Part shown: in pieces, positions 1 to 64,000 of the stretch
How the letters are laid out: each line of letters begins with the position of its first letter
How positions within the stretch are numbered: the first letter of the stretch is position 1
Assembly (NCBI GenBank): GCA_031372565.1
Contig: JANMLN010000124.1
Coordinates: forward strand, 15,684 to 79,683
Length of the DNA stretch: 64,000 nucleotides
Direction of reading: 5' to 3'
Source: Gemmatimonadota bacterium
GTDB taxonomy: Bacteria; Gemmatimonadota; Gemmatimonadetes; Gemmatimonadales; Gemmatimonadaceae
Position numbers and translations under genes: made by a program
Notes under the pieces: model-generated
What the model saw: only the letters and a program-made list of their open reading frames with translations
Told to the model about the DNA's origin: nothing
Databases searched by the model: none

Positions 1-304
1 GATGCCGGTGACGGTCATTCTCATCCTGAGCGTGATCTTCATGCAGCCGCTGCTGCTGGCGCCCAACGGCAACATGGCGCGCATCATGACGCTCGTGCCG
101 AGTGCCTCGCCGGTGCTGATGCCACTGCGCATGAGCATGGTGGATGTGCCCGCGTGGGAGATTGCCCTGTCGCTCGTGCTGCTGGCGGGCGCGTGCGCCG
201 TGTCCGTGTATCTCTCGGCGCGTGTGTATCGCGTGGGGTTGCTGATGTACGGCAAGAAGCCAAGCGTGGCAGAACTGATCCGCTGGATCCGTTACGCGGG
301 GTGA
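1..304 (+). CDS. ABC-2 type transporter permease, C-terminal part (truncated by window edge)
   Basis: Hydrophobic helices ending ...SARVYRVGLLMYGKKPS..., typical NatB-like permease C-terminus. Confidence 0.8.
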   Translation, partial: MPVTVILILSVIFMQPLLLAPNGNMARIMTLVPSASPVLMPLRMSMVDVPAWEIALSLVLLAGACAVSVYLSARVYRVGLLMYGKKPSVAELIRWIRYAG

Positions 305-380
305 GCGCACGACAAGCGCTCGTCGCGCCCGGCATGCGCATGATGCACCGTGCGTGGTTTCGGTTACCTGATGTGAGAGC

Positions 381-420
381 GGGGGAGGCATCGTTCGCGG
401 ATGCGTCCCCCTTGCTTTTT
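381..420 (+). terminator. Putative intrinsic terminator after the ABC permease
   Basis: GGGGGAGGCATC...GATGCGTCCCCC hairpin followed by TTGCTTTTT. Confidence 0.45.
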
Positions 421-441
421 GCCCCCTGCCGAGCCGAACGT

Positions 442-990
442 ATGGTCATGGCCCAGACGCTCATGTGGACCGTGGAGATGGTCCAGGCGCTCCCGTCCGA
501 CGGGAACCGGTACGAAGTGGTGCGCGGGTCGTTGCTCGTGACTCCGGCGCCGACGTTTGGTCATCAGGATCTGGTCACCCGATTGCTGTACGCCCTGAAG
601 AGGTACATGGAGCGCGAGCCGGGCGTCTATGTCGTCCTGTCACCTGCGGACGTGCTCTACGACGAACACACGGTCGTGCAGCCCGACCTGTTCGCGCTTC
701 CGATCGCCGAGGCACGCAAGCGGGACTGGAAGCTGATGCGCGGGCTTCTGCTCGCCATCGAGGTGCTCAGCCCGTCCAGTGCGCGCAGCGACCTCGTCAC
801 GAAGCGGACGCTCTATCAGGAAGAGGGGGTGCCCCTCTACTGGATCGTCGACGCGGACCATGCGCGCGTTCTCGAGTGGACACCTGAGGCGACGGAGCCG
901 ATCGAGCGGCGCGACGTGCTGCGCTGGCATCCGCAGGGCGCAGCCACCCCGTTCGAGATGAGCGTGGCGGAGCTCTTCGCGCCGATCTGA
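442..990 (+). CDS. Uma2 family (DUF820) PD-(D/E)xK endonuclease-like protein
   Basis: Motifs RYEVVRGSLLVTPAP, VQPDL, LAIEVLSPSS, GVPLYWIVD; ATG at 442 (alternative 448). Confidence 0.9.
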   Translation: MVMAQTLMWTVEMVQALPSDGNRYEVVRGSLLVTPAPTFGHQDLVTRLLYALKRYMEREPGVYVVLSPADVLYDEHTVVQPDLFALPIAEARKRDWKLMRGLLLAIEVLSPSSARSDLVTKRTLYQEEGVPLYWIVDADHARVLEWTPEATEPIERRDVLRWHPQGAATPFEMSVAELFAPI

Positions 991-1015
991 CGCAGCGGCC
1001 TGCATGCGTAAACGA

Positions 1016-1053
1016 CAGCGCGGCGGCGCCCCACCCGGGACGCCGCCGCGTTG
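1016..1053. terminator. Hairpin between convergent genes, likely bidirectional terminator
   Basis: CAGCGCGGCGGCG / CGCCGCCGCGTTG inverted repeat. Confidence 0.55.
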
Positions 1054-1069
1054 CTGCCATGACGCCCGC

Positions 1070-1501
1070 TTACGCCGTCTGCGGCTGCGCGCAGTACTTG
1101 TCGAACGCGGCCGTGAGGTCCGACGCGATCTCCGAGGCCATGCGCCCCTCGATCTGCCAGCGCTCGATCATGTGCACCAGCTGCCCGTCCTTGAGCAGCG
1201 CGATCGACGGTGAGCTCGGCGCGTAGCCGGTGAAGTAGCCGCGCGCGCGCGTGGTCGCGTCCATGTCCTGTCCGGCGAACACGGTGGTCACATGGTCGGG
1301 CTTGATGCCGTGCGCCATGGCGGTGGCCACCGCCGGGCGCGCATTGCGGGCGGCGCACCCGCACACCGAGTTCACGACGATCATCGTCGTCCCGGGGCGC
1401 GAGACCGCCGCATCCACCGCGTCCATCGTGCGCAGCTCTTCGACGCCCAGGCGCGTGAGCTCCTGCCGCATCGGGACGATCATCATTTCAGGGTAGTTCA
1501 T
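1070..1501 (-). CDS. BrxA/BrxB family bacilliredoxin (YphP/YqiW-like)
   Basis: MNYPEMMIVPMRQEL start, VVNSVCGCAA (CGC motif), TVFAGQD, PSSPSIAL. Confidence 0.92.
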   Translation of the reverse strand: MNYPEMMIVPMRQELTRLGVEELRTMDAVDAAVSRPGTTMIVVNSVCGCAARNARPAVATAMAHGIKPDHVTTVFAGQDMDATTRARGYFTGYAPSSPSIALLKDGQLVHMIERWQIEGRMASEIASDLTAAFDKYCAQPQTA

Positions 1502-1542
1502 GGCTATGGTGCTCCGTGGTTGGTCAGTTGGTCGTCGGTGGC

Positions 1543-1929
1543 TCAGTCGTCGTCGTGCCGGCCCTCGCGCACGAGCGCGAGGATGGCCGCCTGCGGAATC
1601 ACGAGGAAGCGATCTCCTTCGAAGGAGATCTCCATGCCCGCCTTGCGGTAAAACAGGGCCCAGTCGCCGACCCGCGCCTGCATCGGGACGTGACGAGTCT
1701 CGCGCGTGCCGGCGGCGCCCATCCGCCACGGTTCCTCGCTGTTGTCCGCGCCCATGTCGGGCAACGGCAACCCCGGTCCGGTGGCCATGATCGTCCCACC
1801 CTGCACCGCCTGCCCTTCGACAGCCGTTGCGGGGAGGTAGAGCCCCACCTTGGTGCGGTCCTCGCCGTCCTCGATCCGCACAAGGACGCGGTCGCCGACG
1901 ACAATCAGGTTCTTGTTGTTCTTGCGCAT
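1543..1929 (-). CDS. Co-chaperonin GroES-family protein (no adjacent groEL)
   Basis: GDRVLVR...TKVGLYLP...G.I.ATGPG...VGD.ALF...ILA, a Cpn10 pattern with an internal insertion. Confidence 0.8.
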   Translation of the reverse strand: MRKNNKNLIVVGDRVLVRIEDGEDRTKVGLYLPATAVEGQAVQGGTIMATGPGLPLPDMGADNSEEPWRMGAAGTRETRHVPMQARVGDWALFYRKAGMEISFEGDRFLVIPQAAILALVREGRHDDD

Positions 1930-2028
1930 CGACAGAAACGAATCAGGTGGCGGGTCCGACGTCGGACCCGCGTGTCCGTGTGAAGATACAACGGCGCAGG
2001 AGCCCCACGGGGTTCCGCGCGCTCGCGC

Positions 2029-3450
2029 TCAGGCCTTGGGCTTCGACGCCTTGGGCTTCACCAGCCAGAACTTCTCCTGCCGCCCCAGCGCCCACTGCGG
2101 CTTGCCGTCGGCGCCAATCACGAAGTCCTCTTCCTGCCGCACCCGCACCGGCTGGTTCCCCCACTCGGGGATCGGGCTCGTCACCTGCAGCTCGCTCGAG
2201 AACCACATGTTGGGAATCACCACGGCATCGCCCCGCCCCGGCACGCCATCCTGATAGTCCCACAACCCGATCAGCGGACCCGCGCCGTGGCCGTGCAGCC
2301 CGATCGGATGCGAGTACATGGTGCCCTCGAGCCCCTCGATCGCCAGCTTCGCGCGCACCGCGGCGAGAATCTCGTTGCCGCTGCGGCCGGGTCGCGTTTC
2401 CTCGAAGAGGATGTCCTGGAACCGGTTGGACCGCTTGAGCGCCGCCTGCAAGCCGGCCGGCGGTTCCGTTTCGCCATCCTCGAGCACGTAGCCGTTGTGC
2501 TGCGTGTCGGTGTTGAGCCGGAGCGCGGTAATGCCCACATCGCACCAGAGCATGTCGCCCGGCATGATCACGGGATCCTCGCCCAGCTGCGACCCGGTCG
2601 CGCCCTTGCGCTGCACATCGATGCTGGGCTGGAACCAGGTGCCGATGCCCAGGTCCGCGACCTGCTGGCGCCACCACCAGACGAGGTCGCTCGTGCGCGT
2701 CTTGCCGGGAGTGACGACCTCGTTGGAGAACATCCGCTCGATGAGCGACCAGACCAGCTGCTGATGCTTCTTGTAGTACGCCGCCTCTTCGGGGAGCCGC
2801 GAGGCGATCATCTCGAGGGCAAGCGCCTCCGCCGGGCGGAACTTGCTCGACCAGGACGGCCCGAGCGCATCGGACATGCCCGCCAGCTCGCCGCTCGACA
2901 GGCCATCGGTGAACGCGAACACCTTGGACGTGTTGATGGCGATCGTGCGCGGATTGCGCTCGACGATCACCGCCTTGAGCGCCTCCCACTGCTCATCGCC
3001 CCACAGCTCGGCTTGCCGCGCGCCGACCGCCGCGTTCACGGCCTTGGTGCTCGAGACCGCCTTGAAGACGCCACCCTGCGACGTCCCGCCGAGGGCCAGC
3101 CGTTCGATCCCCTTGTCGCACGTGGGCGCAGGCTCGACGCCACCCGCCGTGCAGCGATCAAAGAAGACGTAGATCGTGCGGCGGCGCGCGGCGAACGTTG
3201 TGGGACTCGTGATCGCGCTGAAGACCGGGTCCTCGTTGTATTCGCGCATCGGCACCACCCACATGTCCACGCGCTGCTTGCGCATGAGTGCCGGCAGGAA
3301 GGTGTCGAGGCGCTTGGCGAGCCACGCCTGCTGCACCGCCGCCTGTTCCTTGACGGTACCGAACGGGCGCGTGGGTGCCTTGGCCTGGGCCGAGGCAACG
3401 TGCGCGCTGGTGGCCAGCGCGAGAGCGGCAAACGGGAGGGTGCGTGTCAT
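2029..3450 (-). CDS. Secreted M24 family metallopeptidase (Xaa-Pro aminopeptidase-like)
   Basis: Signal peptide; metal-ligand motifs CDVG, NTDTQH, SHPIGLHGH, SSE, QEED. Confidence 0.88.
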   Translation of the reverse strand: MTRTLPFAALALATSAHVASAQAKAPTRPFGTVKEQAAVQQAWLAKRLDTFLPALMRKQRVDMWVVPMREYNEDPVFSAITSPTTFAARRRTIYVFFDRCTAGGVEPAPTCDKGIERLALGGTSQGGVFKAVSSTKAVNAAVGARQAELWGDEQWEALKAVIVERNPRTIAINTSKVFAFTDGLSSGELAGMSDALGPSWSSKFRPAEALALEMIASRLPEEAAYYKKHQQLVWSLIERMFSNEVVTPGKTRTSDLVWWWRQQVADLGIGTWFQPSIDVQRKGATGSQLGEDPVIMPGDMLWCDVGITALRLNTDTQHNGYVLEDGETEPPAGLQAALKRSNRFQDILFEETRPGRSGNEILAAVRAKLAIEGLEGTMYSHPIGLHGHGAGPLIGLWDYQDGVPGRGDAVVIPNMWFSSELQVTSPIPEWGNQPVRVRQEEDFVIGADGKPQWALGRQEKFWLVKPKASKPKA

Positions 3451-3468
3451 GGGGTTGTGGGCGAAGGG

Positions 3469-3605
3469 TGTCGTCCTGAGCGCAGCCTGTCGTCCTGAGC
3501 GCAGCGAAGGACCTGCTTCTCGCGAAACCGCACAAGCAGATCCTTCGCTGCGCTCAGGATGACTCAATATGCAGATCCTTCGCTGCGCTCAGGATGACTC
3601 AATAT
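3469..3605. repeat. REP-like palindromic element, copy 1, with tandem duplication of both arms
   Basis: Left arm TGTCGTCCTGAGCGCAGCGAAGGACCTGCTT (3488-3518), right arm AAGCAGATCCTTCGCTGCGCTCAGGATGAC (3534-3563); extra 18-bp left copy 3469-3486; exact 35-bp tandem 3536-3570/3571-3605. Confidence 0.9.
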
Positions 3606-4167
3606 GCGGTGGCGTCGGCGGGTGCTCGCCTGTCGTGATCTCCGCGACCTCCGTGTCCGCTTCACGGTCCATCGCGGCACGCTCGGTCGGCTTGTACAGC
3701 ACATACCGCGCCGCCGTCACCGAGACCGCCAGCAACAGCCCGAACCCCCCGAGCAGCAGCATCCGGTTGCGGATGATGGTCAGCGCGATCGCGGGCCACT
3801 GCGCCACGGTTGCGCGCTCCACGCCGAGCGGTTCCATCCCGACCATGATCAGCGTCAGCGAGGCGAGCGCCTCGATCATCGCCTCCGCGAGCGCAAACAG
3901 CGGCACGCGCCACACCCACGTCCGCAGCGTGTAGTTGCCCACGTGCGCCGTGAGCGCACCACACGCGAAGAGCAGCAGCGCCGCGGCGTACAGCGAGGCC
4001 ACCCACCAGCTCCCGCTGTTCAGGCCGAAGAGGGCGGCGTGCGCCACGCGCACCCCGACCCCGGCGCCGATCGCCAACGGCCACAAGGCGATCGAGAGCC
4101 GCCTGACCAAGGTCGGTTCCTCGATTGCCGTCCATCGGATCGTTTCGCGCGGGAAGAAGGCGACCAT
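3589..4167 (-). CDS. Hypothetical integral membrane protein (about 4 TM)
   Basis: Several hydrophobic segments; start uncertain (4167 ATG or 4197 GTG); stop codon lies inside the repeat. Confidence 0.65.
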   Translation of the reverse strand: MVAFFPRETIRWTAIEEPTLVRRLSIALWPLAIGAGVGVRVAHAALFGLNSGSWWVASLYAAALLLFACGALTAHVGNYTLRTWVWRVPLFALAEAMIEALASLTLIMVGMEPLGVERATVAQWPAIALTIIRNRMLLLGGFGLLLAVSVTAARYVLYKPTERAAMDREADTEVAEITTGEHPPTPPHIESS

Positions 4168-4307
4168 GCTGGCGAAGCTAGGGCGAGCCAACCGCACGCG
4201 ACAGGGCGCAGGTCACGCCTGCCGTGTCACGCCACTGGCGGCGCGACACACGCGCCCCCCTGACAGGTGCGCACGCCGCGCCGCTCGATCCTGGTCTCAC
4301 CCCACCG

Positions 4308-4802
4308 TCACCGGACGGCAATGCACTCGATCTCGACGCGGGCATTCAGCGCGAGGCCGCTGGCGCCGAAGGCACTCCGCGCCGGGAAGCGGCCGTTGCT
4401 GAAGTACGTCTTGTACACCTCGTTCATCGCGTCCCACTCCTTCATGTCCGCCAGGAACACGGTGCACTTCGCGACCTTGTCCATCGACGAGCCCGCCTTG
4501 CCGAGCAGCTCCTTGATGTTCTCCATCACCTGCCTCGTCTCCGCCGTGATCCCACCGGGGACGACCCCACCGGCCGCACTCGGCGCCGTGCCCACCTGCC
4601 CCGCGAGGAAGAGCAGGTTGCCGACGCGCACGATCGGCGAGAACGGACGCGTGGGCGGACCGTACGGGTGCATGAACTCGATGTCATTCGACGCGCCCGT
4701 CTGTGCCTTGGCCGCCGCCTTGGGCTTGGCGTTCTGCGCGGTCAGGGATGTCGAGGCCGAGGCGACGAGCACGAGCACAGCGAGCGAGCGAAGCGGGCGC
4801 AT
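4308..4802 (-). CDS. RidA/YjgF family protein with N-terminal signal peptide
   Basis: PFS..VRVGNLLFLAGQVG, KCTVFLADM, MNEVY, PARSA, VEIECIA. Confidence 0.9.
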   Translation of the reverse strand: MRPLRSLAVLVLVASASTSLTAQNAKPKAAAKAQTGASNDIEFMHPYGPPTRPFSPIVRVGNLLFLAGQVGTAPSAAGGVVPGGITAETRQVMENIKELLGKAGSSMDKVAKCTVFLADMKEWDAMNEVYKTYFSNGRFPARSAFGASGLALNARVEIECIAVR

Positions 4803-4839
4803 GGTGGTGAGGGCGAAGGGAAGTGGGCGACGTGCGATA

Positions 4840-7176
4840 TCAGCGAGGGAGCGAGAGCCGTTCACCGCGAAGGACCGCGGCCAGTGTTTCTTCGAGCCGT
4901 TCGAAGGTGAACGGCTTGGCCACGGTCGGTTGACGCGACGCCGGACCGAGTCGCTGCGTCACGTCGAGGACATCGCCCGTCACGAAGACGGTGCGATCCG
5001 CGAGCGCGGGGTGCGAGAGGCGCAGCTCCTCGTGAAAGGCCACACCGTCCATGCCGGGCATGCGCAGGTCGCACACGACGGCGTCGAAGGCGTTGGCGTT
5101 GGCCGCGGCCAGGCCGGCGGGGCCGCTCTCGACGGCGACCACGGTGATGCCCCGCATGCGACCGAACGCCTCGAGACCCGCGCGCAGCGACGGCTCGTCA
5201 TCGACCACGAGCAAGCGTCGCCCCGCGAGCGGCGATGCCGCGGTGACCGCCTTCATCTCGCCGCTGCGGCGGCGCGGCGGCGCGTCGCCACCCACCGGGA
5301 GGGTGACCACGAAGGTCGCGCCCGCACCGGGCGGACGGTCGGCCAGGCGAATCTCGCCCCCGTGCGAGGCCACGATGCCGTACGAGACCGAGAGCCCGAG
5401 CCCGGTGCCCTCCCCTTCCGGCTTGGTCGTGAAGAACGGCTCGAAGATGTGGGCGCGCGCGTGCACCGGCACTCCCGTGCCGGTGTCGCTCACCTCGATG
5501 GTCACGGTGGCATCGGTGCCACCCAGCGTGCGCACCGTCAGCGTGCCGTGCCCGCGCGGTGCCATGGCCTGGATGGCATTGGTGATCAGGTTGAGCAGCA
5601 CCTGCTGCAGCTGGCGGCCATCGCCATCGATGGCGGGCACCTGCGAATCCAGCTCCGTCACGAGTTCGATCCGGGCCGACGTCAGCTGGAAGCCACGGAG
5701 CCGCAGGGAGCGCTCGACCAGTTCGTTGACGTCCACCGCGTTCCGCTCGGCCGGCGCCCGGCGCGCGAACGCGAGCAGGTCGCGCACGACCTGACTGGCA
5801 CGCTGCGTCTCGGAGCGGATGACCTCGATCGATTCGCGGTGCTCGGTGCCCAGCGTCGGGTCGCGCAGCAGCAGCTGCGCGAACGCGCTGATGGAGCCCA
5901 GCGGATTGTTCACCTCGTGCGCCACCCCCGCGACGAGCTCGCCGATGGCCGCCAGGCGTTCGGTCTCGAGCAGCCGCGCCCGCAGCTCCCGTTCGCCGCT
6001 GATGTCGCGCGCGACGATCAGCACGGTCGGCGGTTCGGTGTCGGGCAGCCCCGTGATGGCGAGCGCGGTGAGGCGGTTCATACCGTCGCGCTTGATGCGC
6101 ACCTCGAGCCGCGCCATGATCCCCTTGAGGGCGCCTTCGAGTGCGCGCAGGACAGCGAGGCGGTCCTCTCCGGCGACCAGGTCCGCGAACAGACGGCCCT
6201 GCAGCGCCGCGCCGGGAATCCCGGTGAGATCGTGGGCCGAGTCGTTGGCTTCGGTGATCTCGCCGCGCGGCAGCACCGTGAGGATGGCATCGGGTGCCGC
6301 GCGGAACAGGGTGCGGAAGCGCGACTCCGCCTGCCGCAGGTTCTCGACGTGCTCGGCGTTGTCGAGCGCGACGGAGAGCATGTCGGCCATGGCCTCGACG
6401 CGCCGGATGTCCGCATCGACCCAGACGCGCGGCTTCATGCCGAGGATCACGACACCTCCGATGCGCTGCCGCTGCCGGCGCAGTGGCACGACCAGCATCG
6501 ACCGGATCCCTTGGCTCTTGTAGATCGGCACCGCAGCCGGATGCAACAGCTCCTCGCCGATCCCGGTGCTCAGGTCGACGATGGCGAGCGAGGTGCCGCT
6601 CTCGGCGACGCGCGCGACGGCGGAGCCGGCGGCCGTTTGCGTCTTCCCGATGAACGGGGTGCCCACGCCACTCGCCGCGATGATGCGCAACATGCCGTCG
6701 CCCTCGAGCGCACCGAGGTAGGTCCCTTCCACGCGCTCGATGTCGGCGAGCGCGTTCATGAACCGCTGGAGGACGCGATCGGGCCTGAGCTCGGCGTTGA
6801 TCTCGTGCCCCAGCTCCCACATGCGGTGCAGCACGCGCTGCGCTTCGGTGAGCGCGGCCGTGCGCTGCGCCACGTACGTCTCGAGCGTGGCGCTCAGTTC
6901 CTGCTCGGCGCGGACGCGCTCCTCGAGGTCACGCGCGCGTCGCTCCGCCTGTGCCGCCACGCGCTGCAGCACGAGCAACCCGAGCGCGAGCGCAAGCAGG
7001 ATGAGCTCGACCGAGACCCCACCCGATACCCAGGACCAGACGATCACCCCCGCCAGGAGCAGGATGGCGAGGATCTGGAGCGAGGTCTCGATGGGAGTCG
7101 CAGCCGTCGGGCGCGCCGATGCGGGCCCCTGTGGGGGAATCGGCGGCGCGGTGCCGACACCCTCGGGCGCGGTCAT
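4840..7176 (-). CDS. Hybrid sensor histidine kinase (TM-GAF-PAS-HisKA-HATPase-REC)
   Basis: AHEVNNPL H-box, NLITNA, DTGTG, FFTTK.EGEGTGLGL; C-terminal LLVVDDE...CDLRMPGMDG. Confidence 0.92.
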   Translation of the reverse strand: MTAPEGVGTAPPIPPQGPASARPTAATPIETSLQILAILLLAGVIVWSWVSGGVSVELILLALALGLLVLQRVAAQAERRARDLEERVRAEQELSATLETYVAQRTAALTEAQRVLHRMWELGHEINAELRPDRVLQRFMNALADIERVEGTYLGALEGDGMLRIIAASGVGTPFIGKTQTAAGSAVARVAESGTSLAIVDLSTGIGEELLHPAAVPIYKSQGIRSMLVVPLRRQRQRIGGVVILGMKPRVWVDADIRRVEAMADMLSVALDNAEHVENLRQAESRFRTLFRAAPDAILTVLPRGEITEANDSAHDLTGIPGAALQGRLFADLVAGEDRLAVLRALEGALKGIMARLEVRIKRDGMNRLTALAITGLPDTEPPTVLIVARDISGERELRARLLETERLAAIGELVAGVAHEVNNPLGSISAFAQLLLRDPTLGTEHRESIEVIRSETQRASQVVRDLLAFARRAPAERNAVDVNELVERSLRLRGFQLTSARIELVTELDSQVPAIDGDGRQLQQVLLNLITNAIQAMAPRGHGTLTVRTLGGTDATVTIEVSDTGTGVPVHARAHIFEPFFTTKPEGEGTGLGLSVSYGIVASHGGEIRLADRPPGAGATFVVTLPVGGDAPPRRRSGEMKAVTAASPLAGRRLLVVDDEPSLRAGLEAFGRMRGITVVAVESGPAGLAAANANAFDAVVCDLRMPGMDGVAFHEELRLSHPALADRTVFVTGDVLDVTQRLGPASRQPTVAKPFTFERLEETLAAVLRGERLSLPR

Positions 7177-8255
7177 TGCAGGAACTCGTGCAAGAGGCCG
7201 TGAAAGTGGTGCACCCCGTTCTCGCGCGTGGCGGAGTAGCGGCCCCGCTCGTACACGCGCGACCGGAGGTTGCGCTGCACCGCTTCGCAGATGCCGATGT
7301 CCTCGTCCTGGATCGTGTCGCTGAAGGCGATCATGCGCGTCCACTGCGGATCATGGGCCGCGTCAGCGGGCGCCTGGCTCGAGTACCAGTCGTAGATCAC
7401 CGTGGTCCGATCGGCACCATCGGGCACGACCAGGTTGAGCTGCAACTGCCCCTGATAGACGTTGAGCATCAGGTTGGGGAAGAGCCAGTAGTACTGCGCA
7501 TCGTCGCCGTCACCTTGCGGCGTGTACAGGCGGCTCGTGTCGCCCGCGCGCACGGGGCGGATGGGCGCGTGTTGCAGCGACCACCATCGATGCGGTTCGA
7601 TCCGGTACTGGTCGTAGTCGATCTCCTGGTGCAGTCCCGGATGCACCATGGGCAGGTGGTACCCTTCGAGATAGTTGTCGATGTACACCTTCCAGTTGCA
7701 CGCGACCGACCAGCGCTTGCTCTGCACGAAGCGCATGGCGGCCATGCCGAAGGCCGCGGTGCGTTCGGGGATATCCTCGAGGAAGTACGCGAGCGCCGGC
7801 GCCTTCGGGTCGAGGTTCACGAACACGAGCGGACCGAACGTCGCCACCTGCACCGGCAGCAGATGCATCTCCTCCGGGCGGAAGTGCGCCGTGCCTTCCA
7901 TTTCTGGCGCGCGCAGCAACCGGCCGTCCAACCCGTACGTCCACCCGTGATAGCGACACTGCAGCGTCTGGCGCTTGCCACAGCCACTGGCCACCGGTCC
8001 GGCCCGATGGAGGCAGATGTTGTGGAAGGCGCGCAGCTGGTCGGCGTCGCGCACGATGACGATCGACTCGCCGGCGACGTCGGCCACGACGAACTGCCCC
8101 TTCTCCACCAGTTGCTCCGTGCGGGCGGCCACCTGCCAGGTCCGGCCGAAGATCTTCTCCTGCTCGAGCGCGAGGTACACCGGGTCGGTGTAGAGGCGCG
8201 CGGGGATCGTCGACGCGGTCGCGATGTCGGGACTGAACGCGAAATGGCGGGTCAT
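7173..8255 (-). CDS. Rieske non-heme iron oxygenase alpha subunit (choline monooxygenase-like)
   Basis: CLH...CRYHGW Rieske motif; NWKVYIDNYLEGYHLPMVH and QDED mononuclear Fe motifs. Confidence 0.9.
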   Translation of the reverse strand: MTRHFAFSPDIATASTIPARLYTDPVYLALEQEKIFGRTWQVAARTEQLVEKGQFVVADVAGESIVIVRDADQLRAFHNICLHRAGPVASGCGKRQTLQCRYHGWTYGLDGRLLRAPEMEGTAHFRPEEMHLLPVQVATFGPLVFVNLDPKAPALAYFLEDIPERTAAFGMAAMRFVQSKRWSVACNWKVYIDNYLEGYHLPMVHPGLHQEIDYDQYRIEPHRWWSLQHAPIRPVRAGDTSRLYTPQGDGDDAQYYWLFPNLMLNVYQGQLQLNLVVPDGADRTTVIYDWYSSQAPADAAHDPQWTRMIAFSDTIQDEDIGICEAVQRNLRSRVYERGRYSATRENGVHHFHGLLHEFLQ

Positions 8256-8295
8256 GGGCTGCCTCGTCGCAAGAGGCGCGACACCCCGGTCGAAC

Positions 8296-9636
8296 TCAGC
8301 GGGCGCGCGTCTTCCAAATGTACATCGGCACCCCGAGCGCAACGACCGCAGCACCCCACGTGATCGTTTCGCGACCGACGCTCGCGATGGCCCACAGCAC
8401 GAACAGCGTGGCGCCGATGCCGACCACGAGCATGCGCGGTCGATCGCGCTCCGGGACGATGCGACCGGGACGCGCACTCAACACGATGACCGACACGGTG
8501 GTCGCGAGGTACGCGAGCAACACGCTGAAGTTGGCCATCAACACGAGCTTCTCGAACGCTTGCAGCAGCGACTGGCTGAAGTAGGTGAACAACCCGGCCG
8601 ATGCGAACGCGGTCCCGACCCACAGTCCCACGTACGGCGTGCCGTGGCGCGGATGCACGCGCGCAAACACCGCCGGAAAGACGCCGTCCTGCGCGGCACC
8701 GAACGGCACGCGACCGAGCAACAGCGTCCAGCCGTTGAGGCACGCCACGGCCGTGCCGACCCCCAGCACCGCCACCGCCGTACTCGCCCACGGTCCGAGG
8801 GCGTGCTCCAGCACCGCCGCGAGCGGTCGCGCCGTGGCCGCGATCTCTGCACTCGGCAACACACCGATCACGACCACGGCTGCGAGCACGAACATCCCCG
8901 CGGCGATCGCGAAGCCGATGCGCGTCCCACGGCGGATCACCCCGTGATCGCCCTGCACCTCCTCGGCCGCCACCGTCGCCGATTCGACGCCCGCGAAGGC
9001 CCACACGAGCAGCGCGACGCCACCGCCGAGCGCACCCACGCCCTTGGGCGCGAAGGGGTGGAAGTTCTCGAGCCGCACGCTGGGCAGGGCCAGCAGCAGC
9101 AGCACGAACGGCACGATGTTGAGCACGAGGAGCAGCTGCTGCACACGGCCGCTCTCGCGGACGCCGCGCACGTTGAGCCAGGCCGCGCCCCAGAGCAGCC
9201 CCTGCGCCGCGAGGAAGCGCAGCAGCGGACTCTGGTCGAGCGCGGGGATGAAGAAGCCGAGGTAGGCGACCACGCCGGTGGCGATGGCGACGTTGCCGAC
9301 CCAGACCGTAAGCCAGTAGCACCAGGCCGTCTCGAAGGCGGTGAAGCGCCCGAGGGCCACCTCGGCGAAGACGTACGGGCCGCCGGTCCGCGGGAAGCGC
9401 GGTCCGAGTTCGGCGAACGTTTCGGCGATCAGCCAGAAGCCGAGCGCTGCGAGGAGCCACGCCACGAGCCCCAGAGGGCCCACAGAGGCCGCCACGGCGG
9501 CCGGGAGGGTGTAGAGTGCGGTTCCGAGCTGATTGCCCACCACGAGGGCAATGAGCGCTCCGAGCGGCAGGCCGCGCCGCAGCTGCGGCGCGGGAGCGGG
9601 CGAGGCGACGGCGTCGGCCGTCGCTACTCGATCCAA
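8296..9636 (-). CDS. APC family amino acid permease
   Basis: About 12 TM; ELG.RFP.TGGPY, WAFAGVES, A.DGVFP.VF..VHPRHGTP; start uncertain (TTG 9636). Confidence 0.88.
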   Translation of the reverse strand: MDRVATADAVASPAPAPQLRRGLPLGALIALVVGNQLGTALYTLPAAVAASVGPLGLVAWLLAALGFWLIAETFAELGPRFPRTGGPYVFAEVALGRFTAFETAWCYWLTVWVGNVAIATGVVAYLGFFIPALDQSPLLRFLAAQGLLWGAAWLNVRGVRESGRVQQLLLVLNIVPFVLLLLALPSVRLENFHPFAPKGVGALGGGVALLVWAFAGVESATVAAEEVQGDHGVIRRGTRIGFAIAAGMFVLAAVVVIGVLPSAEIAATARPLAAVLEHALGPWASTAVAVLGVGTAVACLNGWTLLLGRVPFGAAQDGVFPAVFARVHPRHGTPYVGLWVGTAFASAGLFTYFSQSLLQAFEKLVLMANFSVLLAYLATTVSVIVLSARPGRIVPERDRPRMLVVGIGATLFVLWAIASVGRETITWGAAVVALGVPMYIWKTRAR

Positions 9637-10421
9637 TGCCCGATCCGTCGCCAGCGGATATCGGTCAGGAAGGGAAGCGCGCGGTCGCTTTCGGCGTCCC
9701 ACGAGTAGTACACGAAGAGGGGCCGCCCGCGGATGTTCGCGCGGGGCACGGGGCCCCAGTAGCGGCCATCCTTCGAGTTGTAGCGATTGTCGCCGAGCAT
9801 CAGGTAGTGGCCGGCGGGCACGATGAGCGGCCCCCAGTTGTCATGGGTCGGCGAGGCGGGCGGCGGCCCGAAGCGCGAGCCGGTGATCTCGGCAGCCTTC
9901 TGCCAGGCGTAGAGCGGATTCACTTCGGTGCCGTCGCCGACCGGATTGTTCGACGCGAACCCCTGCCGCTGCGCGACGCCGTTGAGGTGGAAGAGGCCAT
10001 CGCGCATGTAGACCGTGTCGCCACCGACGGCCACGAGCCGCTTCACCAGGGTCGGGGTCGCGTCCCACGGCTGGTCGATCTGCGGGGGCGACTCGAAGAC
10101 GACGACATCGCCGCGCTCCGGCTCGGCGTAGCCCGGCAGGTTGATCTTCGTGAACGGGATGTGCGGTCCGAAGCGGAGCTTGTTCACGAACAGCCAGTCG
10201 CCGATGAGCAGCGTGGGCTCCATGCTCCCCGAGGGAATGCGATATGCCTCGACGAGGAAGATGCGCAGGCAGAAGAAGACGATGAGCACCGAGCCGACCG
10301 ACTTGATGAACTCGATGGCCTTGCTGCGCAGCGTGGCGGATGCGCCGCTGCCCCCGCTGCGCACCTGCGCGACGACGGATTCGGACGAGGGAGCTTTCGG
10401 CGACTTCTTCTTGCGGGCCAC
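9624..10421 (-). CDS. lepB: Signal peptidase I
   Basis: IPSGSMEPTL (catalytic Ser), LVKRL (Lys), MLGDNRYNSKDGRYWG. Confidence 0.95.
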   Translation of the reverse strand: MARKKKSPKAPSSESVVAQVRSGGSGASATLRSKAIEFIKSVGSVLIVFFCLRIFLVEAYRIPSGSMEPTLLIGDWLFVNKLRFGPHIPFTKINLPGYAEPERGDVVVFESPPQIDQPWDATPTLVKRLVAVGGDTVYMRDGLFHLNGVAQRQGFASNNPVGDGTEVNPLYAWQKAAEITGSRFGPPPASPTHDNWGPLIVPAGHYLMLGDNRYNSKDGRYWGPVPRANIRGRPLFVYYSWDAESDRALPFLTDIRWRRIGHWIE

Positions 10422-10493
10422 GGGCAGATGGGGGTGAGCGGGAGCGCGAAAGTTCCTGTGCCGCACGGGCGGCGGGCAAGGGTCCGTACGCAA

Positions 10494-10527
10494 CGAGGGG
10501 GCGCGCCGTTTCGGGCGTGCCCCCTCG
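10494..10527 (-). terminator. Hairpin downstream of the SWIB gene
   Basis: CGAGGGGGCGCGCC / GGCGTGCCCCCTCG inverted repeat. Confidence 0.5.
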
Positions 10528-10547
10528 CCGTACCGCCGGAGCGGTGC

Positions 10548-10883
10548 TTACGACAGGTGCTTGCTGACGAGCTTGGTCATCTCGAACATGTTGACGACGT
10601 CCTTCTTGAAGATCGGCTTGAGCTTGTCGTCGGCGTGGATGTTGCGCTTCATCTTCTTGTCCTGCAGCGCGTTCTTCTTGATGTACGCCCACAGCTTCTT
10701 GGTGACCTCGGTGCGCGGCATCGGCTTGTCGCCGACGACCGCGGCAAGCGCGGCGCTCGGCGTGACCGGCTTCATGAACGCGGCGTTCGGCTTACGCTTC
10801 GCCGCCTTCTTCACGACCTTCTTGATCGCCTTCTTCGCGACCTTCTTGGTCGCCTTCTTTGCGGCCTTCTTCTTGGCAGCCAT
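10548..10883 (-). CDS. SWIB/MDM2 domain protein with Lys/Ala-rich histone H1-like N-terminus
   Basis: MAAKKKAAKKATKK...; PNAAFMKP, PRTEVTKKLWAYIKKN.LQD, NMFEMTKLVSKHL. Confidence 0.92.
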   Translation of the reverse strand: MAAKKKAAKKATKKVAKKAIKKVVKKAAKRKPNAAFMKPVTPSAALAAVVGDKPMPRTEVTKKLWAYIKKNALQDKKMKRNIHADDKLKPIFKKDVVNMFEMTKLVSKHLS

Positions 10884-11137
10884 CAGAGCCTCTCCGTTGT
10901 GAAGTTCGTGTCTCCGAGCAAGTACCACTGACGCGCACAAGCTTATTGCGCCAGCCAGCCCGCGCAATAGGCAGTTTCTCCTCTGTGGCAGGGGAGCGCC
11001 CCCCGGGAGAAGCCCGGAGCGCACGCCAGCATGTGCGCGGTGTCACCCTTGAGACGAGCCGCCCCTGCCCTGCGCAACCTTGCCTGGAAGCACGTTCTCC
11101 CTCTGGAAAGGTGCGCCACGCGTGCGGCGCGCACCGC

Positions 11138-12037
11138 TCAGCCCGCGAGCTCCCGCAGCAGGGCGAGCATCCGCAGATCGTGCGGATCGGGGGTGTCATC
11201 GGCGTCACTCTCGGGTTCGCGCGCATTGGGCGTTTCGAGAATGAGCGGCACGCCCCGGGTGCGCGGGTCCGCCAACAGCCAGCGAAACGGCTCGATGCCG
11301 ATCGTCCCCTCACCGATGAGCATGTGGCGGTCCTTGTTCGACGCCAGCGCCCCCTGCGAGTCGTTCAGGTGGAAGAAGCCGGGCGGCTCCCCGGTGGCGC
11401 GCTCGAACTCGTCGAGAATGGCCGTCACCGCCGCCGGCCCCGCGCCGAGGTCGTGCCCGCTCGCGTAGAGGTGGCAGGTGTCCAGTCCGTAGCCGGTGCG
11501 TGCCCGCAGCGCGGCCGGCACATGCTGCAGCATGAGCGCGATCTCGTCGGCGGTGCGGCCCATCGTGTGCCCCGCGCCGGCGGTGTTCTCGATGAGCAGC
11601 CGCGTGGGTCCGGCCGGCACCGCGGTGAGCGCCTGCGTGATGGCCGCCCCCGTGCGCGCGCAGGCCTCGTCACGACTCGACGCACCGGCGCTTCCCGGGT
11701 GAAAACAGACCGCCCCGACGCCGTACGCACTCGACCGCTCGAACTCCTTGGCCAGCGCGGCTGCGGCCTTGGCCGCCTTCTCCGGCTCCGGCGACGCCGT
11801 GTTGAGCACGTAGCCCGCGTGCACCACGACGAAGCGCGGCTCGATGCCGGCCGCATCGAGCGCCGCACGGAACGCCGCGGCCTTGTCGGGCTTCACCCCC
11901 GCCTTCTCGTTGTAGAAGGTCGGCTTGGCGGTGAACAGCTGCAGCGCCTGCATCCCGGCCGTCCCGGCGCGGCGCGCCGCCATGGCAGGGCCGCCTGCAT
12001 CGGCCGTATGCGCGCCGAAGTGGTGCGACGCGCTCAC
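11138..12037 (-). CDS. nfo: Endonuclease IV (AP endonuclease 2)
   Basis: GAH, VHAGY.LN, FHPGS, IENTAG, DTCHLYASG, HLNDS, DRH, LETP. Confidence 0.93.
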   Translation of the reverse strand: MSASHHFGAHTADAGGPAMAARRAGTAGMQALQLFTAKPTFYNEKAGVKPDKAAAFRAALDAAGIEPRFVVVHAGYVLNTASPEPEKAAKAAAALAKEFERSSAYGVGAVCFHPGSAGASSRDEACARTGAAITQALTAVPAGPTRLLIENTAGAGHTMGRTADEIALMLQHVPAALRARTGYGLDTCHLYASGHDLGAGPAAVTAILDEFERATGEPPGFFHLNDSQGALASNKDRHMLIGEGTIGIEPFRWLLADPRTRGVPLILETPNAREPESDADDTPDPHDLRMLALLRELAG

Positions 12038-12726
12038 GGAGCGTTCGGGTCCGTGACGGGGGTACCGGAGAGATCGATCATCCGTTCGCCATAGGCATAC
12101 TCCACCGATCGCGGGCGCTCGAGCGAGTTGAGCCGCTTGGTGACGACGGCAATCCGGTTCGCCTGCTCCGCCACGACGGCCAGCGCCTCGGGCACTTCGT
12201 GCGGCTCGTAGAGCCCCTGCTGGATCAGCCCCACGACCGACAGCAGCGCCGCGAGCGGGTTGTTGATCTCGTGCTGCACGGCAATCGCCGTTTCGCCAAT
12301 GCCGGCCAGGTAGCGCGCCTCGGTGAGTGCGTGCTCGGCGCGACGGCGCGTCTCTTCGGCCGCGATGCGCCGTTCGGCGATGCGCAGCCGCGTGAGGAAC
12401 ACCTGCGGGGTCAGCGGCTTCGAGACGTAGTCGTCGGCGCCGGCATCGAGCACGCGCGCGAGGTCGTCGGTGCTGTCCTTCGCGGTCACCATGAGGATGA
12501 ACGACGTGCGGTCGGGATCCTTGAGGCGAATGCGACGACAGACTTCGTCGCCCTCGACCTTGGGCATCACCCAGTCAAGGATCACCAGCTCGTGATGGCG
12601 CGCCTGCCACGCATCCCACGCGGCCTGCCCGTCGTGCACCACTTCCGCCTCGTGCCCAGCCGCCTCGAGGAGGGTGCTGAGCAGGAGGCGCATCATCTCG
12701 TCGTCGTCGGCATAGAGGACCCGCAT
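12034..12726 (-). CDS. Response regulator receiver fused to HisKA-like domain (no HATPase)
   Basis: MRVLYADDD...LDWVMP...GADDYVSKP, then HEINNPL; no N/G1/F/G2 boxes. Confidence 0.85.
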   Translation of the reverse strand: MRVLYADDDEMMRLLLSTLLEAAGHEAEVVHDGQAAWDAWQARHHELVILDWVMPKVEGDEVCRRIRLKDPDRTSFILMVTAKDSTDDLARVLDAGADDYVSKPLTPQVFLTRLRIAERRIAAEETRRRAEHALTEARYLAGIGETAIAVQHEINNPLAALLSVVGLIQQGLYEPHEVPEALAVVAEQANRIAVVTKRLNSLERPRSVEYAYGERMIDLSGTPVTDPNAP

Positions 12727-12857
12727 GCGCACAAATATGCAGAATGCGCGGCGCGTGGCGAGGGCGCGGCGCACAACCCCTGCGAGTCGCTCGCCCCGCC
12801 GATAGCTTCCGTGGCCATGGAGTGTGCGTGATGCCGCTCCCGTTGCCCCGCCCGGCC

Positions 12858-14567
12858 ATGACTGCCACCGCGCCCGCCGCCTCCTCGCGCGCCGCCTCCA
12901 ATGGCGCCGCTGCTTCGCCCGCGTCCACGCCGCCGCTGCCCGGCTTCACCGGCGTGCGCCGCGTGCCCACCGCGATCAACGAGCCGATCAAGGCGTACGC
13001 GCCCGGCTCCCCCGAGCGTACCGAACTCAAGGCGCGGCTCGCGAGCATGAGCACCGAGCGCCCCGACATTCCGGCGATCATCGGCGGCGAGGAAGTGCGC
13101 GTCGGCGCGGCACAGCGCGTCACCATGCCGCACGCGCACCAGCACGTGCTGGCCGACTGGCACCTGGGCGGCGCGGCGCAGGCGACGCTGGCCATCGAGC
13201 GGGCACTCGCCGCGCGCGCCGAGTGGGCGGACTGGAGCTGGGAAGATCGTGCCGCCGTGTTCCTCCGTGCGGCGGACCTGCTGTGCGGCCCGTGGCGGGC
13301 CACGCTCAACGCGGCCACGATGCTCGGCCAATCCAAGAATGTCTTCCAGGCGGAGATCGACGCGGCCTGCGAGATGGCCGACTTCTTCCGCTTCAACGCG
13401 ATGTTCGCGCAGCAGATCTACGAGGAGCAGCCGGTCGCGGCACCGGGCGCGTGGAACGCGATGGACTACCGCGCGCTCGAGGGATTCGTGTACGCCGTGT
13501 CGCCGTTCAACTTCACGGCCATCGGGGGCAACCTGCCGACGTCGGCAGCGCTCATGGGCAACGTGGTGCTCTGGAAGCCGTCGAACGCGGCCATGCTCTC
13601 GTCGTACTACACGATCAAGCTGCTCGAAGCGGCGGGGCTGCCACCGGGGGTGATCAACTTCGTGCCGGGCGATCCGGTCGAGATCTCGAAAGTCGCGCTC
13701 GCGCACCGCGAGTTGGCGGGGGTGCACTTCACCGGCAGCACGACCGTGTTCAACTCGATGTGGGAGACGATCGGCCGCAACATGGGGTCGTACGCCTCGT
13801 ACCCGCGCATCGTGGGCGAAACGGGAGGCAAGGACTTCATCCTCGCGCACCCGAGCGCCGATCCGCAGGTGGTGGCCGTGGCCGCGGTGCGCGGCGCCTA
13901 CGAGTACCAGGGGCAGAAGTGTTCGGCGGCCTCGCGGCTGTACGTCCCCAGGTCGCTCTGGCCGAAGGTCAAGGAGGCGATGGCCGCGATGATCGCCGAC
14001 ATCAAGATGGGCGACACGCGCGACTTCCGGAATTTCATGGGCGCCGTGATCGACAAGCGCGCGCACGACCGGATCAGCGGCTACCTCGCCGATGCCAAGG
14101 CGAATGCGACGATCGTGGCCGGGGGCGTGGCCGACGCAAGCACCGGCTGGTTCGTGCAGCCCACGCTCGTCGAAGCGAAGACGCCGGACTATCGCCTGAT
14201 GTGCGAGGAGATCTTCGGCCCGATCCTCACCGCGTACGTGTACGACGACGCCAAGTGGCACGAGACGCTCGGCGTGATCGACCGGACGTCGCCGTACGCG
14301 CTGACGGGCGCGGTCATTTCGCAGGATCGTGCCGCCCTGGGCGAAGCGACGCACGCGCTGCGCAACGCGGCCGGCAACTTCTACCTGAACGACAAGTGCA
14401 CCGGCGCGGTGGTCGGGCAGCAGCCGTTCGGTGGTGCACGTGCGAGCGGCACGAACGACAAGGCGGGCTCCAAGTGGAACCTCATGCGCTGGGTGAGTCC
14501 GCGCACGATCAAGGAGACCTTCGTGCCGGCCACGCAGTACACCTACCCGCACATGGCGGCCGAGTAA
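12858..14567 (+). CDS. pruA: L-glutamate gamma-semialdehyde (P5C) dehydrogenase
   Basis: SPFNFTAIG, FTGST, GETGGKDF, EYQGQKCSA, EEIFGP, NDKCTGAVVGQQPFGG. Confidence 0.95.
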   Translation: MTATAPAASSRAASNGAAASPASTPPLPGFTGVRRVPTAINEPIKAYAPGSPERTELKARLASMSTERPDIPAIIGGEEVRVGAAQRVTMPHAHQHVLADWHLGGAAQATLAIERALAARAEWADWSWEDRAAVFLRAADLLCGPWRATLNAATMLGQSKNVFQAEIDAACEMADFFRFNAMFAQQIYEEQPVAAPGAWNAMDYRALEGFVYAVSPFNFTAIGGNLPTSAALMGNVVLWKPSNAAMLSSYYTIKLLEAAGLPPGVINFVPGDPVEISKVALAHRELAGVHFTGSTTVFNSMWETIGRNMGSYASYPRIVGETGGKDFILAHPSADPQVVAVAAVRGAYEYQGQKCSAASRLYVPRSLWPKVKEAMAAMIADIKMGDTRDFRNFMGAVIDKRAHDRISGYLADAKANATIVAGGVADASTGWFVQPTLVEAKTPDYRLMCEEIFGPILTAYVYDDAKWHETLGVIDRTSPYALTGAVISQDRAALGEATHALRNAAGNFYLNDKCTGAVVGQQPFGGARASGTNDKAGSKWNLMRWVSPRTIKETFVPATQYTYPHMAAE

Positions 14568-15473
14568 GTGGAGTATCGCTTCATCACGGCCGACGTCTTC
14601 ACGACGGTCGCGTTCGGGGGGAACCAGCTCGCGGTGCTCCCCGATGCGCGCGGCCTGACGACGGAGCAGATGCTCGCGATCACCCGCGAGTTCAACTACT
14701 CCGAGACGGTGTTCGTGCTGCCGCCGGAGCAGGGGGGCACGAAGCGACTGCGCATCTTCACGCCGGGCACGGAGATGCCGTTCGCGGGGCACCCGACCGT
14801 GGGCGCGGCGCATGTCCTCGCGACCACCGGCGACATCACGCTCACGGGGGCCGAGACGAAGATCGTGTTCGAGGAAGGGATCGGTCCCGTCCCGGTGACG
14901 ATCCGCGCGGAGAACGGGGTGGTGACGTTCGCGCAGCTCTCTGCGGCCAAACTCCCCGAGTTCGGTCCGCCGCCGCCGACGCGGCAGACGCTGGCCGAGA
15001 TGCTCTCGCTCGAGACGGACGATCTCGCGGGCGGGACGAGCCAGCCGCAGGCCGTGTCGTGCGGTGTGCCGTTTCTGTTCGTGCCGCTCAAGAATCGCGA
15101 CGCGGTCGCGCGCTCGCGGGTACGCCTCGACAAGTGGGAGCCGGTGCTGTCGCGCTGGTGGGCGTCGTCGATCGTGGTCTTCTCACGCGACGCCGAGCAG
15201 CCCGGTCACGACGTGCGAGCGCGCATGTACGGCCCTGGACTGGGCGTGGCCGAGGATCCCGCCACCGGCGGCGCCGCGGTGGCGCTCGCGGGCTACCTCG
15301 CCTCGCGCGACAGCACCGCGGACGGCACGCTCCGCTGGGTGATCGAGCAAGGGTTCGAGATGGGGCGCCCGAGCATTCTCGAGATCGAGGCCGACAAAGT
15401 GAAGGGGCAGATCACCGCGGTGCGCGTCGGTGGGTCGAGCGTGCTGATGATGGAAGGGACGCTGCGCGTGTAA
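14568..15473 (+). CDS. PhzF family isomerase
   Basis: DVFT...GGNQLAV, NYSETVF, RIFTP..EMPFAGHPT, EDPATG, EQGFEMGRPS. Confidence 0.93.
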   Translation: MEYRFITADVFTTVAFGGNQLAVLPDARGLTTEQMLAITREFNYSETVFVLPPEQGGTKRLRIFTPGTEMPFAGHPTVGAAHVLATTGDITLTGAETKIVFEEGIGPVPVTIRAENGVVTFAQLSAAKLPEFGPPPPTRQTLAEMLSLETDDLAGGTSQPQAVSCGVPFLFVPLKNRDAVARSRVRLDKWEPVLSRWWASSIVVFSRDAEQPGHDVRARMYGPGLGVAEDPATGGAAVALAGYLASRDSTADGTLRWVIEQGFEMGRPSILEIEADKVKGQITAVRVGGSSVLMMEGTLRV

Positions 15474-15491
15474 GTCGCCCGGTCGCCGCTG

Positions 15492-16724
15492 CTACTTGGC
15501 GGCGCCCACCGGGATCACCGCAGTCTTGACGCGCTGCGTGAGCGGATCCGCCCACACGATCATCGCCTCGTCGCCGCGCACCACGATGCGCGCGAAGCCG
15601 CTCGCCCGTTTGCCCCCCGCGAGCTTTGCCAGGTCCATCGCGGGTCCCTTCACGCCGGCCGCACTCACGCGCCGCAGTCGCAGCGCGCTCGTGTCGCCGC
15701 GCGTCTCGATCCACCCGACCAGCGCATCACCCGCAGCGGTGAGCCCCAGTGACACGCGTCCCTCGGGACGCCCCTCGTGCACCTCGACCGGCGGGCCAAA
15801 GGTCTTGCCCGTATCCTGCGAGAAGGCGAGCCGCACGTGCGGCGTATCGTTTGGCGCGGTGAACCAGGCCAGCGCCACCGTGCCGCCCTGCGCCGCGATG
15901 CTCGGCCCGTTCACGGGGCAGCCCCGGATGACCCAGTTGTCCTTGTGCACGGGCACGCCAGGGTCGACAACCGTGCCGGTGATGCGCTGCACGTAGATGT
16001 CGCGTACCTCGCCGGCGGATCGGTCGCGGTAGGCGACGACGGCCACGCCGCGTGCATTCGTGGCAGCCGCCGTCTGACAGCAGTCGCAGATGCGCGTATC
16101 GATCGGGAACTCCGGGCTCGCGGCGCCCGTGGAATCGAGCGTCGAATACATGAGCTGCGTTTCGTGCCGGCTGCTGTCGGCCAGCGCATAGTTGCGCCCG
16201 TCGAGCCAGATGAGCCCGAGGCCATCGTCCTTCGGGAAGAACGACACGAACCCGTGCTCGGCCGCGATGCCGTCGTGGTGCACGGGGACGCTCGCACTCC
16301 AGGTGGCACCCGCATCGGTCGACGACGCCAGCATCAGGTCGTAGCCCTCCTTCACGCTCGACCCGCGCAGCCAGCCCGCCACCACGCGCCCGCTCGCCGT
16401 TTCCGCCGTGCGCGGGATGTCGGCCCAATTCACCAGCAGATCGTTCGACCGGACCACCTCGCGCACGGGCCCCCACTGCCCGCGCTCGTGGGCCGCGACC
16501 TTGAGCGCGACGGTCGAGTCCGCAGCACGCTCGAGCCACGAGAGCCAGACCCGGCCGTCGCGACCGAGCGACAGACTCGGCTGCGCACTCCCGACGGGAG
16601 CGGGGTTGTCGAGCATCGTCGGCGCGGGCACGGGCGGTCGATCGCCGCAACTCGTAACGATCAGGCAACCCACCGTCACGCGACAGAACGTGACGATCGA
16701 CCGAGTTGACAATGACAGACGCAT
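15492..16724 (-). CDS. BNR/sialidase-like beta-propeller lipoprotein
   Basis: Lipobox-like VTSC; Asp-box S.DAGATW and SQDTGKTF; NWAD.P, EHGFVS, CDCC, GCPVNGP. Confidence 0.8.
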   Translation of the reverse strand: MRLSLSTRSIVTFCRVTVGCLIVTSCGDRPPVPAPTMLDNPAPVGSAQPSLSLGRDGRVWLSWLERAADSTVALKVAAHERGQWGPVREVVRSNDLLVNWADIPRTAETASGRVVAGWLRGSSVKEGYDLMLASSTDAGATWSASVPVHHDGIAAEHGFVSFFPKDDGLGLIWLDGRNYALADSSRHETQLMYSTLDSTGAASPEFPIDTRICDCCQTAAATNARGVAVVAYRDRSAGEVRDIYVQRITGTVVDPGVPVHKDNWVIRGCPVNGPSIAAQGGTVALAWFTAPNDTPHVRLAFSQDTGKTFGPPVEVHEGRPEGRVSLGLTAAGDALVGWIETRGDTSALRLRRVSAAGVKGPAMDLAKLAGGKRASGFARIVVRGDEAMIVWADPLTQRVKTAVIPVGAAK

Positions 16725-16961
16725 CGGAACGAGGGCAGAATGTGGTGAACGTGCAACAGTGCGATGAGACAATATGCCACGTTCGTGAGGCCATGGCCTG
16801 TGTACGCGCCTCGTGAGCCCGCTCGAGCGACTGCGGCCCGATGTTTGCACTAGCTGTTCTGTGCAGTCTGCTCGTCGGACGGCAGTTGGTAAACGCACGG
16901 TCACAGACAGTCAGCGTGGGGCGTCGGGGCGGTTACCCGATGCGGGAGACCACGATGCAGA

Positions 16962-16994
16962 GCGGGGCGGGCCTCTGGTCGAGGTCCGCCCCGC
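16962..16994. terminator. Strong hairpin downstream of the outer-membrane protein gene
   Basis: GCGGGGCGGGCCTC / GAGGTCCGCCCCGC. Confidence 0.55.
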
Positions 16995-17021
16995 GTTCTG
17001 TTTGCCACCGGCCTGCGTGCG

Positions 17022-19694
17022 CTAGAAGCGCACGTCGACCGAGAAGTCCACGCGGACCTGCTGCGTCGGGTAGATGCCGCGCGCGACATCGAAGCGCAGC
17101 AGGCCATCCAGCAGGCTCAGGCCGACCCCTGCCCCTGACAACGGACGGCCCGGCTCGTTCCACCCCTTCTTGCGCCCCGTCCAGCCGGCGTCGTAGTACA
17201 CGCTCGAGCGGAACCCCGCGCCGCCGTACCCCAGCTCGGTACGCGTCAACCAGTAGGCGGTACCGCCGGGAGTGCCCACAATGCCGCCGCGGTCGGCCGC
17301 GGTGCCTGGCGCGAGGCCGCGCACGGTATGCAGGCCGCCCAGGTAGAACATGCGCTGCTGCGGCACGTCGCCGAATGCGGCGCCACCACCGGCCGTGACG
17401 GACAGACTGAGCGGGCCAAACAACGGATGCTGTGCTCCCATGTCGATCGCGCCGCGCTGGTAGCTCCAGTCGCCTGCGCCGAGTTCGGCGCGACCATCCG
17501 CGAAGAAGCGCCAACCGTTCGGATCAACGCCCGCCTCGCGCCGTACGCGCGTACTCGCTCCAAACACGTTGCCGGCACGGGCCGTGAGATTCGGCACGAA
17601 GCCGGGATCGTTGTCGCCACCGAACAGCGAACGGCGCGTCACGACGGGCATGTTGTCCTGCCGCTCGCCGAAGAGCCGCACCTCGAAGTCGGGCTTGGGA
17701 TCGGTACGCCACACCACTTCGGCGCCGGCGTTCCGGAAGTAGAACCCTTCGTCGCGCGCATACAGCGCGGCGGCCAGCGACGCGCCGAAGCCGAACGGAC
17801 TGCCCCAGTCGTTGGCGACCGTGGTCCGCCGGTACGCCGTGACGTCGATCGTGCGTCGTCCGTTTGACCGCTCCACGCCGGCTTCGCCGATGACGGTGGC
17901 TTCACCAAAGTTGTAGCGTGCCTGCGCGTGCCACGCGTAGCCACCGCCCAACAGCTGACGCGCGCCAAGCCCGCTCGACATTCCCTCGACGCGATTGAAG
18001 CGGAATGCCCCGTCGGCGAGTGCGGTCTGCCACTGGATCTTCTGCGGTGCGAAACCGGGCTGCAGCCCGAGGTCGAGCGCCTTGAGGAGTTCCTCGCGCT
18101 CCGCCGTGCCGAACAACTCCTCCCCTGCGTCGTAGATCGACGGGGGCAGGTCCTTGGACACCGCGAGCACGGCGGTGTCGCATGGCGTGCGCACGGCCAC
18201 GGGGAGCGTGCCGCCGTAGCGCAGCTCGGTTTTCACCGTGAAGCCGTTGTTGGCCGCGCACTCCGCGCGACGCGCGTCCTCGCGGGCCTTGATCCGCTCC
18301 TTGCGACGAAGCGCGCGCGCGGCGCGTGCGCTGTCGGTGTTCGAGCCCGGCTTGGCGTTGGGGCCCACTCCCGCGTCGGCCAGGATGCTGTCGCGACGCG
18401 CACGTGCAACGCTGTCGCGTACGGTGCGCGCACGCGGCGCGGTGCCCGTCTCCACGCTCGCGGACGCCCCGCGCGAGCCGATGCCGACCGTGACCGCGCG
18501 CGTGACAACGCTGTCGGCATCGGCATCGTCGTCGTCGGAGTTGTCCGGCACGTCACCAAACGCGCCGCCCGAGTTGGACGTGCCGTGTCGCTTGGCAGCG
18601 AGAATGACCGGCAGCGGCGCGTCGTCCTTGGCGTTGACACTCGTGTAGGTGTAGCGCTCTTCCATGCGCACCGGCAGGCGCATGAAGCTCACCTGCGCGA
18701 ATGCCTCCATCGCCTGCGCGCGCGGCATCCAGACGCCGTTGAACAACCCGTACTCGATCGTGATCGACTGCAGGTCCACCTGCATCGGAAAGATGAACGG
18801 CTTCACGAACGCCGGAATCTCGTCGATATCGGCCTTGTCGGACGAATCGCCCACTTCACGCGCCACCGCCATCGGGTCCATCGGCTGCGACAGGCGGTAC
18901 ACCGCGCGCACCAGCTGACCGGAGCCCACATCGAACCAGAACGAACCGACGATCAGGTTCCAGCGTGGCTGCCGCGCCGTGATGCGCATCTCGCGCAGCC
19001 GGATGGTGCGATCCTTGGAGATGTTGATCGTCAGCGAGTCGCCGGTGGCATAGCGGTAGTACGCTTCGGAACCGGTGGCCAAGGGATGCACCATCTGCCG
19101 GTCATCGACCTGTGCACGGGCAATCCCGCCGCCCATCCAGAGCGCTTCCTTGCCGGGGAACCAGGGGACGGGCGCCATGTCGCCCATTTCGCCACGCGAC
19201 ATTTCGCGCTCGGCCTCCTTGCCGCCGATGCCAGCGATCATCGGTACCACGGCACGCGATCCCGTGATCTCCATGTACAGCCCCACCGCGCGACTCCAGC
19301 GGACATGGGCCGAGTTCTCCACGCGGAAGGCCAGTCGATCACGCCCGAGCGCCTTGAAGCCGAGTCCCGCCGAGAGCCGCTGGTAGGTGGTGGCGTCGTA
19401 CGCCGAGATGCCATCGTCGTTGCGAACGCGCGCGACACGCGCACGCTCCAACAGCTCACGCGCGCCCGCGTCCGCGAACGCGCTCGTCCGCATGGCCTCG
19501 GTCACCTCGACCCGACGCGCGCGTCCCTGCCGCTCGGTGCGCGCGCTGTCCCGGGCAATCCGCTGCTCGACGTCGCGCGGGCGCAGTGTGTCACCCGCCG
19601 TGACCCGGCGACGGCGTGCGGGTGTCGTGTCGCGGGCAACGGTCGGCGTCTGCGGCAGCGCCATCATGGCCGCGAAGACCAGCGTCGAGAACAT
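17022..19694 (-). CDS. Putative outer-membrane protein with Omp85/TamA-like C-terminal beta-barrel
   Basis: N-terminal signal-like segment; FYLGGLHTVRG motif, alternating beta pattern, terminal Phe (...DVRF). Confidence 0.7.
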   Translation of the reverse strand: MFSTLVFAAMMALPQTPTVARDTTPARRRRVTAGDTLRPRDVEQRIARDSARTERQGRARRVEVTEAMRTSAFADAGARELLERARVARVRNDDGISAYDATTYQRLSAGLGFKALGRDRLAFRVENSAHVRWSRAVGLYMEITGSRAVVPMIAGIGGKEAEREMSRGEMGDMAPVPWFPGKEALWMGGGIARAQVDDRQMVHPLATGSEAYYRYATGDSLTINISKDRTIRLREMRITARQPRWNLIVGSFWFDVGSGQLVRAVYRLSQPMDPMAVAREVGDSSDKADIDEIPAFVKPFIFPMQVDLQSITIEYGLFNGVWMPRAQAMEAFAQVSFMRLPVRMEERYTYTSVNAKDDAPLPVILAAKRHGTSNSGGAFGDVPDNSDDDDADADSVVTRAVTVGIGSRGASASVETGTAPRARTVRDSVARARRDSILADAGVGPNAKPGSNTDSARAARALRRKERIKAREDARRAECAANNGFTVKTELRYGGTLPVAVRTPCDTAVLAVSKDLPPSIYDAGEELFGTAEREELLKALDLGLQPGFAPQKIQWQTALADGAFRFNRVEGMSSGLGARQLLGGGYAWHAQARYNFGEATVIGEAGVERSNGRRTIDVTAYRRTTVANDWGSPFGFGASLAAALYARDEGFYFRNAGAEVVWRTDPKPDFEVRLFGERQDNMPVVTRRSLFGGDNDPGFVPNLTARAGNVFGASTRVRREAGVDPNGWRFFADGRAELGAGDWSYQRGAIDMGAQHPLFGPLSLSVTAGGGAAFGDVPQQRMFYLGGLHTVRGLAPGTAADRGGIVGTPGGTAYWLTRTELGYGGAGFRSSVYYDAGWTGRKKGWNEPGRPLSGAGVGLSLLDGLLRFDVARGIYPTQQVRVDFSVDVRF

Positions 19695-19804
19695 GGCGTA
19701 GAACCGGAAGGTCGAGTGGACGGTGTCGAACGCCCATAGCCGTACGACGGAGCGTACCGGGCGGTTTCGACACGGGGCACACGCCGCGGATTATCTTTCG
19801 CTCC

Positions 19805-20749
19805 ATGTCTTCCGTCGCCAGCCCGCCCCGCGCGCTCGAGGTTCGCGGCCTGGTCAAGCGCTACGGCGACGTGACCGCGGTGGACGGCCTGGACCTCGAG
19901 ATCTTTCCGGGCGAGTGCTTCGGCCTGCTGGGCCCCAACGGCGCCGGCAAGACCACCACGATCGAGATCTGCGAGGGACTCACCACCCCCGACAGCGGCC
20001 AGGTGACGGTGCTCGGCCGTCGGTGGGATCGCGACGAACAGGCGCTCCGCGAACGGCTCGGCATCGCCCTGCAGGAAACGCAGCTGTCCGACAAACTCTC
20101 GGTGCAGGAGACGCTCGAACTCTTCCGCTCGTTCTACAGCGACCCGCGCTCCGTCGACGAGGTCATCGACCTCGTCTCTCTCGACGAGAAGCGCACCGCG
20201 CGCGTGGTGGCGCTCTCGGGCGGGCAGAAGCAACGGCTCGCGGTCGCCTGTGCACTGGTCGGCAACCCCGAGCTGCTCTTTCTCGACGAGCCCACGACTG
20301 GACTTGACCCGCAGTCGCGGCGTCAACTGTGGGACATGGTCGAGCAGTTCAAGGCGACGGGCCGCACGGTGCTCCTCACGACGCACTACATGGACGAAGC
20401 CGAGCGCCTCGCCGATCGCGTGGCAGTGGTCGATCATGGCCGCGTCATCGCGCTCGGTACGCCGCGCGAACTGATCGACTCGCTCGGCGCCGAGCATGTG
20501 GTGGCCTTCTCGCTGGGACATGACGCCACGGTCAGCCTCGACACCCTGCGCGCGGTGGAGGGGGTGCGCGCGGCGCGCCTCGATGCGGGCACCTACGAGC
20601 TGCAGGTGACGGCGGTGCATCAAGCGTTGCCGGCGTTGCTGGGCACCCTGCAGCGCAGCGGGCTCGAACTCGCCGAGCTGCGTACACACTCGCCGACGCT
20701 CGAAGACGTGTTCGTGTCGCTCACGGGCCGCGCGCTGCGGGACGGATAG
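19805..20749 (+). CDS. ABC transporter ATP-binding protein (multidrug type)
   Basis: GPNGAGKTT, LSGGQKQR, LFLDEPT, TTHYM. Confidence 0.95.
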   Translation: MSSVASPPRALEVRGLVKRYGDVTAVDGLDLEIFPGECFGLLGPNGAGKTTTIEICEGLTTPDSGQVTVLGRRWDRDEQALRERLGIALQETQLSDKLSVQETLELFRSFYSDPRSVDEVIDLVSLDEKRTARVVALSGGQKQRLAVACALVGNPELLFLDEPTTGLDPQSRRQLWDMVEQFKATGRTVLLTTHYMDEAERLADRVAVVDHGRVIALGTPRELIDSLGAEHVVAFSLGHDATVSLDTLRAVEGVRAARLDAGTYELQVTAVHQALPALLGTLQRSGLELAELRTHSPTLEDVFVSLTGRALRDG

Positions 20750-20750
20750 C

Positions 20751-21851
20751 GTGACCGACGTCGTGCCCCCGCCCACGCGCACCGAGCCGCCGCCACGCGC
20801 ACCTCGTGGCTGGCGTGATCGATCCATCGTGCAGCTCACGCTGGTGCGCCTGCGCGAGTTCTTCCGTGAGCCCGAGGCGGTGTTCTGGACCTTCGGCTTT
20901 CCGCTGGTACTCGCGGGCGGGCTCGCCGTGGCGTTCCGCAACAAGCCGCCCGAAGCGGTACCTGTTGGCGTGGTCACCGGTGTGCCGGGGAGTGATCGGG
21001 CGCGTACGTCGCTCACAGGGACGGCTGGACTGATCGTCGACGCGTTGCCGCTCGACTCGGCGGTGCGCGCACTGCGCACCGGGTCGATTGCCGTGCTCGT
21101 GGTGCCGCAGGGCGACAGCGCGGTGGAGTACCGCTTCGACCGGGACCGTGCCGAAGCGCGCACCGCGCGACTGCTGGTGGACGAGGCGCTGCAGCGTGGC
21201 GCGGGCCGCACCGACCCGGTGCAGCGCCGCGAATCGCAGCTGAGCGAGCCGGGATCACGCTACATCGACTTCTTCATTCCCGGTCTCCTCGGGATGAACC
21301 TGATGGGGTCGAGCGTCTGGTCGATCGCGTTCGGCGTGGTGAATGCGCGCAGCAAGAAGTTGCTCAAGCGGCTCACGGCCACGCCGATGTCGCGTGCCGA
21401 GTACCTGCTGTCGTTCGTGTTGTCGCGGCTGATCTTTCTGGCGGCCGAAGTCGTCGCCATTCTCGGGCTCGGCGTCTTCGTGCTCGGCGTGCCGATGCGC
21501 GGGTCGCTGATGCTCATGGCGGGGATCGCGTTGCTGGCGTCGTTCGCCTTCAGCGGGATCGGGCTGTTGGTCGCGTCGCGTGCCAGAACGGTGGAGGCCG
21601 CGAGCGGGCTGGCCAACCTCGTGCTCTTCCCGATGTGGATCTTCTCGGGAGTGTTCTTCGCGTCCACGCGTTTCCCCGATGCGTTTCGCCCGTTCATCCA
21701 GGCGCTGCCGCTCACGGCGACCAATGACAGCCTGCGCGCCGTGATGCTGCAAGGCGCCGGCATCGGCGCGGTGTGGCCACAGTTGGCGGTGCTGACGGCG
21801 TGGCTGCTGATCTCGTTTCCGTTGGCATTGAGGTTGTTCCGTTGGCGGTAG
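20751..21851 (+). CDS. ABC-2 type transporter permease
   Basis: RYIDFFIPGLLG, LKRL.ATP, FSGVFF, multiple TM. Confidence 0.92.
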   Translation: MTDVVPPPTRTEPPPRAPRGWRDRSIVQLTLVRLREFFREPEAVFWTFGFPLVLAGGLAVAFRNKPPEAVPVGVVTGVPGSDRARTSLTGTAGLIVDALPLDSAVRALRTGSIAVLVVPQGDSAVEYRFDRDRAEARTARLLVDEALQRGAGRTDPVQRRESQLSEPGSRYIDFFIPGLLGMNLMGSSVWSIAFGVVNARSKKLLKRLTATPMSRAEYLLSFVLSRLIFLAAEVVAILGLGVFVLGVPMRGSLMLMAGIALLASFAFSGIGLLVASRARTVEAASGLANLVLFPMWIFSGVFFASTRFPDAFRPFIQALPLTATNDSLRAVMLQGAGIGAVWPQLAVLTAWLLISFPLALRLFRWR

Positions 21852-22798
21852 CGCAGACGGCCACGCCCACGCGCACGCAGCTGGTCCTGGCCTTCCTGTC
21901 GGTGTACGTGCTGTGGGGGTCGAGTTACCTGGCCATTCGCATCGCGATCGAGAGCATGCCGGCCTTCCTGATGGTCGGCACTCGCCTGCTCGTGGCGGGC
22001 GGGCTGCTGTGCGGCTGGGCGCTCTGGCGTGGTGCACCCCGTCCGCGCGGCATCGAAGTGGGTGCCACGGCGGTCACGGGGCTGCTCATGCTCTGCATCG
22101 GGAATGGCAGCGTGACATGGGGGGAGCAGTTCACGGCATCGGGACGCGTCGCGCTCATCGTGTCGATGACCCCGGTCTGGTTCGTGCTCATCGAGTGGCT
22201 GCGGCCGGGGGGTGTGCGACCAAGCGTGAAGCTGCTCACCGGTCTCGCCGTCGGGGCGTCGGGGGTCGTGTTGCTCGTGGGCGCCGACGCGCTGCATGGC
22301 GTGCACGCACCCGGCGCGTTGCTTGCCGAAGTGGTGGTCTTGTGCGGGTCCCTCTCGTGGGCGCTCGGCTCCATGTACTCGCGACACGCCCCGTTGCCCG
22401 AGTCGAGTGCGCTCGCGAGCGGCCTCCAGATGCTGTTCGCCGGGCTCTACCTCACGATCGCCGGCACCGTGCGCGGCGAGATTGCGAGCTTCCACGCGGC
22501 CGATGTCACGACGCGATCGCTGGTCGCGCTGGTCTATCTCGTCGCGGGGCCATCGCTCATCGGCTACACCGCTTACGTGTGGCTGCTCAAGGTCAGCACG
22601 CCGGTGCTGGTTGGCACCTATGGCTACGTGAACCCGATGATCGCGGTCTTCCTGGGCTGGCTGGTGCTCGGCGAAGCGGTCACCAGCCGCATGTTCGCGG
22701 CCGCCGCCGTCATCGTGGTCGGCGTGGCGCTCATTACCCTGGCGCGCACGCCACAAGCGGCGCCGCGCGAGCCGGAACCAGAGGCAGAGCACGCATGA
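21842..22798 (+). CDS. EamA/DMT family transporter (YedA-like)
   Basis: VYVLWGSSYLAI, YVNPMIAV.LG...LGE; about 10 TM; start uncertain. Confidence 0.88.
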   Translation: MAVAQTATPTRTQLVLAFLSVYVLWGSSYLAIRIAIESMPAFLMVGTRLLVAGGLLCGWALWRGAPRPRGIEVGATAVTGLLMLCIGNGSVTWGEQFTASGRVALIVSMTPVWFVLIEWLRPGGVRPSVKLLTGLAVGASGVVLLVGADALHGVHAPGALLAEVVVLCGSLSWALGSMYSRHAPLPESSALASGLQMLFAGLYLTIAGTVRGEIASFHAADVTTRSLVALVYLVAGPSLIGYTAYVWLLKVSTPVLVGTYGYVNPMIAVFLGWLVLGEAVTSRMFAAAAVIVVGVALITLARTPQAAPREPEPEAEHA

Positions 22799-23646
22799 GC
22801 GCCCTCGTGTCGAACGGTCCCATCACGCGCGTGATCGCCGTCGACTGGTCGGGCAGCGCCGACATCAAGGCGCAACGCCGGGGCATCTGGCTCTGTGAGT
22901 GGAACGGGGCGGGCGTCGTACGACTCGAGGGCGGGCGTACGCGCGACGAGCTTGTCCGCGCGCTCGTGGATGCGATCGACGCGGACGCTGCGCTGGCCAT
23001 TGGCCTCGATTTCGCCTTCGGCTTTCCCGGCTGGTTCGTCGAACAGGAGGCAGGCGGGAGTCCGCATCGCCTCTGGACGGTTGCCACCGAACTGGGTGAA
23101 TCATGGCTCGCGCGGTGTGAGCCGCCATTCTGGGGCCGACCGGGAAAGGCGCGGCCGGTCGACGACGAAGCGCGCCCTGCGTTTCGACAGACCGAACGAG
23201 AGACGCGCGCCGTCCGGGGGATTCGCCCGAAGTCCGTCTTCCAGATCGGCGGAGCGGGCAGCGTCGGCACAGGGTCGATCCGTGGCATGTCCGCGCTTCA
23301 CGCACTGTCGAATGCGGGTGCCACCATCTGGCCGTTCGACGCAGCAAGCCTTCCCGTGGTTGTCGAGATCTATCCGCGGCTGCTGACGGGCGACGTGAAG
23401 AAGGCGAACGCTGAGGCCCGTGCTGCGTATCTTGCCATGCGCGAGTGGACCCTTCCACCCGACGTGCGCACCGCCGCACGCGAAAGCGAAGACGCGTTCG
23501 ATGCATTGGTCTCGGCGGAGTCCATGTGGCGTCATCGCCGGCAATTGGCGTCGTTGCCGTTGGGCAATCCGATCGAGGCGATCGAGGGCATCATCTGGGC
23601 GCCCACAGCGGCGCACGCATCGAGCACACTCACTCACGCCGCATGA
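22795..23646 (+). CDS. DUF429-like predicted nuclease (RNase H-like fold)
   Basis: IAVDWSG, GLDFAFGFP, FRQTE, VEIYP, DAFDA; ATGA overlap with upstream gene. Confidence 0.65.
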   Translation: MSALVSNGPITRVIAVDWSGSADIKAQRRGIWLCEWNGAGVVRLEGGRTRDELVRALVDAIDADAALAIGLDFAFGFPGWFVEQEAGGSPHRLWTVATELGESWLARCEPPFWGRPGKARPVDDEARPAFRQTERETRAVRGIRPKSVFQIGGAGSVGTGSIRGMSALHALSNAGATIWPFDAASLPVVVEIYPRLLTGDVKKANAEARAAYLAMREWTLPPDVRTAARESEDAFDALVSAESMWRHRRQLASLPLGNPIEAIEGIIWAPTAAHASSTLTHAA

Positions 23647-25202
23647 CAGATCACGCCACTGGCCCGCGCCGCGCCCTGAGCAACACGAATGCCTCTCCGT
23701 CCGGCCCCGCCGACGGATGGGACGCGCACGTCGGCCGCGACGTGGACAACACGCCACTCGCAGCGCCCGGCGACTTGCCGGTCGAGCTCTTCCGCACGCA
23801 CGCGGCCGAACTCGTCGACTGGATCGCGAAGTACCTGGCTGAGCCGGAGCGCTTTCCGGTCGTGCCACGCGTGGCACCGGGCGACATCACCCGCGCACTC
23901 CCGACCACGCCACCGCGGGACGCCGAGCCGCTGGCCGAGATTCTCGCTGATGTCGAACGGATCATCGTGCCCGGCCTCACGCACTGGAATCATCCCGGCT
24001 TCTTCGCCTACTTCGCCAACTCGGCGTCGATTCCCGGCATCCTGGGCGAGCTGCTCACGAGTGCGCTCAACCAGAACGCGATGCTCTGGAAGACGAGCCC
24101 GTCCGCCACGGAGCTCGAGCAGGTCGCCATGGACTGGCTGCGGCAGTTGCTCGGACTTGGTCGCGGCTGGTTCGGGATGATCACCGACACGGCGAGCATC
24201 TCGACTTTTCTCGCAATCGCGGCCGCACGCGAGGCGAAGCCGGAACTCGACGTGCGCGGCCGCGGACTCGCAGGGCGCACCGATCTGCCAGTGATGCGCG
24301 TGTATTGCTCATCGCACGCGCACACGTCGGTCGACAAGGCCGTGATGGCGCTCGGCCTGGGCCACGACAATTGCGTGCACATCCCGGTGGACGAACAGTT
24401 CCGCATGCGTCCGGATGCGCTCGCGGCAGCCATCGCCGCGGATGTCGCGCGTGGCATGCTGCCGATTGCCGTCGTGGCGACGGTCGGCACCACCAGCGTT
24501 GCAGCGATCGATCCGGTGCCCGAGATCGCCGAGATCGCGCGCTCGGCGGGGGCGTGGCTCCACGTGGATGCCGCGTACGGTGGCGCAGCGGCCGTGGTGC
24601 CCGAACTCGCCGGCATTCTCGATGGCGTGGACGAAGCCGACTCGGTGGTGATGAACCCGCACAAGTGGTTGTTCGTCCCCATGGACTGCTCGGCGCTCTG
24701 GGTGAAGCATCCGGAGGTACTCAAGCGCGCCTTCTCGCTGATCCCCGAGTATCTCGTCACGCGTGAGCAGGACGCGGTGGTGAACTACATGGACTACGGC
24801 GTGCAGCTGGGGCGGCGGTTCCGCGCGCTCAAGCTGTGGATGGTGATGCGCGCGTACGGCGCCGACGGACTGGCGGCGCGCGTGCGCCAGCAGATCGCGC
24901 TCACGCGCGCCTTCGCGAGCTGGGTGCGCGCCGAGCCGTACTGGGAAGTGATCGCCCCCGTGCACCTGTCGCTCGCGTGCATCCGGCATGCGCCACCGGG
25001 GCTCGATGCCGCCGCCACGGACGCGCACAACGAGCGCCTCATGCATGCGGTGAATGCGAGCGGCGAGGCGTTTCTGTCGCACAACAAGACCAATGGGCAG
25101 CTCGTGCTGCGCTTCGCCATCGGCAACATCCGCACCGACGAGCGCCATGTGCGGCGTGCGTGGGCGCTGCTCCGGGCGGCGGCGGCCGCCGACCTGGCAT
25201 GA
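23643..25202 (+). CDS. PLP-dependent group II decarboxylase (aromatic L-amino-acid decarboxylase-like)
   Basis: THWNHPGFFAYF, SPSATELE, HTSVDKA, HVDAAYGG, NPHKW (PLP Lys), GRRFRALKLW. Confidence 0.92.
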   Translation: MTDHATGPRRALSNTNASPSGPADGWDAHVGRDVDNTPLAAPGDLPVELFRTHAAELVDWIAKYLAEPERFPVVPRVAPGDITRALPTTPPRDAEPLAEILADVERIIVPGLTHWNHPGFFAYFANSASIPGILGELLTSALNQNAMLWKTSPSATELEQVAMDWLRQLLGLGRGWFGMITDTASISTFLAIAAAREAKPELDVRGRGLAGRTDLPVMRVYCSSHAHTSVDKAVMALGLGHDNCVHIPVDEQFRMRPDALAAAIAADVARGMLPIAVVATVGTTSVAAIDPVPEIAEIARSAGAWLHVDAAYGGAAAVVPELAGILDGVDEADSVVMNPHKWLFVPMDCSALWVKHPEVLKRAFSLIPEYLVTREQDAVVNYMDYGVQLGRRFRALKLWMVMRAYGADGLAARVRQQIALTRAFASWVRAEPYWEVIAPVHLSLACIRHAPPGLDAAATDAHNERLMHAVNASGEAFLSHNKTNGQLVLRFAIGNIRTDERHVRRAWALLRAAAAADLA

Positions 25203-26407
25203 GCGACCTGCGCCGGTCGCAGTGGCTCGACCTCGCGAGCCTCGACCTGCGCAAGAACGCGGCGGGGAAGCCGCGTCGTCGCTGGCCGTTGGCCACGGCG
25301 GTCGTGTTGCTGCTCGCGTCCATTCCGTTCGTGGGCTGGCACCTTGTACCGCGTGCGCCCGGCGGTGTCGTCATCATGGACAAGACGGTCCCGAATGCCG
25401 AACGACGCGCTCACGCGCAGCTCATGTGGTGGCTCACGCACGCGCGCGTCCCCGCGCCCGGCGGCGACTGGTGGGACATGGCGCGCGACTATGTGGGGTA
25501 CGATCCAGAAGCACAGCAGGGGCGGTTGCTCGACAGCGCCGCACTCGCGCCCGCGCGGCTGGTCTTCCTCGCGGATGCCTATGGCGTGTATTCCGGCGAT
25601 GTCGCCACCCCCGACACGAGCGCGGGCGCGTCGGCACGACGGTCCACGCCCGTCTTTGCGGGGGTGCAGCTCAGCGAGGCGCGGGCACTCGCTGCGTTCC
25701 GCGCGCGCGGTGGCGCGGTGGTAGCCGAATTCAATGTGTTGGAGAGCCCGACGGCTGGCACACCTGCGGGCGCGATGCTCGAGCAACTGCTCGGCGCGCG
25801 CTATCTCGGCTGGCTAGGCCGCTGGTACGACGACCTGTCGAGTGATGTGGACGTGCCCGCTTGGATGCGCGCCAAGTGGCAGCGTCGCCACCGCGCTGCG
25901 TGGTCGTTCACCGGGCCCGGGTACGTGATCTTCTCCGAACGGGACGACCGGATTGCCGTGATCCTGCGCGAGCAGCTCGAGGGCACGCATGTGCTCACGC
26001 TCGAGGTGGACACACCCGACGATCCGCTCGTGCATGGCGTCGTGAACGGCGGCGGTTATCGGTCGTGGGTGTCGGGGGTCGCACCGACAGACAGCGGCGT
26101 GGTGCTCGCGTCGTTTGCGCTGCACGTGGACACGGCGGCACGCGCGCAGCTCTCACGCGAGGGCTTTCCGCTCCGCTTCCCGGCGATCGTGCGACGAACC
26201 ACCGGCCCGCTGGCCGCGTACATCACGGCCGACGTGAGCACTGCGCCGAGCGCGCTCCCCTACGTGCAGCGGACCGTGCTGCTCGACTGGTGGCGTGCTC
26301 GGCGCGTGCGCGAGGCGGTGGGAGAGGACGCGACGCTGGACTTTTTCTGGCGGGTGGTTGCGCCGGTGTGGAGCGCGGCGCTCAGGGTGTCGGCGCCGAA
26401 TCGCTGA
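25199..26407 (+). CDS. Hypothetical membrane-anchored protein
   Basis: One N-terminal TM; DKTVP, ADAYGVY, EFN...SPT, GW.GRWY motifs; ATGA overlap. Confidence 0.65.
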   Translation: MSDLRRSQWLDLASLDLRKNAAGKPRRRWPLATAVVLLLASIPFVGWHLVPRAPGGVVIMDKTVPNAERRAHAQLMWWLTHARVPAPGGDWWDMARDYVGYDPEAQQGRLLDSAALAPARLVFLADAYGVYSGDVATPDTSAGASARRSTPVFAGVQLSEARALAAFRARGGAVVAEFNVLESPTAGTPAGAMLEQLLGARYLGWLGRWYDDLSSDVDVPAWMRAKWQRRHRAAWSFTGPGYVIFSERDDRIAVILREQLEGTHVLTLEVDTPDDPLVHGVVNGGGYRSWVSGVAPTDSGVVLASFALHVDTAARAQLSREGFPLRFPAIVRRTTGPLAAYITADVSTAPSALPYVQRTVLLDWWRARRVREAVGEDATLDFFWRVVAPVWSAALRVSAPNR

Positions 26408-26439
26408 GTGGCTGAGTGGCTCCGTCTGCGGAGGTCAAC

Positions 26440-26594
26440 GGAGCGGTGTGAGGAAACCGATGACGGCTGCTGGTCGATCTACTTTCATCGCGTCCTGCTG
26501 ACCACGCTCGACGAACGCGACTGCATTATTCAGAGCTAGTTCACGTGTAAACGATGTTGCCGGACAAGGTGTCATCTATCTTCCCGACTGTTCA
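26440..26594 (+). mobile_element. Right-end remnant of an IS481-like element
   Basis: 26450-26539 reads EETDDGCWSIYFHRVLLTTLDERDCIIQS*, resembling an IS481 transposase C-terminus (from memory); then two related units TGTAAACGATGTTGCCGG and TGTCATCTATCTTCCCGA, ending ...CTGTTCA. Confidence 0.65.
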
Positions 26595-26970
26595 GCCCCG
26601 CACCGTCGCGGCGGCGCCCGATCTCCACGAGTGGCTCGCCCGCGACCAGCAATTCCGCGACGCGCGGCCACGCCCCCAGCACCAACGTCCGCAGCACCGC
26701 GTTCCGGACGTTGCCGCACGTGACCCACACAACTTGTGGCGGGGGGCCCTGGCGCTCCACCAGCGCGACAAAATCGTCATCCTTCGTCACCACGACGGCT
26801 GCTCGGCCCGTCCGCGCTGCCGCAAAGATGGCTGGATCGTCGGCCTCGAGCTGCTCCACCTCGTCCACGTGCCAGGCGTCGATCCCGTGCGCCTGCCGGA
26901 GCCAGCGCGCCAGCGCAGGCGGCATTTGCGCGTCCACCCACACCACGCCAAGCCCGGGCGCGTCGGTCAT
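26572..26970 (-). CDS. DUF5615 PIN-like toxin (VapC45-like)
   Basis: VWVDAQMPP.LA, DPAIF, VVTKDDDF, PPQVVW..CGN. Confidence 0.88.
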   Translation of the reverse strand: MTDAPGLGVVWVDAQMPPALARWLRQAHGIDAWHVDEVEQLEADDPAIFAAARTGRAAVVVTKDDDFVALVERQGPPPQVVWVTCGNVRNAVLRTLVLGAWPRVAELLVAGEPLVEIGRRRDGAGLNSREDR

Positions 26971-26976
26971 CCCGGC

Positions 26977-27207
26977 CTACGCCGCGACGTTCGGATGGTT
27001 CAGGCGCCGGGCGGCGTATAAGAGGCAGGCGGCGATGTCGTCGGCCTCCAGATAGGGATAGTCCTCGAGGATCTGCGCGTGCGACTCGCCGGCGGCCAGC
27101 AACTCCAAGACATCGATCACGCGGATGCGCATCCCCCGAATGCAGGGGCGTCCCCCACATTGCTCGGGGCGGATGGTGATGCGCTGCAGGAGGTCGGCTG
27201 GGGGCAT
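26977..27207 (-). CDS. DUF433 antitoxin-like protein
   Basis: RITIRPEQCGGRPCIRGMRIRV, ILEDYPYLEADDI.ACL.YAA. Confidence 0.92.
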   Translation of the reverse strand: MPPADLLQRITIRPEQCGGRPCIRGMRIRVIDVLELLAAGESHAQILEDYPYLEADDIAACLLYAARRLNHPNVAA

Positions 27208-27596
27208 GGGCGTGGGCTCGGGACCTTCGAAAGATAGGCCCACGAGACCGAGTGGGACAGCGGGCGCGATCCCGAGGAACAAAGGTCTCGGCGGTGCGGA
27301 CAGCGGAGGCGGCACCCGCGGACTCGTCGTGAAGCCCCTACCGCGCAGCTTGCAGCGATGTAAGTGGACCGGTGTTCCTGCTGACTATCACGCTCATCCG
27401 ATCGGCGCGCATCGTCGTGTGCGCAGACCTAGCTGCTGGCCGTCTTGTATCTACCGTTTTCATGATTCTGCAGTAGTTCCGGTCAGGGCGCCAGCTCGAT
27501 GCAGTCTGGGTGGCAAACACCGTGCGTTAGCCGGAGCGGTGATGGTCCGCACCCGAGTCGACTGTATGCTCGGCGCTCCCCGGTCCCGGAGCGTGC

Positions 27597-28823
27597 ATGC
27601 CCGACGCGGCCCCGGCGGCGCGTGGCGTCTACAAACCCCGGCGCCCCAAGGCGTCGCCGCTCTTTCGGTTGGTGTCGGACCACCTGCATCGCCTGCAGAC
27701 GGTCTACGACGAGCGCTTCGCGCGCGAGTATGGCCCATGGCGCCCCGTCGTCGCGCAGGTCGCTGGCAAGTTCCTCGCCGGCGGCGTGCTCGAGCACGGG
27801 TTCGCGCGCATCCGCTGCGACGACTGTGCACACGAATACCTGCTCGCGTTCTCCTGCAAGTGTCGCTATTTCTGCCCGAGCTGTCACGCCAAGCGGCTCG
27901 CCATCTGGACGCGGTGGCTCGACACGACGCTCCTCACGCCCGTGCCGCACCGGCAGGTGGTGCTCACCATTCCCAAGCGCCTCCGGGCGTATTGTCTGTA
28001 CCGGCGACGCCTACTCGGCGAGATCGCCCGCGCCGCCGCCCGCACCGTCACCGCCGCCATTCGGACGCTGACCGGCGAGCGCGATCTCGCCGTGGGGATC
28101 GTCGCGTGCCTGCAGACGCACGGCTCCCGGGCGAACTGGCATCCGCACCTGCACCTCCTCGTCACCGACGGCGGCTTCCGGCCAGATGGCACCTTCGTGT
28201 CGTGGCCGGTGCACGATACTGCGCGTTTGACTGAGGCGTTTCGCCGCGCCGTGCTGCGGTTGTTCGTGCGGCTCGAGCTCTTCGATGAAGACCAGGCCGC
28301 GGGCATGCTGACGTGGCCGCATTCCGGGTTCCACGTGCACACCGCCGTGTGGGTCCCGGAGGACGATCGCGCGTTCGCCACCCGCCTCGCGCGCTACTGC
28401 GCCCGGAATCCCGTCGCGCTGGAGCGGCTGACCTACGACCGCGCCGCCAAGGCGGTGACGGACCGGTCGGACAAGTCCGAGGGCCCGACGGCGGGTACCG
28501 AAACCGCCGACCCGCTCGAGTTCCTGGCCCGGGTGCTGGTGCATATCCCCGACAAGGGCCACGTCACCACGCGGTACTATGGCTGGTATGCCAACCGCCC
28601 CCGTGGCATGCGGATCGCCGCGTGCATCACGCAGGCCTCGGTGATCGACCAGCTCCTCACACACCTCCGCACCCGCGCGGCGCACGCGGCCCACACCGGC
28701 GCACGGAGCCCGCCATCGACGCGGACCCCCGCGAGCCGAGGGGCATCACGCGCCTCACGCACGAGAGTGCCGACGCGCCGCTGTCGGCGGCGGTCGTGGA
28801 GGGGCGCGAGCAGTCCCTCGTGA
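27597..28823 (+). mobile_element. IS91/ISCR-type HUH rolling-circle transposase, apparently damaged
   Basis: Zn-binding CDDC...SCKCRYFCPSC, HRQVVLTIP, HUH motif WHPHLH, SGFHVH, RLARY, RYYGWYAN; first Cys replaced (LAGG) and C-terminal segment apparently missing. Confidence 0.9.
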
Positions 28824-28931
28824 TCGCACGATGGCGGGCGGCTGAACGACAACGGCCCGGCGCCCCACCCGCGGGGCACCCGGCCGTCTCGATGTGCGCC
28901 TCGGGGGGAGGCGCTGACCAGCCTGCGCGCG

Positions 28932-30938
28932 CTACTTCTTCGCCGCGAGCTGCTTGAGCGACGCCGACAGCATGCCGACCTTGCCCTTGTCACTTGACGC
29001 CGCCGCATCCTTCTCGACGGCCGAGGCGAGTGTGACGAGCGCGCGGGCGCGCGCCGCGCCGGTGGCCTTCTCCGCCTTGTCGAGCGCAGTGCGCACCGCC
29101 GTCACGCGTGCCTCAGCCAGTCCGCTCGAGCGCTCGAGCTGGTCCACGTACGCGCGCGAGAGCGCAAAGCTCGCGGGCCACACCATGCTCGGCTGCCCCT
29201 GTGCGTTGAGGTAGTCATACTTGACCGTCTTGGCCGCGTCGATCTCGTTCTGCGAGATGAAGCCGCTCGGCTCCAGCTCGAAGATGTCGAGGCCGCGCAT
29301 GATCTCGGAGCTCACGATCAACCCGTTGTACCAGTACACCGACCAGGAACCGCCGAGCGCGATGGTGGCCGTCGCGGGGCCACGGTCGTGGAAGGCGATC
29401 TCGGTCGGCTTCCTGGGATCGGTGAACTCGAACACCGAGATGCCGCCCTGGTACCACGCCTGCACCATGATGTCGCGCCCCGGAATGGGGATCAGCGAGC
29501 CATTGTGCGCCACGCAATTCTCGGCGCTGGTCTGCGGTGCGGGGAGCTTGTAGTAGCTCTGGAATTCCATCTTCCCGTTTACCAGCGTGAAGATCGCGTT
29601 CGCGCCCCACGCCCGCGGGTCCGACGCGCGGCACTTGGGCGCCATGCCGCCGCCCCACTCGTCGGTGAAGATCACCTTCGAGCCGTCGTTGTTGAACGTG
29701 GCCGAGTGCCAGTACGAGAAGTTCGAGTCCGACACGGCGCCAATGCGCATCGGGTTGGTCGGGTTCTTGATGTCGAGCAGCAGGCCGTACCCCTCGCACG
29801 CGCCGCCGGCGTAGCCGATCCCGGGGTAGAGGGTGATGTCATGACACTGGGTCGGGCCCGCGCGCGGGCCGCTGCGGTCGTTGTCCTCGCCGAGCAACCG
29901 AGCAACGATCACCGGCATCACCTCGCGGAGCTTGGCGCTGTCGGCGCCTGTGGGCGCGCCGGCGCCCCCACGCACCTTGATCAGCGAGTCGAGCTGGGTG
30001 CGCACAAAGTTCGGACCGACAGGCTGCTCCTTGCCCTGGATCATCGCCGTGAAGCCGCCGGCCGCCTTGGCCTTCTCCACCGCCGCCATGCGCATGGAGT
30101 CCTGCTTGGCCGCCGCGGCAATATCCTCGGGCGCGAGTCCGTGCGTCGGTGGCTCCGCCAGGTCGTTGAAGATCCGCGGCGAGCTCACGATGGCCGCCTT
30201 CGACGGGTCCTTGAGCGGCACCTTGATCACTTCGATGCGGAAGAGTGCCGAGTTCGGGTCCTTCTTGGGATCCTTGTCCACACATCCCGGCATCTCGGCG
30301 TCGGGGCGCACAGGCGCCGAGCCCGAGATGTACACGTAGATGTTCTCGGGATCCTTGGGGTCCACGAGCACCGAGTGCGTATGCGAGCCGCGGCACGTCT
30401 GCACCGCCGCGAGCGACTTCGGGTTGTTCAGGTCGGTGACGTCGAAGATGCGCAGGCCGCGGAGACGATCCGTCGACGCCGCGCCCTTGACGCCACCGCC
30501 GGCACAGTCGAGCCGCCCCTCGAGCCCCTCGCCCGAGACGAACAGGAGATTCTTGTACACCGACACGTCGCTCTGCGAGCCTGGGCAGAAGTAGTCCTTG
30601 AGCAGCGTAACGCTCGACGGGTTACTGATGTCCCACACCTGCCACCCGTTGAAGCTTCCCTGAAAGACGCGATTGCCGTTGAACGCCAGGTCGGAGTTGA
30701 TGCCGTTCATGAACTTCGGGCTCGGCTTGGTGGCCGAGATGAGCTTCAGGTTCCAGATCGCCTCGGCGGCGTCGAACATGCCGGGCTTGAGCCCCACGCG
30801 AGGGTCAGGGGAGGGCGCCATCTGGCCTACCGTCTTGGCGACGGTGGTCTGGGCGGCAAGCGCGGCGGGGGCCGCGACGAGCGCAAACGCGGCGAGGCTG
30901 GCGCCCGCGCGTCGCGTGATCAAATCCAATACCAGCAT
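28932..30938 (-). CDS. Secreted LVIVD-repeat protein
   Basis: Signal peptide; NSDLAF, CPGSQSDVS, CRGSHTH, QCHDI, YWHSATF, DEWGGG, ENCVAHN. Confidence 0.8.
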   Translation of the reverse strand: MLVLDLITRRAGASLAAFALVAAPAALAAQTTVAKTVGQMAPSPDPRVGLKPGMFDAAEAIWNLKLISATKPSPKFMNGINSDLAFNGNRVFQGSFNGWQVWDISNPSSVTLLKDYFCPGSQSDVSVYKNLLFVSGEGLEGRLDCAGGGVKGAASTDRLRGLRIFDVTDLNNPKSLAAVQTCRGSHTHSVLVDPKDPENIYVYISGSAPVRPDAEMPGCVDKDPKKDPNSALFRIEVIKVPLKDPSKAAIVSSPRIFNDLAEPPTHGLAPEDIAAAAKQDSMRMAAVEKAKAAGGFTAMIQGKEQPVGPNFVRTQLDSLIKVRGGAGAPTGADSAKLREVMPVIVARLLGEDNDRSGPRAGPTQCHDITLYPGIGYAGGACEGYGLLLDIKNPTNPMRIGAVSDSNFSYWHSATFNNDGSKVIFTDEWGGGMAPKCRASDPRAWGANAIFTLVNGKMEFQSYYKLPAPQTSAENCVAHNGSLIPIPGRDIMVQAWYQGGISVFEFTDPRKPTEIAFHDRGPATATIALGGSWSVYWYNGLIVSSEIMRGLDIFELEPSGFISQNEIDAAKTVKYDYLNAQGQPSMVWPASFALSRAYVDQLERSSGLAEARVTAVRTALDKAEKATGAARARALVTLASAVEKDAAASSDKGKVGMLSASLKQLAAKK

Positions 30939-30994
30939 GTGATGACGGGGGTTGGGGGAAAGGGTCGTGCGTACGGCAGGGGCAGCGGCACCCC

Positions 30995-31693
30995 TCAGGG
31001 GCCGCGCTTCTCGATCAGGACGTCGGCCAACAGGAGCCGCATCCGTTCGATCTCGGTGGTCTGGTCCACGTTCACGTCGGCGGCAAACTTGAAGACGGTA
31101 CGATCCTGCGCGGCCCCGTCGTGCGTGATCAACTCCTTCACCATCACGGTTGCCCCCTGATGGTGCTGGATCATGCCGGCCAGGAAGAGGCGGTCGAACT
31201 CCACGCCGCGTGCCGCGTCGAGTCGCTGCAGCTGCTCGGGGGAGAGCATCCCCGGCATCATCGTCGCGCCGTGCGACATCCCGGGCATGTCATGCATCGC
31301 GTGCCCGCCCGTGCCGCTGGCGTCGTTCACGTCGGGCACGGGCAGCCCGCGCTCCTTGAGCCATTGCGTCATGAGCGCGATGTCGTCCTGCTGCGCATTG
31401 ATGATGCGCGCGGCCAGACGCTGGACGGCGTCACTGGCGTCGTGCGTGGGCGCCATGCGCGACATCACCAGCGCCTGCGCGTGATGGTGCATCATCCCCG
31501 CCATGAAGGCGGCGTCGGCCGGGTTCGGCTTGGGGGCCGCGGGGCGGCGGCGCGCGGCCGGTGTCGGCCGCGGGGCGGCCGGAGCGGGCTTCGGTGCGGC
31601 CTGCCTCGAGGGTGCTGGCTGGGCCGCCACCGGATCGGATTCGAGCAGGAGGGCGCCCAGGAGCGTCAGGGCAGCGAGGCACAAGGAGCGCAC
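30995..31693 (-). CDS. DUF305 ferritin-like domain protein
   Basis: AD.AFMAGMMHHHAQA, FDRLFLAGMIQHHQGA, QTTEI.RM; signal peptide; start uncertain. Confidence 0.88.
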   Translation of the reverse strand: MRSLCLAALTLLGALLLESDPVAAQPAPSRQAAPKPAPAAPRPTPAARRRPAAPKPNPADAAFMAGMMHHHAQALVMSRMAPTHDASDAVQRLAARIINAQQDDIALMTQWLKERGLPVPDVNDASGTGGHAMHDMPGMSHGATMMPGMLSPEQLQRLDAARGVEFDRLFLAGMIQHHQGATVMVKELITHDGAAQDRTVFKFAADVNVDQTTEIERMRLLLADVLIEKRGP

Positions 31694-31825
31694 GTGTATC
31701 AGGAGCAGGTAGTCCGGAAACGGGATTCTTAATCGGTCGCCCGAAAATGCTTGGCAGTCCGCGTCGCGAATACTACAGGTCGACCAACGCAACACGAAAC
31801 GGCCGCGGCCGCGGGAACACGTCCC

Positions 31826-31966
31826 TTGGACACGACCGCTTCGCACATGGTTGGGAGTGCACGCACGCTTACGTGCTGGCCTTCTCCCGCAAGTGCCGCT
31901 ACGTCTGCCCCAGTTCTCCTGCCCAAGCGCCTCGCGATCTGGACCCAGTGGCTCGACGCCACACGC
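31826..31966 (+). pseudogene. Fragment of a second IS91/ISCR-type transposase (Zn-binding region)
   Basis: Reads CTHAYVLAFSRKCRYVCPS, then after a frameshift KRLAIWTQWLD; homologous to CAHEYLLAFSCKCRYFCPS..KRLAIWTRWLD at about 27825-27925. Confidence 0.85.
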
Positions 31967-31976
31967 CGCGCGTTTG

Positions 31977-32345
31977 CTAGCGGTGCTGGTCGAAGAGCAG
32001 CGGGTTCCCGTCCGGATCCGTCACCATGAAGAACGCGGGCCCCGTCGTGCCCGGATCCGCTTCCGGAGCGACGGCGAGCCCCTTGGCCTTGAGCGCCTGC
32101 TGCAGCTCGCGGACATCCGTGAACTCGGCCAGCGGCGCTGCGTTCTGGTCCCAGCCCGGATTGAACGTGAGGGTGTTGGTGGGAATCATCCCCTGAAAGA
32201 GGCCGATGAGGTGGTCGCCATTCTTCATGATCTGCCAGTTCTTGCCGTTGCCGCCGAACACAGCGAAGCCGAGGTGCTCGTAAAACGCGCGTGAGGCAGC
32301 GAGGTCCTTGACGTTGAGGCTGACCGAGAACGCACCGAGTTGCAT
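31977..32345 (-). CDS. VOC/glyoxalase family protein
   Basis: MQLGAFSVSLNVKDL..SRAFYE.LGF, DPDGNPLLFDQH. Confidence 0.9.
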   Translation of the reverse strand: MQLGAFSVSLNVKDLAASRAFYEHLGFAVFGGNGKNWQIMKNGDHLIGLFQGMIPTNTLTFNPGWDQNAAPLAEFTDVRELQQALKAKGLAVAPEADPGTTGPAFFMVTDPDGNPLLFDQHR

Positions 32346-32463
32346 GGGGGCTCCTTGCGGGGGTGGGAGGACTACTTCGCGGCGCGGAGGTCGCGCGCGA
32401 CGAAGACACGCGAGCCGGCCTCGGAGGTGAACGCCGTGGGGCGTGCGCAGGCGACGGTCCACG

Positions 32464-33024
32464 TCATCGCGCAGCGGCGGCGGCGGGGCCGGCTTCGATC
32501 TTGGCCTTGAGGCGCGCGAGGTCCTCGGTCTCCTTCTTCTGCGCCTCGGGCGTGACGAGGGGCTCCAGCAATCGCCAGAACAACGACGCGTAGGTGAAGC
32601 GCGACGCGCTGACGAGGCGCGTGCCGCCGCCGGGCAACGGGCGAAAGGTCGCGGTGCTGCGTCCGTCGAACATCGCGGGCATGCCGATGGTGATCGTCAT
32701 GCTTGAGTCATCCTCGGCGGCCAAGGTGCGCACGAACGAGGAGCGCTTGCCGCCGTCGCGCGGGTCCTGCATGAACCACTCCTGCTGCGAGCCCGGGCCG
32801 GATGGCGTCGCGCCCACCGGCTTGACCTCCACCAGCCAGGCAACCCACTGCGTGAGCTTGTCGGGCTCCATGAACCAGCGGCGCACCTCGGCCGGAGGTC
32901 GCGCGATGTCGATGGTGGTATCCATGCGCCCCGCGTTCGCACGCTGGCTCATGGCGAAGAGCGCGAGGAGGCCGGCGCCGATGAGGGACACGAGCCCGCC
33001 GCCGATGATCTTCACCCACCTCAT
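32464..33024 (-). CDS. SRPBCC family protein with N-terminal TM
   Basis: IDIARPPAEV..W..EP..L.QW, C-terminal DLARLKAKIE. Confidence 0.8.
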   Translation of the reverse strand: MRWVKIIGGGLVSLIGAGLLALFAMSQRANAGRMDTTIDIARPPAEVRRWFMEPDKLTQWVAWLVEVKPVGATPSGPGSQQEWFMQDPRDGGKRSSFVRTLAAEDDSSMTITIGMPAMFDGRSTATFRPLPGGGTRLVSASRFTYASLFWRLLEPLVTPEAQKKETEDLARLKAKIEAGPAAAAAR

Positions 33025-33485
33025 GCGAGGGGCTCCGGCGTTGACCCCTGCTGCGAACGCGATGCGCTCCCGAGGTGCCAGCCGAGCGTCGCGATGGCGG
33101 CGGCGATGACGGAGCTGGCGAGCATCCACGTGAGGTGCGGTGGGTGATCGGCGCGAAGCGGCACGTGCGCGAGGATCGTGCGCCAGAGTGACCATGCGGC
33201 CAGGTGCGCGAACAGCCCGAAGGTCGCACCGACCGCGATCGGCGCCCGATGGCGCGTGACGACGCGCACGCCGAGCGCGCCCCAGCAGCGGAGCAGCGCG
33301 TCGAGTGCATCGCGCCAGTGATGCTGCGAGGCACCTGCGCTCCAGATCTCGACGAGGTCACCGGCGATCGCCTCGCCGTAGGGCGCGCTCACGAGCCGGA
33401 CCAGCACGCGGAGCAGTCGCGCGTCGGTCGCACTCAGGCCCGGCGGAAGTGGCTCATGCGGTCCCAAGCGCCGCCTCCAGTCCAT
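33021..33485 (-). CDS. Hypothetical small membrane protein (PadR partner)
   Basis: EAIAGDL.E motif and two TM; overlaps the PadR stop; start uncertain. Confidence 0.5.
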   Translation of the reverse strand: MDWRRRLGPHEPLPPGLSATDARLLRVLVRLVSAPYGEAIAGDLVEIWSAGASQHHWRDALDALLRCWGALGVRVVTRHRAPIAVGATFGLFAHLAAWSLWRTILAHVPLRADHPPHLTWMLASSVIAAAIATLGWHLGSASRSQQGSTPEPLA

Positions 33486-33783
33486 CCATCATGCGCTGCA
33501 CCGCGTCGTGCGAGCGCGCGATGGCTTGCTTGCCGGAGGCCGTGAGCCGGTAGCAGCGTCGCGAGCGGCCACCGCGTTCGCCCGTGGGGGCGGAGTCGGA
33601 GGCCGTGAGCAGCCCCTTGTCCTCGAGGCGCACGAGCGTGGCGTAGACCGCGCCCAACGTCACCGCGCGCGGCGTGCGCGTGGTGATCTCCCGCTGGATC
33701 GTGACGCCGTAGGCGTCGGGCGCGAGGCGGGCGACGGCGAGGGCGACGAGCATCTCGAACTCGCCCAGGTAGGAACTCGACAT
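33454..33783 (-). CDS. PadR family transcriptional regulator
   Basis: LGEFEMLV.LAV, AYGVTI, GAVYATL.RLE.KG, ERGGRSRR.YRLT..G. Confidence 0.92.
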   Translation of the reverse strand: MSSSYLGEFEMLVALAVARLAPDAYGVTIQREITTRTPRAVTLGAVYATLVRLEDKGLLTASDSAPTGERGGRSRRCYRLTASGKQAIARSHDAVQRMMDGLEAALGTA

Positions 33784-33803
33784 AGTCCTACAATGTAGAA
33801 CTA
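33783..33803. promoter_or_regulatory. Putative PadR operator at the padR start
   Basis: TAGTCCTACA-A-TGTAGAACTA, 9/10 inverted repeat, AT-rich, abutting the ATG. Confidence 0.6.
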
Positions 33804-33872
33804 ATGGACGACGCGCAAGGGGCCACCCCGCGCGGGGTGGCCCGGTCGCGTGTGAGAGTGGAGGGGGAGCCA

Positions 33873-33904
33873 ATACTCCAGCCACCCCGATCGCATTTCC
33901 TATC
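33873..33904 (+). mobile_element. Orphan oriIS-like end of an IS91/ISCR-type element
   Basis: ATACTCCAGCCACCCCGATCGCATTTCCTATC; TTCCTAT core as in IS91/ISCR origins; 24/32 identical to the reconstructed site at 39219-39247+40666-40668. Confidence 0.6.
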
Positions 33905-34023
33905 GGGACCACCCGCGCGAGCGCCCCGCCCGGAGTGTCCGGAACCGCGCACACATCCGCTCTGGCCTTTACTCGGGCACAGAGACAGAATTGCGGATTC
34001 GACGCTCCCTCACTCCCGCTCAC

Positions 34024-36786
34024 GTGTTCACCACCGAGCAGCTCAACACCGCCCTCGCCGGTCGATACGTCATTGAACGACGCATCGGCGAGGGCGGCAT
34101 GGCCATCGTCTACCTCGCGCGCGACCTGAAGCACGATCGCCGGGTCGCACTCAAGGTGCTGCGTCCTGACTTGGGCGCGATCGTCGGCGAGGAACGGTTC
34201 CTGGCCGAGATCCGTGTGACGGCCAATCTGCAGCATCCCAACCTGCTGCCGTTGTTCGATTCGGGCGCCGCGGATGGTCTGCTCTTCTACGTCATGCCGT
34301 ACGTGGAAGGCGAGTCGCTGCGCGCGCGTATCGACCGCGAGAAGCAGCTGCCGGTGGACGAGGCCGTACGCATCACGGTCGCGATCGCGGGCGCGCTCGA
34401 GACGGCGCACCAGCAGGGGATCATCCATCGGGATCTCAAGCCCGAGAACATCCTCCTGCAGGCCGGACAGCCGGTGATCGCCGACTTCGGGATCGCGCTC
34501 GCGGTGAGCAACGCCGGCGGCGCGCGCATCACGCAGACGGGCCTCTCGCTCGGCACGCCGATGTACATGAGTCCCGAGCAGGCCACGGGTGATCGCTCGA
34601 TCGACGGGCGTACCGATCTGTACTCGCTCGCGGCGATGACGTACGAGATGCTCACCGGCGAGGCGCCGCACACCGGCACGACGTCGCAGGCGATCATCGC
34701 GAAGCTGATGACCGAGAATCCGCGGCCGCTCACGACGCTCAGACGCAACGTGCCGCCGCACGTGAATGCGGCCGTGCTGCACGCGCTCGAGAAGGTGCCG
34801 GCCGACCGGTTCTCCACGCCGCGCGAGTTTGCGGCGGCGCTCACGACGCCTGGGGCGGTACTGGCCACCGGGACGGTGGGCGACGCGGTGCCGGTCGCCC
34901 AAAGGCGCGGCGCGAGCGCGGGCCGCCTGATCGTGGCGGGGCTGGCGGGCGCGGTGATCACCGGGGCGGCGGCCGCGGGGTGGATGGCGTACACGCGAGT
35001 GAGTCCGCCAGTGACGCGGGTCTTTCTCGATGTGCCGGAGAATGCGCGCGTGGCTGAGCGCTCGCGGTTCGCCCTGTCGGCTGATGGCTCCACCCTCGCG
35101 TACAACAGCGATGCCGACTCGACGGCGCCATACGCCCTGTGGGTGAAGGGGCGCTCGCAGCCCACGCCTCGGCAGTTGATTCCTCGTCCCGTGAACAACT
35201 ACGCGCTCTCCGCAGACGGCAGTTGGTTGGCGTACATCGAAGGGGGGCGGCTGTTCAAGATCTCGACCACCGGCGGCACGGGGATCCCGTTGGCCGACTC
35301 GGTCGGTGCCGTGCTGGGATGGACTGAGGCGGGCGAGATAGTCGTCGGCCGATTTGATGCGTCGCGCCGGCGGGGCGTGGTCTATCGCATCGCGGCGGAC
35401 GGTGGTGCGTCGAGCCAGCTGGTGGCCCTTCCGGACTCTCTCTTTCCGACCAACCCCGTGATACTGCCAGGGCAGAAGGGAGTGCTGTTCGCTGGCTGCC
35501 CCGCGCGCGCCTGTACGGCTGGCGGAGGCGACTTCTCGCTCTGGGTCATTTCCACCGCCACGGGGGAAGCGCGTACCCTGCTGCCCGGTGGTATCGCGGG
35601 GTGGTACCTCCCGACAGGCGATGTGCTCGCCATTCGGCGCGACGGGACGCTGTTGAGGCTTCCCTTCGATCTGGGCTCCCTGACCGTCCGCGGGAATCCG
35701 GTCCCGGTGCTTGATAGTGTCGGGGTCTTCGTCTCGCGTGGCGGCGCACCAGTCGCGCAGTTTGCCGTCTCGTCACAGGGCACGATGGTCGCCACCCTCG
35801 GTTCGGTGAGCGCCACCCGCACTGGCGGGGGACGGTACCGCATGCTGTGGGTGGATCGCACCGGCAAGGTGACGCCCATGGACTCCTCCTGGACCGTCTC
35901 CCTCACGGTCGCCACCGGCAACATCGGCTGGGCCATCTCACCCGATGGGCGACGGCTGGTGATCGGGGAGAACCGGCAAGGGCAAGACAACATCTGGATC
36001 AAGGAGCTCAAGCCGAATGGCAACGAGATGCGGCTCACAACCGACACGGCGTCGGAGTATCGCCCGCGCTGGAGCGCTGACGGCCGCACGGTGACGTACC
36101 AGCGGTCCACCGGATTGCAGGCGCTGTACCGACGGGCCGCCGACGGCACGGGAGAGGAGACCCTGATACTCCCTCCCAAGCGACTCGGCGTGGCGGAGCA
36201 CGCATTCTCGCCCGACGGCAAGTGGCTGGTGCATCGCAAGGGCGGCAACAACGACATCGTGGGCGGACGCGACATCTGGGCGCGCCGCACCGATGGCGAC
36301 ACCGTCGGGAAGCCGATCGTCGCCGATCCCAAGTTCGACGAGGCGGCGTTCTCGATCTCCCCTGACGGGCGGTGGATCGCCTTCGAGTCGAACGAGACCG
36401 GTGCACGCGAGGTGTACGTGCGTCCGTTCCCCGAGACCGACAGCGGCAAGTGGAAGGTCTCGAATGGCGGTGCACACGCCGCCCTGTGGGCGCGCAACGG
36501 GCGCGAACTCTACTTCGTCACCAGCGCACGCGACCTGATGGCGGTGCCGCTGCGCCCCACCGCCACCTCGCCCGGGCTCGGCACACCGGTCAAGCTCTTC
36601 CGCGTGCAGGACAACTGGGCGCTGCGCGACGACGAGAACTACACGCCGTTCGACGTGGCCCCGGACGGCCGCTTCCTCATGGCCGAGCAGGTGGGGAATC
36701 GCGAGCAGGTGGCGCCCAAGCGGCGCCCAGTGCTGTACGTCGAGAACTGGTTCGCGGAGCTCATGCGGTCAGGGAAGGAGCGATAG
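34024..36786 (+). CDS. Hanks-type Ser/Thr kinase with TM and TolB-like (PD40) beta-propellers
   Basis: GEGGMAIVY, VALKVL, HRDLKPEN, DFG, GTPMYMSPEQ; repeated SPDGRW-type motifs. Confidence 0.93.
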   Translation: MFTTEQLNTALAGRYVIERRIGEGGMAIVYLARDLKHDRRVALKVLRPDLGAIVGEERFLAEIRVTANLQHPNLLPLFDSGAADGLLFYVMPYVEGESLRARIDREKQLPVDEAVRITVAIAGALETAHQQGIIHRDLKPENILLQAGQPVIADFGIALAVSNAGGARITQTGLSLGTPMYMSPEQATGDRSIDGRTDLYSLAAMTYEMLTGEAPHTGTTSQAIIAKLMTENPRPLTTLRRNVPPHVNAAVLHALEKVPADRFSTPREFAAALTTPGAVLATGTVGDAVPVAQRRGASAGRLIVAGLAGAVITGAAAAGWMAYTRVSPPVTRVFLDVPENARVAERSRFALSADGSTLAYNSDADSTAPYALWVKGRSQPTPRQLIPRPVNNYALSADGSWLAYIEGGRLFKISTTGGTGIPLADSVGAVLGWTEAGEIVVGRFDASRRRGVVYRIAADGGASSQLVALPDSLFPTNPVILPGQKGVLFAGCPARACTAGGGDFSLWVISTATGEARTLLPGGIAGWYLPTGDVLAIRRDGTLLRLPFDLGSLTVRGNPVPVLDSVGVFVSRGGAPVAQFAVSSQGTMVATLGSVSATRTGGGRYRMLWVDRTGKVTPMDSSWTVSLTVATGNIGWAISPDGRRLVIGENRQGQDNIWIKELKPNGNEMRLTTDTASEYRPRWSADGRTVTYQRSTGLQALYRRAADGTGEETLILPPKRLGVAEHAFSPDGKWLVHRKGGNNDIVGGRDIWARRTDGDTVGKPIVADPKFDEAAFSISPDGRWIAFESNETGAREVYVRPFPETDSGKWKVSNGGAHAALWARNGRELYFVTSARDLMAVPLRPTATSPGLGTPVKLFRVQDNWALRDDENYTPFDVAPDGRFLMAEQVGNREQVAPKRRPVLYVENWFAELMRSGKER

Positions 36787-36791
36787 ACCCC

Positions 36792-36878
36792 GTGAGCATG
36801 CTCGAGCGACTCGCGGCGGCCCTCGCCGGACGGTACGCCGTCGAGCGCGAAATCGGGGCCGGCGGCATGGCCACCGTC
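36792..36878 (+). pseudogene. N-terminal stub of a second Ser/Thr kinase
   Basis: MLERLAAALAGRYAVEREIGAGGMATV, paralogous to the upstream kinase start, then abruptly unrelated. Confidence 0.8.
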
Positions 36879-36985
36879 ACGAGGCCGGGCTTGGTCGGAT
36901 GGCGATACTGCGCGTGGCTGCCGCGCGTCCGAGCGCGCAACCAGCCGTCATCGCGCAGGACGCGGAGCATATCGCGGATCTTCAC
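36870..36985 (-). pseudogene. hicA: Truncated HicA-family toxin (no hicB nearby)
   Basis: MKIRDMLRVLRDDGW...TRGSHAQYRHPTKPGLVTVA with the GSH motif; native C-terminus missing, frame runs on into antisense kinase sequence to 36761. Confidence 0.8.
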
Positions 36986-37206
36986 CTGCGGAGTTGCACG
37001 AGTCCGCGTGAGGAAGGCAAGCGCGTAACGTGCGCAGTCAGGCGCGTGCGAACAGCGACCGTTCGTCGCCGCCCTCCGGGCGCACGGCCTACTCATCCTT
37101 TCAGGCGATGGTAGTCCGAAGGAGGGATGTGCAGCATGTGATGTGGGCGCCGAGGCCACGGCCGAGGGACTTTGGGCAACGCGCCAGACATCGAGGATCC
37201 ATTCAC

Positions 37207-38040
37207 ATGTCTCGCATGCGCACTTTCGGCGCCGTCGCACGGGCCGCCGTCGCGACGCTGGTGCTCTCGACCGTCGCAGCCGCCCAAGGGCCGCTCCGGA
37301 GCGCCAACCCGTTTGCCGTGCTCGGTGGCTCAACCGTGACCAATACGGGCCCCACCACGATCACCGGCAATCTCGGCCTGTATCCGGGAACGGCCATCAC
37401 AGGTCTCGGCAGCATCACGCTGAACGGCACCGTGCACGCCACCGATGGCGTGGCCGCGCTCGCGCAGCAGGACGCGCGTACCGCGTACAACTACTTCCGC
37501 AGCCTGCCGCTCACGACCGACCTCTCGGGTATCGATCTGGGTGGTCGTACGTTGACGCCGGGGGTCTACGCGTTCTCGTCCTCGGCGCAACTGACCGGCA
37601 ACCTGGTGCTCGACTTCCTCGGCAACCCGAATGGACAGTTCATCTTCCAGATCGGCAGCGCGTTCACGTCCGCGAGCGGATCGTCGGTGTCGGTGCTCAA
37701 CGGCGGCGCGGGCAGCGGCGTGTACTGGCAGGTTGGCAGTTCGGCCACGCTCGGCAGCACGACGAGCTTCATGGGCAACCTGATTGCCGACCAGAGCATC
37801 ACGATGACGACCGGGGCCAAGATCGGCTGCGGGCGCGCGTTCGCGCTCGTTGGTGCCGTCACACTCGACAACAACGTGATTGCCGCGAGTTGCCGTGCTG
37901 GCGGCGGCCCCGATGACTTCGGCAGCGGTGGCTTCAGTGGCGGGACCCAGCCGGCCGTGGTGCCGGAGCCCGCGACGTTCGTGTTGCTCGGAAGCGGGCT
38001 TCTCGGCATGCTGGCGTTCGGGTGTCGTCGCTCTCGCTGA
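37207..38040 (+). CDS. Ice-binding protein (DUF3494) with PEP-CTERM sorting domain
   Basis: [52 protein letters not shown]-terminal [16 protein letters not shown]...RRSR. Confidence 0.9.
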
Positions 38041-38045
38041 CGCGC

Positions 38046-39182
38046 ATGACGGATCCCGCATCTCGCCGCCACGTGCTCGCCGCGATCGGGCTCGTGGCCG
38101 CGGGGCTCGCGATGCGTCGGACCCGCACGTGGGGAACGGTGCAGGCATCCGCACCGCTGCGTGGAGGGGCCCCCGCGCTCCTGAGGCTCGTGTCGGCCCC
38201 ACTCGCGGCACCGTCATCGCTCCTTGCGATCGTCACCGCCGCCACGCGCGCGGCCTCCAGCCACAATACCCAACCGTGGACGGTGAGCCTTTCGGACAGC
38301 ATGGTGTCGGTGAAGCCCGACTTCACCCGCCGATGTCCGCAGGTCGACCCGGATGATCACCATCTGTACGCGAGCCTTGGATGCCTGGCGGAGAACATCC
38401 ACATTGCCGCGCGGGCGGCCGGGTGGCCCGGCGACGTCGGCGTGACGCTGCCGCATGTCGCGGACGGGCGTGCACGACTCGTGCTGGCCGACGGCCCACG
38501 CGATCTGGCGCCATTCGCGGCGGCCATGGCGGCGCGTCAGTGTACGCGCAGCGGGTTCGATGGACGGTCCGTGCCGGTGCCGCATCTCAAGCTGCTGTCC
38601 GCGGCCGGCACCGGCGATGGCGTCAGCATGCTGCTGTTCACGGACCCGGAGCATCGAAGCGGGACCGCCGAGTGGGTGGCACAGGGCAACACCGCGCAGA
38701 TCGACGACGCCGCGTGGCGCGAGGAACTCGTGCGGTGGCTCCGATTCAGCGAGGGCGAGGCGCGAGAACACGGGGACGGACTCTGGTCTGCGGCGACCGG
38801 CAATCCGGGACTCTGGCGCGCCATCGGCAAGGTCGCCCTGACGCTCACCTACTCCTCGCGATCGCAGAACAAGAAGGAGGTGCCGTGGATCACGGGCTCG
38901 TCCGGCATCGCCGTGTTCGTCTCGGAGCGCAACGACGCGCCGCACTGGATCGAGGCGGGGCGCTGCTACCAGCGATTCGCCCTGCAGGCGACGCTGCTCG
39001 GCATCAGGCACGCCTTCATCAACCAGGCGGTGGAAGTGGCGGCGTTGCGACCGCAGTTCGCGACCTGGTTGGGAATCGGAGATCGCCGTCCGGATCTCGT
39101 GGTGCGGTTCGGGTACGCGGAGGCGATGCCCATGTCGTTCCGGCGGCCGATGGCCGCCGTGCTGGCGCGCGACGACGGGTGA
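38046..39182 (+). CDS. Acg-family FMN-binding nitroreductase-like protein with Tat-like leader
   Basis: SRRHVL leader; AASSHNTQPW, VDPDDHH, RQCTR, AGR.YQRFAL.AT, RFGY. Confidence 0.85.
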   Translation: MTDPASRRHVLAAIGLVAAGLAMRRTRTWGTVQASAPLRGGAPALLRLVSAPLAAPSSLLAIVTAATRAASSHNTQPWTVSLSDSMVSVKPDFTRRCPQVDPDDHHLYASLGCLAENIHIAARAAGWPGDVGVTLPHVADGRARLVLADGPRDLAPFAAAMAARQCTRSGFDGRSVPVPHLKLLSAAGTGDGVSMLLFTDPEHRSGTAEWVAQGNTAQIDDAAWREELVRWLRFSEGEAREHGDGLWSAATGNPGLWRAIGKVALTLTYSSRSQNKKEVPWITGSSGIAVFVSERNDAPHWIEAGRCYQRFALQATLLGIRHAFINQAVEVAALRPQFATWLGIGDRRPDLVVRFGYAEAMPMSFRRPMAAVLARDDG

Positions 39183-39263
39183 GCGGCGTCGGACTCGTCC
39201 GGTGGGCGATCGCGTCGCATACGCAACCGACGCGGATCGAAATTCCTTCTGTGAAGCGCCGGC

Positions 39264-39520
39264 CCGCGACAAGCCCCCACATGCTGTTGCGAGGCTTGGC
39301 GTGGCAGCTTCTTCAATTGTCCGAGCGATCCTCGAGGTGCTGCTCAGCCTTGTGTTCGCGCGCTCGGATGGGACGCGATGGTCCCGGCGCATGCGGGTGG
39401 TCCGAAGAAGCGGGGTGGCGCCAACTCTCCCACGACGTCGATGGTCCGTGGTGCGTCAAGGAATCTCACGCGCGCTGTCGCTCCCGATTCAGTCATCTCG
39501 ATTCGCGCCCGGTGCGCGGC
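39264..39520 (-). ncRNA. Putative bridge/seek RNA region of the IS1111-type element
   Basis: About 257-bp non-coding region downstream of tnp with segments matching target flanks (39459-39467, 39482-39487) and the element end (39421-39426). Confidence 0.55.
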
Positions 39521-39521
39521 G

Positions 39522-40550
39522 CTACGCCGCGCGGGGTGGGGCCTCCGTCGGACGCGGGCGGAGCTGCTGCGCGTCGAACGACGCACCGTCCCGCCAGATC
39601 GCGTAGAGGATGCCCGCCAGTCGGCGCGCGAGGGCGACCGCGTCGCTGCGCGATCTGCACGGTCCACGCACGCAGCGCCGCGGTCTCGGTGGACGTCGAG
39701 CGCAGGATCGTCCACGCCGCTTCCACCAGCAGCCAGCGCATGCGCCCGTTGCCCGCTTTCGTGAGGTGCCCCAGCTGCCGCTTCGCGCGCGATCTGCGCT
39801 CGCTCGGAATCAGGCCGAGGTACGCCTCGAGTTCGTGGGCCGAGCGAAACCGCGTGATGTCATCCACCGTGGCCACGAACGCGCTGGCCGTCAGGGGCCC
39901 CACGCCCGGCGCGGTCGTGAGGCGCAGCGCGATGGGCTCCTCCTGCACGAAGGCCGCGATGCGCGCATCGGCCACGCCGATCTGCGCGTTGAGCGGGGTG
40001 AACACCGCGAACAGTGGCGACAGTTCGGTGGTCAACGTGGGTGAGAGCTCCAACTCGGCAATCCGCGTCGGCGCCCAGGCACTCGCACTCGTTGGCACCC
40101 GCAACCCGTCGCGTCGTACGAGCGCCTTCGCGAGCGCGACATACCGCGTGCGCGTGCGCACGAGCGCATCGCGCACTGCGGGTTCGGCCCGCACATGCCG
40201 TCGCGCCTCGGAGAGCCGATAGGCCGGACGCCAGGCGCCCGTTTCGCACGCGTCCATCAGTGTGCGCGCATCGCGCTTATCGGTCTTGGTGCGGCGCGAG
40301 CGATTGGCGTACATCGGCGCATAGTTCGGGTCTGCCACGATCACCTCGTGGCCGAGCGAATCGAGGTGGCGCGCCACCCACTCGCTCTCCCTGCTCGCTT
40401 CGAGCAGGATGCGAGCCGGCGCCCGCCCGCGCAGCACCGCGGTGAACCGCTCCCGGCTGGTGGCGATCCGGCGATCGGTGACGGTCCCGTCGGCTGCCTT
40501 CATCGACAGCTGACTCTTGCGCTTGTGCAGATCCAGGCCTATGACTTCAC
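39522..40550 (-). pseudogene. IS110 DEDD recombinase/transposase, frameshifted
   Basis: IGLDLHK, LLEAS, KTDKRDA, PGVGP, YLGLIPS, TKAGN; GTG start out of frame; C-terminal VALARRLAGILYAIWRD in a shifted frame. Confidence 0.9.
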
Positions 40551-40765
40551 GGTGGCTGGCCTCCCGGTATGCGCCCCGGCGGCAGACGGTGCGCGGGTGG
40601 ATCGTGGTGGGGCAGAGGGTAGCTCCGCGTTACCGTGGAGGTCCAGCCGCCGCTTCATACCAACTATCCCGACTTCGACCCGAGCTCCGAGGTATCCTGT
40701 GCGCCGTTCGCAGACTCCCCCCCCCCGCGCTGAATACACACAGGCGAGCATTCGCTGCGCGCAGC

Positions 40766-42472
40766 TTGCGAGCGCGCATCATTTGGTGGTTTCGCCGAGG
40801 CGTGGTATGCGGTAGCGTCGCCCTAGCCGTGGCGTGTGAGCGACCGACCGAGGGCCTACAGACCAACGCAACGCCACCTCGCGAGGTGCGTTCCGCCGCA
40901 CTGGCGACACGACCACCTCTTGCGGACACGATTGAGGAAGTACGAGTCGCTCTCGCCGCAGGTCTCCTGCCCGAGCTGCCATCGGACGCGGCGCTCATGC
41001 GCGCGGTGGAGGAGTCGAAGGGTATTGTTTTGATCGGGCTGAAGGAGCCCTTGCAGCCGAGTACGCGCGCTTCCGGACGGTTTCAGGCCATGGCACGCGC
41101 GCGTGTCGAAGACCTTCAGCGCCTGCTCGCGGATGAGGGCGTCGCGGTGCTGCAGTCGATGCGATACACATCCACCGTTGTCGCGCGTATCGACGCGATT
41201 CAGGCACCTCGTCTGCGACGCCTGCCCATCGTCAATTTCCTTGAGGTGCCGGCCAGCGGCGCTCCGGGACAGGCTGCGCAGATCGTCGACACCGCGCAGC
41301 GCATCTACGGGTTGCCAGGCGTATGGACCATGGGCGGCGGCGCGGGAGGCAGCGCCACGATCACAATCCTGGATTCCGGCTTGGACTCGTTGCACTACTA
41401 TCTGCCGACGGGAGATGGACCGGCGAGTCTGAGCGTGTGCGGCTACGTGTCCTCGGCGCGGTCCTGCTACAACCCCGCCGACGTCCATGGCAGCGCCGTG
41501 GCGGGCGTCGTGGCGGGCCGAGACAACTGCTGCGGGATTGTGGGCGTGGCATACGGACCGTTGACGGTGAACTTTGCGCGAATCACCGACAGCGTGCAGT
41601 ACTGGGGCGAAGCGGCGTTCATTGCGGCTCTTGACTGGGCGACATCGCTCCAAGTGCCCCGTCACATCGTCAACATGAGCTTCCAGTTCTGCACGATGGG
41701 CTCCGCTTCGTGGAACGCGATAGGTCGGGCCAGTCAGGCGGGCATTCTGCTCGTCTCGATCGCGGGGAACACGAACTGGCTCTGTTCCGGGTTTCCGCCC
41801 GGGGCGAACGGTGTGACGTTCCCGGGACGCTATCCCGAGGTGCTTGCCGTTGCTGGCACGAGTGTGGCAGACGGCTTTGCGCTTCCGGAGGGGTCGTGCT
41901 CGGGGTCGCGACAGGGTCCCGAGGTCGCGCTCTCCGCGCCGTTCAAGGTGCAGACGATGGGCTTCGCAGGCTCAAGGGCGGTGATGTGCGGTACTTCGTT
42001 CTCGGCGCCAGCGGTATCCGGCGCGGCTGCGCTTGTCTGGACGCAGAATCCATCGTGGAACGCAACCGCGGTGCGAAGCCGACTGTTCAGTTCCGCACTG
42101 GACCTCGGGCCGACTGGGAGGGATCAGCAGTTTGGCTTTGGGCGCCTGTCGGCTGTCAACGCGCTTCAGTCTCCCCTGCAGGTGTCCCTATCGGGTCCCG
42201 GTCTCCTCGATGTACCTGGGACGTACACCTGGTCGGCGACCGCGTCGGGCTCGCAGGCTCCGTATTCGATCGTCTGGTCCTACCGGAGTTCAGCCACGGG
42301 CGCCTGGGTCGCTGTCGGCAGCGGCTCGACGCACTCGCGGAACGTCACCGCCTCTTCTCCAAGCTTTCAGCTGCTTGCTCAGGTCACGACCCCCGCTTGG
42401 CAGGGCAGCGCCTCGGCAACGACGGCCGTCACCGTATCCATGGGGGGCGGATGCAATCCGTACTGCGAGTAG
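40766..42472 (+). CDS. S8 subtilisin-like serine protease, probable lipoprotein
   Basis: Triad ILDSG, HGSAVAG, GTSFSAP; oxyanion AGN; lipobox-like LAVAC; start uncertain (TTG 40766 or GTG 40802). Confidence 0.85.
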   Translation: MRARIIWWFRRGVVCGSVALAVACERPTEGLQTNATPPREVRSAALATRPPLADTIEEVRVALAAGLLPELPSDAALMRAVEESKGIVLIGLKEPLQPSTRASGRFQAMARARVEDLQRLLADEGVAVLQSMRYTSTVVARIDAIQAPRLRRLPIVNFLEVPASGAPGQAAQIVDTAQRIYGLPGVWTMGGGAGGSATITILDSGLDSLHYYLPTGDGPASLSVCGYVSSARSCYNPADVHGSAVAGVVAGRDNCCGIVGVAYGPLTVNFARITDSVQYWGEAAFIAALDWATSLQVPRHIVNMSFQFCTMGSASWNAIGRASQAGILLVSIAGNTNWLCSGFPPGANGVTFPGRYPEVLAVAGTSVADGFALPEGSCSGSRQGPEVALSAPFKVQTMGFAGSRAVMCGTSFSAPAVSGAAALVWTQNPSWNATAVRSRLFSSALDLGPTGRDQQFGFGRLSAVNALQSPLQVSLSGPGLLDVPGTYTWSATASGSQAPYSIVWSYRSSATGAWVAVGSGSTHSRNVTASSPSFQLLAQVTTPAWQGSASATTAVTVSMGGGCNPYCE

Positions 42473-42483
42473 GAGCGCGAGTA

Positions 42484-43005
42484 GTGATTGGGCGCGGGGG
42501 CGGGCCACTCAGGCGTATCAGGACTCTTCTTGGCGTAGGTGCCGTGGCGTTGGCGAGTTGCAGCACATCGCTCGCCGAGCCAGACGGCGGTTGTCAGTCC
42601 ATCGTCCCGCGCGACCAGTCCGCCCGCACGACCATCACGCAGGGGATCGCGGGCAACGTGTGGCGGTGGGACGGGTTTGGCAACTGCTCCGATGCTGTGG
42701 CGGTGTCACGGACGATTCTGGTCTATCAACCCGTCCTAAAGAGCGCTCTCCCTTCGATGCGCCCGGACTCGTTCTTCGCCGACTCGCTCGTTGGCGTGGC
42801 CGTGGACAGCGTTCGCTCCGACAGCTTGGGCTTCTACCAGCTCCGGCTGCCCGCCGGTACCTACTCGCTGGTGGCGCGCGAAGGCGGTCGGTTGTACGTG
42901 AACCTCGGCACGACTGATCTGCGCTACGTCGGCCTGACGGAGATTCCCCCGAACTCCGTCTTGCGTTACGACGTGTCGATACGCTATGTGGGGAGCCTCC
43001 CATAG
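42484..43005 (+). CDS. Hypothetical lipoprotein with carboxypeptidase-regulatory-like beta domain
   Basis: Lipobox LASC; SDSLGFYQLRLPAGTYSL. Confidence 0.6.
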   Translation: MIGRGGGPLRRIRTLLGVGAVALASCSTSLAEPDGGCQSIVPRDQSARTTITQGIAGNVWRWDGFGNCSDAVAVSRTILVYQPVLKSALPSMRPDSFFADSLVGVAVDSVRSDSLGFYQLRLPAGTYSLVAREGGRLYVNLGTTDLRYVGLTEIPPNSVLRYDVSIRYVGSLP

Positions 43006-43210
43006 GCACGCGGCCAGCGGGGTGTCGGGGCCTGAAGAGCGGTCGCAAGACGGGCGAAGCCCATCGAGGAGCCCGTCGAGTGCGCGAGCGCTCGACTGAG
43101 CTACACCCGACATGACTCTCTCGCTGCGTCGAACCTGGCAGCAACGCAACTAGCGGCCAGACATGCCGCAGACGCCGCCAGTAGGTGAACCGCGCCAGAG
43201 TGCATCGTCG

Positions 43211-43305
43211 CCCCAACGTCAAGTTGAGCTGTGGACCCTTCAAGAATGCGGCCGCGGAGCGGCCGTCATCAGTAGCGCGGCCATCTTCACCAACTGCCGT
43301 CAGTG
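43211..43305 (+). other. Degenerate attC-like site
   Basis: CCCCAAC...GTTGAGCT...central hairpin CGGCCGC-GGA-GCGGCCG...CAAC...GTCAGTG; R boxes deviate from RYYYAAC/GTTRRRY. Confidence 0.35.
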
Positions 43306-43637
43306 TACGCCCAGAATGCGGCGCACTTCTTCTTGCAGCGCCGGAACGTTCGTCCGCAACACGCGCCAAACAATATCGAGGTCGACGCCGAAGTAGTCGT
43401 GGATCAGTCGGTCGCGCATTCGCGCCATGGCGCGCCACTCAACCGCAGGATCGCGTTGCGCATCTCGGCGGGCACGCGCTTGGACGCCTCGCCGATTATT
43501 TCAAGACTGCGCACGACGGCGCGCTGGAGGATGGGGTCCTCCTCCAGCACCTGGCGCGTCAGCGTCGTCCGCACCTAACCAAGGAAGTCTGCCTCGGCGA
43601 GGATGTGCCGAAGCACCTCATGCGGCTCGTACGACAT
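43300..43637 (-). pseudogene. HepT-like (DUF86) HEPN toxin pseudogene
   Basis: AVVRSLEIIGEASK, then WRAMARMRDRLIHDYFGVD (Rx4H) in another frame; in-frame TAG at 43575-43577 and frameshift near 43450. Confidence 0.88.
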
Positions 43638-43935
43638 CCAAGGCGCCCGCGAGGATATGCGGGCGCAGGGAAGGCGGGAGGCCCTCGGCTGTGACGAGCT
43701 CGACGTGGCGTCCCAACACCGACTCGAGCAGATCTCCAAGGTCGACGAGGTGCGCCAGCGTCTTCTGCTCGGGCTCAAACTCGACAAGCAAGTCGACATC
43801 ACTGTCCGGATGCGCGGTATCGCGTCGGACCGATCCGAACAGCGCCAAGCGCCGAACGCCCAAGCCGAAAATTTCGGCTTGGACGGCCTGCAAGCGAGCT
43901 TGCACATCGGAGCGGGATGGAGCCTGAGCGATCAT
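43618..43935 (-). CDS. Minimal nucleotidyltransferase (MNT) antitoxin
   Basis: LFGSVRRDTAHPDSDVDLLVEF (GSx10DxD). Confidence 0.92.
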   Translation of the reverse strand: MIAQAPSRSDVQARLQAVQAEIFGLGVRRLALFGSVRRDTAHPDSDVDLLVEFEPEQKTLAHLVDLGDLLESVLGRHVELVTAEGLPPSLRPHILAGALDVVRAA

Positions 43936-43994
43936 GAAACAAAGCTATCCCGGCGCGTCGCGCTCGCCACGTCGAGGGCGTCACCCGCTCGTGA

Positions 43995-46900
43995 TCAGTC
44001 CCCCGCCACCGGCTGCAACGCTGGCACGCGATGCTCCCCGGTCGCCTGCGCCACCTTCATCCCGAACCGACGCGCCAGTCCGGCACGCATCTCGTCCATG
44101 ATCTCGTAGAAGGTCGGGATCACGATCAGCGTCAGCACGGTCGACGTGATCGTGCCGCCGATGACCGCGATCCCTAGCGGCGCGCGGAACTGCGAGCCTT
44201 CGCCCGAGCCGAGCGCGACCGGGATCATGCCCGCGATCAGTGCGAACGTGGTCATGAGAATGGGACGCAAGCGGATCGCGCCCGCTTCGATCAACGCCTC
44301 GCGCAGCGGCAGTCCCTGCTTCTCGCGCGCCCACTTGGCAAAGTCCACCAGCAGGATCGCGTTCTTGGCCACGATGCCGGCCAGCAGGATGACGCCGATC
44401 ATCGACATGATGTTGATCGTCGCCCCCGTCACCATGAGGGCCAGCATCACGCCGATGAGCGAGAGCGGCAGCGAAATCAGGATCGCCAGCGGGTCGAGGA
44501 ACGATCCGAACTGCACCACCAGGATGAAGTACATGAGCATGACGGCCACGCCAAGCGCCGACAGGATGCTCGTGAACACTTCCGCCTGCTGCTTCGCTTC
44601 GCCACCCTGCGAAATGCGCACCGACGCCGGCTTCTGGAGCTTGGCCATCCGCTGGTTGATGTCCACCAGCACGTTGGTCAGCGCCTTGCCTGCCGTGTTG
44701 GCCTGCACGATCACGACCTTCTCGCGATCGAGATGGCTGATCACGGCGGGTCCGAGCGTCTGCTTCACGCTGGCGATCTGGCCGAGCGGCAGCGTGGTGG
44801 GCGCGCCACCAGGCGCACCGATCACGAGCGGCAACTGTTCGAGATCGGTCCCGCGGCGGCGCGACTCGGGGTCGAGGCGCACGCGCACCTCGCGCGTCTC
44901 GCCGCTCGGGTCCACCCAATCGCCCGTCTTGATGCCGGCAAAGGCCGGCCGCAGCGACTGCGCCACGGCGCCCACCGACACGCCGAGCGATCCGGCGAGC
45001 CCGCGGTTGATCTGCACGTCCAGTTCGGGCTTCTGCCCCTTGCTGCTCAACCCGGCGTCCACGGCACCGGGAGTCTCCTTCACGGCCTGCAAGACCTGCT
45101 GCGCATAGCTCTGCAGATCGGCCAGGTTGTCGCCGCGGAGTTCGAGCTGGATCTGCTTGCGGCCACCGCCAAAGTCGGTGGCGAACACGGCCACGGTCGC
45201 GCCGCCAACCTGCTTCACTTCCTCGCGCAGTTGGCCCGCGAGCTGGATGACCGACAGCGTGCGCTCGCCCTTGGGCGTCGTCTTCACGAAGACGTTCGCC
45301 ATGTCGACGGCACCGCTCGCCCCGCCGATCGTAGTGTAGGTGTAGATGACCTCCGGGTGCGCACGCGCGATGCGGGCCGCTTCTTCGGCCTTGAGGCGCG
45401 TGTACGACATGGTCGAGCCCGGCGGCGTCTCGACCGCGATGTTGAACTCGGACCGGTCATCCTCGGGCACGAAGCCGGCGCCCACCAGGCCGGTGGCCGG
45501 AATGGCGATCGCGATCACGAACGACCCGACCGCCAGCGCCACCATCGCGAGCCGGTGATCGAGCGCCCACGCGATCACGAGTCGGTACCGCTCCGCCAAC
45601 CGGTTGAACCAGTTGTTGAACTGGTCCAGTCGCTTCGTGATCCACCGCTTCTTCTCCTCGGGCACGTGCGGGTCGGGCCAGTAGGCCGACAGCATCGGAT
45701 CGAGCGAGAACGACACGAAGAGCGACACCAGCACCGAACAGGCGATCGTGAGCGCGAACGGCTTGAACCACTGCCCACCCACACCGCTGATGAACGCGAT
45801 GGGCACGAACACCGCCACGATCGAGAAGGTGGTGGCCGCAACGGCGAGCCCGATTTCGTCGGTCCCCTCGCGGGCCGCGGTGTAGTGGTCTTTCCCCATC
45901 TCCACATGGCGCACGATGTTCTCGCGCACCACGATCGCGTCGTCGATCAGGATGCCGATCGCGAGCGAAAGCCCCAACAGCGACATGGTGTTGAGCGTGA
46001 ACCCGAAGAGCCACACCGCCACGAAGCTCGCCAGCACCGACACCGGCAGTGCCAGGCCGGTGATGACTGTCGAACGCCACGAATTGAGGAAGATGAACAC
46101 CACCAGCACCGTCAGCAGCGCCCCTTCGAGCAGCGTCTCCTGCACGTTGCGCACCGACGCGTCCACGCGCTTGCCGGCATCGCGGACGATGTCGACCTTC
46201 ACGCCGGCCGGGAGCCGCTTCTTGATCTCGTCGATCCGCTTGTTGAGCCGCATCGACAGATCGGTCGTGCTGGCTTCCTTCCCCTTCTTGATGTCGATGC
46301 CCACCGCCTCGACGCCGTTGTAGAGCGCCAGCGTGCGCGGCTCCTCGGTCCCATCGCGCACCGTGGCCAGTTGGCCCAGGCGAATCGGAATCCCGTTGCG
46401 CGTCGTGACCACGAGGTTCGCGAACTCCTGCGGGTCGAGCAGGCGTCCCTGCAGGCGGATCGAACGCTCCTCGAGCGGTCCCTCGATGCGCCCGACCGGT
46501 GCCGCCAGATTCTGCGTCTGCAACGCCTGCACCACCTGGGAGACGCCCACACCGTTGGCCAGCAGCGCCTGCGGGTGAATCTCCACCGTCAGCTCGCGCT
46601 TGATCGAGCCGACGACGGCCACATCGGCCACTCCCGCCAGCGAGCGGAACTCGCGCGTGATCCCCGGGTCGGCGAGTCGCGTCAGCTGCGCCGGCGTCAG
46701 CGACGTCGAACTCAGCGTGAGCGACAGCACCGGACGGTCGGTGTCGGAGATCTTCTTGAGGATCGGCTCCTCCATCTCCTGCGGGAGCTCCTGCCGCTTG
46801 AGCGAGATGGCGTCGCGGATGTCCTGCTGCGCCTCCTGGATCGGCTTCTGGAAGAGGAAGAAGGTCGTGATCTGCGCGAATCCGTCGCGCGCTTCCCCCT

Positions 46901-47141
46901 GGACGTAGTCGACCCCCTGGATGCTCTGGATCGCTTCCTCGATCGGCTCGAGGATCTCGCGTTCCACCTGATCGGGGGAGGCGCCAGGATAGATGATCGT
47001 CGTCGCCACGATCGGCGGCTGGACCTCCGGGAACTCGTCGGTCTTCAACCGCAACAGGGCGAACAGGCCGAACACCACCAGCCCCAACATCGAGACCACG
47101 GTGATGAGCGGTCGCTTGATCGCGAAATCCGAGATGAACAT
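43995..47141 (-). CDS. RND efflux transporter permease (AcrB/AcrD/AcrF family)
   Basis: MFISDFAIKRP, GILIDDAIVVRENI, KNAILLVDF, RLRPILMTT. Confidence 0.96.
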   Translation of the reverse strand: MFISDFAIKRPLITVVSMLGLVVFGLFALLRLKTDEFPEVQPPIVATTIIYPGASPDQVEREILEPIEEAIQSIQGVDYVQGEARDGFAQITTFFLFQKPIQEAQQDIRDAISLKRQELPQEMEEPILKKISDTDRPVLSLTLSSTSLTPAQLTRLADPGITREFRSLAGVADVAVVGSIKRELTVEIHPQALLANGVGVSQVVQALQTQNLAAPVGRIEGPLEERSIRLQGRLLDPQEFANLVVTTRNGIPIRLGQLATVRDGTEEPRTLALYNGVEAVGIDIKKGKEASTTDLSMRLNKRIDEIKKRLPAGVKVDIVRDAGKRVDASVRNVQETLLEGALLTVLVVFIFLNSWRSTVITGLALPVSVLASFVAVWLFGFTLNTMSLLGLSLAIGILIDDAIVVRENIVRHVEMGKDHYTAAREGTDEIGLAVAATTFSIVAVFVPIAFISGVGGQWFKPFALTIACSVLVSLFVSFSLDPMLSAYWPDPHVPEEKKRWITKRLDQFNNWFNRLAERYRLVIAWALDHRLAMVALAVGSFVIAIAIPATGLVGAGFVPEDDRSEFNIAVETPPGSTMSYTRLKAEEAARIARAHPEVIYTYTTIGGASGAVDMANVFVKTTPKGERTLSVIQLAGQLREEVKQVGGATVAVFATDFGGGRKQIQLELRGDNLADLQSYAQQVLQAVKETPGAVDAGLSSKGQKPELDVQINRGLAGSLGVSVGAVAQSLRPAFAGIKTGDWVDPSGETREVRVRLDPESRRRGTDLEQLPLVIGAPGGAPTTLPLGQIASVKQTLGPAVISHLDREKVVIVQANTAGKALTNVLVDINQRMAKLQKPASVRISQGGEAKQQAEVFTSILSALGVAVMLMYFILVVQFGSFLDPLAILISLPLSLIGVMLALMVTGATINIMSMIGVILLAGIVAKNAILLVDFAKWAREKQGLPLREALIEAGAIRLRPILMTTFALIAGMIPVALGSGEGSQFRAPLGIAVIGGTITSTVLTLIVIPTFYEIMDEMRAGLARRFGMKVAQATGEHRVPALQPVAGD

Positions 47142-47154
47142 GACCCGTGCCCCC

Positions 47155-48312
47155 TTAGTTGCGCTTGGTCGGTGCGGCCTTGTCGCCCGTTTCGGCGACC
47201 TTGACCGCGGATCCGACGCTGATGCCCTGCGCGGCGCCGACGAGCAGCGTGTCCCCCACGCTCACGCCGGCGCGCACTTCGTACCGCTCCGTCACCTTGT
47301 CGTGCAGCCCGAGCTCCACCGTGACCTGCTCGACCTTGCCCCCCTTCACGCGCATCACCAGCGGCGCAACGCCGCGCTGATCGATCGCGTTGGCCGGCAC
47401 GAGCAGCCCGGCGCGCGACGCGCTCGCGATGCGCCCTTCCGCGAACAGCCCACCCACGAGGGGCGCGCTCCCCGCCTTGGCCGTGTTGGGAATGGCCGCA
47501 TACACCCGCACCTGCCGCGTCACGGGATCGGCGGACGGGTTCACGCGGGTGATCCGCCCGACGAAGCGCCGACCACCGTAACCGTTGACGACGAAGCGAA
47601 CCACCGCGCCGATGCGCACCTGCCCGAGCTGCTCCGCCGGCACCGCCGCCTCGAGCCGCATGCTCGTCGGATCGATGATCGTGAACATCGCCGCACCGGG
47701 TGCGACCACGTCGCCCGCCGAGACGACCCGCTCGCTCACCACGCCGGCAAAGGGGGCGACCAGCTTCGCGCGACTCAGATTCTCCTCGTTGGTCGCGTAC
47801 CGCGACTTGGCGTCATCGAGCGCCGCCTTCGCGCCGAGGTCACCCCGCGTGGCGCTCTCCTCATCGCGCTCGGAAATCGCCCCTTCCTTGAGCAGCCGCT
47901 TGGCACGCTCGAGTTCGCGCGCGGCCTGATCGGCCGAGTTCTGCGCGTTGGTGAGCTGCGCCTTGGCGGCGAGGTAGGCGTCCTTGAAGACGCGATCATC
48001 CACTTGCGCCAGCGGCGCGCCGGCCGCCACGTATTCGCCTTGCTCGACGAAGGTGCGGAGCACCGAGCCACCCACCTGCGCGCGGATCTTCGCTTCACGC
48101 TCGGGAATGATCGTCCCCTGCACGGTGGGGCCGCTCTCGATCGAATCCATGGCGACCACGGCAATGGCCTCGGGACCAACGACGATGCCGTCGGTGTTCT
48201 TGGCTGCGGCGGCGGCGGGGCCCTTGCTGCAGGCCGCAGCAAGCAGGAGCGCCGACGAGGCGAGGAGGGCGCTGGCGAGCGGCCGTGTACGACGTGTACG
48301 AATGGTCTTCAT
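47155..48312 (-). CDS. RND periplasmic adaptor (membrane fusion lipoprotein)
   Basis: Lipobox LAAAC, lipoyl halves, APFAGVV, DPVTR. Confidence 0.93.
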   Translation of the reverse strand: MKTIRTRRTRPLASALLASSALLLAAACSKGPAAAAAKNTDGIVVGPEAIAVVAMDSIESGPTVQGTIIPEREAKIRAQVGGSVLRTFVEQGEYVAAGAPLAQVDDRVFKDAYLAAKAQLTNAQNSADQAARELERAKRLLKEGAISERDEESATRGDLGAKAALDDAKSRYATNEENLSRAKLVAPFAGVVSERVVSAGDVVAPGAAMFTIIDPTSMRLEAAVPAEQLGQVRIGAVVRFVVNGYGGRRFVGRITRVNPSADPVTRQVRVYAAIPNTAKAGSAPLVGGLFAEGRIASASRAGLLVPANAIDQRGVAPLVMRVKGGKVEQVTVELGLHDKVTERYEVRAGVSVGDTLLVGAAQGISVGSAVKVAETGDKAAPTKRN

Positions 48313-49952
48313 GGAGTCGCGCCTCCAGTGGCGCCCGGCTGGCCCGCCGTCGCCGCACCCGCGGCGCCTGGCTGGCCTTGTGTGAATGAAGGGGCTCCCG
48401 AGGACGCACCGCCGCCCTGGGAGATCGAACCGGTGTTCACCGTGCCGGCCCCGATGGGCAGGTCCGGCAGGAGTGCGACTCGCAGCTGCGCGACCTGCAG
48501 GTTGCGCGCCGCGTTCGCGCGGTTGGCCAGCGATTGCTGCTGCAGGATGCGCGAATCATTGAGTTCGATCTGCGTCGAGATCCCTTCGCGATAGCGCACC
48601 TCGGCAATGCGGTACGCCCGCGCCGCCTGCTCCGACGTGCCCGCGCTCGCGCGCCACGCCGCCTCGGCCTGTTGCAGCTGCGTGAACGCCTGTCGCGCAT
48701 CGAGCGCCGCGCCCTGCTTGGCCTGGTCGAGGCGCGCGGTGGCTTCGGCCAGGTTGGCCCGCGCCACCATCTCGTCGCCCGTGATCTTCCCACCCGTGAA
48801 GAGCGGGATCGACGCCGAGAGGGAGACCGTCCAGTTGGTCAGGAACGAGTCGAACTTCGGAAGCTGAAAGTCCTGCTGGCCAAAGGCGACCTTGGCGTAG
48901 TTCGAGGAGAGCACCACGTTCGGCAGCCGCTGCGAGCGCGCGATGGTGAACTGCTGCTCCTGCAACTGCAGCGCTTCGGTCGCCTGACGGACCAGCACCC
49001 GCTGCGCCGCCGTCGTGTCGACCGCCGTGGCGCCCAGCAACTTGAGCAGGGGCTGCGCGGCGGTCGCGTCTTCCTCACCTGAAGGCAGCACGAGATCGAG
49101 CGAGTCGGCGGGGCCGAGGTTGAGCACCTGCTTGAGTCGGAGACGCGCCAATTCACGCTCGGCGCGGCGCTGGATGAGGATCGGGCGCTGGTTGTCGCGC
49201 GTGACCTGCGCGCGCAACAGCTCGAACTCGGCCGTCGTCCCCACGTTCTTGGCCAGCTGCACCTGCCGCGCCACGTTCTCGGTCTGCACGAACGACGATT
49301 CCGCGATCACCAACAACCGTTCGGCGAGCACGGCGTCGAGAAAGGCTTGCGACACGTTGAGTGCGAGCTGGGCCCGCTGGCTCCGCAGTTCGAGGTCCGC
49401 GGTGCGCAGGCCGGCGGCAGCGAGGCGGTTCTGCGCCTGGACGCGTCCGCCCGTGTAGAGGTTGAGCGATGCCGCGAAGCCGAGCTGATACTGGTTGGCC
49501 GCACCGAAACCGGCACGGCTGAAGTCGATGCCGCCACCGCCGCGACAGTTGGTGCTGTTGGCCAGCGCGTTCTCGAGCGAGTCGAGGCGTGACGTAGTGC
49601 CGGACCCGGTGACGGGAGTGAAGACGCGGCACAGCGCGCGCGTGTCTGGCGGGCCGGCCAGCGCACTGAACTGCGTGGCGAGCGTCTTGGTGTAGAGCAG
49701 CTGCGCATTGACCTGCGGCAGGTACTGGCTACGCGCCTGCCACTCTTGTCCGTGCGCGCGATCGACGCCAGCGCGCGCGATCTGCACGGCCTGGTTGCGC
49801 TGCTCGGCGAGCTGATAGGCCGCCGAGAGCGTGAGGGAGCGCGGCGCGGCGGCGGCAGGCGACGTCGACTGCTGCGCGGTGACGGGATGGGCTGCTGCCA
49901 CGACGGTGGCGGCGAGGGCGAGTGATCGGTACCACATGGAAGTCGGAGGCAT
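48309..49952 (-). CDS. TolC family outer-membrane efflux protein
   Basis: Signal peptide; SQYLP, LYTGG, SIPLFTGG, RYREG.ST..E repeats. Confidence 0.92.
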   Translation of the reverse strand: MPPTSMWYRSLALAATVVAAAHPVTAQQSTSPAAAAPRSLTLSAAYQLAEQRNQAVQIARAGVDRAHGQEWQARSQYLPQVNAQLLYTKTLATQFSALAGPPDTRALCRVFTPVTGSGTTSRLDSLENALANSTNCRGGGGIDFSRAGFGAANQYQLGFAASLNLYTGGRVQAQNRLAAAGLRTADLELRSQRAQLALNVSQAFLDAVLAERLLVIAESSFVQTENVARQVQLAKNVGTTAEFELLRAQVTRDNQRPILIQRRAERELARLRLKQVLNLGPADSLDLVLPSGEEDATAAQPLLKLLGATAVDTTAAQRVLVRQATEALQLQEQQFTIARSQRLPNVVLSSNYAKVAFGQQDFQLPKFDSFLTNWTVSLSASIPLFTGGKITGDEMVARANLAEATARLDQAKQGAALDARQAFTQLQQAEAAWRASAGTSEQAARAYRIAEVRYREGISTQIELNDSRILQQQSLANRANAARNLQVAQLRVALLPDLPIGAGTVNTGSISQGGGASSGAPSFTQGQPGAAGAATAGQPGATGGATP

Positions 49953-50572
49953 CAGGAAGCGGACATCGCGCGCACGCCGGCGGCGCGCTTGGGCGCGCGG
50001 GCCGGTGCGGAGATACCAAGCGCACGGGCGATGACGCGCACGTACTGCTCGGCCGCGGAACTGGCGGGGGGATAGATGGAGGGCATCATGTCGCGGCCCA
50101 TGGCGTCGCCGAACAGGGACGACATGAGCATCGTGGCGGCGACGATGAGATCGGCGCCGGGCGCGGCGAGACCGGCGGCCCGCACGCGCGTGAGGTAGTC
50201 GCGGAGCTCGTGGTGGGCCCAGGTCGGCCCTTCACACGCGGCCCCGCTCATCTCGGGTCGTTCTTCCATCTCGCTCATGCACTTGCGGATCATCGAGCGA
50301 TTGCGGCGCATGTGCGCATGGATGGCCGCGGCCCACGCGGTGAGCTCGGCCAAGGGGTCGGCAGGCTGCGCCGGGAGATGCGCGATGTCGTCACGGCCCG
50401 TGCGATCGCGGATCGCGGCATCGATGAGGGCCGCCTTCGACCCGAAGGTGCGAAAGAGGGTGACCTCGTTGACGCCGGCGGCTTCGGCAATGCGCTTGGT
50501 CGTCGCGCCCCGGAACCCATGGGCTCCGTAGACGCGGACCGCGGCTTCGAGAATGCGTGCGCGCAAGGGCAT
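49952..50572 (-). CDS. TetR/AcrR family regulator
   Basis: RILEAA...GFRGATTKRIAEAAGVNEVTLFRTFGSK. Confidence 0.93.
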   Translation of the reverse strand: MPLRARILEAAVRVYGAHGFRGATTKRIAEAAGVNEVTLFRTFGSKAALIDAAIRDRTGRDDIAHLPAQPADPLAELTAWAAAIHAHMRRNRSMIRKCMSEMEERPEMSGAACEGPTWAHHELRDYLTRVRAAGLAAPGADLIVAATMLMSSLFGDAMGRDMMPSIYPPASSAAEQYVRVIARALGISAPARAPKRAAGVRAMSAS

Positions 50573-50608
50573 CCCGTGCAGTGAGGGAAAAGAAGTAATG
50601 AAGTGCCG

Positions 50609-50659
50609 TGCAAGCAAGTATTTACTTGCATTCGCATCGGAACGCAAGCATGTGCTTGC
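50609..50659. promoter_or_regulatory. Two related palindromes, putative TetR operators
   Basis: TGCAAGCAAGTATTTACTTGCA (50609-50630) and GCAAGCATGTGCTTGC (50644-50659) in the divergent tetR/P450 promoter region. Confidence 0.65.
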
Positions 50660-50722
50660 ACCCAGCCTCACGTACGCGCGTGCGTCCGGCGAAGTTTCCA
50701 CGACCCTTGTCACGGATTTTCC

Positions 50723-52099
50723 ATGGCCACCGCCGTCACGCCGTCGTCGTCGTCGTCTTCGTCGGGCCTCCCGCCGGGCCCTAAACGGCAGTTCCCTGGC
50801 CAGATGCTGCTGCGGCTCCGGAAGGACGGACTGCTGCAGGTCATGAACGAGATGGCGCAGGCGCATGGGGACATCGTGCACTTCACGCTGCCCGGTGAGC
50901 ACATGGCGCTCCTGAGCCATCCCGATGACATCCGGGACATGCTCGTGACGCACCAGAAGCAGTTCAAGAAGGGGCGCGGCCTCGAGCGCACCGAGATGCT
51001 GCTGGGCAAGGGGCTGCTCACCAGTGAGGGGGAGTTCCATCTCAGGCAACGGCGACTCGCCTCGCCGGCCTTTCACCGGCAGCGCATCGGCGGCTACGGC
51101 GAGGTCATGACCGGGTACGCCCACCGCCACGCCGATGGATGGCGCGATGGCGAGATGCGCGACATGAGCGCCGACATGATGCGCCTGACGCTGGCCATCG
51201 CCGGCAAGACGCTGTTCGATGCCGACGTCGAGTCCGAAGCCGCCGAGGTGGGGCAAGCGCTCACGGACGTGTTCGAGGCATGGAGCATCGCGCTGCTCCC
51301 GTTTGGCGAGTTCCTCGTGAAGCTGCCGATTCCGGCGGCGCGCCGCTTTCGAGTGGGCAAGGCGAAGCTGGATGCCATCATCTACGGCATGATTGCCGAC
51401 CGGCGCGCCTCGGGGCGCGACCATGGCGATCTCCTCTCGATGCTGATGGCCGCGGCGGACACCGAAGGGGACGGCACCGGCATGACCGATGAGCAGCTGC
51501 GCGACGAGTGCCTGACGATCTTCCTCGCCGGACACGAGACCACCGCCAACGCGCTCACCTGGACCTGGTACCTGCTCTCGGAGCATCCCGAGATCGAGGC
51601 GCGGCTGCACGAAGAAGTCGACCGCGTGCTCGGCGACCGCCGCGCGACCCATGACGACTTGCCGCAGTTGCCGTTCACGCGCATGGTGCTCGCCGAGTCG
51701 ATGAGACTGTACCCGCCGGCCTACGGGCTGGGCCGACGCGCGCTCGTGCCGTACGACGTGGGCGGCTACCGGCTCCCGGCGCGCACGGTCGTGCTCGCCT
51801 CGCAGTACTACGTGCATCGCGACCCGCGCTGGTGGAGCGAGCCCGAGCGGTTCAATCCCGACCGCTGGCGCGAGGGGAGCGGCGAGCCGCGCCACAAGCA
51901 TGCCTACTTCCCGTTCGGGGCCGGCACGCGCGTGTGCGTCGGCGAACAGTTCGCGTGGATGGAGGGGATCCTGGTGATCGCCGAGCTCGCGCGGCGGTGG
52001 CGGTTCCGGCACGATCCGACGCACCATGTCGGACTCGCACCCGTGATCACGCTCCGCCCATCCCACGGCATGCGCATGCGCTTCGAGCGCCGCCGTTAG
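50723..52099 (+). CDS. Cytochrome P450
   Basis: AGHETT I-helix, ESMR (ExxR), PERF, FPFGAGTRVCVG heme Cys. Confidence 0.96.
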   Translation: MATAVTPSSSSSSSGLPPGPKRQFPGQMLLRLRKDGLLQVMNEMAQAHGDIVHFTLPGEHMALLSHPDDIRDMLVTHQKQFKKGRGLERTEMLLGKGLLTSEGEFHLRQRRLASPAFHRQRIGGYGEVMTGYAHRHADGWRDGEMRDMSADMMRLTLAIAGKTLFDADVESEAAEVGQALTDVFEAWSIALLPFGEFLVKLPIPAARRFRVGKAKLDAIIYGMIADRRASGRDHGDLLSMLMAAADTEGDGTGMTDEQLRDECLTIFLAGHETTANALTWTWYLLSEHPEIEARLHEEVDRVLGDRRATHDDLPQLPFTRMVLAESMRLYPPAYGLGRRALVPYDVGGYRLPARTVVLASQYYVHRDPRWWSEPERFNPDRWREGSGEPRHKHAYFPFGAGTRVCVGEQFAWMEGILVIAELARRWRFRHDPTHHVGLAPVITLRPSHGMRMRFERRR

Positions 52100-52109
52100 C
52101 TTGGGCGCC

Positions 52110-55100
52110 ATGTCCTGGATTCTCTACGCGGTCTTCGTGCTCTCGGGGGCCGCCGGCCTCATCTACGAAACAGTCTGGAGCCGCTACCTCGGACTCTTCG
52201 TCGGGCACAGCGCCTACGCGCACGTCATCGTGCTGGTGATGTTCCTGGGCGGCATGTCGCTCGGTGCGTACACCATCGGCGAGCGGTCGTCGCGGCTGGC
52301 GCGTCCGTTGCGCTGGTACGTCGGCATCGAGATCGTGGTCGGCGTGATCGGGATCGTCTTCCACGACGTGTTCGTCGCGGTCACCGCCATCGCCTACGAC
52401 GCGATCTTCCCCGCGCTGGGCGCCGGTCTCCTGCTCACGATCATCAAGTGGGGCCTGGCCGCGCTGCTCATCCTGCCACAGTCCGTGCTCCTCGGGATGA
52501 CCTTCCCGTTGATGAGCGCGGGAGTCCTGCGGACCCTGCGCGCACCGGCGAGTGCGTCGGGGCGCGTGCTGGCGATGCTCTACTTCACGAACTCCATCGG
52601 CGCCGCTGCCGGTGGGCTTCTGGCCGGGTTCTGGCTGGTGGAACTCGCGGGGTTGCCGGGGACGCTCTACACGGCAGCCGCGCTCAACCTGATCGTGGCC
52701 GCCGTCGTGGTGGGGGTGGAGCAGTTCGGCCAGCGACAGGCCGTGGTCGACACGACCCCCGAAGCGATCGGCGAGCCGACGGCGGCGACCGCGCAGCGCA
52801 CCCGCCTCGAGCGCACCCTGCTCTGGGTGGCCGGTGGAACCGCGGTCGCATCGTTCGTCTACGAGATCGCCTGGATTCGCATGCTGTCGCTCGTGCTGGG
52901 CGCGGCGACGCATTCGTTCGAACTCATGCTCTCGGCCTTCATTACCGGGCTCGCGGCGGGCTCGCTCTGGGCGCGCAAGCGGGCCGACACGTTCGCCGAC
53001 CCGCTCCGTGCCCTCGGCATCGTGCAGGTGGTCATGGGGCTGCTGGCCGTGGCGACGCTGCCCTTGTATCGCGCCAGCTTCCACTGGCAGGCGCAACTGC
53101 TGCTGGCGCTCGACTACAACGAGGCGGCGTACACGATCTTCAGCGTCGCCAAGTACGCCATCTCGCTCATGGTCATGCTGCCGGCGACCTTCTGCGCCGG
53201 CGTCACGCTCCCGCTCATCACGCGCACCTTGCTCGCGGGCGGTGGTGGCGAGCGCGCCATCGGCCGCGTGTACGCGGTCAACACGCTGGGGTCGATCGTC
53301 GGGGCCGCCGCGGCCGCGCTGCTCCTGCTGCCGCTGCTGGGCGTGAAGGGGTTGCTCATCGCGGGCGCGTGTCTCGACATCGTCGTGGGGCTCTGGCTGC
53401 TGGCGGGTGCGGCCGACGCGTGGCGTCCGGTGCGTGCGTGGGCCGGGTGGGCGGCCGTTGCATCGGCGGCGATCATCGCCGTGTCGCTGGCCACCCCGCT
53501 CAACCCGCTCCTGCTCACCAGCGGCGTGTACCGCTATGCCTCCGCGGAAGTCGCGCCAACCTGGCGTTCGATCTTCTATCGGGATGGACGCACGGCCACG
53601 GTGAGCGCCCGCATCGACACGCTGTCGGGCGAGGTGTCGCTGGCCACCAATGGCAAGCCCGATGCCTCGCTCTCGCGGCAGTGGATGCAGCTGGCGGGTC
53701 CGCCGGCGGGCGCCATCACCGGTGATCAGTCGTCGCAGTTCCTCCTGCCGCTCATCACGCTCGCCTACAACCCCAAGGCCAGGCACGCGGCGGCGATCGG
53801 CCAGGGATCGGGGATGTCGTCGCACGTGTTGCTCGGCTCGCCCGTGATCGAGGAGCTGACGACCATCGAGATCGAGCCGCAGATGATCGAAGGGTCGCGC
53901 GTGTTCATGCCGGCCAATCGGCGCGTGTTCGAGGACAAGCGATCGCACTTCCGCATCGACGATGCGCGCTCCGTGTTCGCGTCGGGACACGTCAAGTTCG
54001 ACCTCATCCTCTCGGAGCCCTCGAATCCGTGGGTGAGCGGCGTGGCCGGCTTGTTCACGGACGAGTTCTACCAGCGCGCCAAGTCGGCGCTTGCGCCCGG
54101 CGGCGTCTTCGGGCAGTGGTTGCACCTGTACGAGACGAACGATGTGCTGGTGCTCTCGGTCCTTGCGGCCGTGCACCGCAACTTTCCCACGTACACGCTG
54201 CACCTCGTGTCGCCCTCCGACATGCTGATCGTCGCCACGGCCGACCCCGTGATGCCGAAGGCGGAGTGGTCGATCGTGACACTGCCCATGATCGAGGAGG
54301 AGATGCGGAAGGTCATTCCGCTGACCCCCGATGCGCTCGCGGCCACCTGGCTCGCCGATCGCGATGCGCTGGCCCCGCTGCTCGAGCGGTGGAAGGCGGT
54401 GAACTCGGACTTCTTCCCGTACCTCGATCTCGGCACCGAGCGCGCGCGCTTCCTGCGCGGTGGCGCGGCCGGGTTCTATGGACTCGCGACCGACCGCTTC
54501 TCGATCCTGCATGCGCTGCGCAGCCGCGTGAGCGCGCCCAACTTCGAGTTGCATGCGTCGAACGACATCGGGCGGGTGCAGCAACTGGCCAGCGGCGCGC
54601 GGTTGCGCTCTGCCATCGTCGGGCAGCTGGACCCCCGCGAGCTGAACGCCGACCGCACCACGTCGGCCAACCTGTTCCGGTACCGCCAGCTCGCCCTGCT
54701 GGCGAGTACCGGTACCGCGCCGGGTGACTGGCGCGCCTGGCTGGCGCAGGTGCAGGATGTTGAAGACGTGCTCGATGGCGGCAACGCCGGCGTGATCGAC
54801 AGCGCGTACTTCGCGATGCTCGAAGGGTACCTGCAGCGCGTGAAGGCGCCCGATGGTCCGCGCGTCGCGGTCGCGTACATGAAGGCGTTGAGCCGCTGGG
54901 ACTGGCCGCGCGCTGCGGCGATGTCGGATTCGTTGCTGCTGTTCGAGCGCCGCCGCTCTCCATGGATGGGGGCGGAGATCTTGCGTGCCGGCGGCGTGGT
55001 CGCGCATCTGCAGACGAGCGATCCCGCCGGTGCCCGCCGGTTGTTCGACTTCCTCACGCCAGGGCTGCGCATGCCGCGCAACGATGTACGCACGCTGCTG

Positions 55101-55139
55101 CTGGATGCCTGGATTCGGGCAGCCGAGGAGAAGCGGTAG
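52110..55139 (+). CDS. Fused membrane (MFS-like)/spermidine synthase-like SAM-binding protein
   Basis: LSGAAGLIYE..W.R.L, multiple TM, NGKPDAS, IGQGSG, EIEP, DDAR, SEPSNPW..GVAGLFT.EFY. Confidence 0.88.
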   Translation: MSWILYAVFVLSGAAGLIYETVWSRYLGLFVGHSAYAHVIVLVMFLGGMSLGAYTIGERSSRLARPLRWYVGIEIVVGVIGIVFHDVFVAVTAIAYDAIFPALGAGLLLTIIKWGLAALLILPQSVLLGMTFPLMSAGVLRTLRAPASASGRVLAMLYFTNSIGAAAGGLLAGFWLVELAGLPGTLYTAAALNLIVAAVVVGVEQFGQRQAVVDTTPEAIGEPTAATAQRTRLERTLLWVAGGTAVASFVYEIAWIRMLSLVLGAATHSFELMLSAFITGLAAGSLWARKRADTFADPLRALGIVQVVMGLLAVATLPLYRASFHWQAQLLLALDYNEAAYTIFSVAKYAISLMVMLPATFCAGVTLPLITRTLLAGGGGERAIGRVYAVNTLGSIVGAAAAALLLLPLLGVKGLLIAGACLDIVVGLWLLAGAADAWRPVRAWAGWAAVASAAIIAVSLATPLNPLLLTSGVYRYASAEVAPTWRSIFYRDGRTATVSARIDTLSGEVSLATNGKPDASLSRQWMQLAGPPAGAITGDQSSQFLLPLITLAYNPKARHAAAIGQGSGMSSHVLLGSPVIEELTTIEIEPQMIEGSRVFMPANRRVFEDKRSHFRIDDARSVFASGHVKFDLILSEPSNPWVSGVAGLFTDEFYQRAKSALAPGGVFGQWLHLYETNDVLVLSVLAAVHRNFPTYTLHLVSPSDMLIVATADPVMPKAEWSIVTLPMIEEEMRKVIPLTPDALAATWLADRDALAPLLERWKAVNSDFFPYLDLGTERARFLRGGAAGFYGLATDRFSILHALRSRVSAPNFELHASNDIGRVQQLASGARLRSAIVGQLDPRELNADRTTSANLFRYRQLALLASTGTAPGDWRAWLAQVQDVEDVLDGGNAGVIDSAYFAMLEGYLQRVKAPDGPRVAVAYMKALSRWDWPRAAAMSDSLLLFERRRSPWMGAEILRAGGVVAHLQTSDPAGARRLFDFLTPGLRMPRNDVRTLLLDAWIRAAEEKR

Positions 55140-55146
55140 TCCGCCG

Positions 55147-55228
55147 CTGTCGTCCTGAGCGCCGCGAAGGACCTGCTTCTGCCGTTCACGCTTTACAAGC
55201 TGGTCCTTCGCTTCGCACAGGACGACAG
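55147..55228. repeat. REP-like palindromic element, copy 2
   Basis: CTGTCGTCCTGAGCGCCGCGAAGGACCTGCTT ... AAGCTGGTCCTTCGCTTCGCACAGGACGACAG. Confidence 0.9.
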
Positions 55229-55261
55229 ATTCTCACGCACCCTCCCCACACCGTCTCGTCG

Positions 55262-57697
55262 ATGACGCACTCCTCCGTTCGCCGCTTCGCGCTCGCCGCA
55301 ATGTCGCTCTGCGCCGCCTCGACATCCGCCGCGCAGGGCTACCGCCAGCCGCCCGCGCCCATCGCGCAGATTCTCGACGCGCCCGCGACCCCGGCCGTCC
55401 AGTTGAGCCCCGATCGCACCATGCTCCTGCTCCTCGAGCGGCCAGGGCTGCCGAGCATCGCGGACGTGAGCGCACCCGAGCTGCGCCTCGCCGGACTCCG
55501 CTTCGACCCCAACACCAACGGGCCGTCGCGCGAGAACAACTACACGGCGATCTCCCTCATGCCGGTCGCGGGCGGGACACCACGCCGGATCGCGATGTCG
55601 CTCCCGTCGGGCGCCTCGATCGGCAACGTGCAGTGGGCGCGCAGCGGACAGAAGGTCGCGTTCACCGTCACCACGCAGGGCACGATCACGCTCTGGGTCG
55701 CCGACCTCGCCACGGCCACCGCCAGGCAGCTGTCGACTCGCGCGCTCAACAGCGTGCTCGGCGCCCCCTGCGACTGGGTCGATGCCACGCGCCTCGCCTG
55801 CCGCACGATTCCCGACAACCGCGGCGCAGCGCCGGTCCAGGGTGGCACCCCCGCGGGCCCGATCGAGCAGGAGACGATGAGCGGCAAGGCAGAGCGTTCT
55901 GCCACCTATCAGGACCTGCTCAAGTCGCCCACCGACGAGAAGCTGTTCGAGTATTACGCCACGAGCCAGCTCGTGCTCGTCTCGCTCGACGGCAAGATCA
56001 CCAAGCTCGGCGCCCCCGAACTGCTGCGGCGCGTCGATGCGAGCCCCGATGGTCGCTTCCTGCTCGTGGACGCTCTACATCGTCCGTTCTCGTATCAGGT
56101 GCCGTTGCAGTACTTCCCCACGCGGACCGAAGTGCGCGACCTGTCGGGTGCGGTCACCAAGGTCGTGATCGATCGCCCACTCGTCGAGCGCGTGCCGTGG
56201 CGCGGTGATGCCGTCATCCCGGGCCCGCGGTCCGCCTCGTGGCGCGCTGATGCCGCATCGACGCTCGTGTGGATCGAAGCGCTCGACAACGGCGATCCGG
56301 ACGTGAAGGTGCCCAAGCGCGATCGCGTGCTGATGCTCGACGCGCCGTTCACGGGCAGCACGCGCACACTCGTCGAAACCGAATGGCGCGCGGGCGGACT
56401 CGTGTGGGGACGCGCCGATCTCGCGCTCGCCACGGAGAACCAGCAGAAGGAGCGCCGCACCCGACAGTGGGTGATCGACCCGTCAGGCAAGGCCGCTCCC
56501 CGCATGTTGTGGGACCGCTCGAGTGAGGATCGGTACGGCAACCCTGGCACCTTCATGACCGTGCGCAACGCCGCAGGACGCGCGGTGCTGCTCACCACGG
56601 CCGACGGAGCCAGCGCCTACCTCACCGGCGATGGTGCCTCCGCCGAGGGAGATCGCCCGTTCACCGACCGGATCGACTTGGCCTCGGCGAAGACCACGCG
56701 GGTCTTCCAGTCACAGGCGCCATACTACGAACAGCCGATCGGCTGGATCGACGAGCGCGCGCAGCGCATGCTCACGCGCCGCGAATCCAGGACCGACGTC
56801 CCCAACTACTGGTCGCGCGATCTCGTGCGCAAAGTGGCCCCCATGCCACTTACGGCGTTCGCGGATCCCGCGCCGCAGTTCAAGGGCGTGACGTCGCAGC
56901 TCATCACGTACACGCGCGCCGACGGCGTGAAGCTCTCGGCCACCATTCATCTGCCCGGCAACTACGACAAGGCCAAGGACGGGCCGCTGCCGTTCTTCCT
57001 CTGGGCGTATCCGCTCGAGTACCGCTCGCGTGAAGCGGCCAGTCAGGTGATCGGCTCCCCGTATCGCTTCGTACGGCCGACCGGCGCATCGCACCTGTTC
57101 CTGCTCACGCAGGGCTATGGGGTGATGGACAACCCCACCATGCCCATCGTCGGTGAGAACGGCAAGGAGCCGAACGACTCGTATGTGGAGCAGTTGGTGG
57201 CGAGCGCCCAGGCGGCGGTGGACACCATTGTGGCCATGGGGGTCGCGGACCGCGACCGGATCGGCGTGGGCGGCCATTCGTACGGCGCCTTCATGACTGC
57301 CAACCTGCTGGCACACACGCGCCTCTTCCGGGCCGGCATCGCGCGCTCGGGCGCGTACAATCGCACCCTGACGCCGTTCGGCTTTCAGGGAGAGGATCGC
57401 ACCTACTGGGACGCGGCCGAGCTGTACAACACGATGTCGCCGTTCACCAATGCCAACAAGATCAAGGACCCGATCCTGCTGATCCACGGCATGGCCGATG
57501 ACAACACGGGGACGTACCCGATCCAGTCGGAGCGGATGTACGCGGCACTCAAGGGGAATGGCGCGACGACGCGCTATGTCCAGCTCCCGGCCGAAGCGCA
57601 CGGGTATCGTGCGCGGGAGAGTGTCGGGCACACGCTGGCCGAAATGGTGGGGTGGCTTGATCGGTACGTGAAGGCGAAGCGGCCGAACGCGGACTAA
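55262..57697 (+). CDS. Secreted S9 family peptidase (prolyl oligopeptidase-like)
   Basis: Signal peptide; GGHSYGA (Ser), DDNTG (Asp), EAHGY (His). Confidence 0.93.
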   Translation: MTHSSVRRFALAAMSLCAASTSAAQGYRQPPAPIAQILDAPATPAVQLSPDRTMLLLLERPGLPSIADVSAPELRLAGLRFDPNTNGPSRENNYTAISLMPVAGGTPRRIAMSLPSGASIGNVQWARSGQKVAFTVTTQGTITLWVADLATATARQLSTRALNSVLGAPCDWVDATRLACRTIPDNRGAAPVQGGTPAGPIEQETMSGKAERSATYQDLLKSPTDEKLFEYYATSQLVLVSLDGKITKLGAPELLRRVDASPDGRFLLVDALHRPFSYQVPLQYFPTRTEVRDLSGAVTKVVIDRPLVERVPWRGDAVIPGPRSASWRADAASTLVWIEALDNGDPDVKVPKRDRVLMLDAPFTGSTRTLVETEWRAGGLVWGRADLALATENQQKERRTRQWVIDPSGKAAPRMLWDRSSEDRYGNPGTFMTVRNAAGRAVLLTTADGASAYLTGDGASAEGDRPFTDRIDLASAKTTRVFQSQAPYYEQPIGWIDERAQRMLTRRESRTDVPNYWSRDLVRKVAPMPLTAFADPAPQFKGVTSQLITYTRADGVKLSATIHLPGNYDKAKDGPLPFFLWAYPLEYRSREAASQVIGSPYRFVRPTGASHLFLLTQGYGVMDNPTMPIVGENGKEPNDSYVEQLVASAQAAVDTIVAMGVADRDRIGVGGHSYGAFMTANLLAHTRLFRAGIARSGAYNRTLTPFGFQGEDRTYWDAAELYNTMSPFTNANKIKDPILLIHGMADDNTGTYPIQSERMYAALKGNGATTRYVQLPAEAHGYRARESVGHTLAEMVGWLDRYVKAKRPNAD

Positions 57698-57780
57698 TGT
57701 CGTCCTGAGCGAAGCGAAGGACCTGCTTTTTCTTATCAGCGAAAAGCAGAAGCAGATCCTTCGCTTTGCTCAGGATGACA
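57698..57780. repeat. REP-like palindromic element, copy 3
   Basis: TGTCGTCCTGAGCGAAGCGAAGGACCTGCTT ... AAGCAGATCCTTCGCTTTGCTCAGGATGACA. Confidence 0.9.
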
Positions 57781-57817
57781 GCGGGAACTTGTTAGCCCCC
57801 TCGGCGCTAGCTCTCCC

Positions 57818-58396
57818 GTGACCACCGCCACCGCCCTCGCCGACTTCGAGTCGGTCATGCTGCGCTACCTCCCCGACGTCACCCGCTACGCCCGCTCGAT
57901 GGCCGGGCCCGGTGCCGACGCCGACGACGTCGTGCAGGACACGTACCTGGACGCCTGGCGTGGTCGCGCGACCTTCGACCCCACCCGTGACGCGCGGAAG
58001 TGGCTCTTCGCCATCTGCCGACACGCCTTCATCAAGCGCTACCGCAAGTCCACGCGGGAAACTGCCGTGGGCGATCCCGCCGAACTCGAGTCGCACGCCA
58101 CGGCCGTCGGGCACGCGGCCGCCGTGCGTGACGGATCGGCCGCCCTGCTCGACAGCATGGACCTGGGCCCTGCCATCAACACCGCGATGGCGACGCTGCC
58201 GGGCACCTTTCGCGAGGTGATTGCGCTCGTCGATGTGGGGGGCAGCGACTACGCCGAGGCAGCGGAAGCGCTGGGTATCCCCGTCGGTACCGTTCGGTCG
58301 CGGCTCTTTCGCGGGCGCCGCTTGCTGCAAGAACAGTTGCTCGATTACGCACGCGATGCGGGATTCCGCATGCGCACAGGACCGGAGGCATCATGA
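57818..58396 (+). CDS. ECF RNA polymerase sigma factor
   Basis: DADDVVQDT, KWLF.I, Y.EAAEALGIPVGTVRSRLFRGR. Confidence 0.92.
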   Translation: MTTATALADFESVMLRYLPDVTRYARSMAGPGADADDVVQDTYLDAWRGRATFDPTRDARKWLFAICRHAFIKRYRKSTRETAVGDPAELESHATAVGHAAAVRDGSAALLDSMDLGPAINTAMATLPGTFREVIALVDVGGSDYAEAAEALGIPVGTVRSRLFRGRRLLQEQLLDYARDAGFRMRTGPEAS

Positions 58397-58650
58397 GCGA
58401 GACCACGCTGTCGTGCAGTGAAACCGTTCGCGCCATGTGGGACTACGTCGACCACGCGCTGCCCAGCGGCTTGCGCAGCGCCGTCGAGGCGCACCTCAAG
58501 GGGTGCGACGACTGCACGGGCCACGTGGCGTTCGCGCGCCGGCTCGTCGAGAACATCGCGCGGGCGCCGGTGCCGAAGTCGGACATCGAGGTGCTGGAGC
58601 TCCGCGTGCGCGGAGCGTTGGCGCACGAGGCGCTCAGCGCACCTTCTTGA
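58393..58650 (+). CDS. zf-HC2 (ZAS) anti-sigma factor
   Basis: C..TV...WDYVD...HLKGCDDC (HxxxCxxC); ATGA overlap with the sigma gene. Confidence 0.88.
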   Translation: MSETTLSCSETVRAMWDYVDHALPSGLRSAVEAHLKGCDDCTGHVAFARRLVENIARAPVPKSDIEVLELRVRGALAHEALSAPS

Positions 58651-60253
58651 GCACCCGCCCCGGCCGCGCCTTCCCCAGCACGCCATGCTCCATCACCGGC
58701 ACGCCGTTCACGATCACCCACGGAATCCCCACGGGATAATGATGCGGGTCGGTGAACGTCCCGCGCTCACCGACCGTCGCCGGATCGATTACCGTGATGT
58801 CCGCCACGCAGCCCACGCGCAGACATCCCCGATCGGCGAGCCCCAGCCGCTTCGCCGGCAGTGATGTCATCTTGCGCACGGCCTCCGGCAACGTGAGAAC
58901 CCCCTGCTCGCGCACGTACGTGCCAAGCACACGGGGAAAGGTGCCGTAGCTCCGCGGATGCGGCACGCCGTCACCGGGACGCACCAGGCCGCCGTCGCTC
59001 GCAATGGCCGTGAACGGGTCCTGCATGATGCGGCGCACGTCCCCCTCATCCATGACGTGGTAGATCATCGAGGCGCCACCGTTCAACTCCCCTTCGAGCA
59101 CGAGCGGCGCAGCGCCGGCCGATGTGAGCGCAACACGACGCTGCGCCGCCCAGTCGTGGAGCGTCGTCCCCTCGAGCGTGCGCTGCCAGGCCACGCTCGC
59201 GAACTGCACCCGGCGCAGGTCACCGCCACCACGGTCATGATCGAGCAGGAAGGTGATCCCGCGGATGATCGAGTCGCGCAGCACCGGATTGGCGGCGCGT
59301 TGCTTGAGCGCCTGCGGCCCGCCGGCCAACGCCCAGTTGGGAATCAGGACCGCCAGCGCCGTCGAACTCGCCGTGTACGGATACTGATCCTGCATCACAT
59401 CCGTCCCTGCCTTCCGGGCCGAATCCGCCATGCGCAGCGTCGTCACGCTCTGCCCCCACATCTCCCGACCGATCGCCTTGTGGTGCGTGAGGACCACCGG
59501 GATGTACGCGCGCCGCCCGATCTCCAGCGCTTCCGCCACTCCCTGCACGAGCCCCAGGCCCTCCTCACGGAGATGCGACGTGTAGATCCCGCCGCCATCG
59601 CTCGCGGCCTGCGCCAGCGCCACGACTTCGTCGAGCGTGGCGTAGGAGCCGGGCACATACCGAAGCCCCGTGCTCAGGCCGAATGCGCCCTCGCGCATGG
59701 CGTCGCGCACCAGCTGCACCATGCGGGTCAGTTCGTCCACTGTCGGCGCGCGATTGGCGGTTCCCATGACGCGCTCGCGAATCGTGTTGTGCCCAGCCAG
59801 CCACGCCACGTTCATGCCGAGCGGTGCGCGCGCCACCGAGTCCGCGTACACGCCGAACGGCGATGGTCCACCGCCATCCGGTCCGCCGAGTGCAAGCGTC
59901 ACCCCTTGGCGAACTTCGCTCGCCGCGTCGGGCATGCGCAGAATCGGCTCGATGTGCGCGTGCAGATCGATGAAGCCCGGCGTGACCGTCAGACCCGTTG
60001 CATCGATCTCGCGCCTGCCGCATCGCGCGGACAATGGTGTGGTGCTCACCGCGATCACGCGATCACCGCGGACCGCGATATCGGCGCGCACGGCGGGGGC
60101 GCCCGTCCCGTCGAGCACCTGCCCGTTACGGATGACGAGGTCGGCCGGACACACCGCTTGCGCCTGCACTCCCAACGGCCATCCGAGGACGAGGCCCGTG
60201 AACACGAGCGACCGGAGTGACCTTTGTGTCCTGTGTGTCATCTGCAGCATCAT
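58634..60253 (-). CDS. N-acyl-D-amino-acid deacylase (D-aminoacylase)
   Basis: PGFIDLHAH, GLSTGL.Y.PG, YTSHLR, DQYPY, ASDG, HPRSYGTFPR. Confidence 0.92.
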   Translation of the reverse strand: MMLQMTHRTQRSLRSLVFTGLVLGWPLGVQAQAVCPADLVIRNGQVLDGTGAPAVRADIAVRGDRVIAVSTTPLSARCGRREIDATGLTVTPGFIDLHAHIEPILRMPDAASEVRQGVTLALGGPDGGGPSPFGVYADSVARAPLGMNVAWLAGHNTIRERVMGTANRAPTVDELTRMVQLVRDAMREGAFGLSTGLRYVPGSYATLDEVVALAQAASDGGGIYTSHLREEGLGLVQGVAEALEIGRRAYIPVVLTHHKAIGREMWGQSVTTLRMADSARKAGTDVMQDQYPYTASSTALAVLIPNWALAGGPQALKQRAANPVLRDSIIRGITFLLDHDRGGGDLRRVQFASVAWQRTLEGTTLHDWAAQRRVALTSAGAAPLVLEGELNGGASMIYHVMDEGDVRRIMQDPFTAIASDGGLVRPGDGVPHPRSYGTFPRVLGTYVREQGVLTLPEAVRKMTSLPAKRLGLADRGCLRVGCVADITVIDPATVGERGTFTDPHHYPVGIPWVIVNGVPVMEHGVLGKARPGRVLKKVR

Positions 60254-61218
60254 GGTGAAGGGCGAAGCGGGGCTGGTACTCGATCGGCCACCAGACTCGC
60301 GAGATCAGCGGCGTGCACCGACATCGGCCGCTCGAGCAATCCGCTCGCATGCGCAGCCATGCCAAGCACGTTCTCGGCGGACACCCCCGCGGCGCGCATC
60401 TCGCGCAGTCCCGTGTCCTGTGCCGCCTTGCTCAACTTGGTGCCGTCGGGGCGCATCACCAGCGGATGATGCAGGTAGCGCGGCGGTGCAGTGCGGCCAA
60501 GCAAGCGCGCGAGCGCCAACTGTCGCCCTGTGGAATCGAGCAGATCTTCGCCTCGAATCACGATGTCGATCTGCTGCCGATCATCATCGACCACCACGCA
60601 CCATTGGTACGTGAAGTCGCCATGCCGGTCGCGCACGAGCACGTCGCCACACTGCGTGGCTGGCACCTGCTCCTGGGCACCGAGGCGCAGATCATGAAAA
60701 TGCTCGCGACCGTTGTCGAGGCGCACGCGGCGGGCGAGCACCTTGGTGCCATCGATCGCGACACTCCGACAGGTGCCGGGATACGGCGTCTCGCGATTGG
60801 TGACCTCACCGGCGATGGCCGCGATATCACGCCGTGAGCACTGACAGGGGTACACGAGTGATGCGCGTTCGAGCCGCGCGAGCGCGTCAGCATAGCGTGG
60901 CGTCTCGTCGCTCTGCCGGTTGGGCGACCGTCCATGACGAAAGCTGGCCACCGATCCGTCGTCGGGTGCGAAGCCGAGCCACTCGAGATCGTCCAGCAAT
61001 CCCTGCTCATACTCGGGACGACAGCGGCCACGATCATGATCCTCGATGCGCAACACCACCTGTCCACCGAAGGCGCGGGCGAGTCCCCAGACCCAGACCG
61101 CATTGACCGCGTGACCGAGATGCAGCCACCCGGTGGGCGCCGGCGCAAAGCGCGTGCGCCACGGGCGGTCGAACGCTGCGATGGCGTGCGCGAGGTCGGT
61201 CGTGTCGAGCCGGGTCAT
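60250..61218 (-). CDS. gluQ: Glutamyl-Q tRNA(Asp) synthetase
   Basis: RFAPAPTG.LHLGH, LRIED, C.CSR...YPGTCR, IRGEDL, KLSK; no anticodon-binding domain. Confidence 0.85.
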   Translation of the reverse strand: MTRLDTTDLAHAIAAFDRPWRTRFAPAPTGWLHLGHAVNAVWVWGLARAFGGQVVLRIEDHDRGRCRPEYEQGLLDDLEWLGFAPDDGSVASFRHGRSPNRQSDETPRYADALARLERASLVYPCQCSRRDIAAIAGEVTNRETPYPGTCRSVAIDGTKVLARRVRLDNGREHFHDLRLGAQEQVPATQCGDVLVRDRHGDFTYQWCVVVDDDRQQIDIVIRGEDLLDSTGRQLALARLLGRTAPPRYLHHPLVMRPDGTKLSKAAQDTGLREMRAAGVSAENVLGMAAHASGLLERPMSVHAADLASLVADRVPAPLRPSP

Positions 61219-62975
61219 CGGGGGGAAGTCTGCAGGCGCGTGCCCATCCGCGCGAGATCGCGCGTGAGTGCTGCCGCCGACGGTGCACGACGGAGGAGGC
61301 GTTCGAGCACGACCCGAGCGGGTACCTCGCGCCCATACCGATACAGCGAAGCGCTCATCCGTTCATACCAGCGCGCGTCGCCCGCAAGCCAGCTGCCATG
61401 CCGCTGCTGCAACACCGCACGGAGGTCGGCCACCACGATCGCCCCCATGGCGTAGTTGAGCATGTACCCCGGCAGGTCGAACAGCTGCGCGCGCATGGCC
61501 CACCACGATCGCTCGGGATGCGGCGCGATGTGCAGGTAGTGGCGCGAGATCTCCGTCCAGACCGCGTTCGGATCAGCGTTGGGCGCGCGATGCATGCGAA
61601 TCTCGAACAAGCTCCACGCGGCATCGAGCATGATGCTGCCGTAGCGCGCGCGGAGCGACACCGCCGTCGGCACCGAGTCACCCAGCCAGCGCTGCTGCCA
61701 CGTGGGTTCGTACACGTCGAGCGCGACGATGTCGGCGATTCCCTCGGTGAACACGTTGGCATCGGGCCAGTCCGCGTATGCGGGACGCGTGCGGATGGCG
61801 GCGATGTGCACGGCATGACCGCTCTCGTGCAGCAACTCGTTCAGGATGTCGAGCCCGCCATCAGCGTACGTCGCAAAGACCCACGGCTCGGCGCTCACCC
61901 ACGCGCCAGCTTCCCAGCGCGGGCGATCGCCGAACGTGGTGTACGCCACCGGCGTCTGGCCGATACGTGGCTCGATGTCGTACTGTGTATGGAACGACGT
62001 GAGATCGGCGCCCAGCGCGCGATAGTAGGCATGGTTGAGCTCGAGCAGCCGGGTGCGCGGAATGCGACTGGCCAACCGTCGGCTCGCTTCGCCGTTCTCG
62101 AACCAGTAGTCCCACGGCTCGATGAGCGTGTCGGGGGTGGCCACACGCCACGCCTCGAGCAGCGACTCCATCGCGCGCTCGATCGTGCGCGCCGGGATGC
62201 CAAGCGCGTCGGCGCTCTTGTCGAGCGGGCGCGCACCCACCGTCCACGCCACCGCCTCGGCGCGGATCAGCGTGCGCCATGGACCACTCGGCGCGTCGTC
62301 GCCGTTCACCGATCGCCAGACCGTATCGAGCGCGGTCCACAGTGCGCGGCGTTGGTCGCGGTCCGGCTGCCAGCCGAGTCGGCCCAGCACGCCGAGGCGA
62401 TTGAACGTCGAGTCACCGACGCGGACCGCTTCGGTCGCCACGCGATAGCAATGCGTGATGCGCGCGCGCAGCGCGCGGGTGCCGCTGTCGGCGAGCAGAC
62501 GCGGTGCGTCGTAGGCACAGGCGACGGGCAGACCACCGCGCGTCGTCTTCCCACGCTTCCCGGCGGCTGGCACGGCGAACTCGGTCGCGATCTCGGCGCG
62601 CATCGCCCGCCAGGCCGCGCGGTCGCTGGTCGAGAGGCGTAGGGCGCGCACCCGGTCCGGGAACTGTGCGAGCGAATCGCGGAGCGAGTCGAGCTGTGCG
62701 GAGAGTGTGCTGAGCGGGACGCCGCGGGCCGATCTGTCGCGGCCAGACGCGACCGTCACGTCGATCTGGTCCTTGAGGCGGCGGGCGCGCTCGAAGGTGC
62801 GCTCGAAGGGCGCGAGGGGAGAGCGCGTCCATGCGGGAGGAGCAACTCTTGAATCTACAGCGGCTGGTTGATCCTGCGCAAAGATCGGGTTTGCCAGCAG
62901 AACAACCAGTATTGTCGCTTTACAGGCTGTTAACTGGCTTATTATTGATGCGAAATATGATTCGATGGATTTCAC
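61215..62975 (-). CDS. Hypothetical secreted gluzincin-like (M2/M3-type) metallopeptidase
   Basis: HESGH (HExxH) plus downstream EGIA and Y..NY..G; start uncertain (GTG 62975). Confidence 0.65.
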   Translation of the reverse strand: MKSIESYFASIISQLTACKATILVVLLANPIFAQDQPAAVDSRVAPPAWTRSPLAPFERTFERARRLKDQIDVTVASGRDRSARGVPLSTLSAQLDSLRDSLAQFPDRVRALRLSTSDRAAWRAMRAEIATEFAVPAAGKRGKTTRGGLPVACAYDAPRLLADSGTRALRARITHCYRVATEAVRVGDSTFNRLGVLGRLGWQPDRDQRRALWTALDTVWRSVNGDDAPSGPWRTLIRAEAVAWTVGARPLDKSADALGIPARTIERAMESLLEAWRVATPDTLIEPWDYWFENGEASRRLASRIPRTRLLELNHAYYRALGADLTSFHTQYDIEPRIGQTPVAYTTFGDRPRWEAGAWVSAEPWVFATYADGGLDILNELLHESGHAVHIAAIRTRPAYADWPDANVFTEGIADIVALDVYEPTWQQRWLGDSVPTAVSLRARYGSIMLDAAWSLFEIRMHRAPNADPNAVWTEISRHYLHIAPHPERSWWAMRAQLFDLPGYMLNYAMGAIVVADLRAVLQQRHGSWLAGDARWYERMSASLYRYGREVPARVVLERLLRRAPSAAALTRDLARMGTRLQTSPR

Positions 62976-63190
62976 AGACTTGTAACCTCCGAATCGCCAG
63001 CGCCAGCCGAGTGCGCCCACCTCCGGCCAGCCCGCCCGTCCACGGCCAACGCTCGATCCCTGGTTGCGCCTCTGCATCGCGGGCAGAAGATCCCCCCGAG
63101 TGGGGCACTCCGCCAGAGGCCGCGGTTCTCCTCATCCGCGCGTATCCTTCCCACGTGCACCCCCCGTGCCCCGCCCTCGAGCCCTGTCAC

Positions 63191-64000
63191 ATGTCCCGTC
63201 TTCTGTTCGCGCCTGTACGCGTCGCCGTCGTCGCCCTGTTCGGCGCTGCCGTCTCGTCGCAGTTGAATGCCCAGGCGAAGAGAGCGGCCGAGTCCCCGGC
63301 CAGTTACCGCGCCACCGCCAACCGGCTCATCAACGGCGCGCTGGCCGACACCACCGGTTTCATCCGTCTGGCCGAGCTCGTGGATACGCACGGTCACCGA
63401 CTGAGCGGTTCGCAGTCGCTTGAAACGGCGATCGACTGGCTCGAAGCCAAGCTCAAGGCCGACGGTTTCGACAACGTGCACACCGAGCCGGTGATGGTGC
63501 CGCACTGGGTGCGCGGCGCCGAGTCGGTGGAGCTGATCGAACCTCGGCGCACACCCATGAAGATGCTCGGGCTCGGCGGCAGCGTCGGCACGCCGGTGGG
63601 GGGCATCACCGCGCCGGTGGTGGTCATCTCGAGCTTCGATGAACTCACCAGGCGTGCGGCTGAGGTGAAGGGCAAGATCGTGCTGTTCGACGTGCCGTTC
63701 ACGACCTACGGCGCCACCGTGCAGTACCGCGCATTCGGCCCGAGTGCGGCCGCCAAGGCAGGTGCGGTGGCCATGCTGTTGCGGTCGGTCGGGCCGTTCA
63801 GCATCGCAAGCCCGCACACGGGTGGGCTGCGCTACGACACGAGTGTGGTGAAGATCCCCGCGGCCGCGATCACGTCCGAAGACGCCGGCATGTTGCGCCG
63901 CCTCCAGGCGCGCGGGCTTCCGGTGAGCGTGAAGCTCGTGATGAGCGCGCAGATGCTCCCCGATGCGCCGTCGCGCAACGTGATCGCGCAGATCACGGGC
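63191..64000 (+). CDS. M28 family peptidase with PA domain (carboxypeptidase Q-like), truncated by window edge
   Basis: ATG 63191, signal peptide; GHRLSGS, EPV.VPHWVRG, GLGGSVGT, VKGKIVLF, SPHTG, SRNVIA. Confidence 0.85.
   Translation, partial: MSRLLFAPVRVAVVALFGAAVSSQLNAQAKRAAESPASYRATANRLINGALADTTGFIRLAELVDTHGHRLSGSQSLETAIDWLEAKLKADGFDNVHTEPVMVPHWVRGAESVELIEPRRTPMKMLGLGGSVGTPVGGITAPVVVISSFDELTRRAAEVKGKIVLFDVPFTTYGATVQYRAFGPSAAAKAGAVAMLLRSVGPFSIASPHTGGLRYDTSVVKIPAAAITSEDAGMLRRLQARGLPVSVKLVMSAQMLPDAPSRNVIAQITG

Follow-up and report, generated by a model that had tools for sequence, protein, structure and literature searches.

A decayed IS1111-group insertion sequence of Gemmatimonadota and the probable targeting of IS91-family transposon ends by its lineage

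The element in the window and its decay

The window, by which the whole 64,000-nt stretch of Gemmatimonadota DNA that was analysed is meant, harbours a decayed insertion sequence (IS) of the IS1111 group of the IS110 family. The element is composed of the following parts:

39248..40665, minus strand: IS1111-group (IS110-family) insertion sequence, decayed; 1418 nt with one copy of the CT/AG core
39522..40551, minus strand: transposase pseudogene, based on translation, ORF list, alignment with 34 relatives, Pfam and NCBIfam
39248..39521, minus strand: non-coding region 3' of the transposase gene, predicted to encode a seekRNA or bridge RNA; 274 nt, conserved in 22 aligned copies
39252..39263, no strand: right (transposase-distal) arm of the sub-terminal inverted repeats; pair I21, 12 nt, 92% complementary
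40646..40657, no strand: left (transposase-proximal) arm of the sub-terminal inverted repeats; pair I21, 12 nt, 92% complementary

Over its entire length (query positions 1-1418), the window IS aligns end to end with the copies at the related loci L001-L004, L006, L008, L009, L018, L033 and L062, with 76-85% identity. The transposase reading frame matches the Pfam domains PF01548 (DEDD_Tnp_IS110, E 4.6e-7) and PF02371 (Transposase_20, E 1.6e-21), and the NCBIfam model NF033542, 'IS110 family RNA-guided transposase', is matched with 177 bits (cut-off 140), while the intact relative P0002 reaches 247 bits. The relatives are around 348 amino acids long and start with MEIIGLDL, whereas the window sequence reads REVIGLDL, the initiator methionine codon being replaced by an arginine codon (40549-40551), and the first in-frame ATG is found at position 40503. 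Furthermore, a short out-of-frame deletion near position 39650 shifts the C-terminus (...VALARRLAGILYA...) into the frame of the ORF 39522-39671. With its start codon gone and its reading frame shifted, the window copy is dead.

Elements of the IS1111 group are characterized by inverted repeats of 11-13 bp that are sub-terminal and have unequal extensions of around 7 and 3 bp, by a long non-coding region located 3' and not 5' of the transposase gene, and by a guide complementary to the top strand that precedes the guide matching the top strand (PMC11187229). In the window IS, 274 nt of non-coding DNA lie 3' of the transposase stop codon versus approximately 110 nt 5' of the ancestral start, and the inverted repeat arms are located 4 nt (39252-39263) and 8 nt (40646-40657) inside the ends. 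The preliminary description had placed the repeats 7 and 3 bp from the ends, which is correct if one further imperfect pair is counted, but the search tool itself gives 8 and 4. The assignment to the IS1111 group, which had been proposed in that description as well, is supported by the transposase domains, the sub-terminal repeats extended by about 7 and 3 nt, the 3' non-coding region and the guide order described below.

The rebuilt insertion site

Excision of positions 39248-40665 joins ...GGATCGAAATTCCT (up to 39247) with ATCCCG (from 40666), and re-reading confirmed the junction ...GATCGAAATTCCT plus ATCCCG that had been described earlier. A CT dinucleotide is present at both junctions (39246-47 and 40664-65), again as described, and only once in uninterrupted sites; there is no target duplication, and a 2-nt core is common to both junctions of the window IS. 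The rebuilt 32-mer (39219-39247 plus 40666-40668) is identical to positions 33873-33904 at 24 of 32 positions, a value that held upon recomputation, and the runner-up place in the window reaches 19/32. A match of 24/32 elsewhere in the window was also found by 4 of 300 random window 32-mers and is only moderately unusual within the window, because its DNA has a G+C content of 68%; that the match goes beyond chance is therefore settled by the related loci and not by the window. The 16-mer core of the site is found uninterrupted only once in the window, at 33889-33904.

Recurrence of the target in related copies

An alignment of 35 transposase relatives was searched against one genome per species, which yielded 79 loci. 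The window IS was then mapped onto these loci, and the junctions were read by in-silico excision. The close set comprises 26 copies including the window copy, which share 76% identity or more with the window IS and originate from more than 20 different genomes; the relatives of the window are all Gemmatimonadota. Four stray end-pattern matches in L003, L006, L014 and L077 were left out before counting. The right junctions were read in 16 copies, namely 15 of the close copies and L042, all of which abut AGGAAWTTCRATC in transposase orientation: seven without mismatch, five with one, three with two and one with three mismatches. Left flanks of at least 5 nt are available for 24 copies, and these match GGGAT with no mismatch in 12 and with one mismatch in 10 cases; two mismatches are present in L002 and three in L055. 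Three further partial copies match the target with no (L077), one (L014) and two mismatches (L067). On the strand in IS91 orientation, the empty site reads ...GATYGAAWTTC-CT-ATCC(C), and the target can be written as GATTGAAATTCCT|ATCC(C). The recurrent target that was anticipated for homologues excised in silico is thus found, with 16/16 right junctions and 22/24 left flanks at zero or one mismatch to GGGAT.

An uninterrupted site without any IS is also present at L033:1653. The heptamer TTCCTAT occurs 13 times in 547 kb when both strands are considered, and two to three of the occurrences are uninterrupted copies resembling oriIS, the rolling-circle origin end of IS91-family elements. A search of the same 547 kb for more uninterrupted copies, using an 18-mer with up to four mismatches, returned three matches, of which only L033:1653 is convincing, and shuffled patterns gave 0-12 matches. 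The small number of uninterrupted matches indicates that the motif is not an abundant repeat. More distant relatives of the IS target a palindromic repeat of approximately 100 nt.

The target corresponds to the end of IS91-family transposons

Beyond GGGAT, the left flanks of the copies are mutually unrelated, while the right flanks are alike for tens of bases, and this one-sided similarity suggests that a larger element ends at the site. In 5 of the 16 right flanks (L002, L003, L009, L018 and L041), an IS91-family transposase gene with the domains Y2_Tnp and Zn_Tnp_IS91 follows the junction on its right-hand side at a distance of 20-332 nt and runs antiparallel to that of the IS110 element. 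The transposase of L018 is intact (453 amino acids; NF033538, 185 bits with a cut-off of 125), and its stop codon lies approximately 220 nt from the junction. It is the only intact one of the five, since the gene of L041 is frameshifted, that of L003 is 3'-truncated, and L009 and L002 retain fragments. The truncated IS copies L015 and L065/L066 likewise abut IS91 transposase sequence. When flank positions 14-80 were clustered, L004 and L033 grouped with L009 and L018, and the window, L008 and L042 grouped with L041, so that 10 of the 16 right flanks are demonstrably IS91-derived. In the other six (L001, L006, L062, L064, L068 and L078), some of whose flanks are short, nothing IS91-derived was recognized beyond the motif of around 13-20 nt.

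Conservation among the loci ends 4-5 nt past the crossover core, which identifies the target as the IS91 terminus. Ends of the L018 type continue after ATCC with TTGA, CTGA, GTCC, GTGA and CTGA, with a T at position 2 in all five cases, and the other end types, in which the boundary is indistinct, read ATCCC followed by G. Target tetranucleotides of IS91 retain a T at position 2 (PMC13181058). The IS91 ends occupied by the IS belong to at least three unrelated types, and the transposases of L018 and L041 are only 60% identical. The related loci L033:1653, L002 and L003 hold internal-deletion derivatives that retain the ends, and orphan or miniature IS91 ends therefore seem to be common.

The site also resembles origins that have been described for other members of the family. 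In IS91-family elements, oriIS is expected at the element end 3' of the Y2 HUH transposase gene, about 170-240 bp from its stop codon. The oriIS of ISCR27 is GCGGTTGAACTTCCTATACC and is located 236 bp past the stop codon (PMC8894482), the right end of ISCR1 reads ...CTTCCTATACCC (PMC13023784), and an IS91 element of Sphingobium has a 17-bp oriIS 167 bp past the coding sequence (PMC5737581). By manual count, the consensus ...GATTGAAATTCCTATCC(C) is identical to the ISCR27 oriIS at 16 of 20 positions, and the rebuilt site of the window at 14 of 20; the consensus likewise resembles the ISCR1 end. An oriIS should also carry sub-terminal palindromes; a stem of 6-7 bp with a 10-nt loop can be drawn for the two uninterrupted sites, and palindrome folding of the oriIS ends is no better than that of shuffled sequences (z -1.2 to +0.5). 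The insertion into an IS91/ISCR oriIS, as put forward in the preliminary description, is thus borne out by a target that recurs 3' of IS91-family transposase genes in L018, L041, L003, L009 and L002, and the related genomes identify this target as the 3' end of IS91 elements, the putative oriIS.

Within the window, the following IS91-related sequences are found, with both transposase-derived pieces and both ends in the same orientation:

39194..39247, plus strand: inner part of a split IS91-type oriIS end, orphan, ending in the CT core; blastn to the L041 end over 54 nt, 78%, E 5e-6; local alignment score of 22 outside the 13-nt target, compared to a shuffle maximum of 13
40666..40670, plus strand: remaining 4-5 nt of the split IS91 end on its outer side, ATCC or ATCCC, beyond which the loci are no longer conserved
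33869..33906, plus strand: uninterrupted orphan oriIS-like end; blastn to the L041 end over 37 nt, 81%, E 0.03
27597..28823, plus strand: IS91-family transposase ORF, 408 amino acids, open; Pfam Y2_Tnp and Zn_Tnp_IS91, NF033538 159.5 bits versus a cut-off of 125
31854..31962, plus strand: short IS91-family transposase fragment; 76% nucleotide identity to L041 over 109 nt, corresponding to amino acids 91-113 of the L018 transposase

The split end follows directly after the ORF 38022-39182, and the uninterrupted copy is flanked by a minus-strand PadR gene and a plus-strand Ser/Thr kinase gene; no IS91 transposase is present beside either of them. The product of ORF 27597-28823 shares 65% identity with the L018 transposase (tblastn), and no oriIS motif was found in the 108 nt between this ORF and the next gene. 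The expectation that local IS91 copies end in the motif is therefore not borne out, as the sole local IS91 transposase gene lacks such an end and both motif copies are orphans, and the support for an IS91 target comes from other genomes. The target in the window was, or later became, an orphan oriIS remnant of approximately 54 nt. The transposase gene at 27.6 kb and the orphan ends at 33.9 or 39.2 kb may also be parts of a single large IS91 unit that includes passenger genes.

Predicted guide segments in the non-coding region

An RNAalifold prediction based on an alignment of 22 sequences of the 3' region contains 48 base pairs, 12 of which show compensatory changes, and includes a conserved stem that closes an internal loop. 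Two candidate guides sit on opposite sides of this loop, the right guide on the 5' side and the left guide on the 3' side:

39458..39466, minus strand: predicted right-target guide; AGATTCCTT here and AAATTCCTT in most relatives, complementary to the top-strand right flank AGGAATTT
39421..39431, minus strand: predicted left-target guide; GGGAGAGTTGG here and GGGATAGTTGG in relatives, in the same sense as GGGAT plus AG plus the first four IS bases

In the window, each guide has one mismatch to its own target. The right guide segment is 7-9 nt long, and it changes together with the flank: the close copies pair AAATTCCTT with AGGAATTT, distant copies carry GCAGCTT next to AAGCTGC, and the corresponding pairs are GCAGGTT/AACCTGC in L072, GAACCCC/GGGGTTC in L011 and L012, and GCAGCAT/ATGCTGC in L027. 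The left guide reads GGGAT-AG-TTGG in the close copies, CGCCT-AG in L010, CGCAT-AG in L011 and L012, CGCTT-AG in L047 and GTTTC-AG in L030. The comparison of guides and flanks excludes one spurious row of L013 as well as rows whose flanks are incomplete. The left guide agrees with its own flank at 116 of 140 positions in 28 copies (2000 permutations: mean 73, maximum 93) and the right guide at 259 of 324 positions in 36 copies (permutations: mean 175, maximum 222), although these tests overstate independence because the copies are related. If each of the 16 guide classes is represented by one copy, which corrects for relatedness only partly, the score is 181 with a permutation mean of 112 and a maximum of 157, and none of 5000 permutations reaches the observed value. 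Judged by this class-level result and the many compensatory changes, the putative guides clearly co-vary with the flank across the 16 classes. No Rfam bridge RNA or seekRNA family was matched in the whole window at the gathering threshold or in 39200-40700 by E-value, where the sole match is a chance hit to mir-128 (E 0.013).

Alternative explanations

The association with IS91 ends could also have arisen from a few true oriIS insertions, if it recurs mainly because the IS91 machinery subsequently moved, as one unit, IS91 elements that already carried an IS110 copy. One IS91 end type is indeed found together with one IS110 sub-clade beside four different outer flanks (L004, L009, L018 and L033), and L018 and L033 have common DNA past the terIS side but differ past the oriIS side. 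However, the IS110 copies of these four loci are 95-96% identical, whereas the adjoining IS91 DNA is only 82-93% identical; the IS copies are thus more alike than their host IS91 DNA, as expected for younger insertions into IS91 copies that had already diverged. The occurrence in at least three unrelated end types and the spelling of the target by the predicted guides also speak against this scenario, and so does the position of the insertion, which splits the terminal region needed by IS91, comprising the final 82 bp and the tetranucleotide (PMC13181058). Joint transposition is therefore considered an improbable source of the pattern, and the proposal of the preliminary description that the IS hitchhikes on IS91 elements is weakly disfavoured by the same identity values.

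Still less probable is that the motif is a host intergenic element, such as a REP-like palindrome or a regulatory site, which IS91 happens to share or beside which it lands. Both motif copies of the window are intergenic orphans upstream of plus-strand genes, the stem and loop of the two uninterrupted sites would suit a palindrome, and the repeat targeted by the distant IS relatives is itself palindromic. The rarity of TTCCTAT is not compatible with REP-like abundance, however, and the motif follows the 3' end of IS91 transposase genes at a constant spacing in five loci, matches a printed ISCR oriIS and shows the one-sided conservation of an element's end, which together make this explanation very unlikely. 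The idea that the motif serves as a promoter or regulatory site was rejected because of the adjacency to IS91 in other genomes. Finally, the boundaries might have been mis-set, so that AGGAAWTTCRATC would belong to the IS, be carried along and reflect no specific target. These 13 nt always adjoin the right end; yet uninterrupted GGGAT-AG-GAAT...ATC sites exist without the IS (at 33.9 kb in the window and at L033:1653), and relatives with the same IS ends have different flanks that match their changed guides, which leaves this idea hardly any plausibility.

Proposed mechanism and effect on IS91

It is very likely that the window IS is a dead copy of an IS1111-group lineage that is guided by RNA to the oriIS end of IS91-family transposons of Gemmatimonadota. 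According to this model, the DEDD recombinase would be guided by an RNA derived from the element's own 3' non-coding region, and the two target guides of the RNA would spell the last 20 nt or so of the IS91-family transposons, which would be expected to end in ...GAAATTCCTATCC. Recombination would occur at the CT of ...GATYGAAATTC-CT-ATCC(C), 4-5 nt inside the IS91 terminus, and would leave the IS110 transposase gene antiparallel to that of IS91. We infer by analogy that such an RNA is produced and that it directs the recombination; RNA-directed recombination has been demonstrated experimentally for other IS1111 members (PMC11187229).

The insertion would place 1.4 kb between the terminal nick site with its adjacent tetranucleotide and the sub-terminal sequences of the IS91 element. 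The last 82 bp of the right end of IS91 together with the adjacent tetranucleotide are sufficient for transposition (PMC13181058), and only 4-5 nt of the IS91 end are left beside the tetranucleotide after the insertion. Origin function is therefore likely to be lost, and the insertion would probably block the initiation of rolling-circle transposition, although we hold this with less assurance than the targeting itself. That only one of the five adjacent IS91 transposase genes is intact fits a loss of function, as a count that has no control set. It is tempting to speculate that the IS acts as a hyperparasite: the guide RNA might find the oriIS when it is exposed as folded single-stranded DNA during rolling-circle transposition, and the IS would then integrate, silence IS91 reversibly and be able to ride IS91 circles or IS91-rich replicons to new genomes, and the same may hold for a second, distant lineage found in Rokubacteria (L049). 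This extended scenario is unlikely as a whole; if true, origin-targeting would be an old and recurrent strategy of IS1111 elements rather than a one-off retargeting.

Relation to known systems

IS1111 elements that target the inverted repeats belonging to Tn21-family transposons resemble the present lineage in several respects. They possess sub-terminal inverted repeats, their non-coding region is located 3' of the transposase gene, and their site- and orientation-specific insertion into another transposon hits its functional end a few bases inward and should leave that end crippled. In contrast to the transposase-binding terminal inverted repeats of the Tn21 type, the victim here is a rolling-circle transposon (HUH Y2) of the IS91 family, the site is a putative single-strand origin and the hosts are Gemmatimonadota. 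Other elements, ISPa11 and ISPpu9, target host repeats. A seekRNA has been demonstrated for ISKpn4 and ISPst6, which target attC, for ISPa11, which targets REP, and for ISEc11 (Siddiquee et al. 2024, PMC11187229). According to that report, these elements share with the present lineage the order of the guides and their location in an RNA 3' of the transposase gene, as well as natural retargeting by guide replacement, for which 16 guide classes are seen here within one clade, and targets that may be foldable; they differ in their target class, and the present lineage is known from its sequence alone. IS621 of the IS110 group likewise has an RNA whose paired guides cover either side of a CT core of 2 nt and produces no target duplication. 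In the IS110 group, however, as described in PMC11187229, the RNA is located 5' of the transposase gene and sub-terminal inverted repeats are absent, whereas here the RNA is predicted 3' and the repeats are present.

A protein search of a plasmid collection for IS110 next to IS91 elements revealed no closer relatives of the transposase, with identities of at most 36%. No description of an IS110 or IS1111 element targeting oriIS was found in the open-access literature, in line with the preliminary description, which had known of none, and the term 'IS91' is absent from PMC11187229. The mechanism would be that of the known IS1111 family, and only the target class appears to be new. The single-strand origin of IS91/ISCR-type transposons would thus be added as a natural target class to a short list that so far comprises attC, REP and the inverted repeats of the Tn21 family. 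The 16 guide classes within one clade, which lead from a REP-like palindrome to oriIS, furthermore provide a natural series of guide retargeting that could help to learn the rules by which seekRNAs and bridge RNAs are programmed. If the insertion silences oriIS, it would constitute an interaction of transposon against transposon that acts on a family whose clinical relatives, the ISCR elements, are thought to mobilise resistance genes, and it would offer a simple model of such an interaction that can be assayed.

In the IS91-family elements described here, the target has the TTCCTAT core in common with the ISCR27 oriIS and is the last conserved sequence of the element, and its position past the transposase stop codon is similar, with approximately 220 nt in L018 compared to 236 bp (ISCR27) and 232 bp (oriIS region of ISCR1). 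The transposases of these elements score above the cut-off of the IS91 model but fall short of that for ISCR clade Ia (155 bits versus a cut-off of 925), and the adjacent tetranucleotides TTGA, CTGA, GTCC and GTGA differ from the classical CTTG/GTTC.

IS91 remnants and deletion derivatives

The window contains four IS91-derived pieces, all of which lie in plus orientation and inside 12 kb:

27597-28823, plus strand: open IS91 transposase reading frame without an origin end
31854-31962, plus strand: IS91 transposase fragment
33869-33906, plus strand: orphan IS91 origin end
39194-39247, plus strand: orphan IS91 origin end

These pieces may be relics of several elements or may form one large unit with passenger genes. 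Internal-deletion derivatives of IS91 were found at three of the loci carrying relatives of the IS1111-group transposase:

L033, 1653-1990: IS91 internal-deletion derivative
L002, 3639-4090: IS91 internal-deletion derivative
L003, 5329-6300: IS91 internal-deletion derivative

Since the origin end retains its last ~20-100 nt, fused to sequence from the opposite (terIS) side, these derivatives look like miniature IS91 elements, which could possibly be mobilised in trans. L033 also shares the DNA past the terIS side of IS91 (5430-5700) with locus L018 (7100-7370), while the DNA past the origin end differs between the two, which suggests a rearrangement at the IS110/oriIS boundary.

Targets of more distant relatives

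Relatives from Rokubacteria (L048, L049 at 3904-7180, L050 and L053; about 61% amino acid identity) have the junction ...TTATGTCGACT|A..., and their non-coding region contains ATGTCGAC, which matches it. An antiparallel IS91-family transposase (40% amino acid identity, tblastn) is located 339 nt from the right end in L049. The Rokubacteria relatives may represent a second origin-targeting lineage, although such a neighbor is present at only one of the four loci. Distant relatives with 65-72% nucleotide identity (L010, L013, L016, L017, L019-L023, L025, L027, L038, L040, L044, L045 and L054) are inserted into the left arm of an imperfect palindromic repeat of ~100 nt (gcCTAACGcc.cAAGCT|GCgggCG ... 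GTCAGCTTcaaCG..GTTAGgc, junction at the bar), which is a REP- or MITE-like element. Their guides, the flank-matching segments of the non-coding region, differ correspondingly and fit this repeat.

Other features of the window

A PEP-CTERM sorting signal and an ice-binding-like domain are encoded by the reading frame at 37030-38040. A run of ten C residues (40717-40726), possibly a slippage-prone tract, lies between the IS and a subtilase (Peptidase_S8) reading frame (40517-42472). An RND efflux operon is found on the minus strand within 43995-52111:

43995-47141, minus strand: AcrB-type pump
47155-48312, minus strand: HlyD-type adaptor
48309-49952, minus strand: outer-membrane factor

The operon is followed by an exceptionally long reading frame (49952-52111, 719 amino acids), which has a TetR_N domain at residues 520-566.

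Follow-up and report, generated by a model that had tools for sequence, protein, structure and literature searches.

Two described systems stand closest to the locus reported here, IS621 and the IS1111 group. In IS621, the site has 14 positions, with CT at positions 8-9 and the cut placed between 9 and 10; positions 10-14 belong to the short guide, and the handshake bases pair with positions 6-7 of the incoming partner (PMC11208158, in the available part of that article). For IS1111 elements, the accessible portion of PMC11187229 gives the guide order in the RNA as right then left, and Siddiquee et al. 2024 hold there that, with this reversed order, the mechanisms of the two families cannot be assumed equal (PMC11187229).

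The window analysed is a stretch of 64,000 nt from a Gemmatimonadota bacterium (GCA_031372565.1, contig JANMLN010000124.1, positions 15,684-79,683), and all coordinates below refer to it. In the non-coding end of an insertion sequence in this window, a first-pass annotation had reported guide-like segments matching both halves of the insertion site and had read the region as a target-binding loop. The observation is partly confirmed, and its interpretation is partly supported. The non-coding right end very probably encodes a two-loop guide RNA, in which loop 1 is predicted to serve the site GGGAT-AG-GAATTTC and loop 2 the element's own joined ends.

The element and its insertion site

The insertion sequence is a decayed IS1111-type (IS110 family) element of 1418 bp on the minus strand (39248-40665), defined from its ends and its relatives; all element and RNA features given below lie on the same strand. 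Its subterminal inverted repeats, ATGAAGCGGCGG on the left (40647-40658) and CCGGCGCTTCAC on the right (39251-39262), are complementary at 11 of 13 positions, within the ~11-13 bp of the IS1111 group. Outside these repeats lie a 7-nt extension on the left (AGTTGGT) and a 3-nt extension on the right (AGA). Taking both out restores the oriIS consensus with no target duplication; the flanks in transposase sense read TCGGGAT before the initial AG of the element and AG GAATTTC after its terminal AGA. The gene for the DEDD transposase (39522-40552) matches PF01548 (E 4.6e-7), PF02371 (E 1.6e-21) and NF033542 (184 bits, cut-off 140), so that both the DEDD RuvC-like domain and the PF02371 domain of the IS110 family are present, though the gene is a pseudogene. 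Three-frame translation and comparison with relatives reveal a lost start codon, a deletion plus frameshift close to the C-terminus, and SRA in place of the conserved serine-glycine stretch. The gene is followed on its 3' side by ~270 bp of non-coding DNA (39248-39521), as in the IS1111 group. The element shows every IS1111 feature put to the test.

The genome contains one full copy of the element and one short fragment, and the closest relatives come from Gemmatimonadota assemblies. With a broken transposase and decay at three guide bases, the window copy is probably immobile. Promoter and terminator scans found none, and an Rfam search returned only a sub-threshold mir-128 match. Neither an empty site nor a circle junction is represented by a joint in the contigs of three DNA runs from one study, although such contigs cannot show absence.

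By sequence comparison, the target site matches the oriIS end of IS91-family elements, in agreement with the first-pass annotation, which had named it oriIS. The element splits an oriIS-like end on the plus strand into an outer part (40666-40671), the left target in transposase sense, and an inner part of ~60 bp (39188-39247), which resembles the ends behind IS91-family transposases on contig C104. With the element removed in silico, the plus strand has GGATCGAAATTCCT joined to ATCCC. The genome has nine similar ends that are uninterrupted, of which those on contigs C59 and C104 lie downstream of IS91-family Y2 transposases; the repeat family thus has the conserved terminus 3' of a Y2 HUH transposase, in the same orientation, that characterizes an IS91 oriIS. 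The comparison set comprised two ISCR1 copies and five other IS91-family loci. The two ISCR1 copies are identical until exactly 232 bp past the stop codon, where they end in TTCCTATACCC; the oriIS region is given as 232 bp in the available part of PMC6218425. TTCCTAT is found 171-224 bp past the stop in four of the five other loci, and alignment to the ISCR1 end places the insertion point ~6 bp inside the oriIS terminus.

The nearest IS91-family (Y2) transposase gene (27597-28823, plus strand; NF033538 157.9 bits, cut-off 125) has the orientation of the oriIS-like end and is 10.4 kb away, with no oriIS directly behind it; the end surviving at the insertion site is the ~60-bp remnant. Together with pieces at 31855-31963 and 33880-33910, this gene and the remnant form a chain of IS91-type sequences in one orientation among unrelated genes, made up of a transposase, a transposase fragment and two oriIS-like ends. 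This chain may record repeated gene capture. Among the unrelated genes, a kinase-like gene start is cut at ~28 codons and runs into an opposite-strand HicA toxin fragment (36790-37000; Pfam E 8e-9). An ice-binding-like (PF11999) protein with a PEP-CTERM tail is encoded at 37030-38040, and the nitroreductase-family gene adjoining it ends just short of the oriIS remnant. Internally deleted IS91-type derivatives, in which the first 47-75 codons of the transposase stand close behind an oriIS-like end, are present in G000 (C106, ~51986-52414) and at L006 (~3270-3521).

Guides and predicted structure of the RNA

The relatives comprise 80 loci from genome contigs and ten from related genomes, whose ends were called and whose non-coding ends were aligned. 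Twelve of 81 sequences had no non-coding anchor and were left out, as was L021, a duplicate of L090. The covariation set of 76 elements, with the window left out, falls into 52, 22 and 8 clusters at 90, 70 and 60% protein identity, and z values are given below in this order. Guides were taken from alignment columns blind to the flanks and compared with their own flanks against shuffled partners. A search for ends by repeats alone gave false calls for L042, L052, L065, L069, L073 and L074, and served only to catch non-AG left ends. It turned up one, L034, in which both junctions and both guides carry AA in place of AG, a natural core change in element and RNA together.

The right-target guide occupies 39459-39467, reading GAGATTCCT on the minus strand (AGGAATCTC on the plus strand), and is the complement of the AG core plus GAATTTC with one deviating base at 39465. 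The first-pass annotation had placed this guide correctly: it covaries with the right flank across the relatives (z 12.9/8.7/5.3, best of three registers). The left-target guide lies elsewhere than had been proposed, at 39425-39431, where the window copy has GGGA(G) plus the AG core, with a deviating base at 39427, and the relatives have GGGAT-AG. Its bases 39427-39431 covary with the left flank (z 13.7/9.2/4.8). These z values overstate the signal since related elements are not independent; the covariation of both guides persists at the coarsest clustering (60%). On the left flank, positions -5 to -1 covary (26-36 of 37 clusters) and -6 does not (5/37); on the right flank, +3 to +9 covary (10-13 of 13) and +10 does not (4/13), limits which rest on the 13 of 43 clusters sharing the window's register. 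Only these 13 clusters have the right guide in the exact 7+2 register, and sisters targeting attC-like and tRNA sites are shifted by 1-2 bases.

Since the left guide stands 3' of the right guide, the order is right then left in transposase sense, the reverse of the left-then-right order first suggested and the same as in IS1111 elements, as far as the partial text of PMC11187229 describes them. Correspondingly, the complement of the top strand precedes the match to the bottom strand in the RNA, as in the IS1111 group. Directly 3' of the left guide, a handshake-like TT (39423-39424) tracks the element's own left end and not the target (z 5.8/3.7/3.2), the two bases matching in 32 and 34 of 37 clusters, and the next two bases show no covariation. 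The hexamer AGTTGG, found at 39421-39426 as the first-pass annotation had it, therefore retains part of the meaning assigned to it: its AG is the core and its TT corresponds to the element's left end, whereas its final GG does not covary and its reading as a donor-loop match falls away. In three sediment runs of one study, contigs of near-identical elements carry the fully matching base at 39465, at 39427 and at 39352 in the donor guide described below. The guide deviations of the window are thus decay of this copy, and the single mismatch in the 8/9 right-target match, described earlier as wobble-compatible, is likewise a decayed base and no wobble by design. Three relatives (L096, L135 and L168) have flanks unlike their own guides; the RNA of another element may have moved them, or rearrangement may have followed their insertion.

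The predicted target-binding loop of the seekRNA/bridge RNA (39403-39489) is composed of an outer stem, a closing GCGC/GCGC helix, an internal loop holding the two guides, and an inner hairpin between them (39433-39458). RNAalifold on 45 aligned ends places both guides in the internal loop, between the GCGC helix and the inner hairpin and not in stems, with a second hairpin domain behind, and finds compensatory change at 10 of 19 pairs. In the inner hairpin 98.5% of cells are paired, with 11 compensatory cells at one pair. Folding of homologous ends and covariation of the guides with the target flanks hence bear out the assignment of this region as a target-binding loop. The outer stem, whose 5' arm contains TCGGGA (39482-39487), was not called by RNAalifold alone on the 45 aligned ends, and was specified by hand with the GGA of TCGGGA and the following bases in the stem. 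The specified structure has 91.5% of cells paired overall (34-63% in slid controls) and 42 compensatory cells versus 12.8 in shuffles; for the outer stem (columns 11-16 with 96-101) 82% of cells are paired. The fold of the window copy alone is uninformative (z -0.05).

The predicted donor-binding domain (39347-39398), delineated by covariation and a hairpin, is located 3' of the target-binding loop. It begins with a weak 5' donor segment (39391-39398; z 2.4/1.4/0.6) and continues with a hairpin carrying compensatory changes (39360-39390). This is followed by the donor guide ACA(C)AAG (39349-39355, decayed base 39352), which matches the element's right end and covaries with it (z 9.0/6.7/3.7), and by a handshake-like GC (39347-39348), for which the match is modest (27/43 and 21/43). 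Compared with the donor loop of IS621 with its two covarying guides, the 3' guide covaries here and the 5' guide does so weakly.

Target programmes and competing explanations

A metagenome scan keyed on a 25-nt stretch of the scaffold gave 120 matches, of which the 80 listed were used; L153, L187 and L189 were left out of the set. Three programmes are found on one scaffold, directed at oriIS-like ends, attC-like sites and the 3' half of tRNA-Pro(GGG). The attC-like sites are so named for general attC features and the hairpins present in them. Among the metagenome matches listed, 43 distinct sites have a readable guide and right flank, and guide and flank fall in the same class in 39; the remaining four are one mis-classed guide matching its own flank, one diverged oriIS-like end and two true mismatches. 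The left guide agrees with its flank at 4.41 of 5 bases versus 2.70 when shuffled (n=17, among the matches listed).

Insertion in attC-like sites is seen in L022-L032, L041, L042 and L090, whose right guide is shifted by one base against the window register; the shift is two bases in L095, L097 and L118. In L019, L020, L133, L158, L192 and other metagenome loci, the element directly precedes the 3' half of tRNA-Pro(GGG). This target matches the genome's own tRNA gene. ARAGORN found no whole tRNA in nine rebuilt empty sites; what these sisters target is therefore a 3'-half fragment of tRNA-Pro, similar to those that remain at island junctions. With GG as the first bases of their right junction, the target is without the AG core. 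Thirteen near-identical copies (L059-L071) share one Vicinamibacterales chromosome, nearly all in a repeated target GGG-AG-GATCTTC. A tally of oriIS-like targets in the genome set (3/21) was rejected as a rate, its loose pattern having also taken an unrelated Vicinamibacterales target.

The map of the first-pass annotation took TCGGGA as the left guide and GAGATTCCT as the right guide of a single loop in IS621 order, with AGTTGG as the donor match, and as a whole it is hardly credible. TCGGGA is indeed identical over 6 nt to this copy's left flank, and flanks of TCGGGAT or CGGGAT recur in several close relatives, but it shows no covariation with the left flank (z 0.9/-0.2/-0.6) and is kept under other targets, in 16 of 18 tRNA-guide elements (left flank mostly CGCAT) and in 5 of 20 attC-guide elements (among the matches listed, not dereplicated). 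When the 259-nt non-coding end is shuffled 20,000 times with dinucleotides preserved, a 6-nt left-flank match (TCGGGA or CGGGAT) arises in 18.6%, which makes the match weak on its face. The same shuffles yield an 8/9 right-target match in 1.2%, AGTTGG in 2.4% and GGGATAGTT with at most one mismatch (39423-39431, picked after viewing the relatives) in 0.26%, and GGGATAGTT (at most one mismatch) together with the right match in 0 of 20,000. The warning that the matches might be fortuitous was accordingly well placed for TCGGGA, which is within chance, and not for the right match and the AG-TT stretch, which exceed it. The annotation had stated that segments falling in stems or failing to covary with targets would speak against it; as an arm of the scaffold stem, TCGGGA is such a segment, and GAGATTCCT is not.

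It is unlikely, yet deserves to be taken seriously, that the RNA is a seekRNA with a target loop only, the ends being recognized by the protein via the subterminal repeats and the donor-like matches being passengers. An 82-nt target-only ISEc11 seekRNA suffices for transposition, according to the available part of PMC11187229, the 5' donor guide covaries weakly here, and the right end is variable at few positions, so that shared ancestry could yield part of the donor signal. Against this, right-end changes at -4 are tracked by the donor guide in 43 of 44 clusters (null 0.53), the single AAA right-end variant (L085) has a donor guide changed along with it, and the donor hairpin shows compensatory changes. 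Quite improbable is a target that is a generic short motif or repeat with an incidental link to IS91 origins. Such a view would suit the window's site, which has no adjoining IS91 transposase, and the five of nine distinct oriIS-like sites with no IS91 transposase in the flank examined, but transposase remnants stand behind the other four of nine versus 0 of 28 other sites (Fisher p 0.002; both counts among the metagenome matches listed), similar ends follow Y2 transposases in this genome, and TTCCTAT is present at the ISCR1 terminus. IS91 transposase remnants are also found behind L006, L015 and L016.

Proposed mechanism and relation to known systems

The two-loop guide RNA is the best explanation; element anatomy, guide-target covariation, helix covariation and target-family identity are demonstrated, and the further steps are modelled on IS621. 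Both strands of the 14-bp site GGGAT-AG-GAATTTC are the likely pairing partners of loop 1, and the joined ends of the element itself are those of loop 2. On the opposite strand, the site would run as seven bases, the CT core and five more bases, following IS621 (PMC11208158, in part). The loop would then present a long guide followed by a short guide with its handshake dinucleotide, a pattern that the donor loop would repeat. The layout likely equals the IS621 reaction with the strands renamed, in which case the bottom strand (in transposase sense) would be cut and exchanged first. With the handshake bases, the balance would tilt from excision towards insertion, which would split TTCCTAT ~6 bp inside the oriIS terminus, likely disabling the origin.

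The CT core, the 7+2+5 arrangement and the handshake of IS621 are found on the opposite strand in the window register (13 of 43 clusters for the right side, 37 for the left). The left-guide-first order and the RNA in the left end are absent in transposase sense, and the order appears only on the other strand. An IS621-like exchange would leave the donor core at the left junction and the target core at the right. Among the 35 clusters with both ends, the left dinucleotide is AG in 34, and the right one is AG in 23, AA in 8, GG in 3 and AT in 1; this asymmetry is no proof of strand order, because the 7+3 convention without duplication fits equally. The GG in three clusters breaks the near-invariant T of IS621. 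More broadly, the 'reversed order' could be one mechanism named from opposite strands. This clade would share IS621's CT core, 7+2+5 site, donor loop and handshakes, exchange the other strand first and tolerate targets without the donor core; one branch would be reprogrammed to destroy IS91/ISCR rolling-circle origins, with sisters on attC sites and tRNA-Pro fragments. We regard this broader proposal as evenly poised.

The system is a known one, and the window element, a dead member of it, now has a corrected guide map; its target class and mechanistic mapping we have not found in print. In the text passages covered, our literature search met no description of oriIS targeting by IS1111-type elements or of the opposite-strand equivalence; either point may already be contained in the IS1111 drawings of Durrant et al. 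2024 or in ISfinder entries. Base by base, the clade can be mapped onto the IS621 structure, with a prediction of the first-exchanged strand and the handshake positions; through this map, bridge-RNA design rules would become applicable to IS1111 enzymes. In addition, it supplies one scaffold with three natural programmes.

Compared with IS621, as described in the available parts of PMC11208160, PMC11208158 and PMC13626964, the element shares on the opposite strand the CT core, the 14-bp site with 7 and 5 flanking bases, the order of target loop then donor loop, and handshake dinucleotides matching the post-exchange partner. Unlike in IS621, its RNA follows the transposase in the right end, its subterminal repeats are long, and RNA and gene are opposite in direction relative to the donor halves. 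Moreover, the 5' donor guide of the clade is weak, and targets occur whose first two bases differ from the donor core. With ISEc11, ISKpn4, ISPst6 and ISPa11, as far as the partial text of PMC11187229 covers them, the element has in common the subterminal repeats with 7- and 3-nt extensions, the non-coding region after the transposase, the top-strand complement before the bottom-strand match, and natural reprogramming among relatives, some of them aimed at attC. It differs from this group in targeting an oriIS-like end and in that covariation resolves a donor loop and handshake-like bases, while the window copy is broken and known from sequence alone. Insertion into the end of another mobile element is also reported for the IS1111-type elements IS4321/IS5075 (Tn21 terminal repeats) and IS1383 (IS1384 repeats). 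The hosts of these elements have inverted-repeat ends, whereas the host end of the window element is a rolling-circle origin, and rolling-circle origins thereby join the mobile-element ends parasitised by RNA-guided elements.
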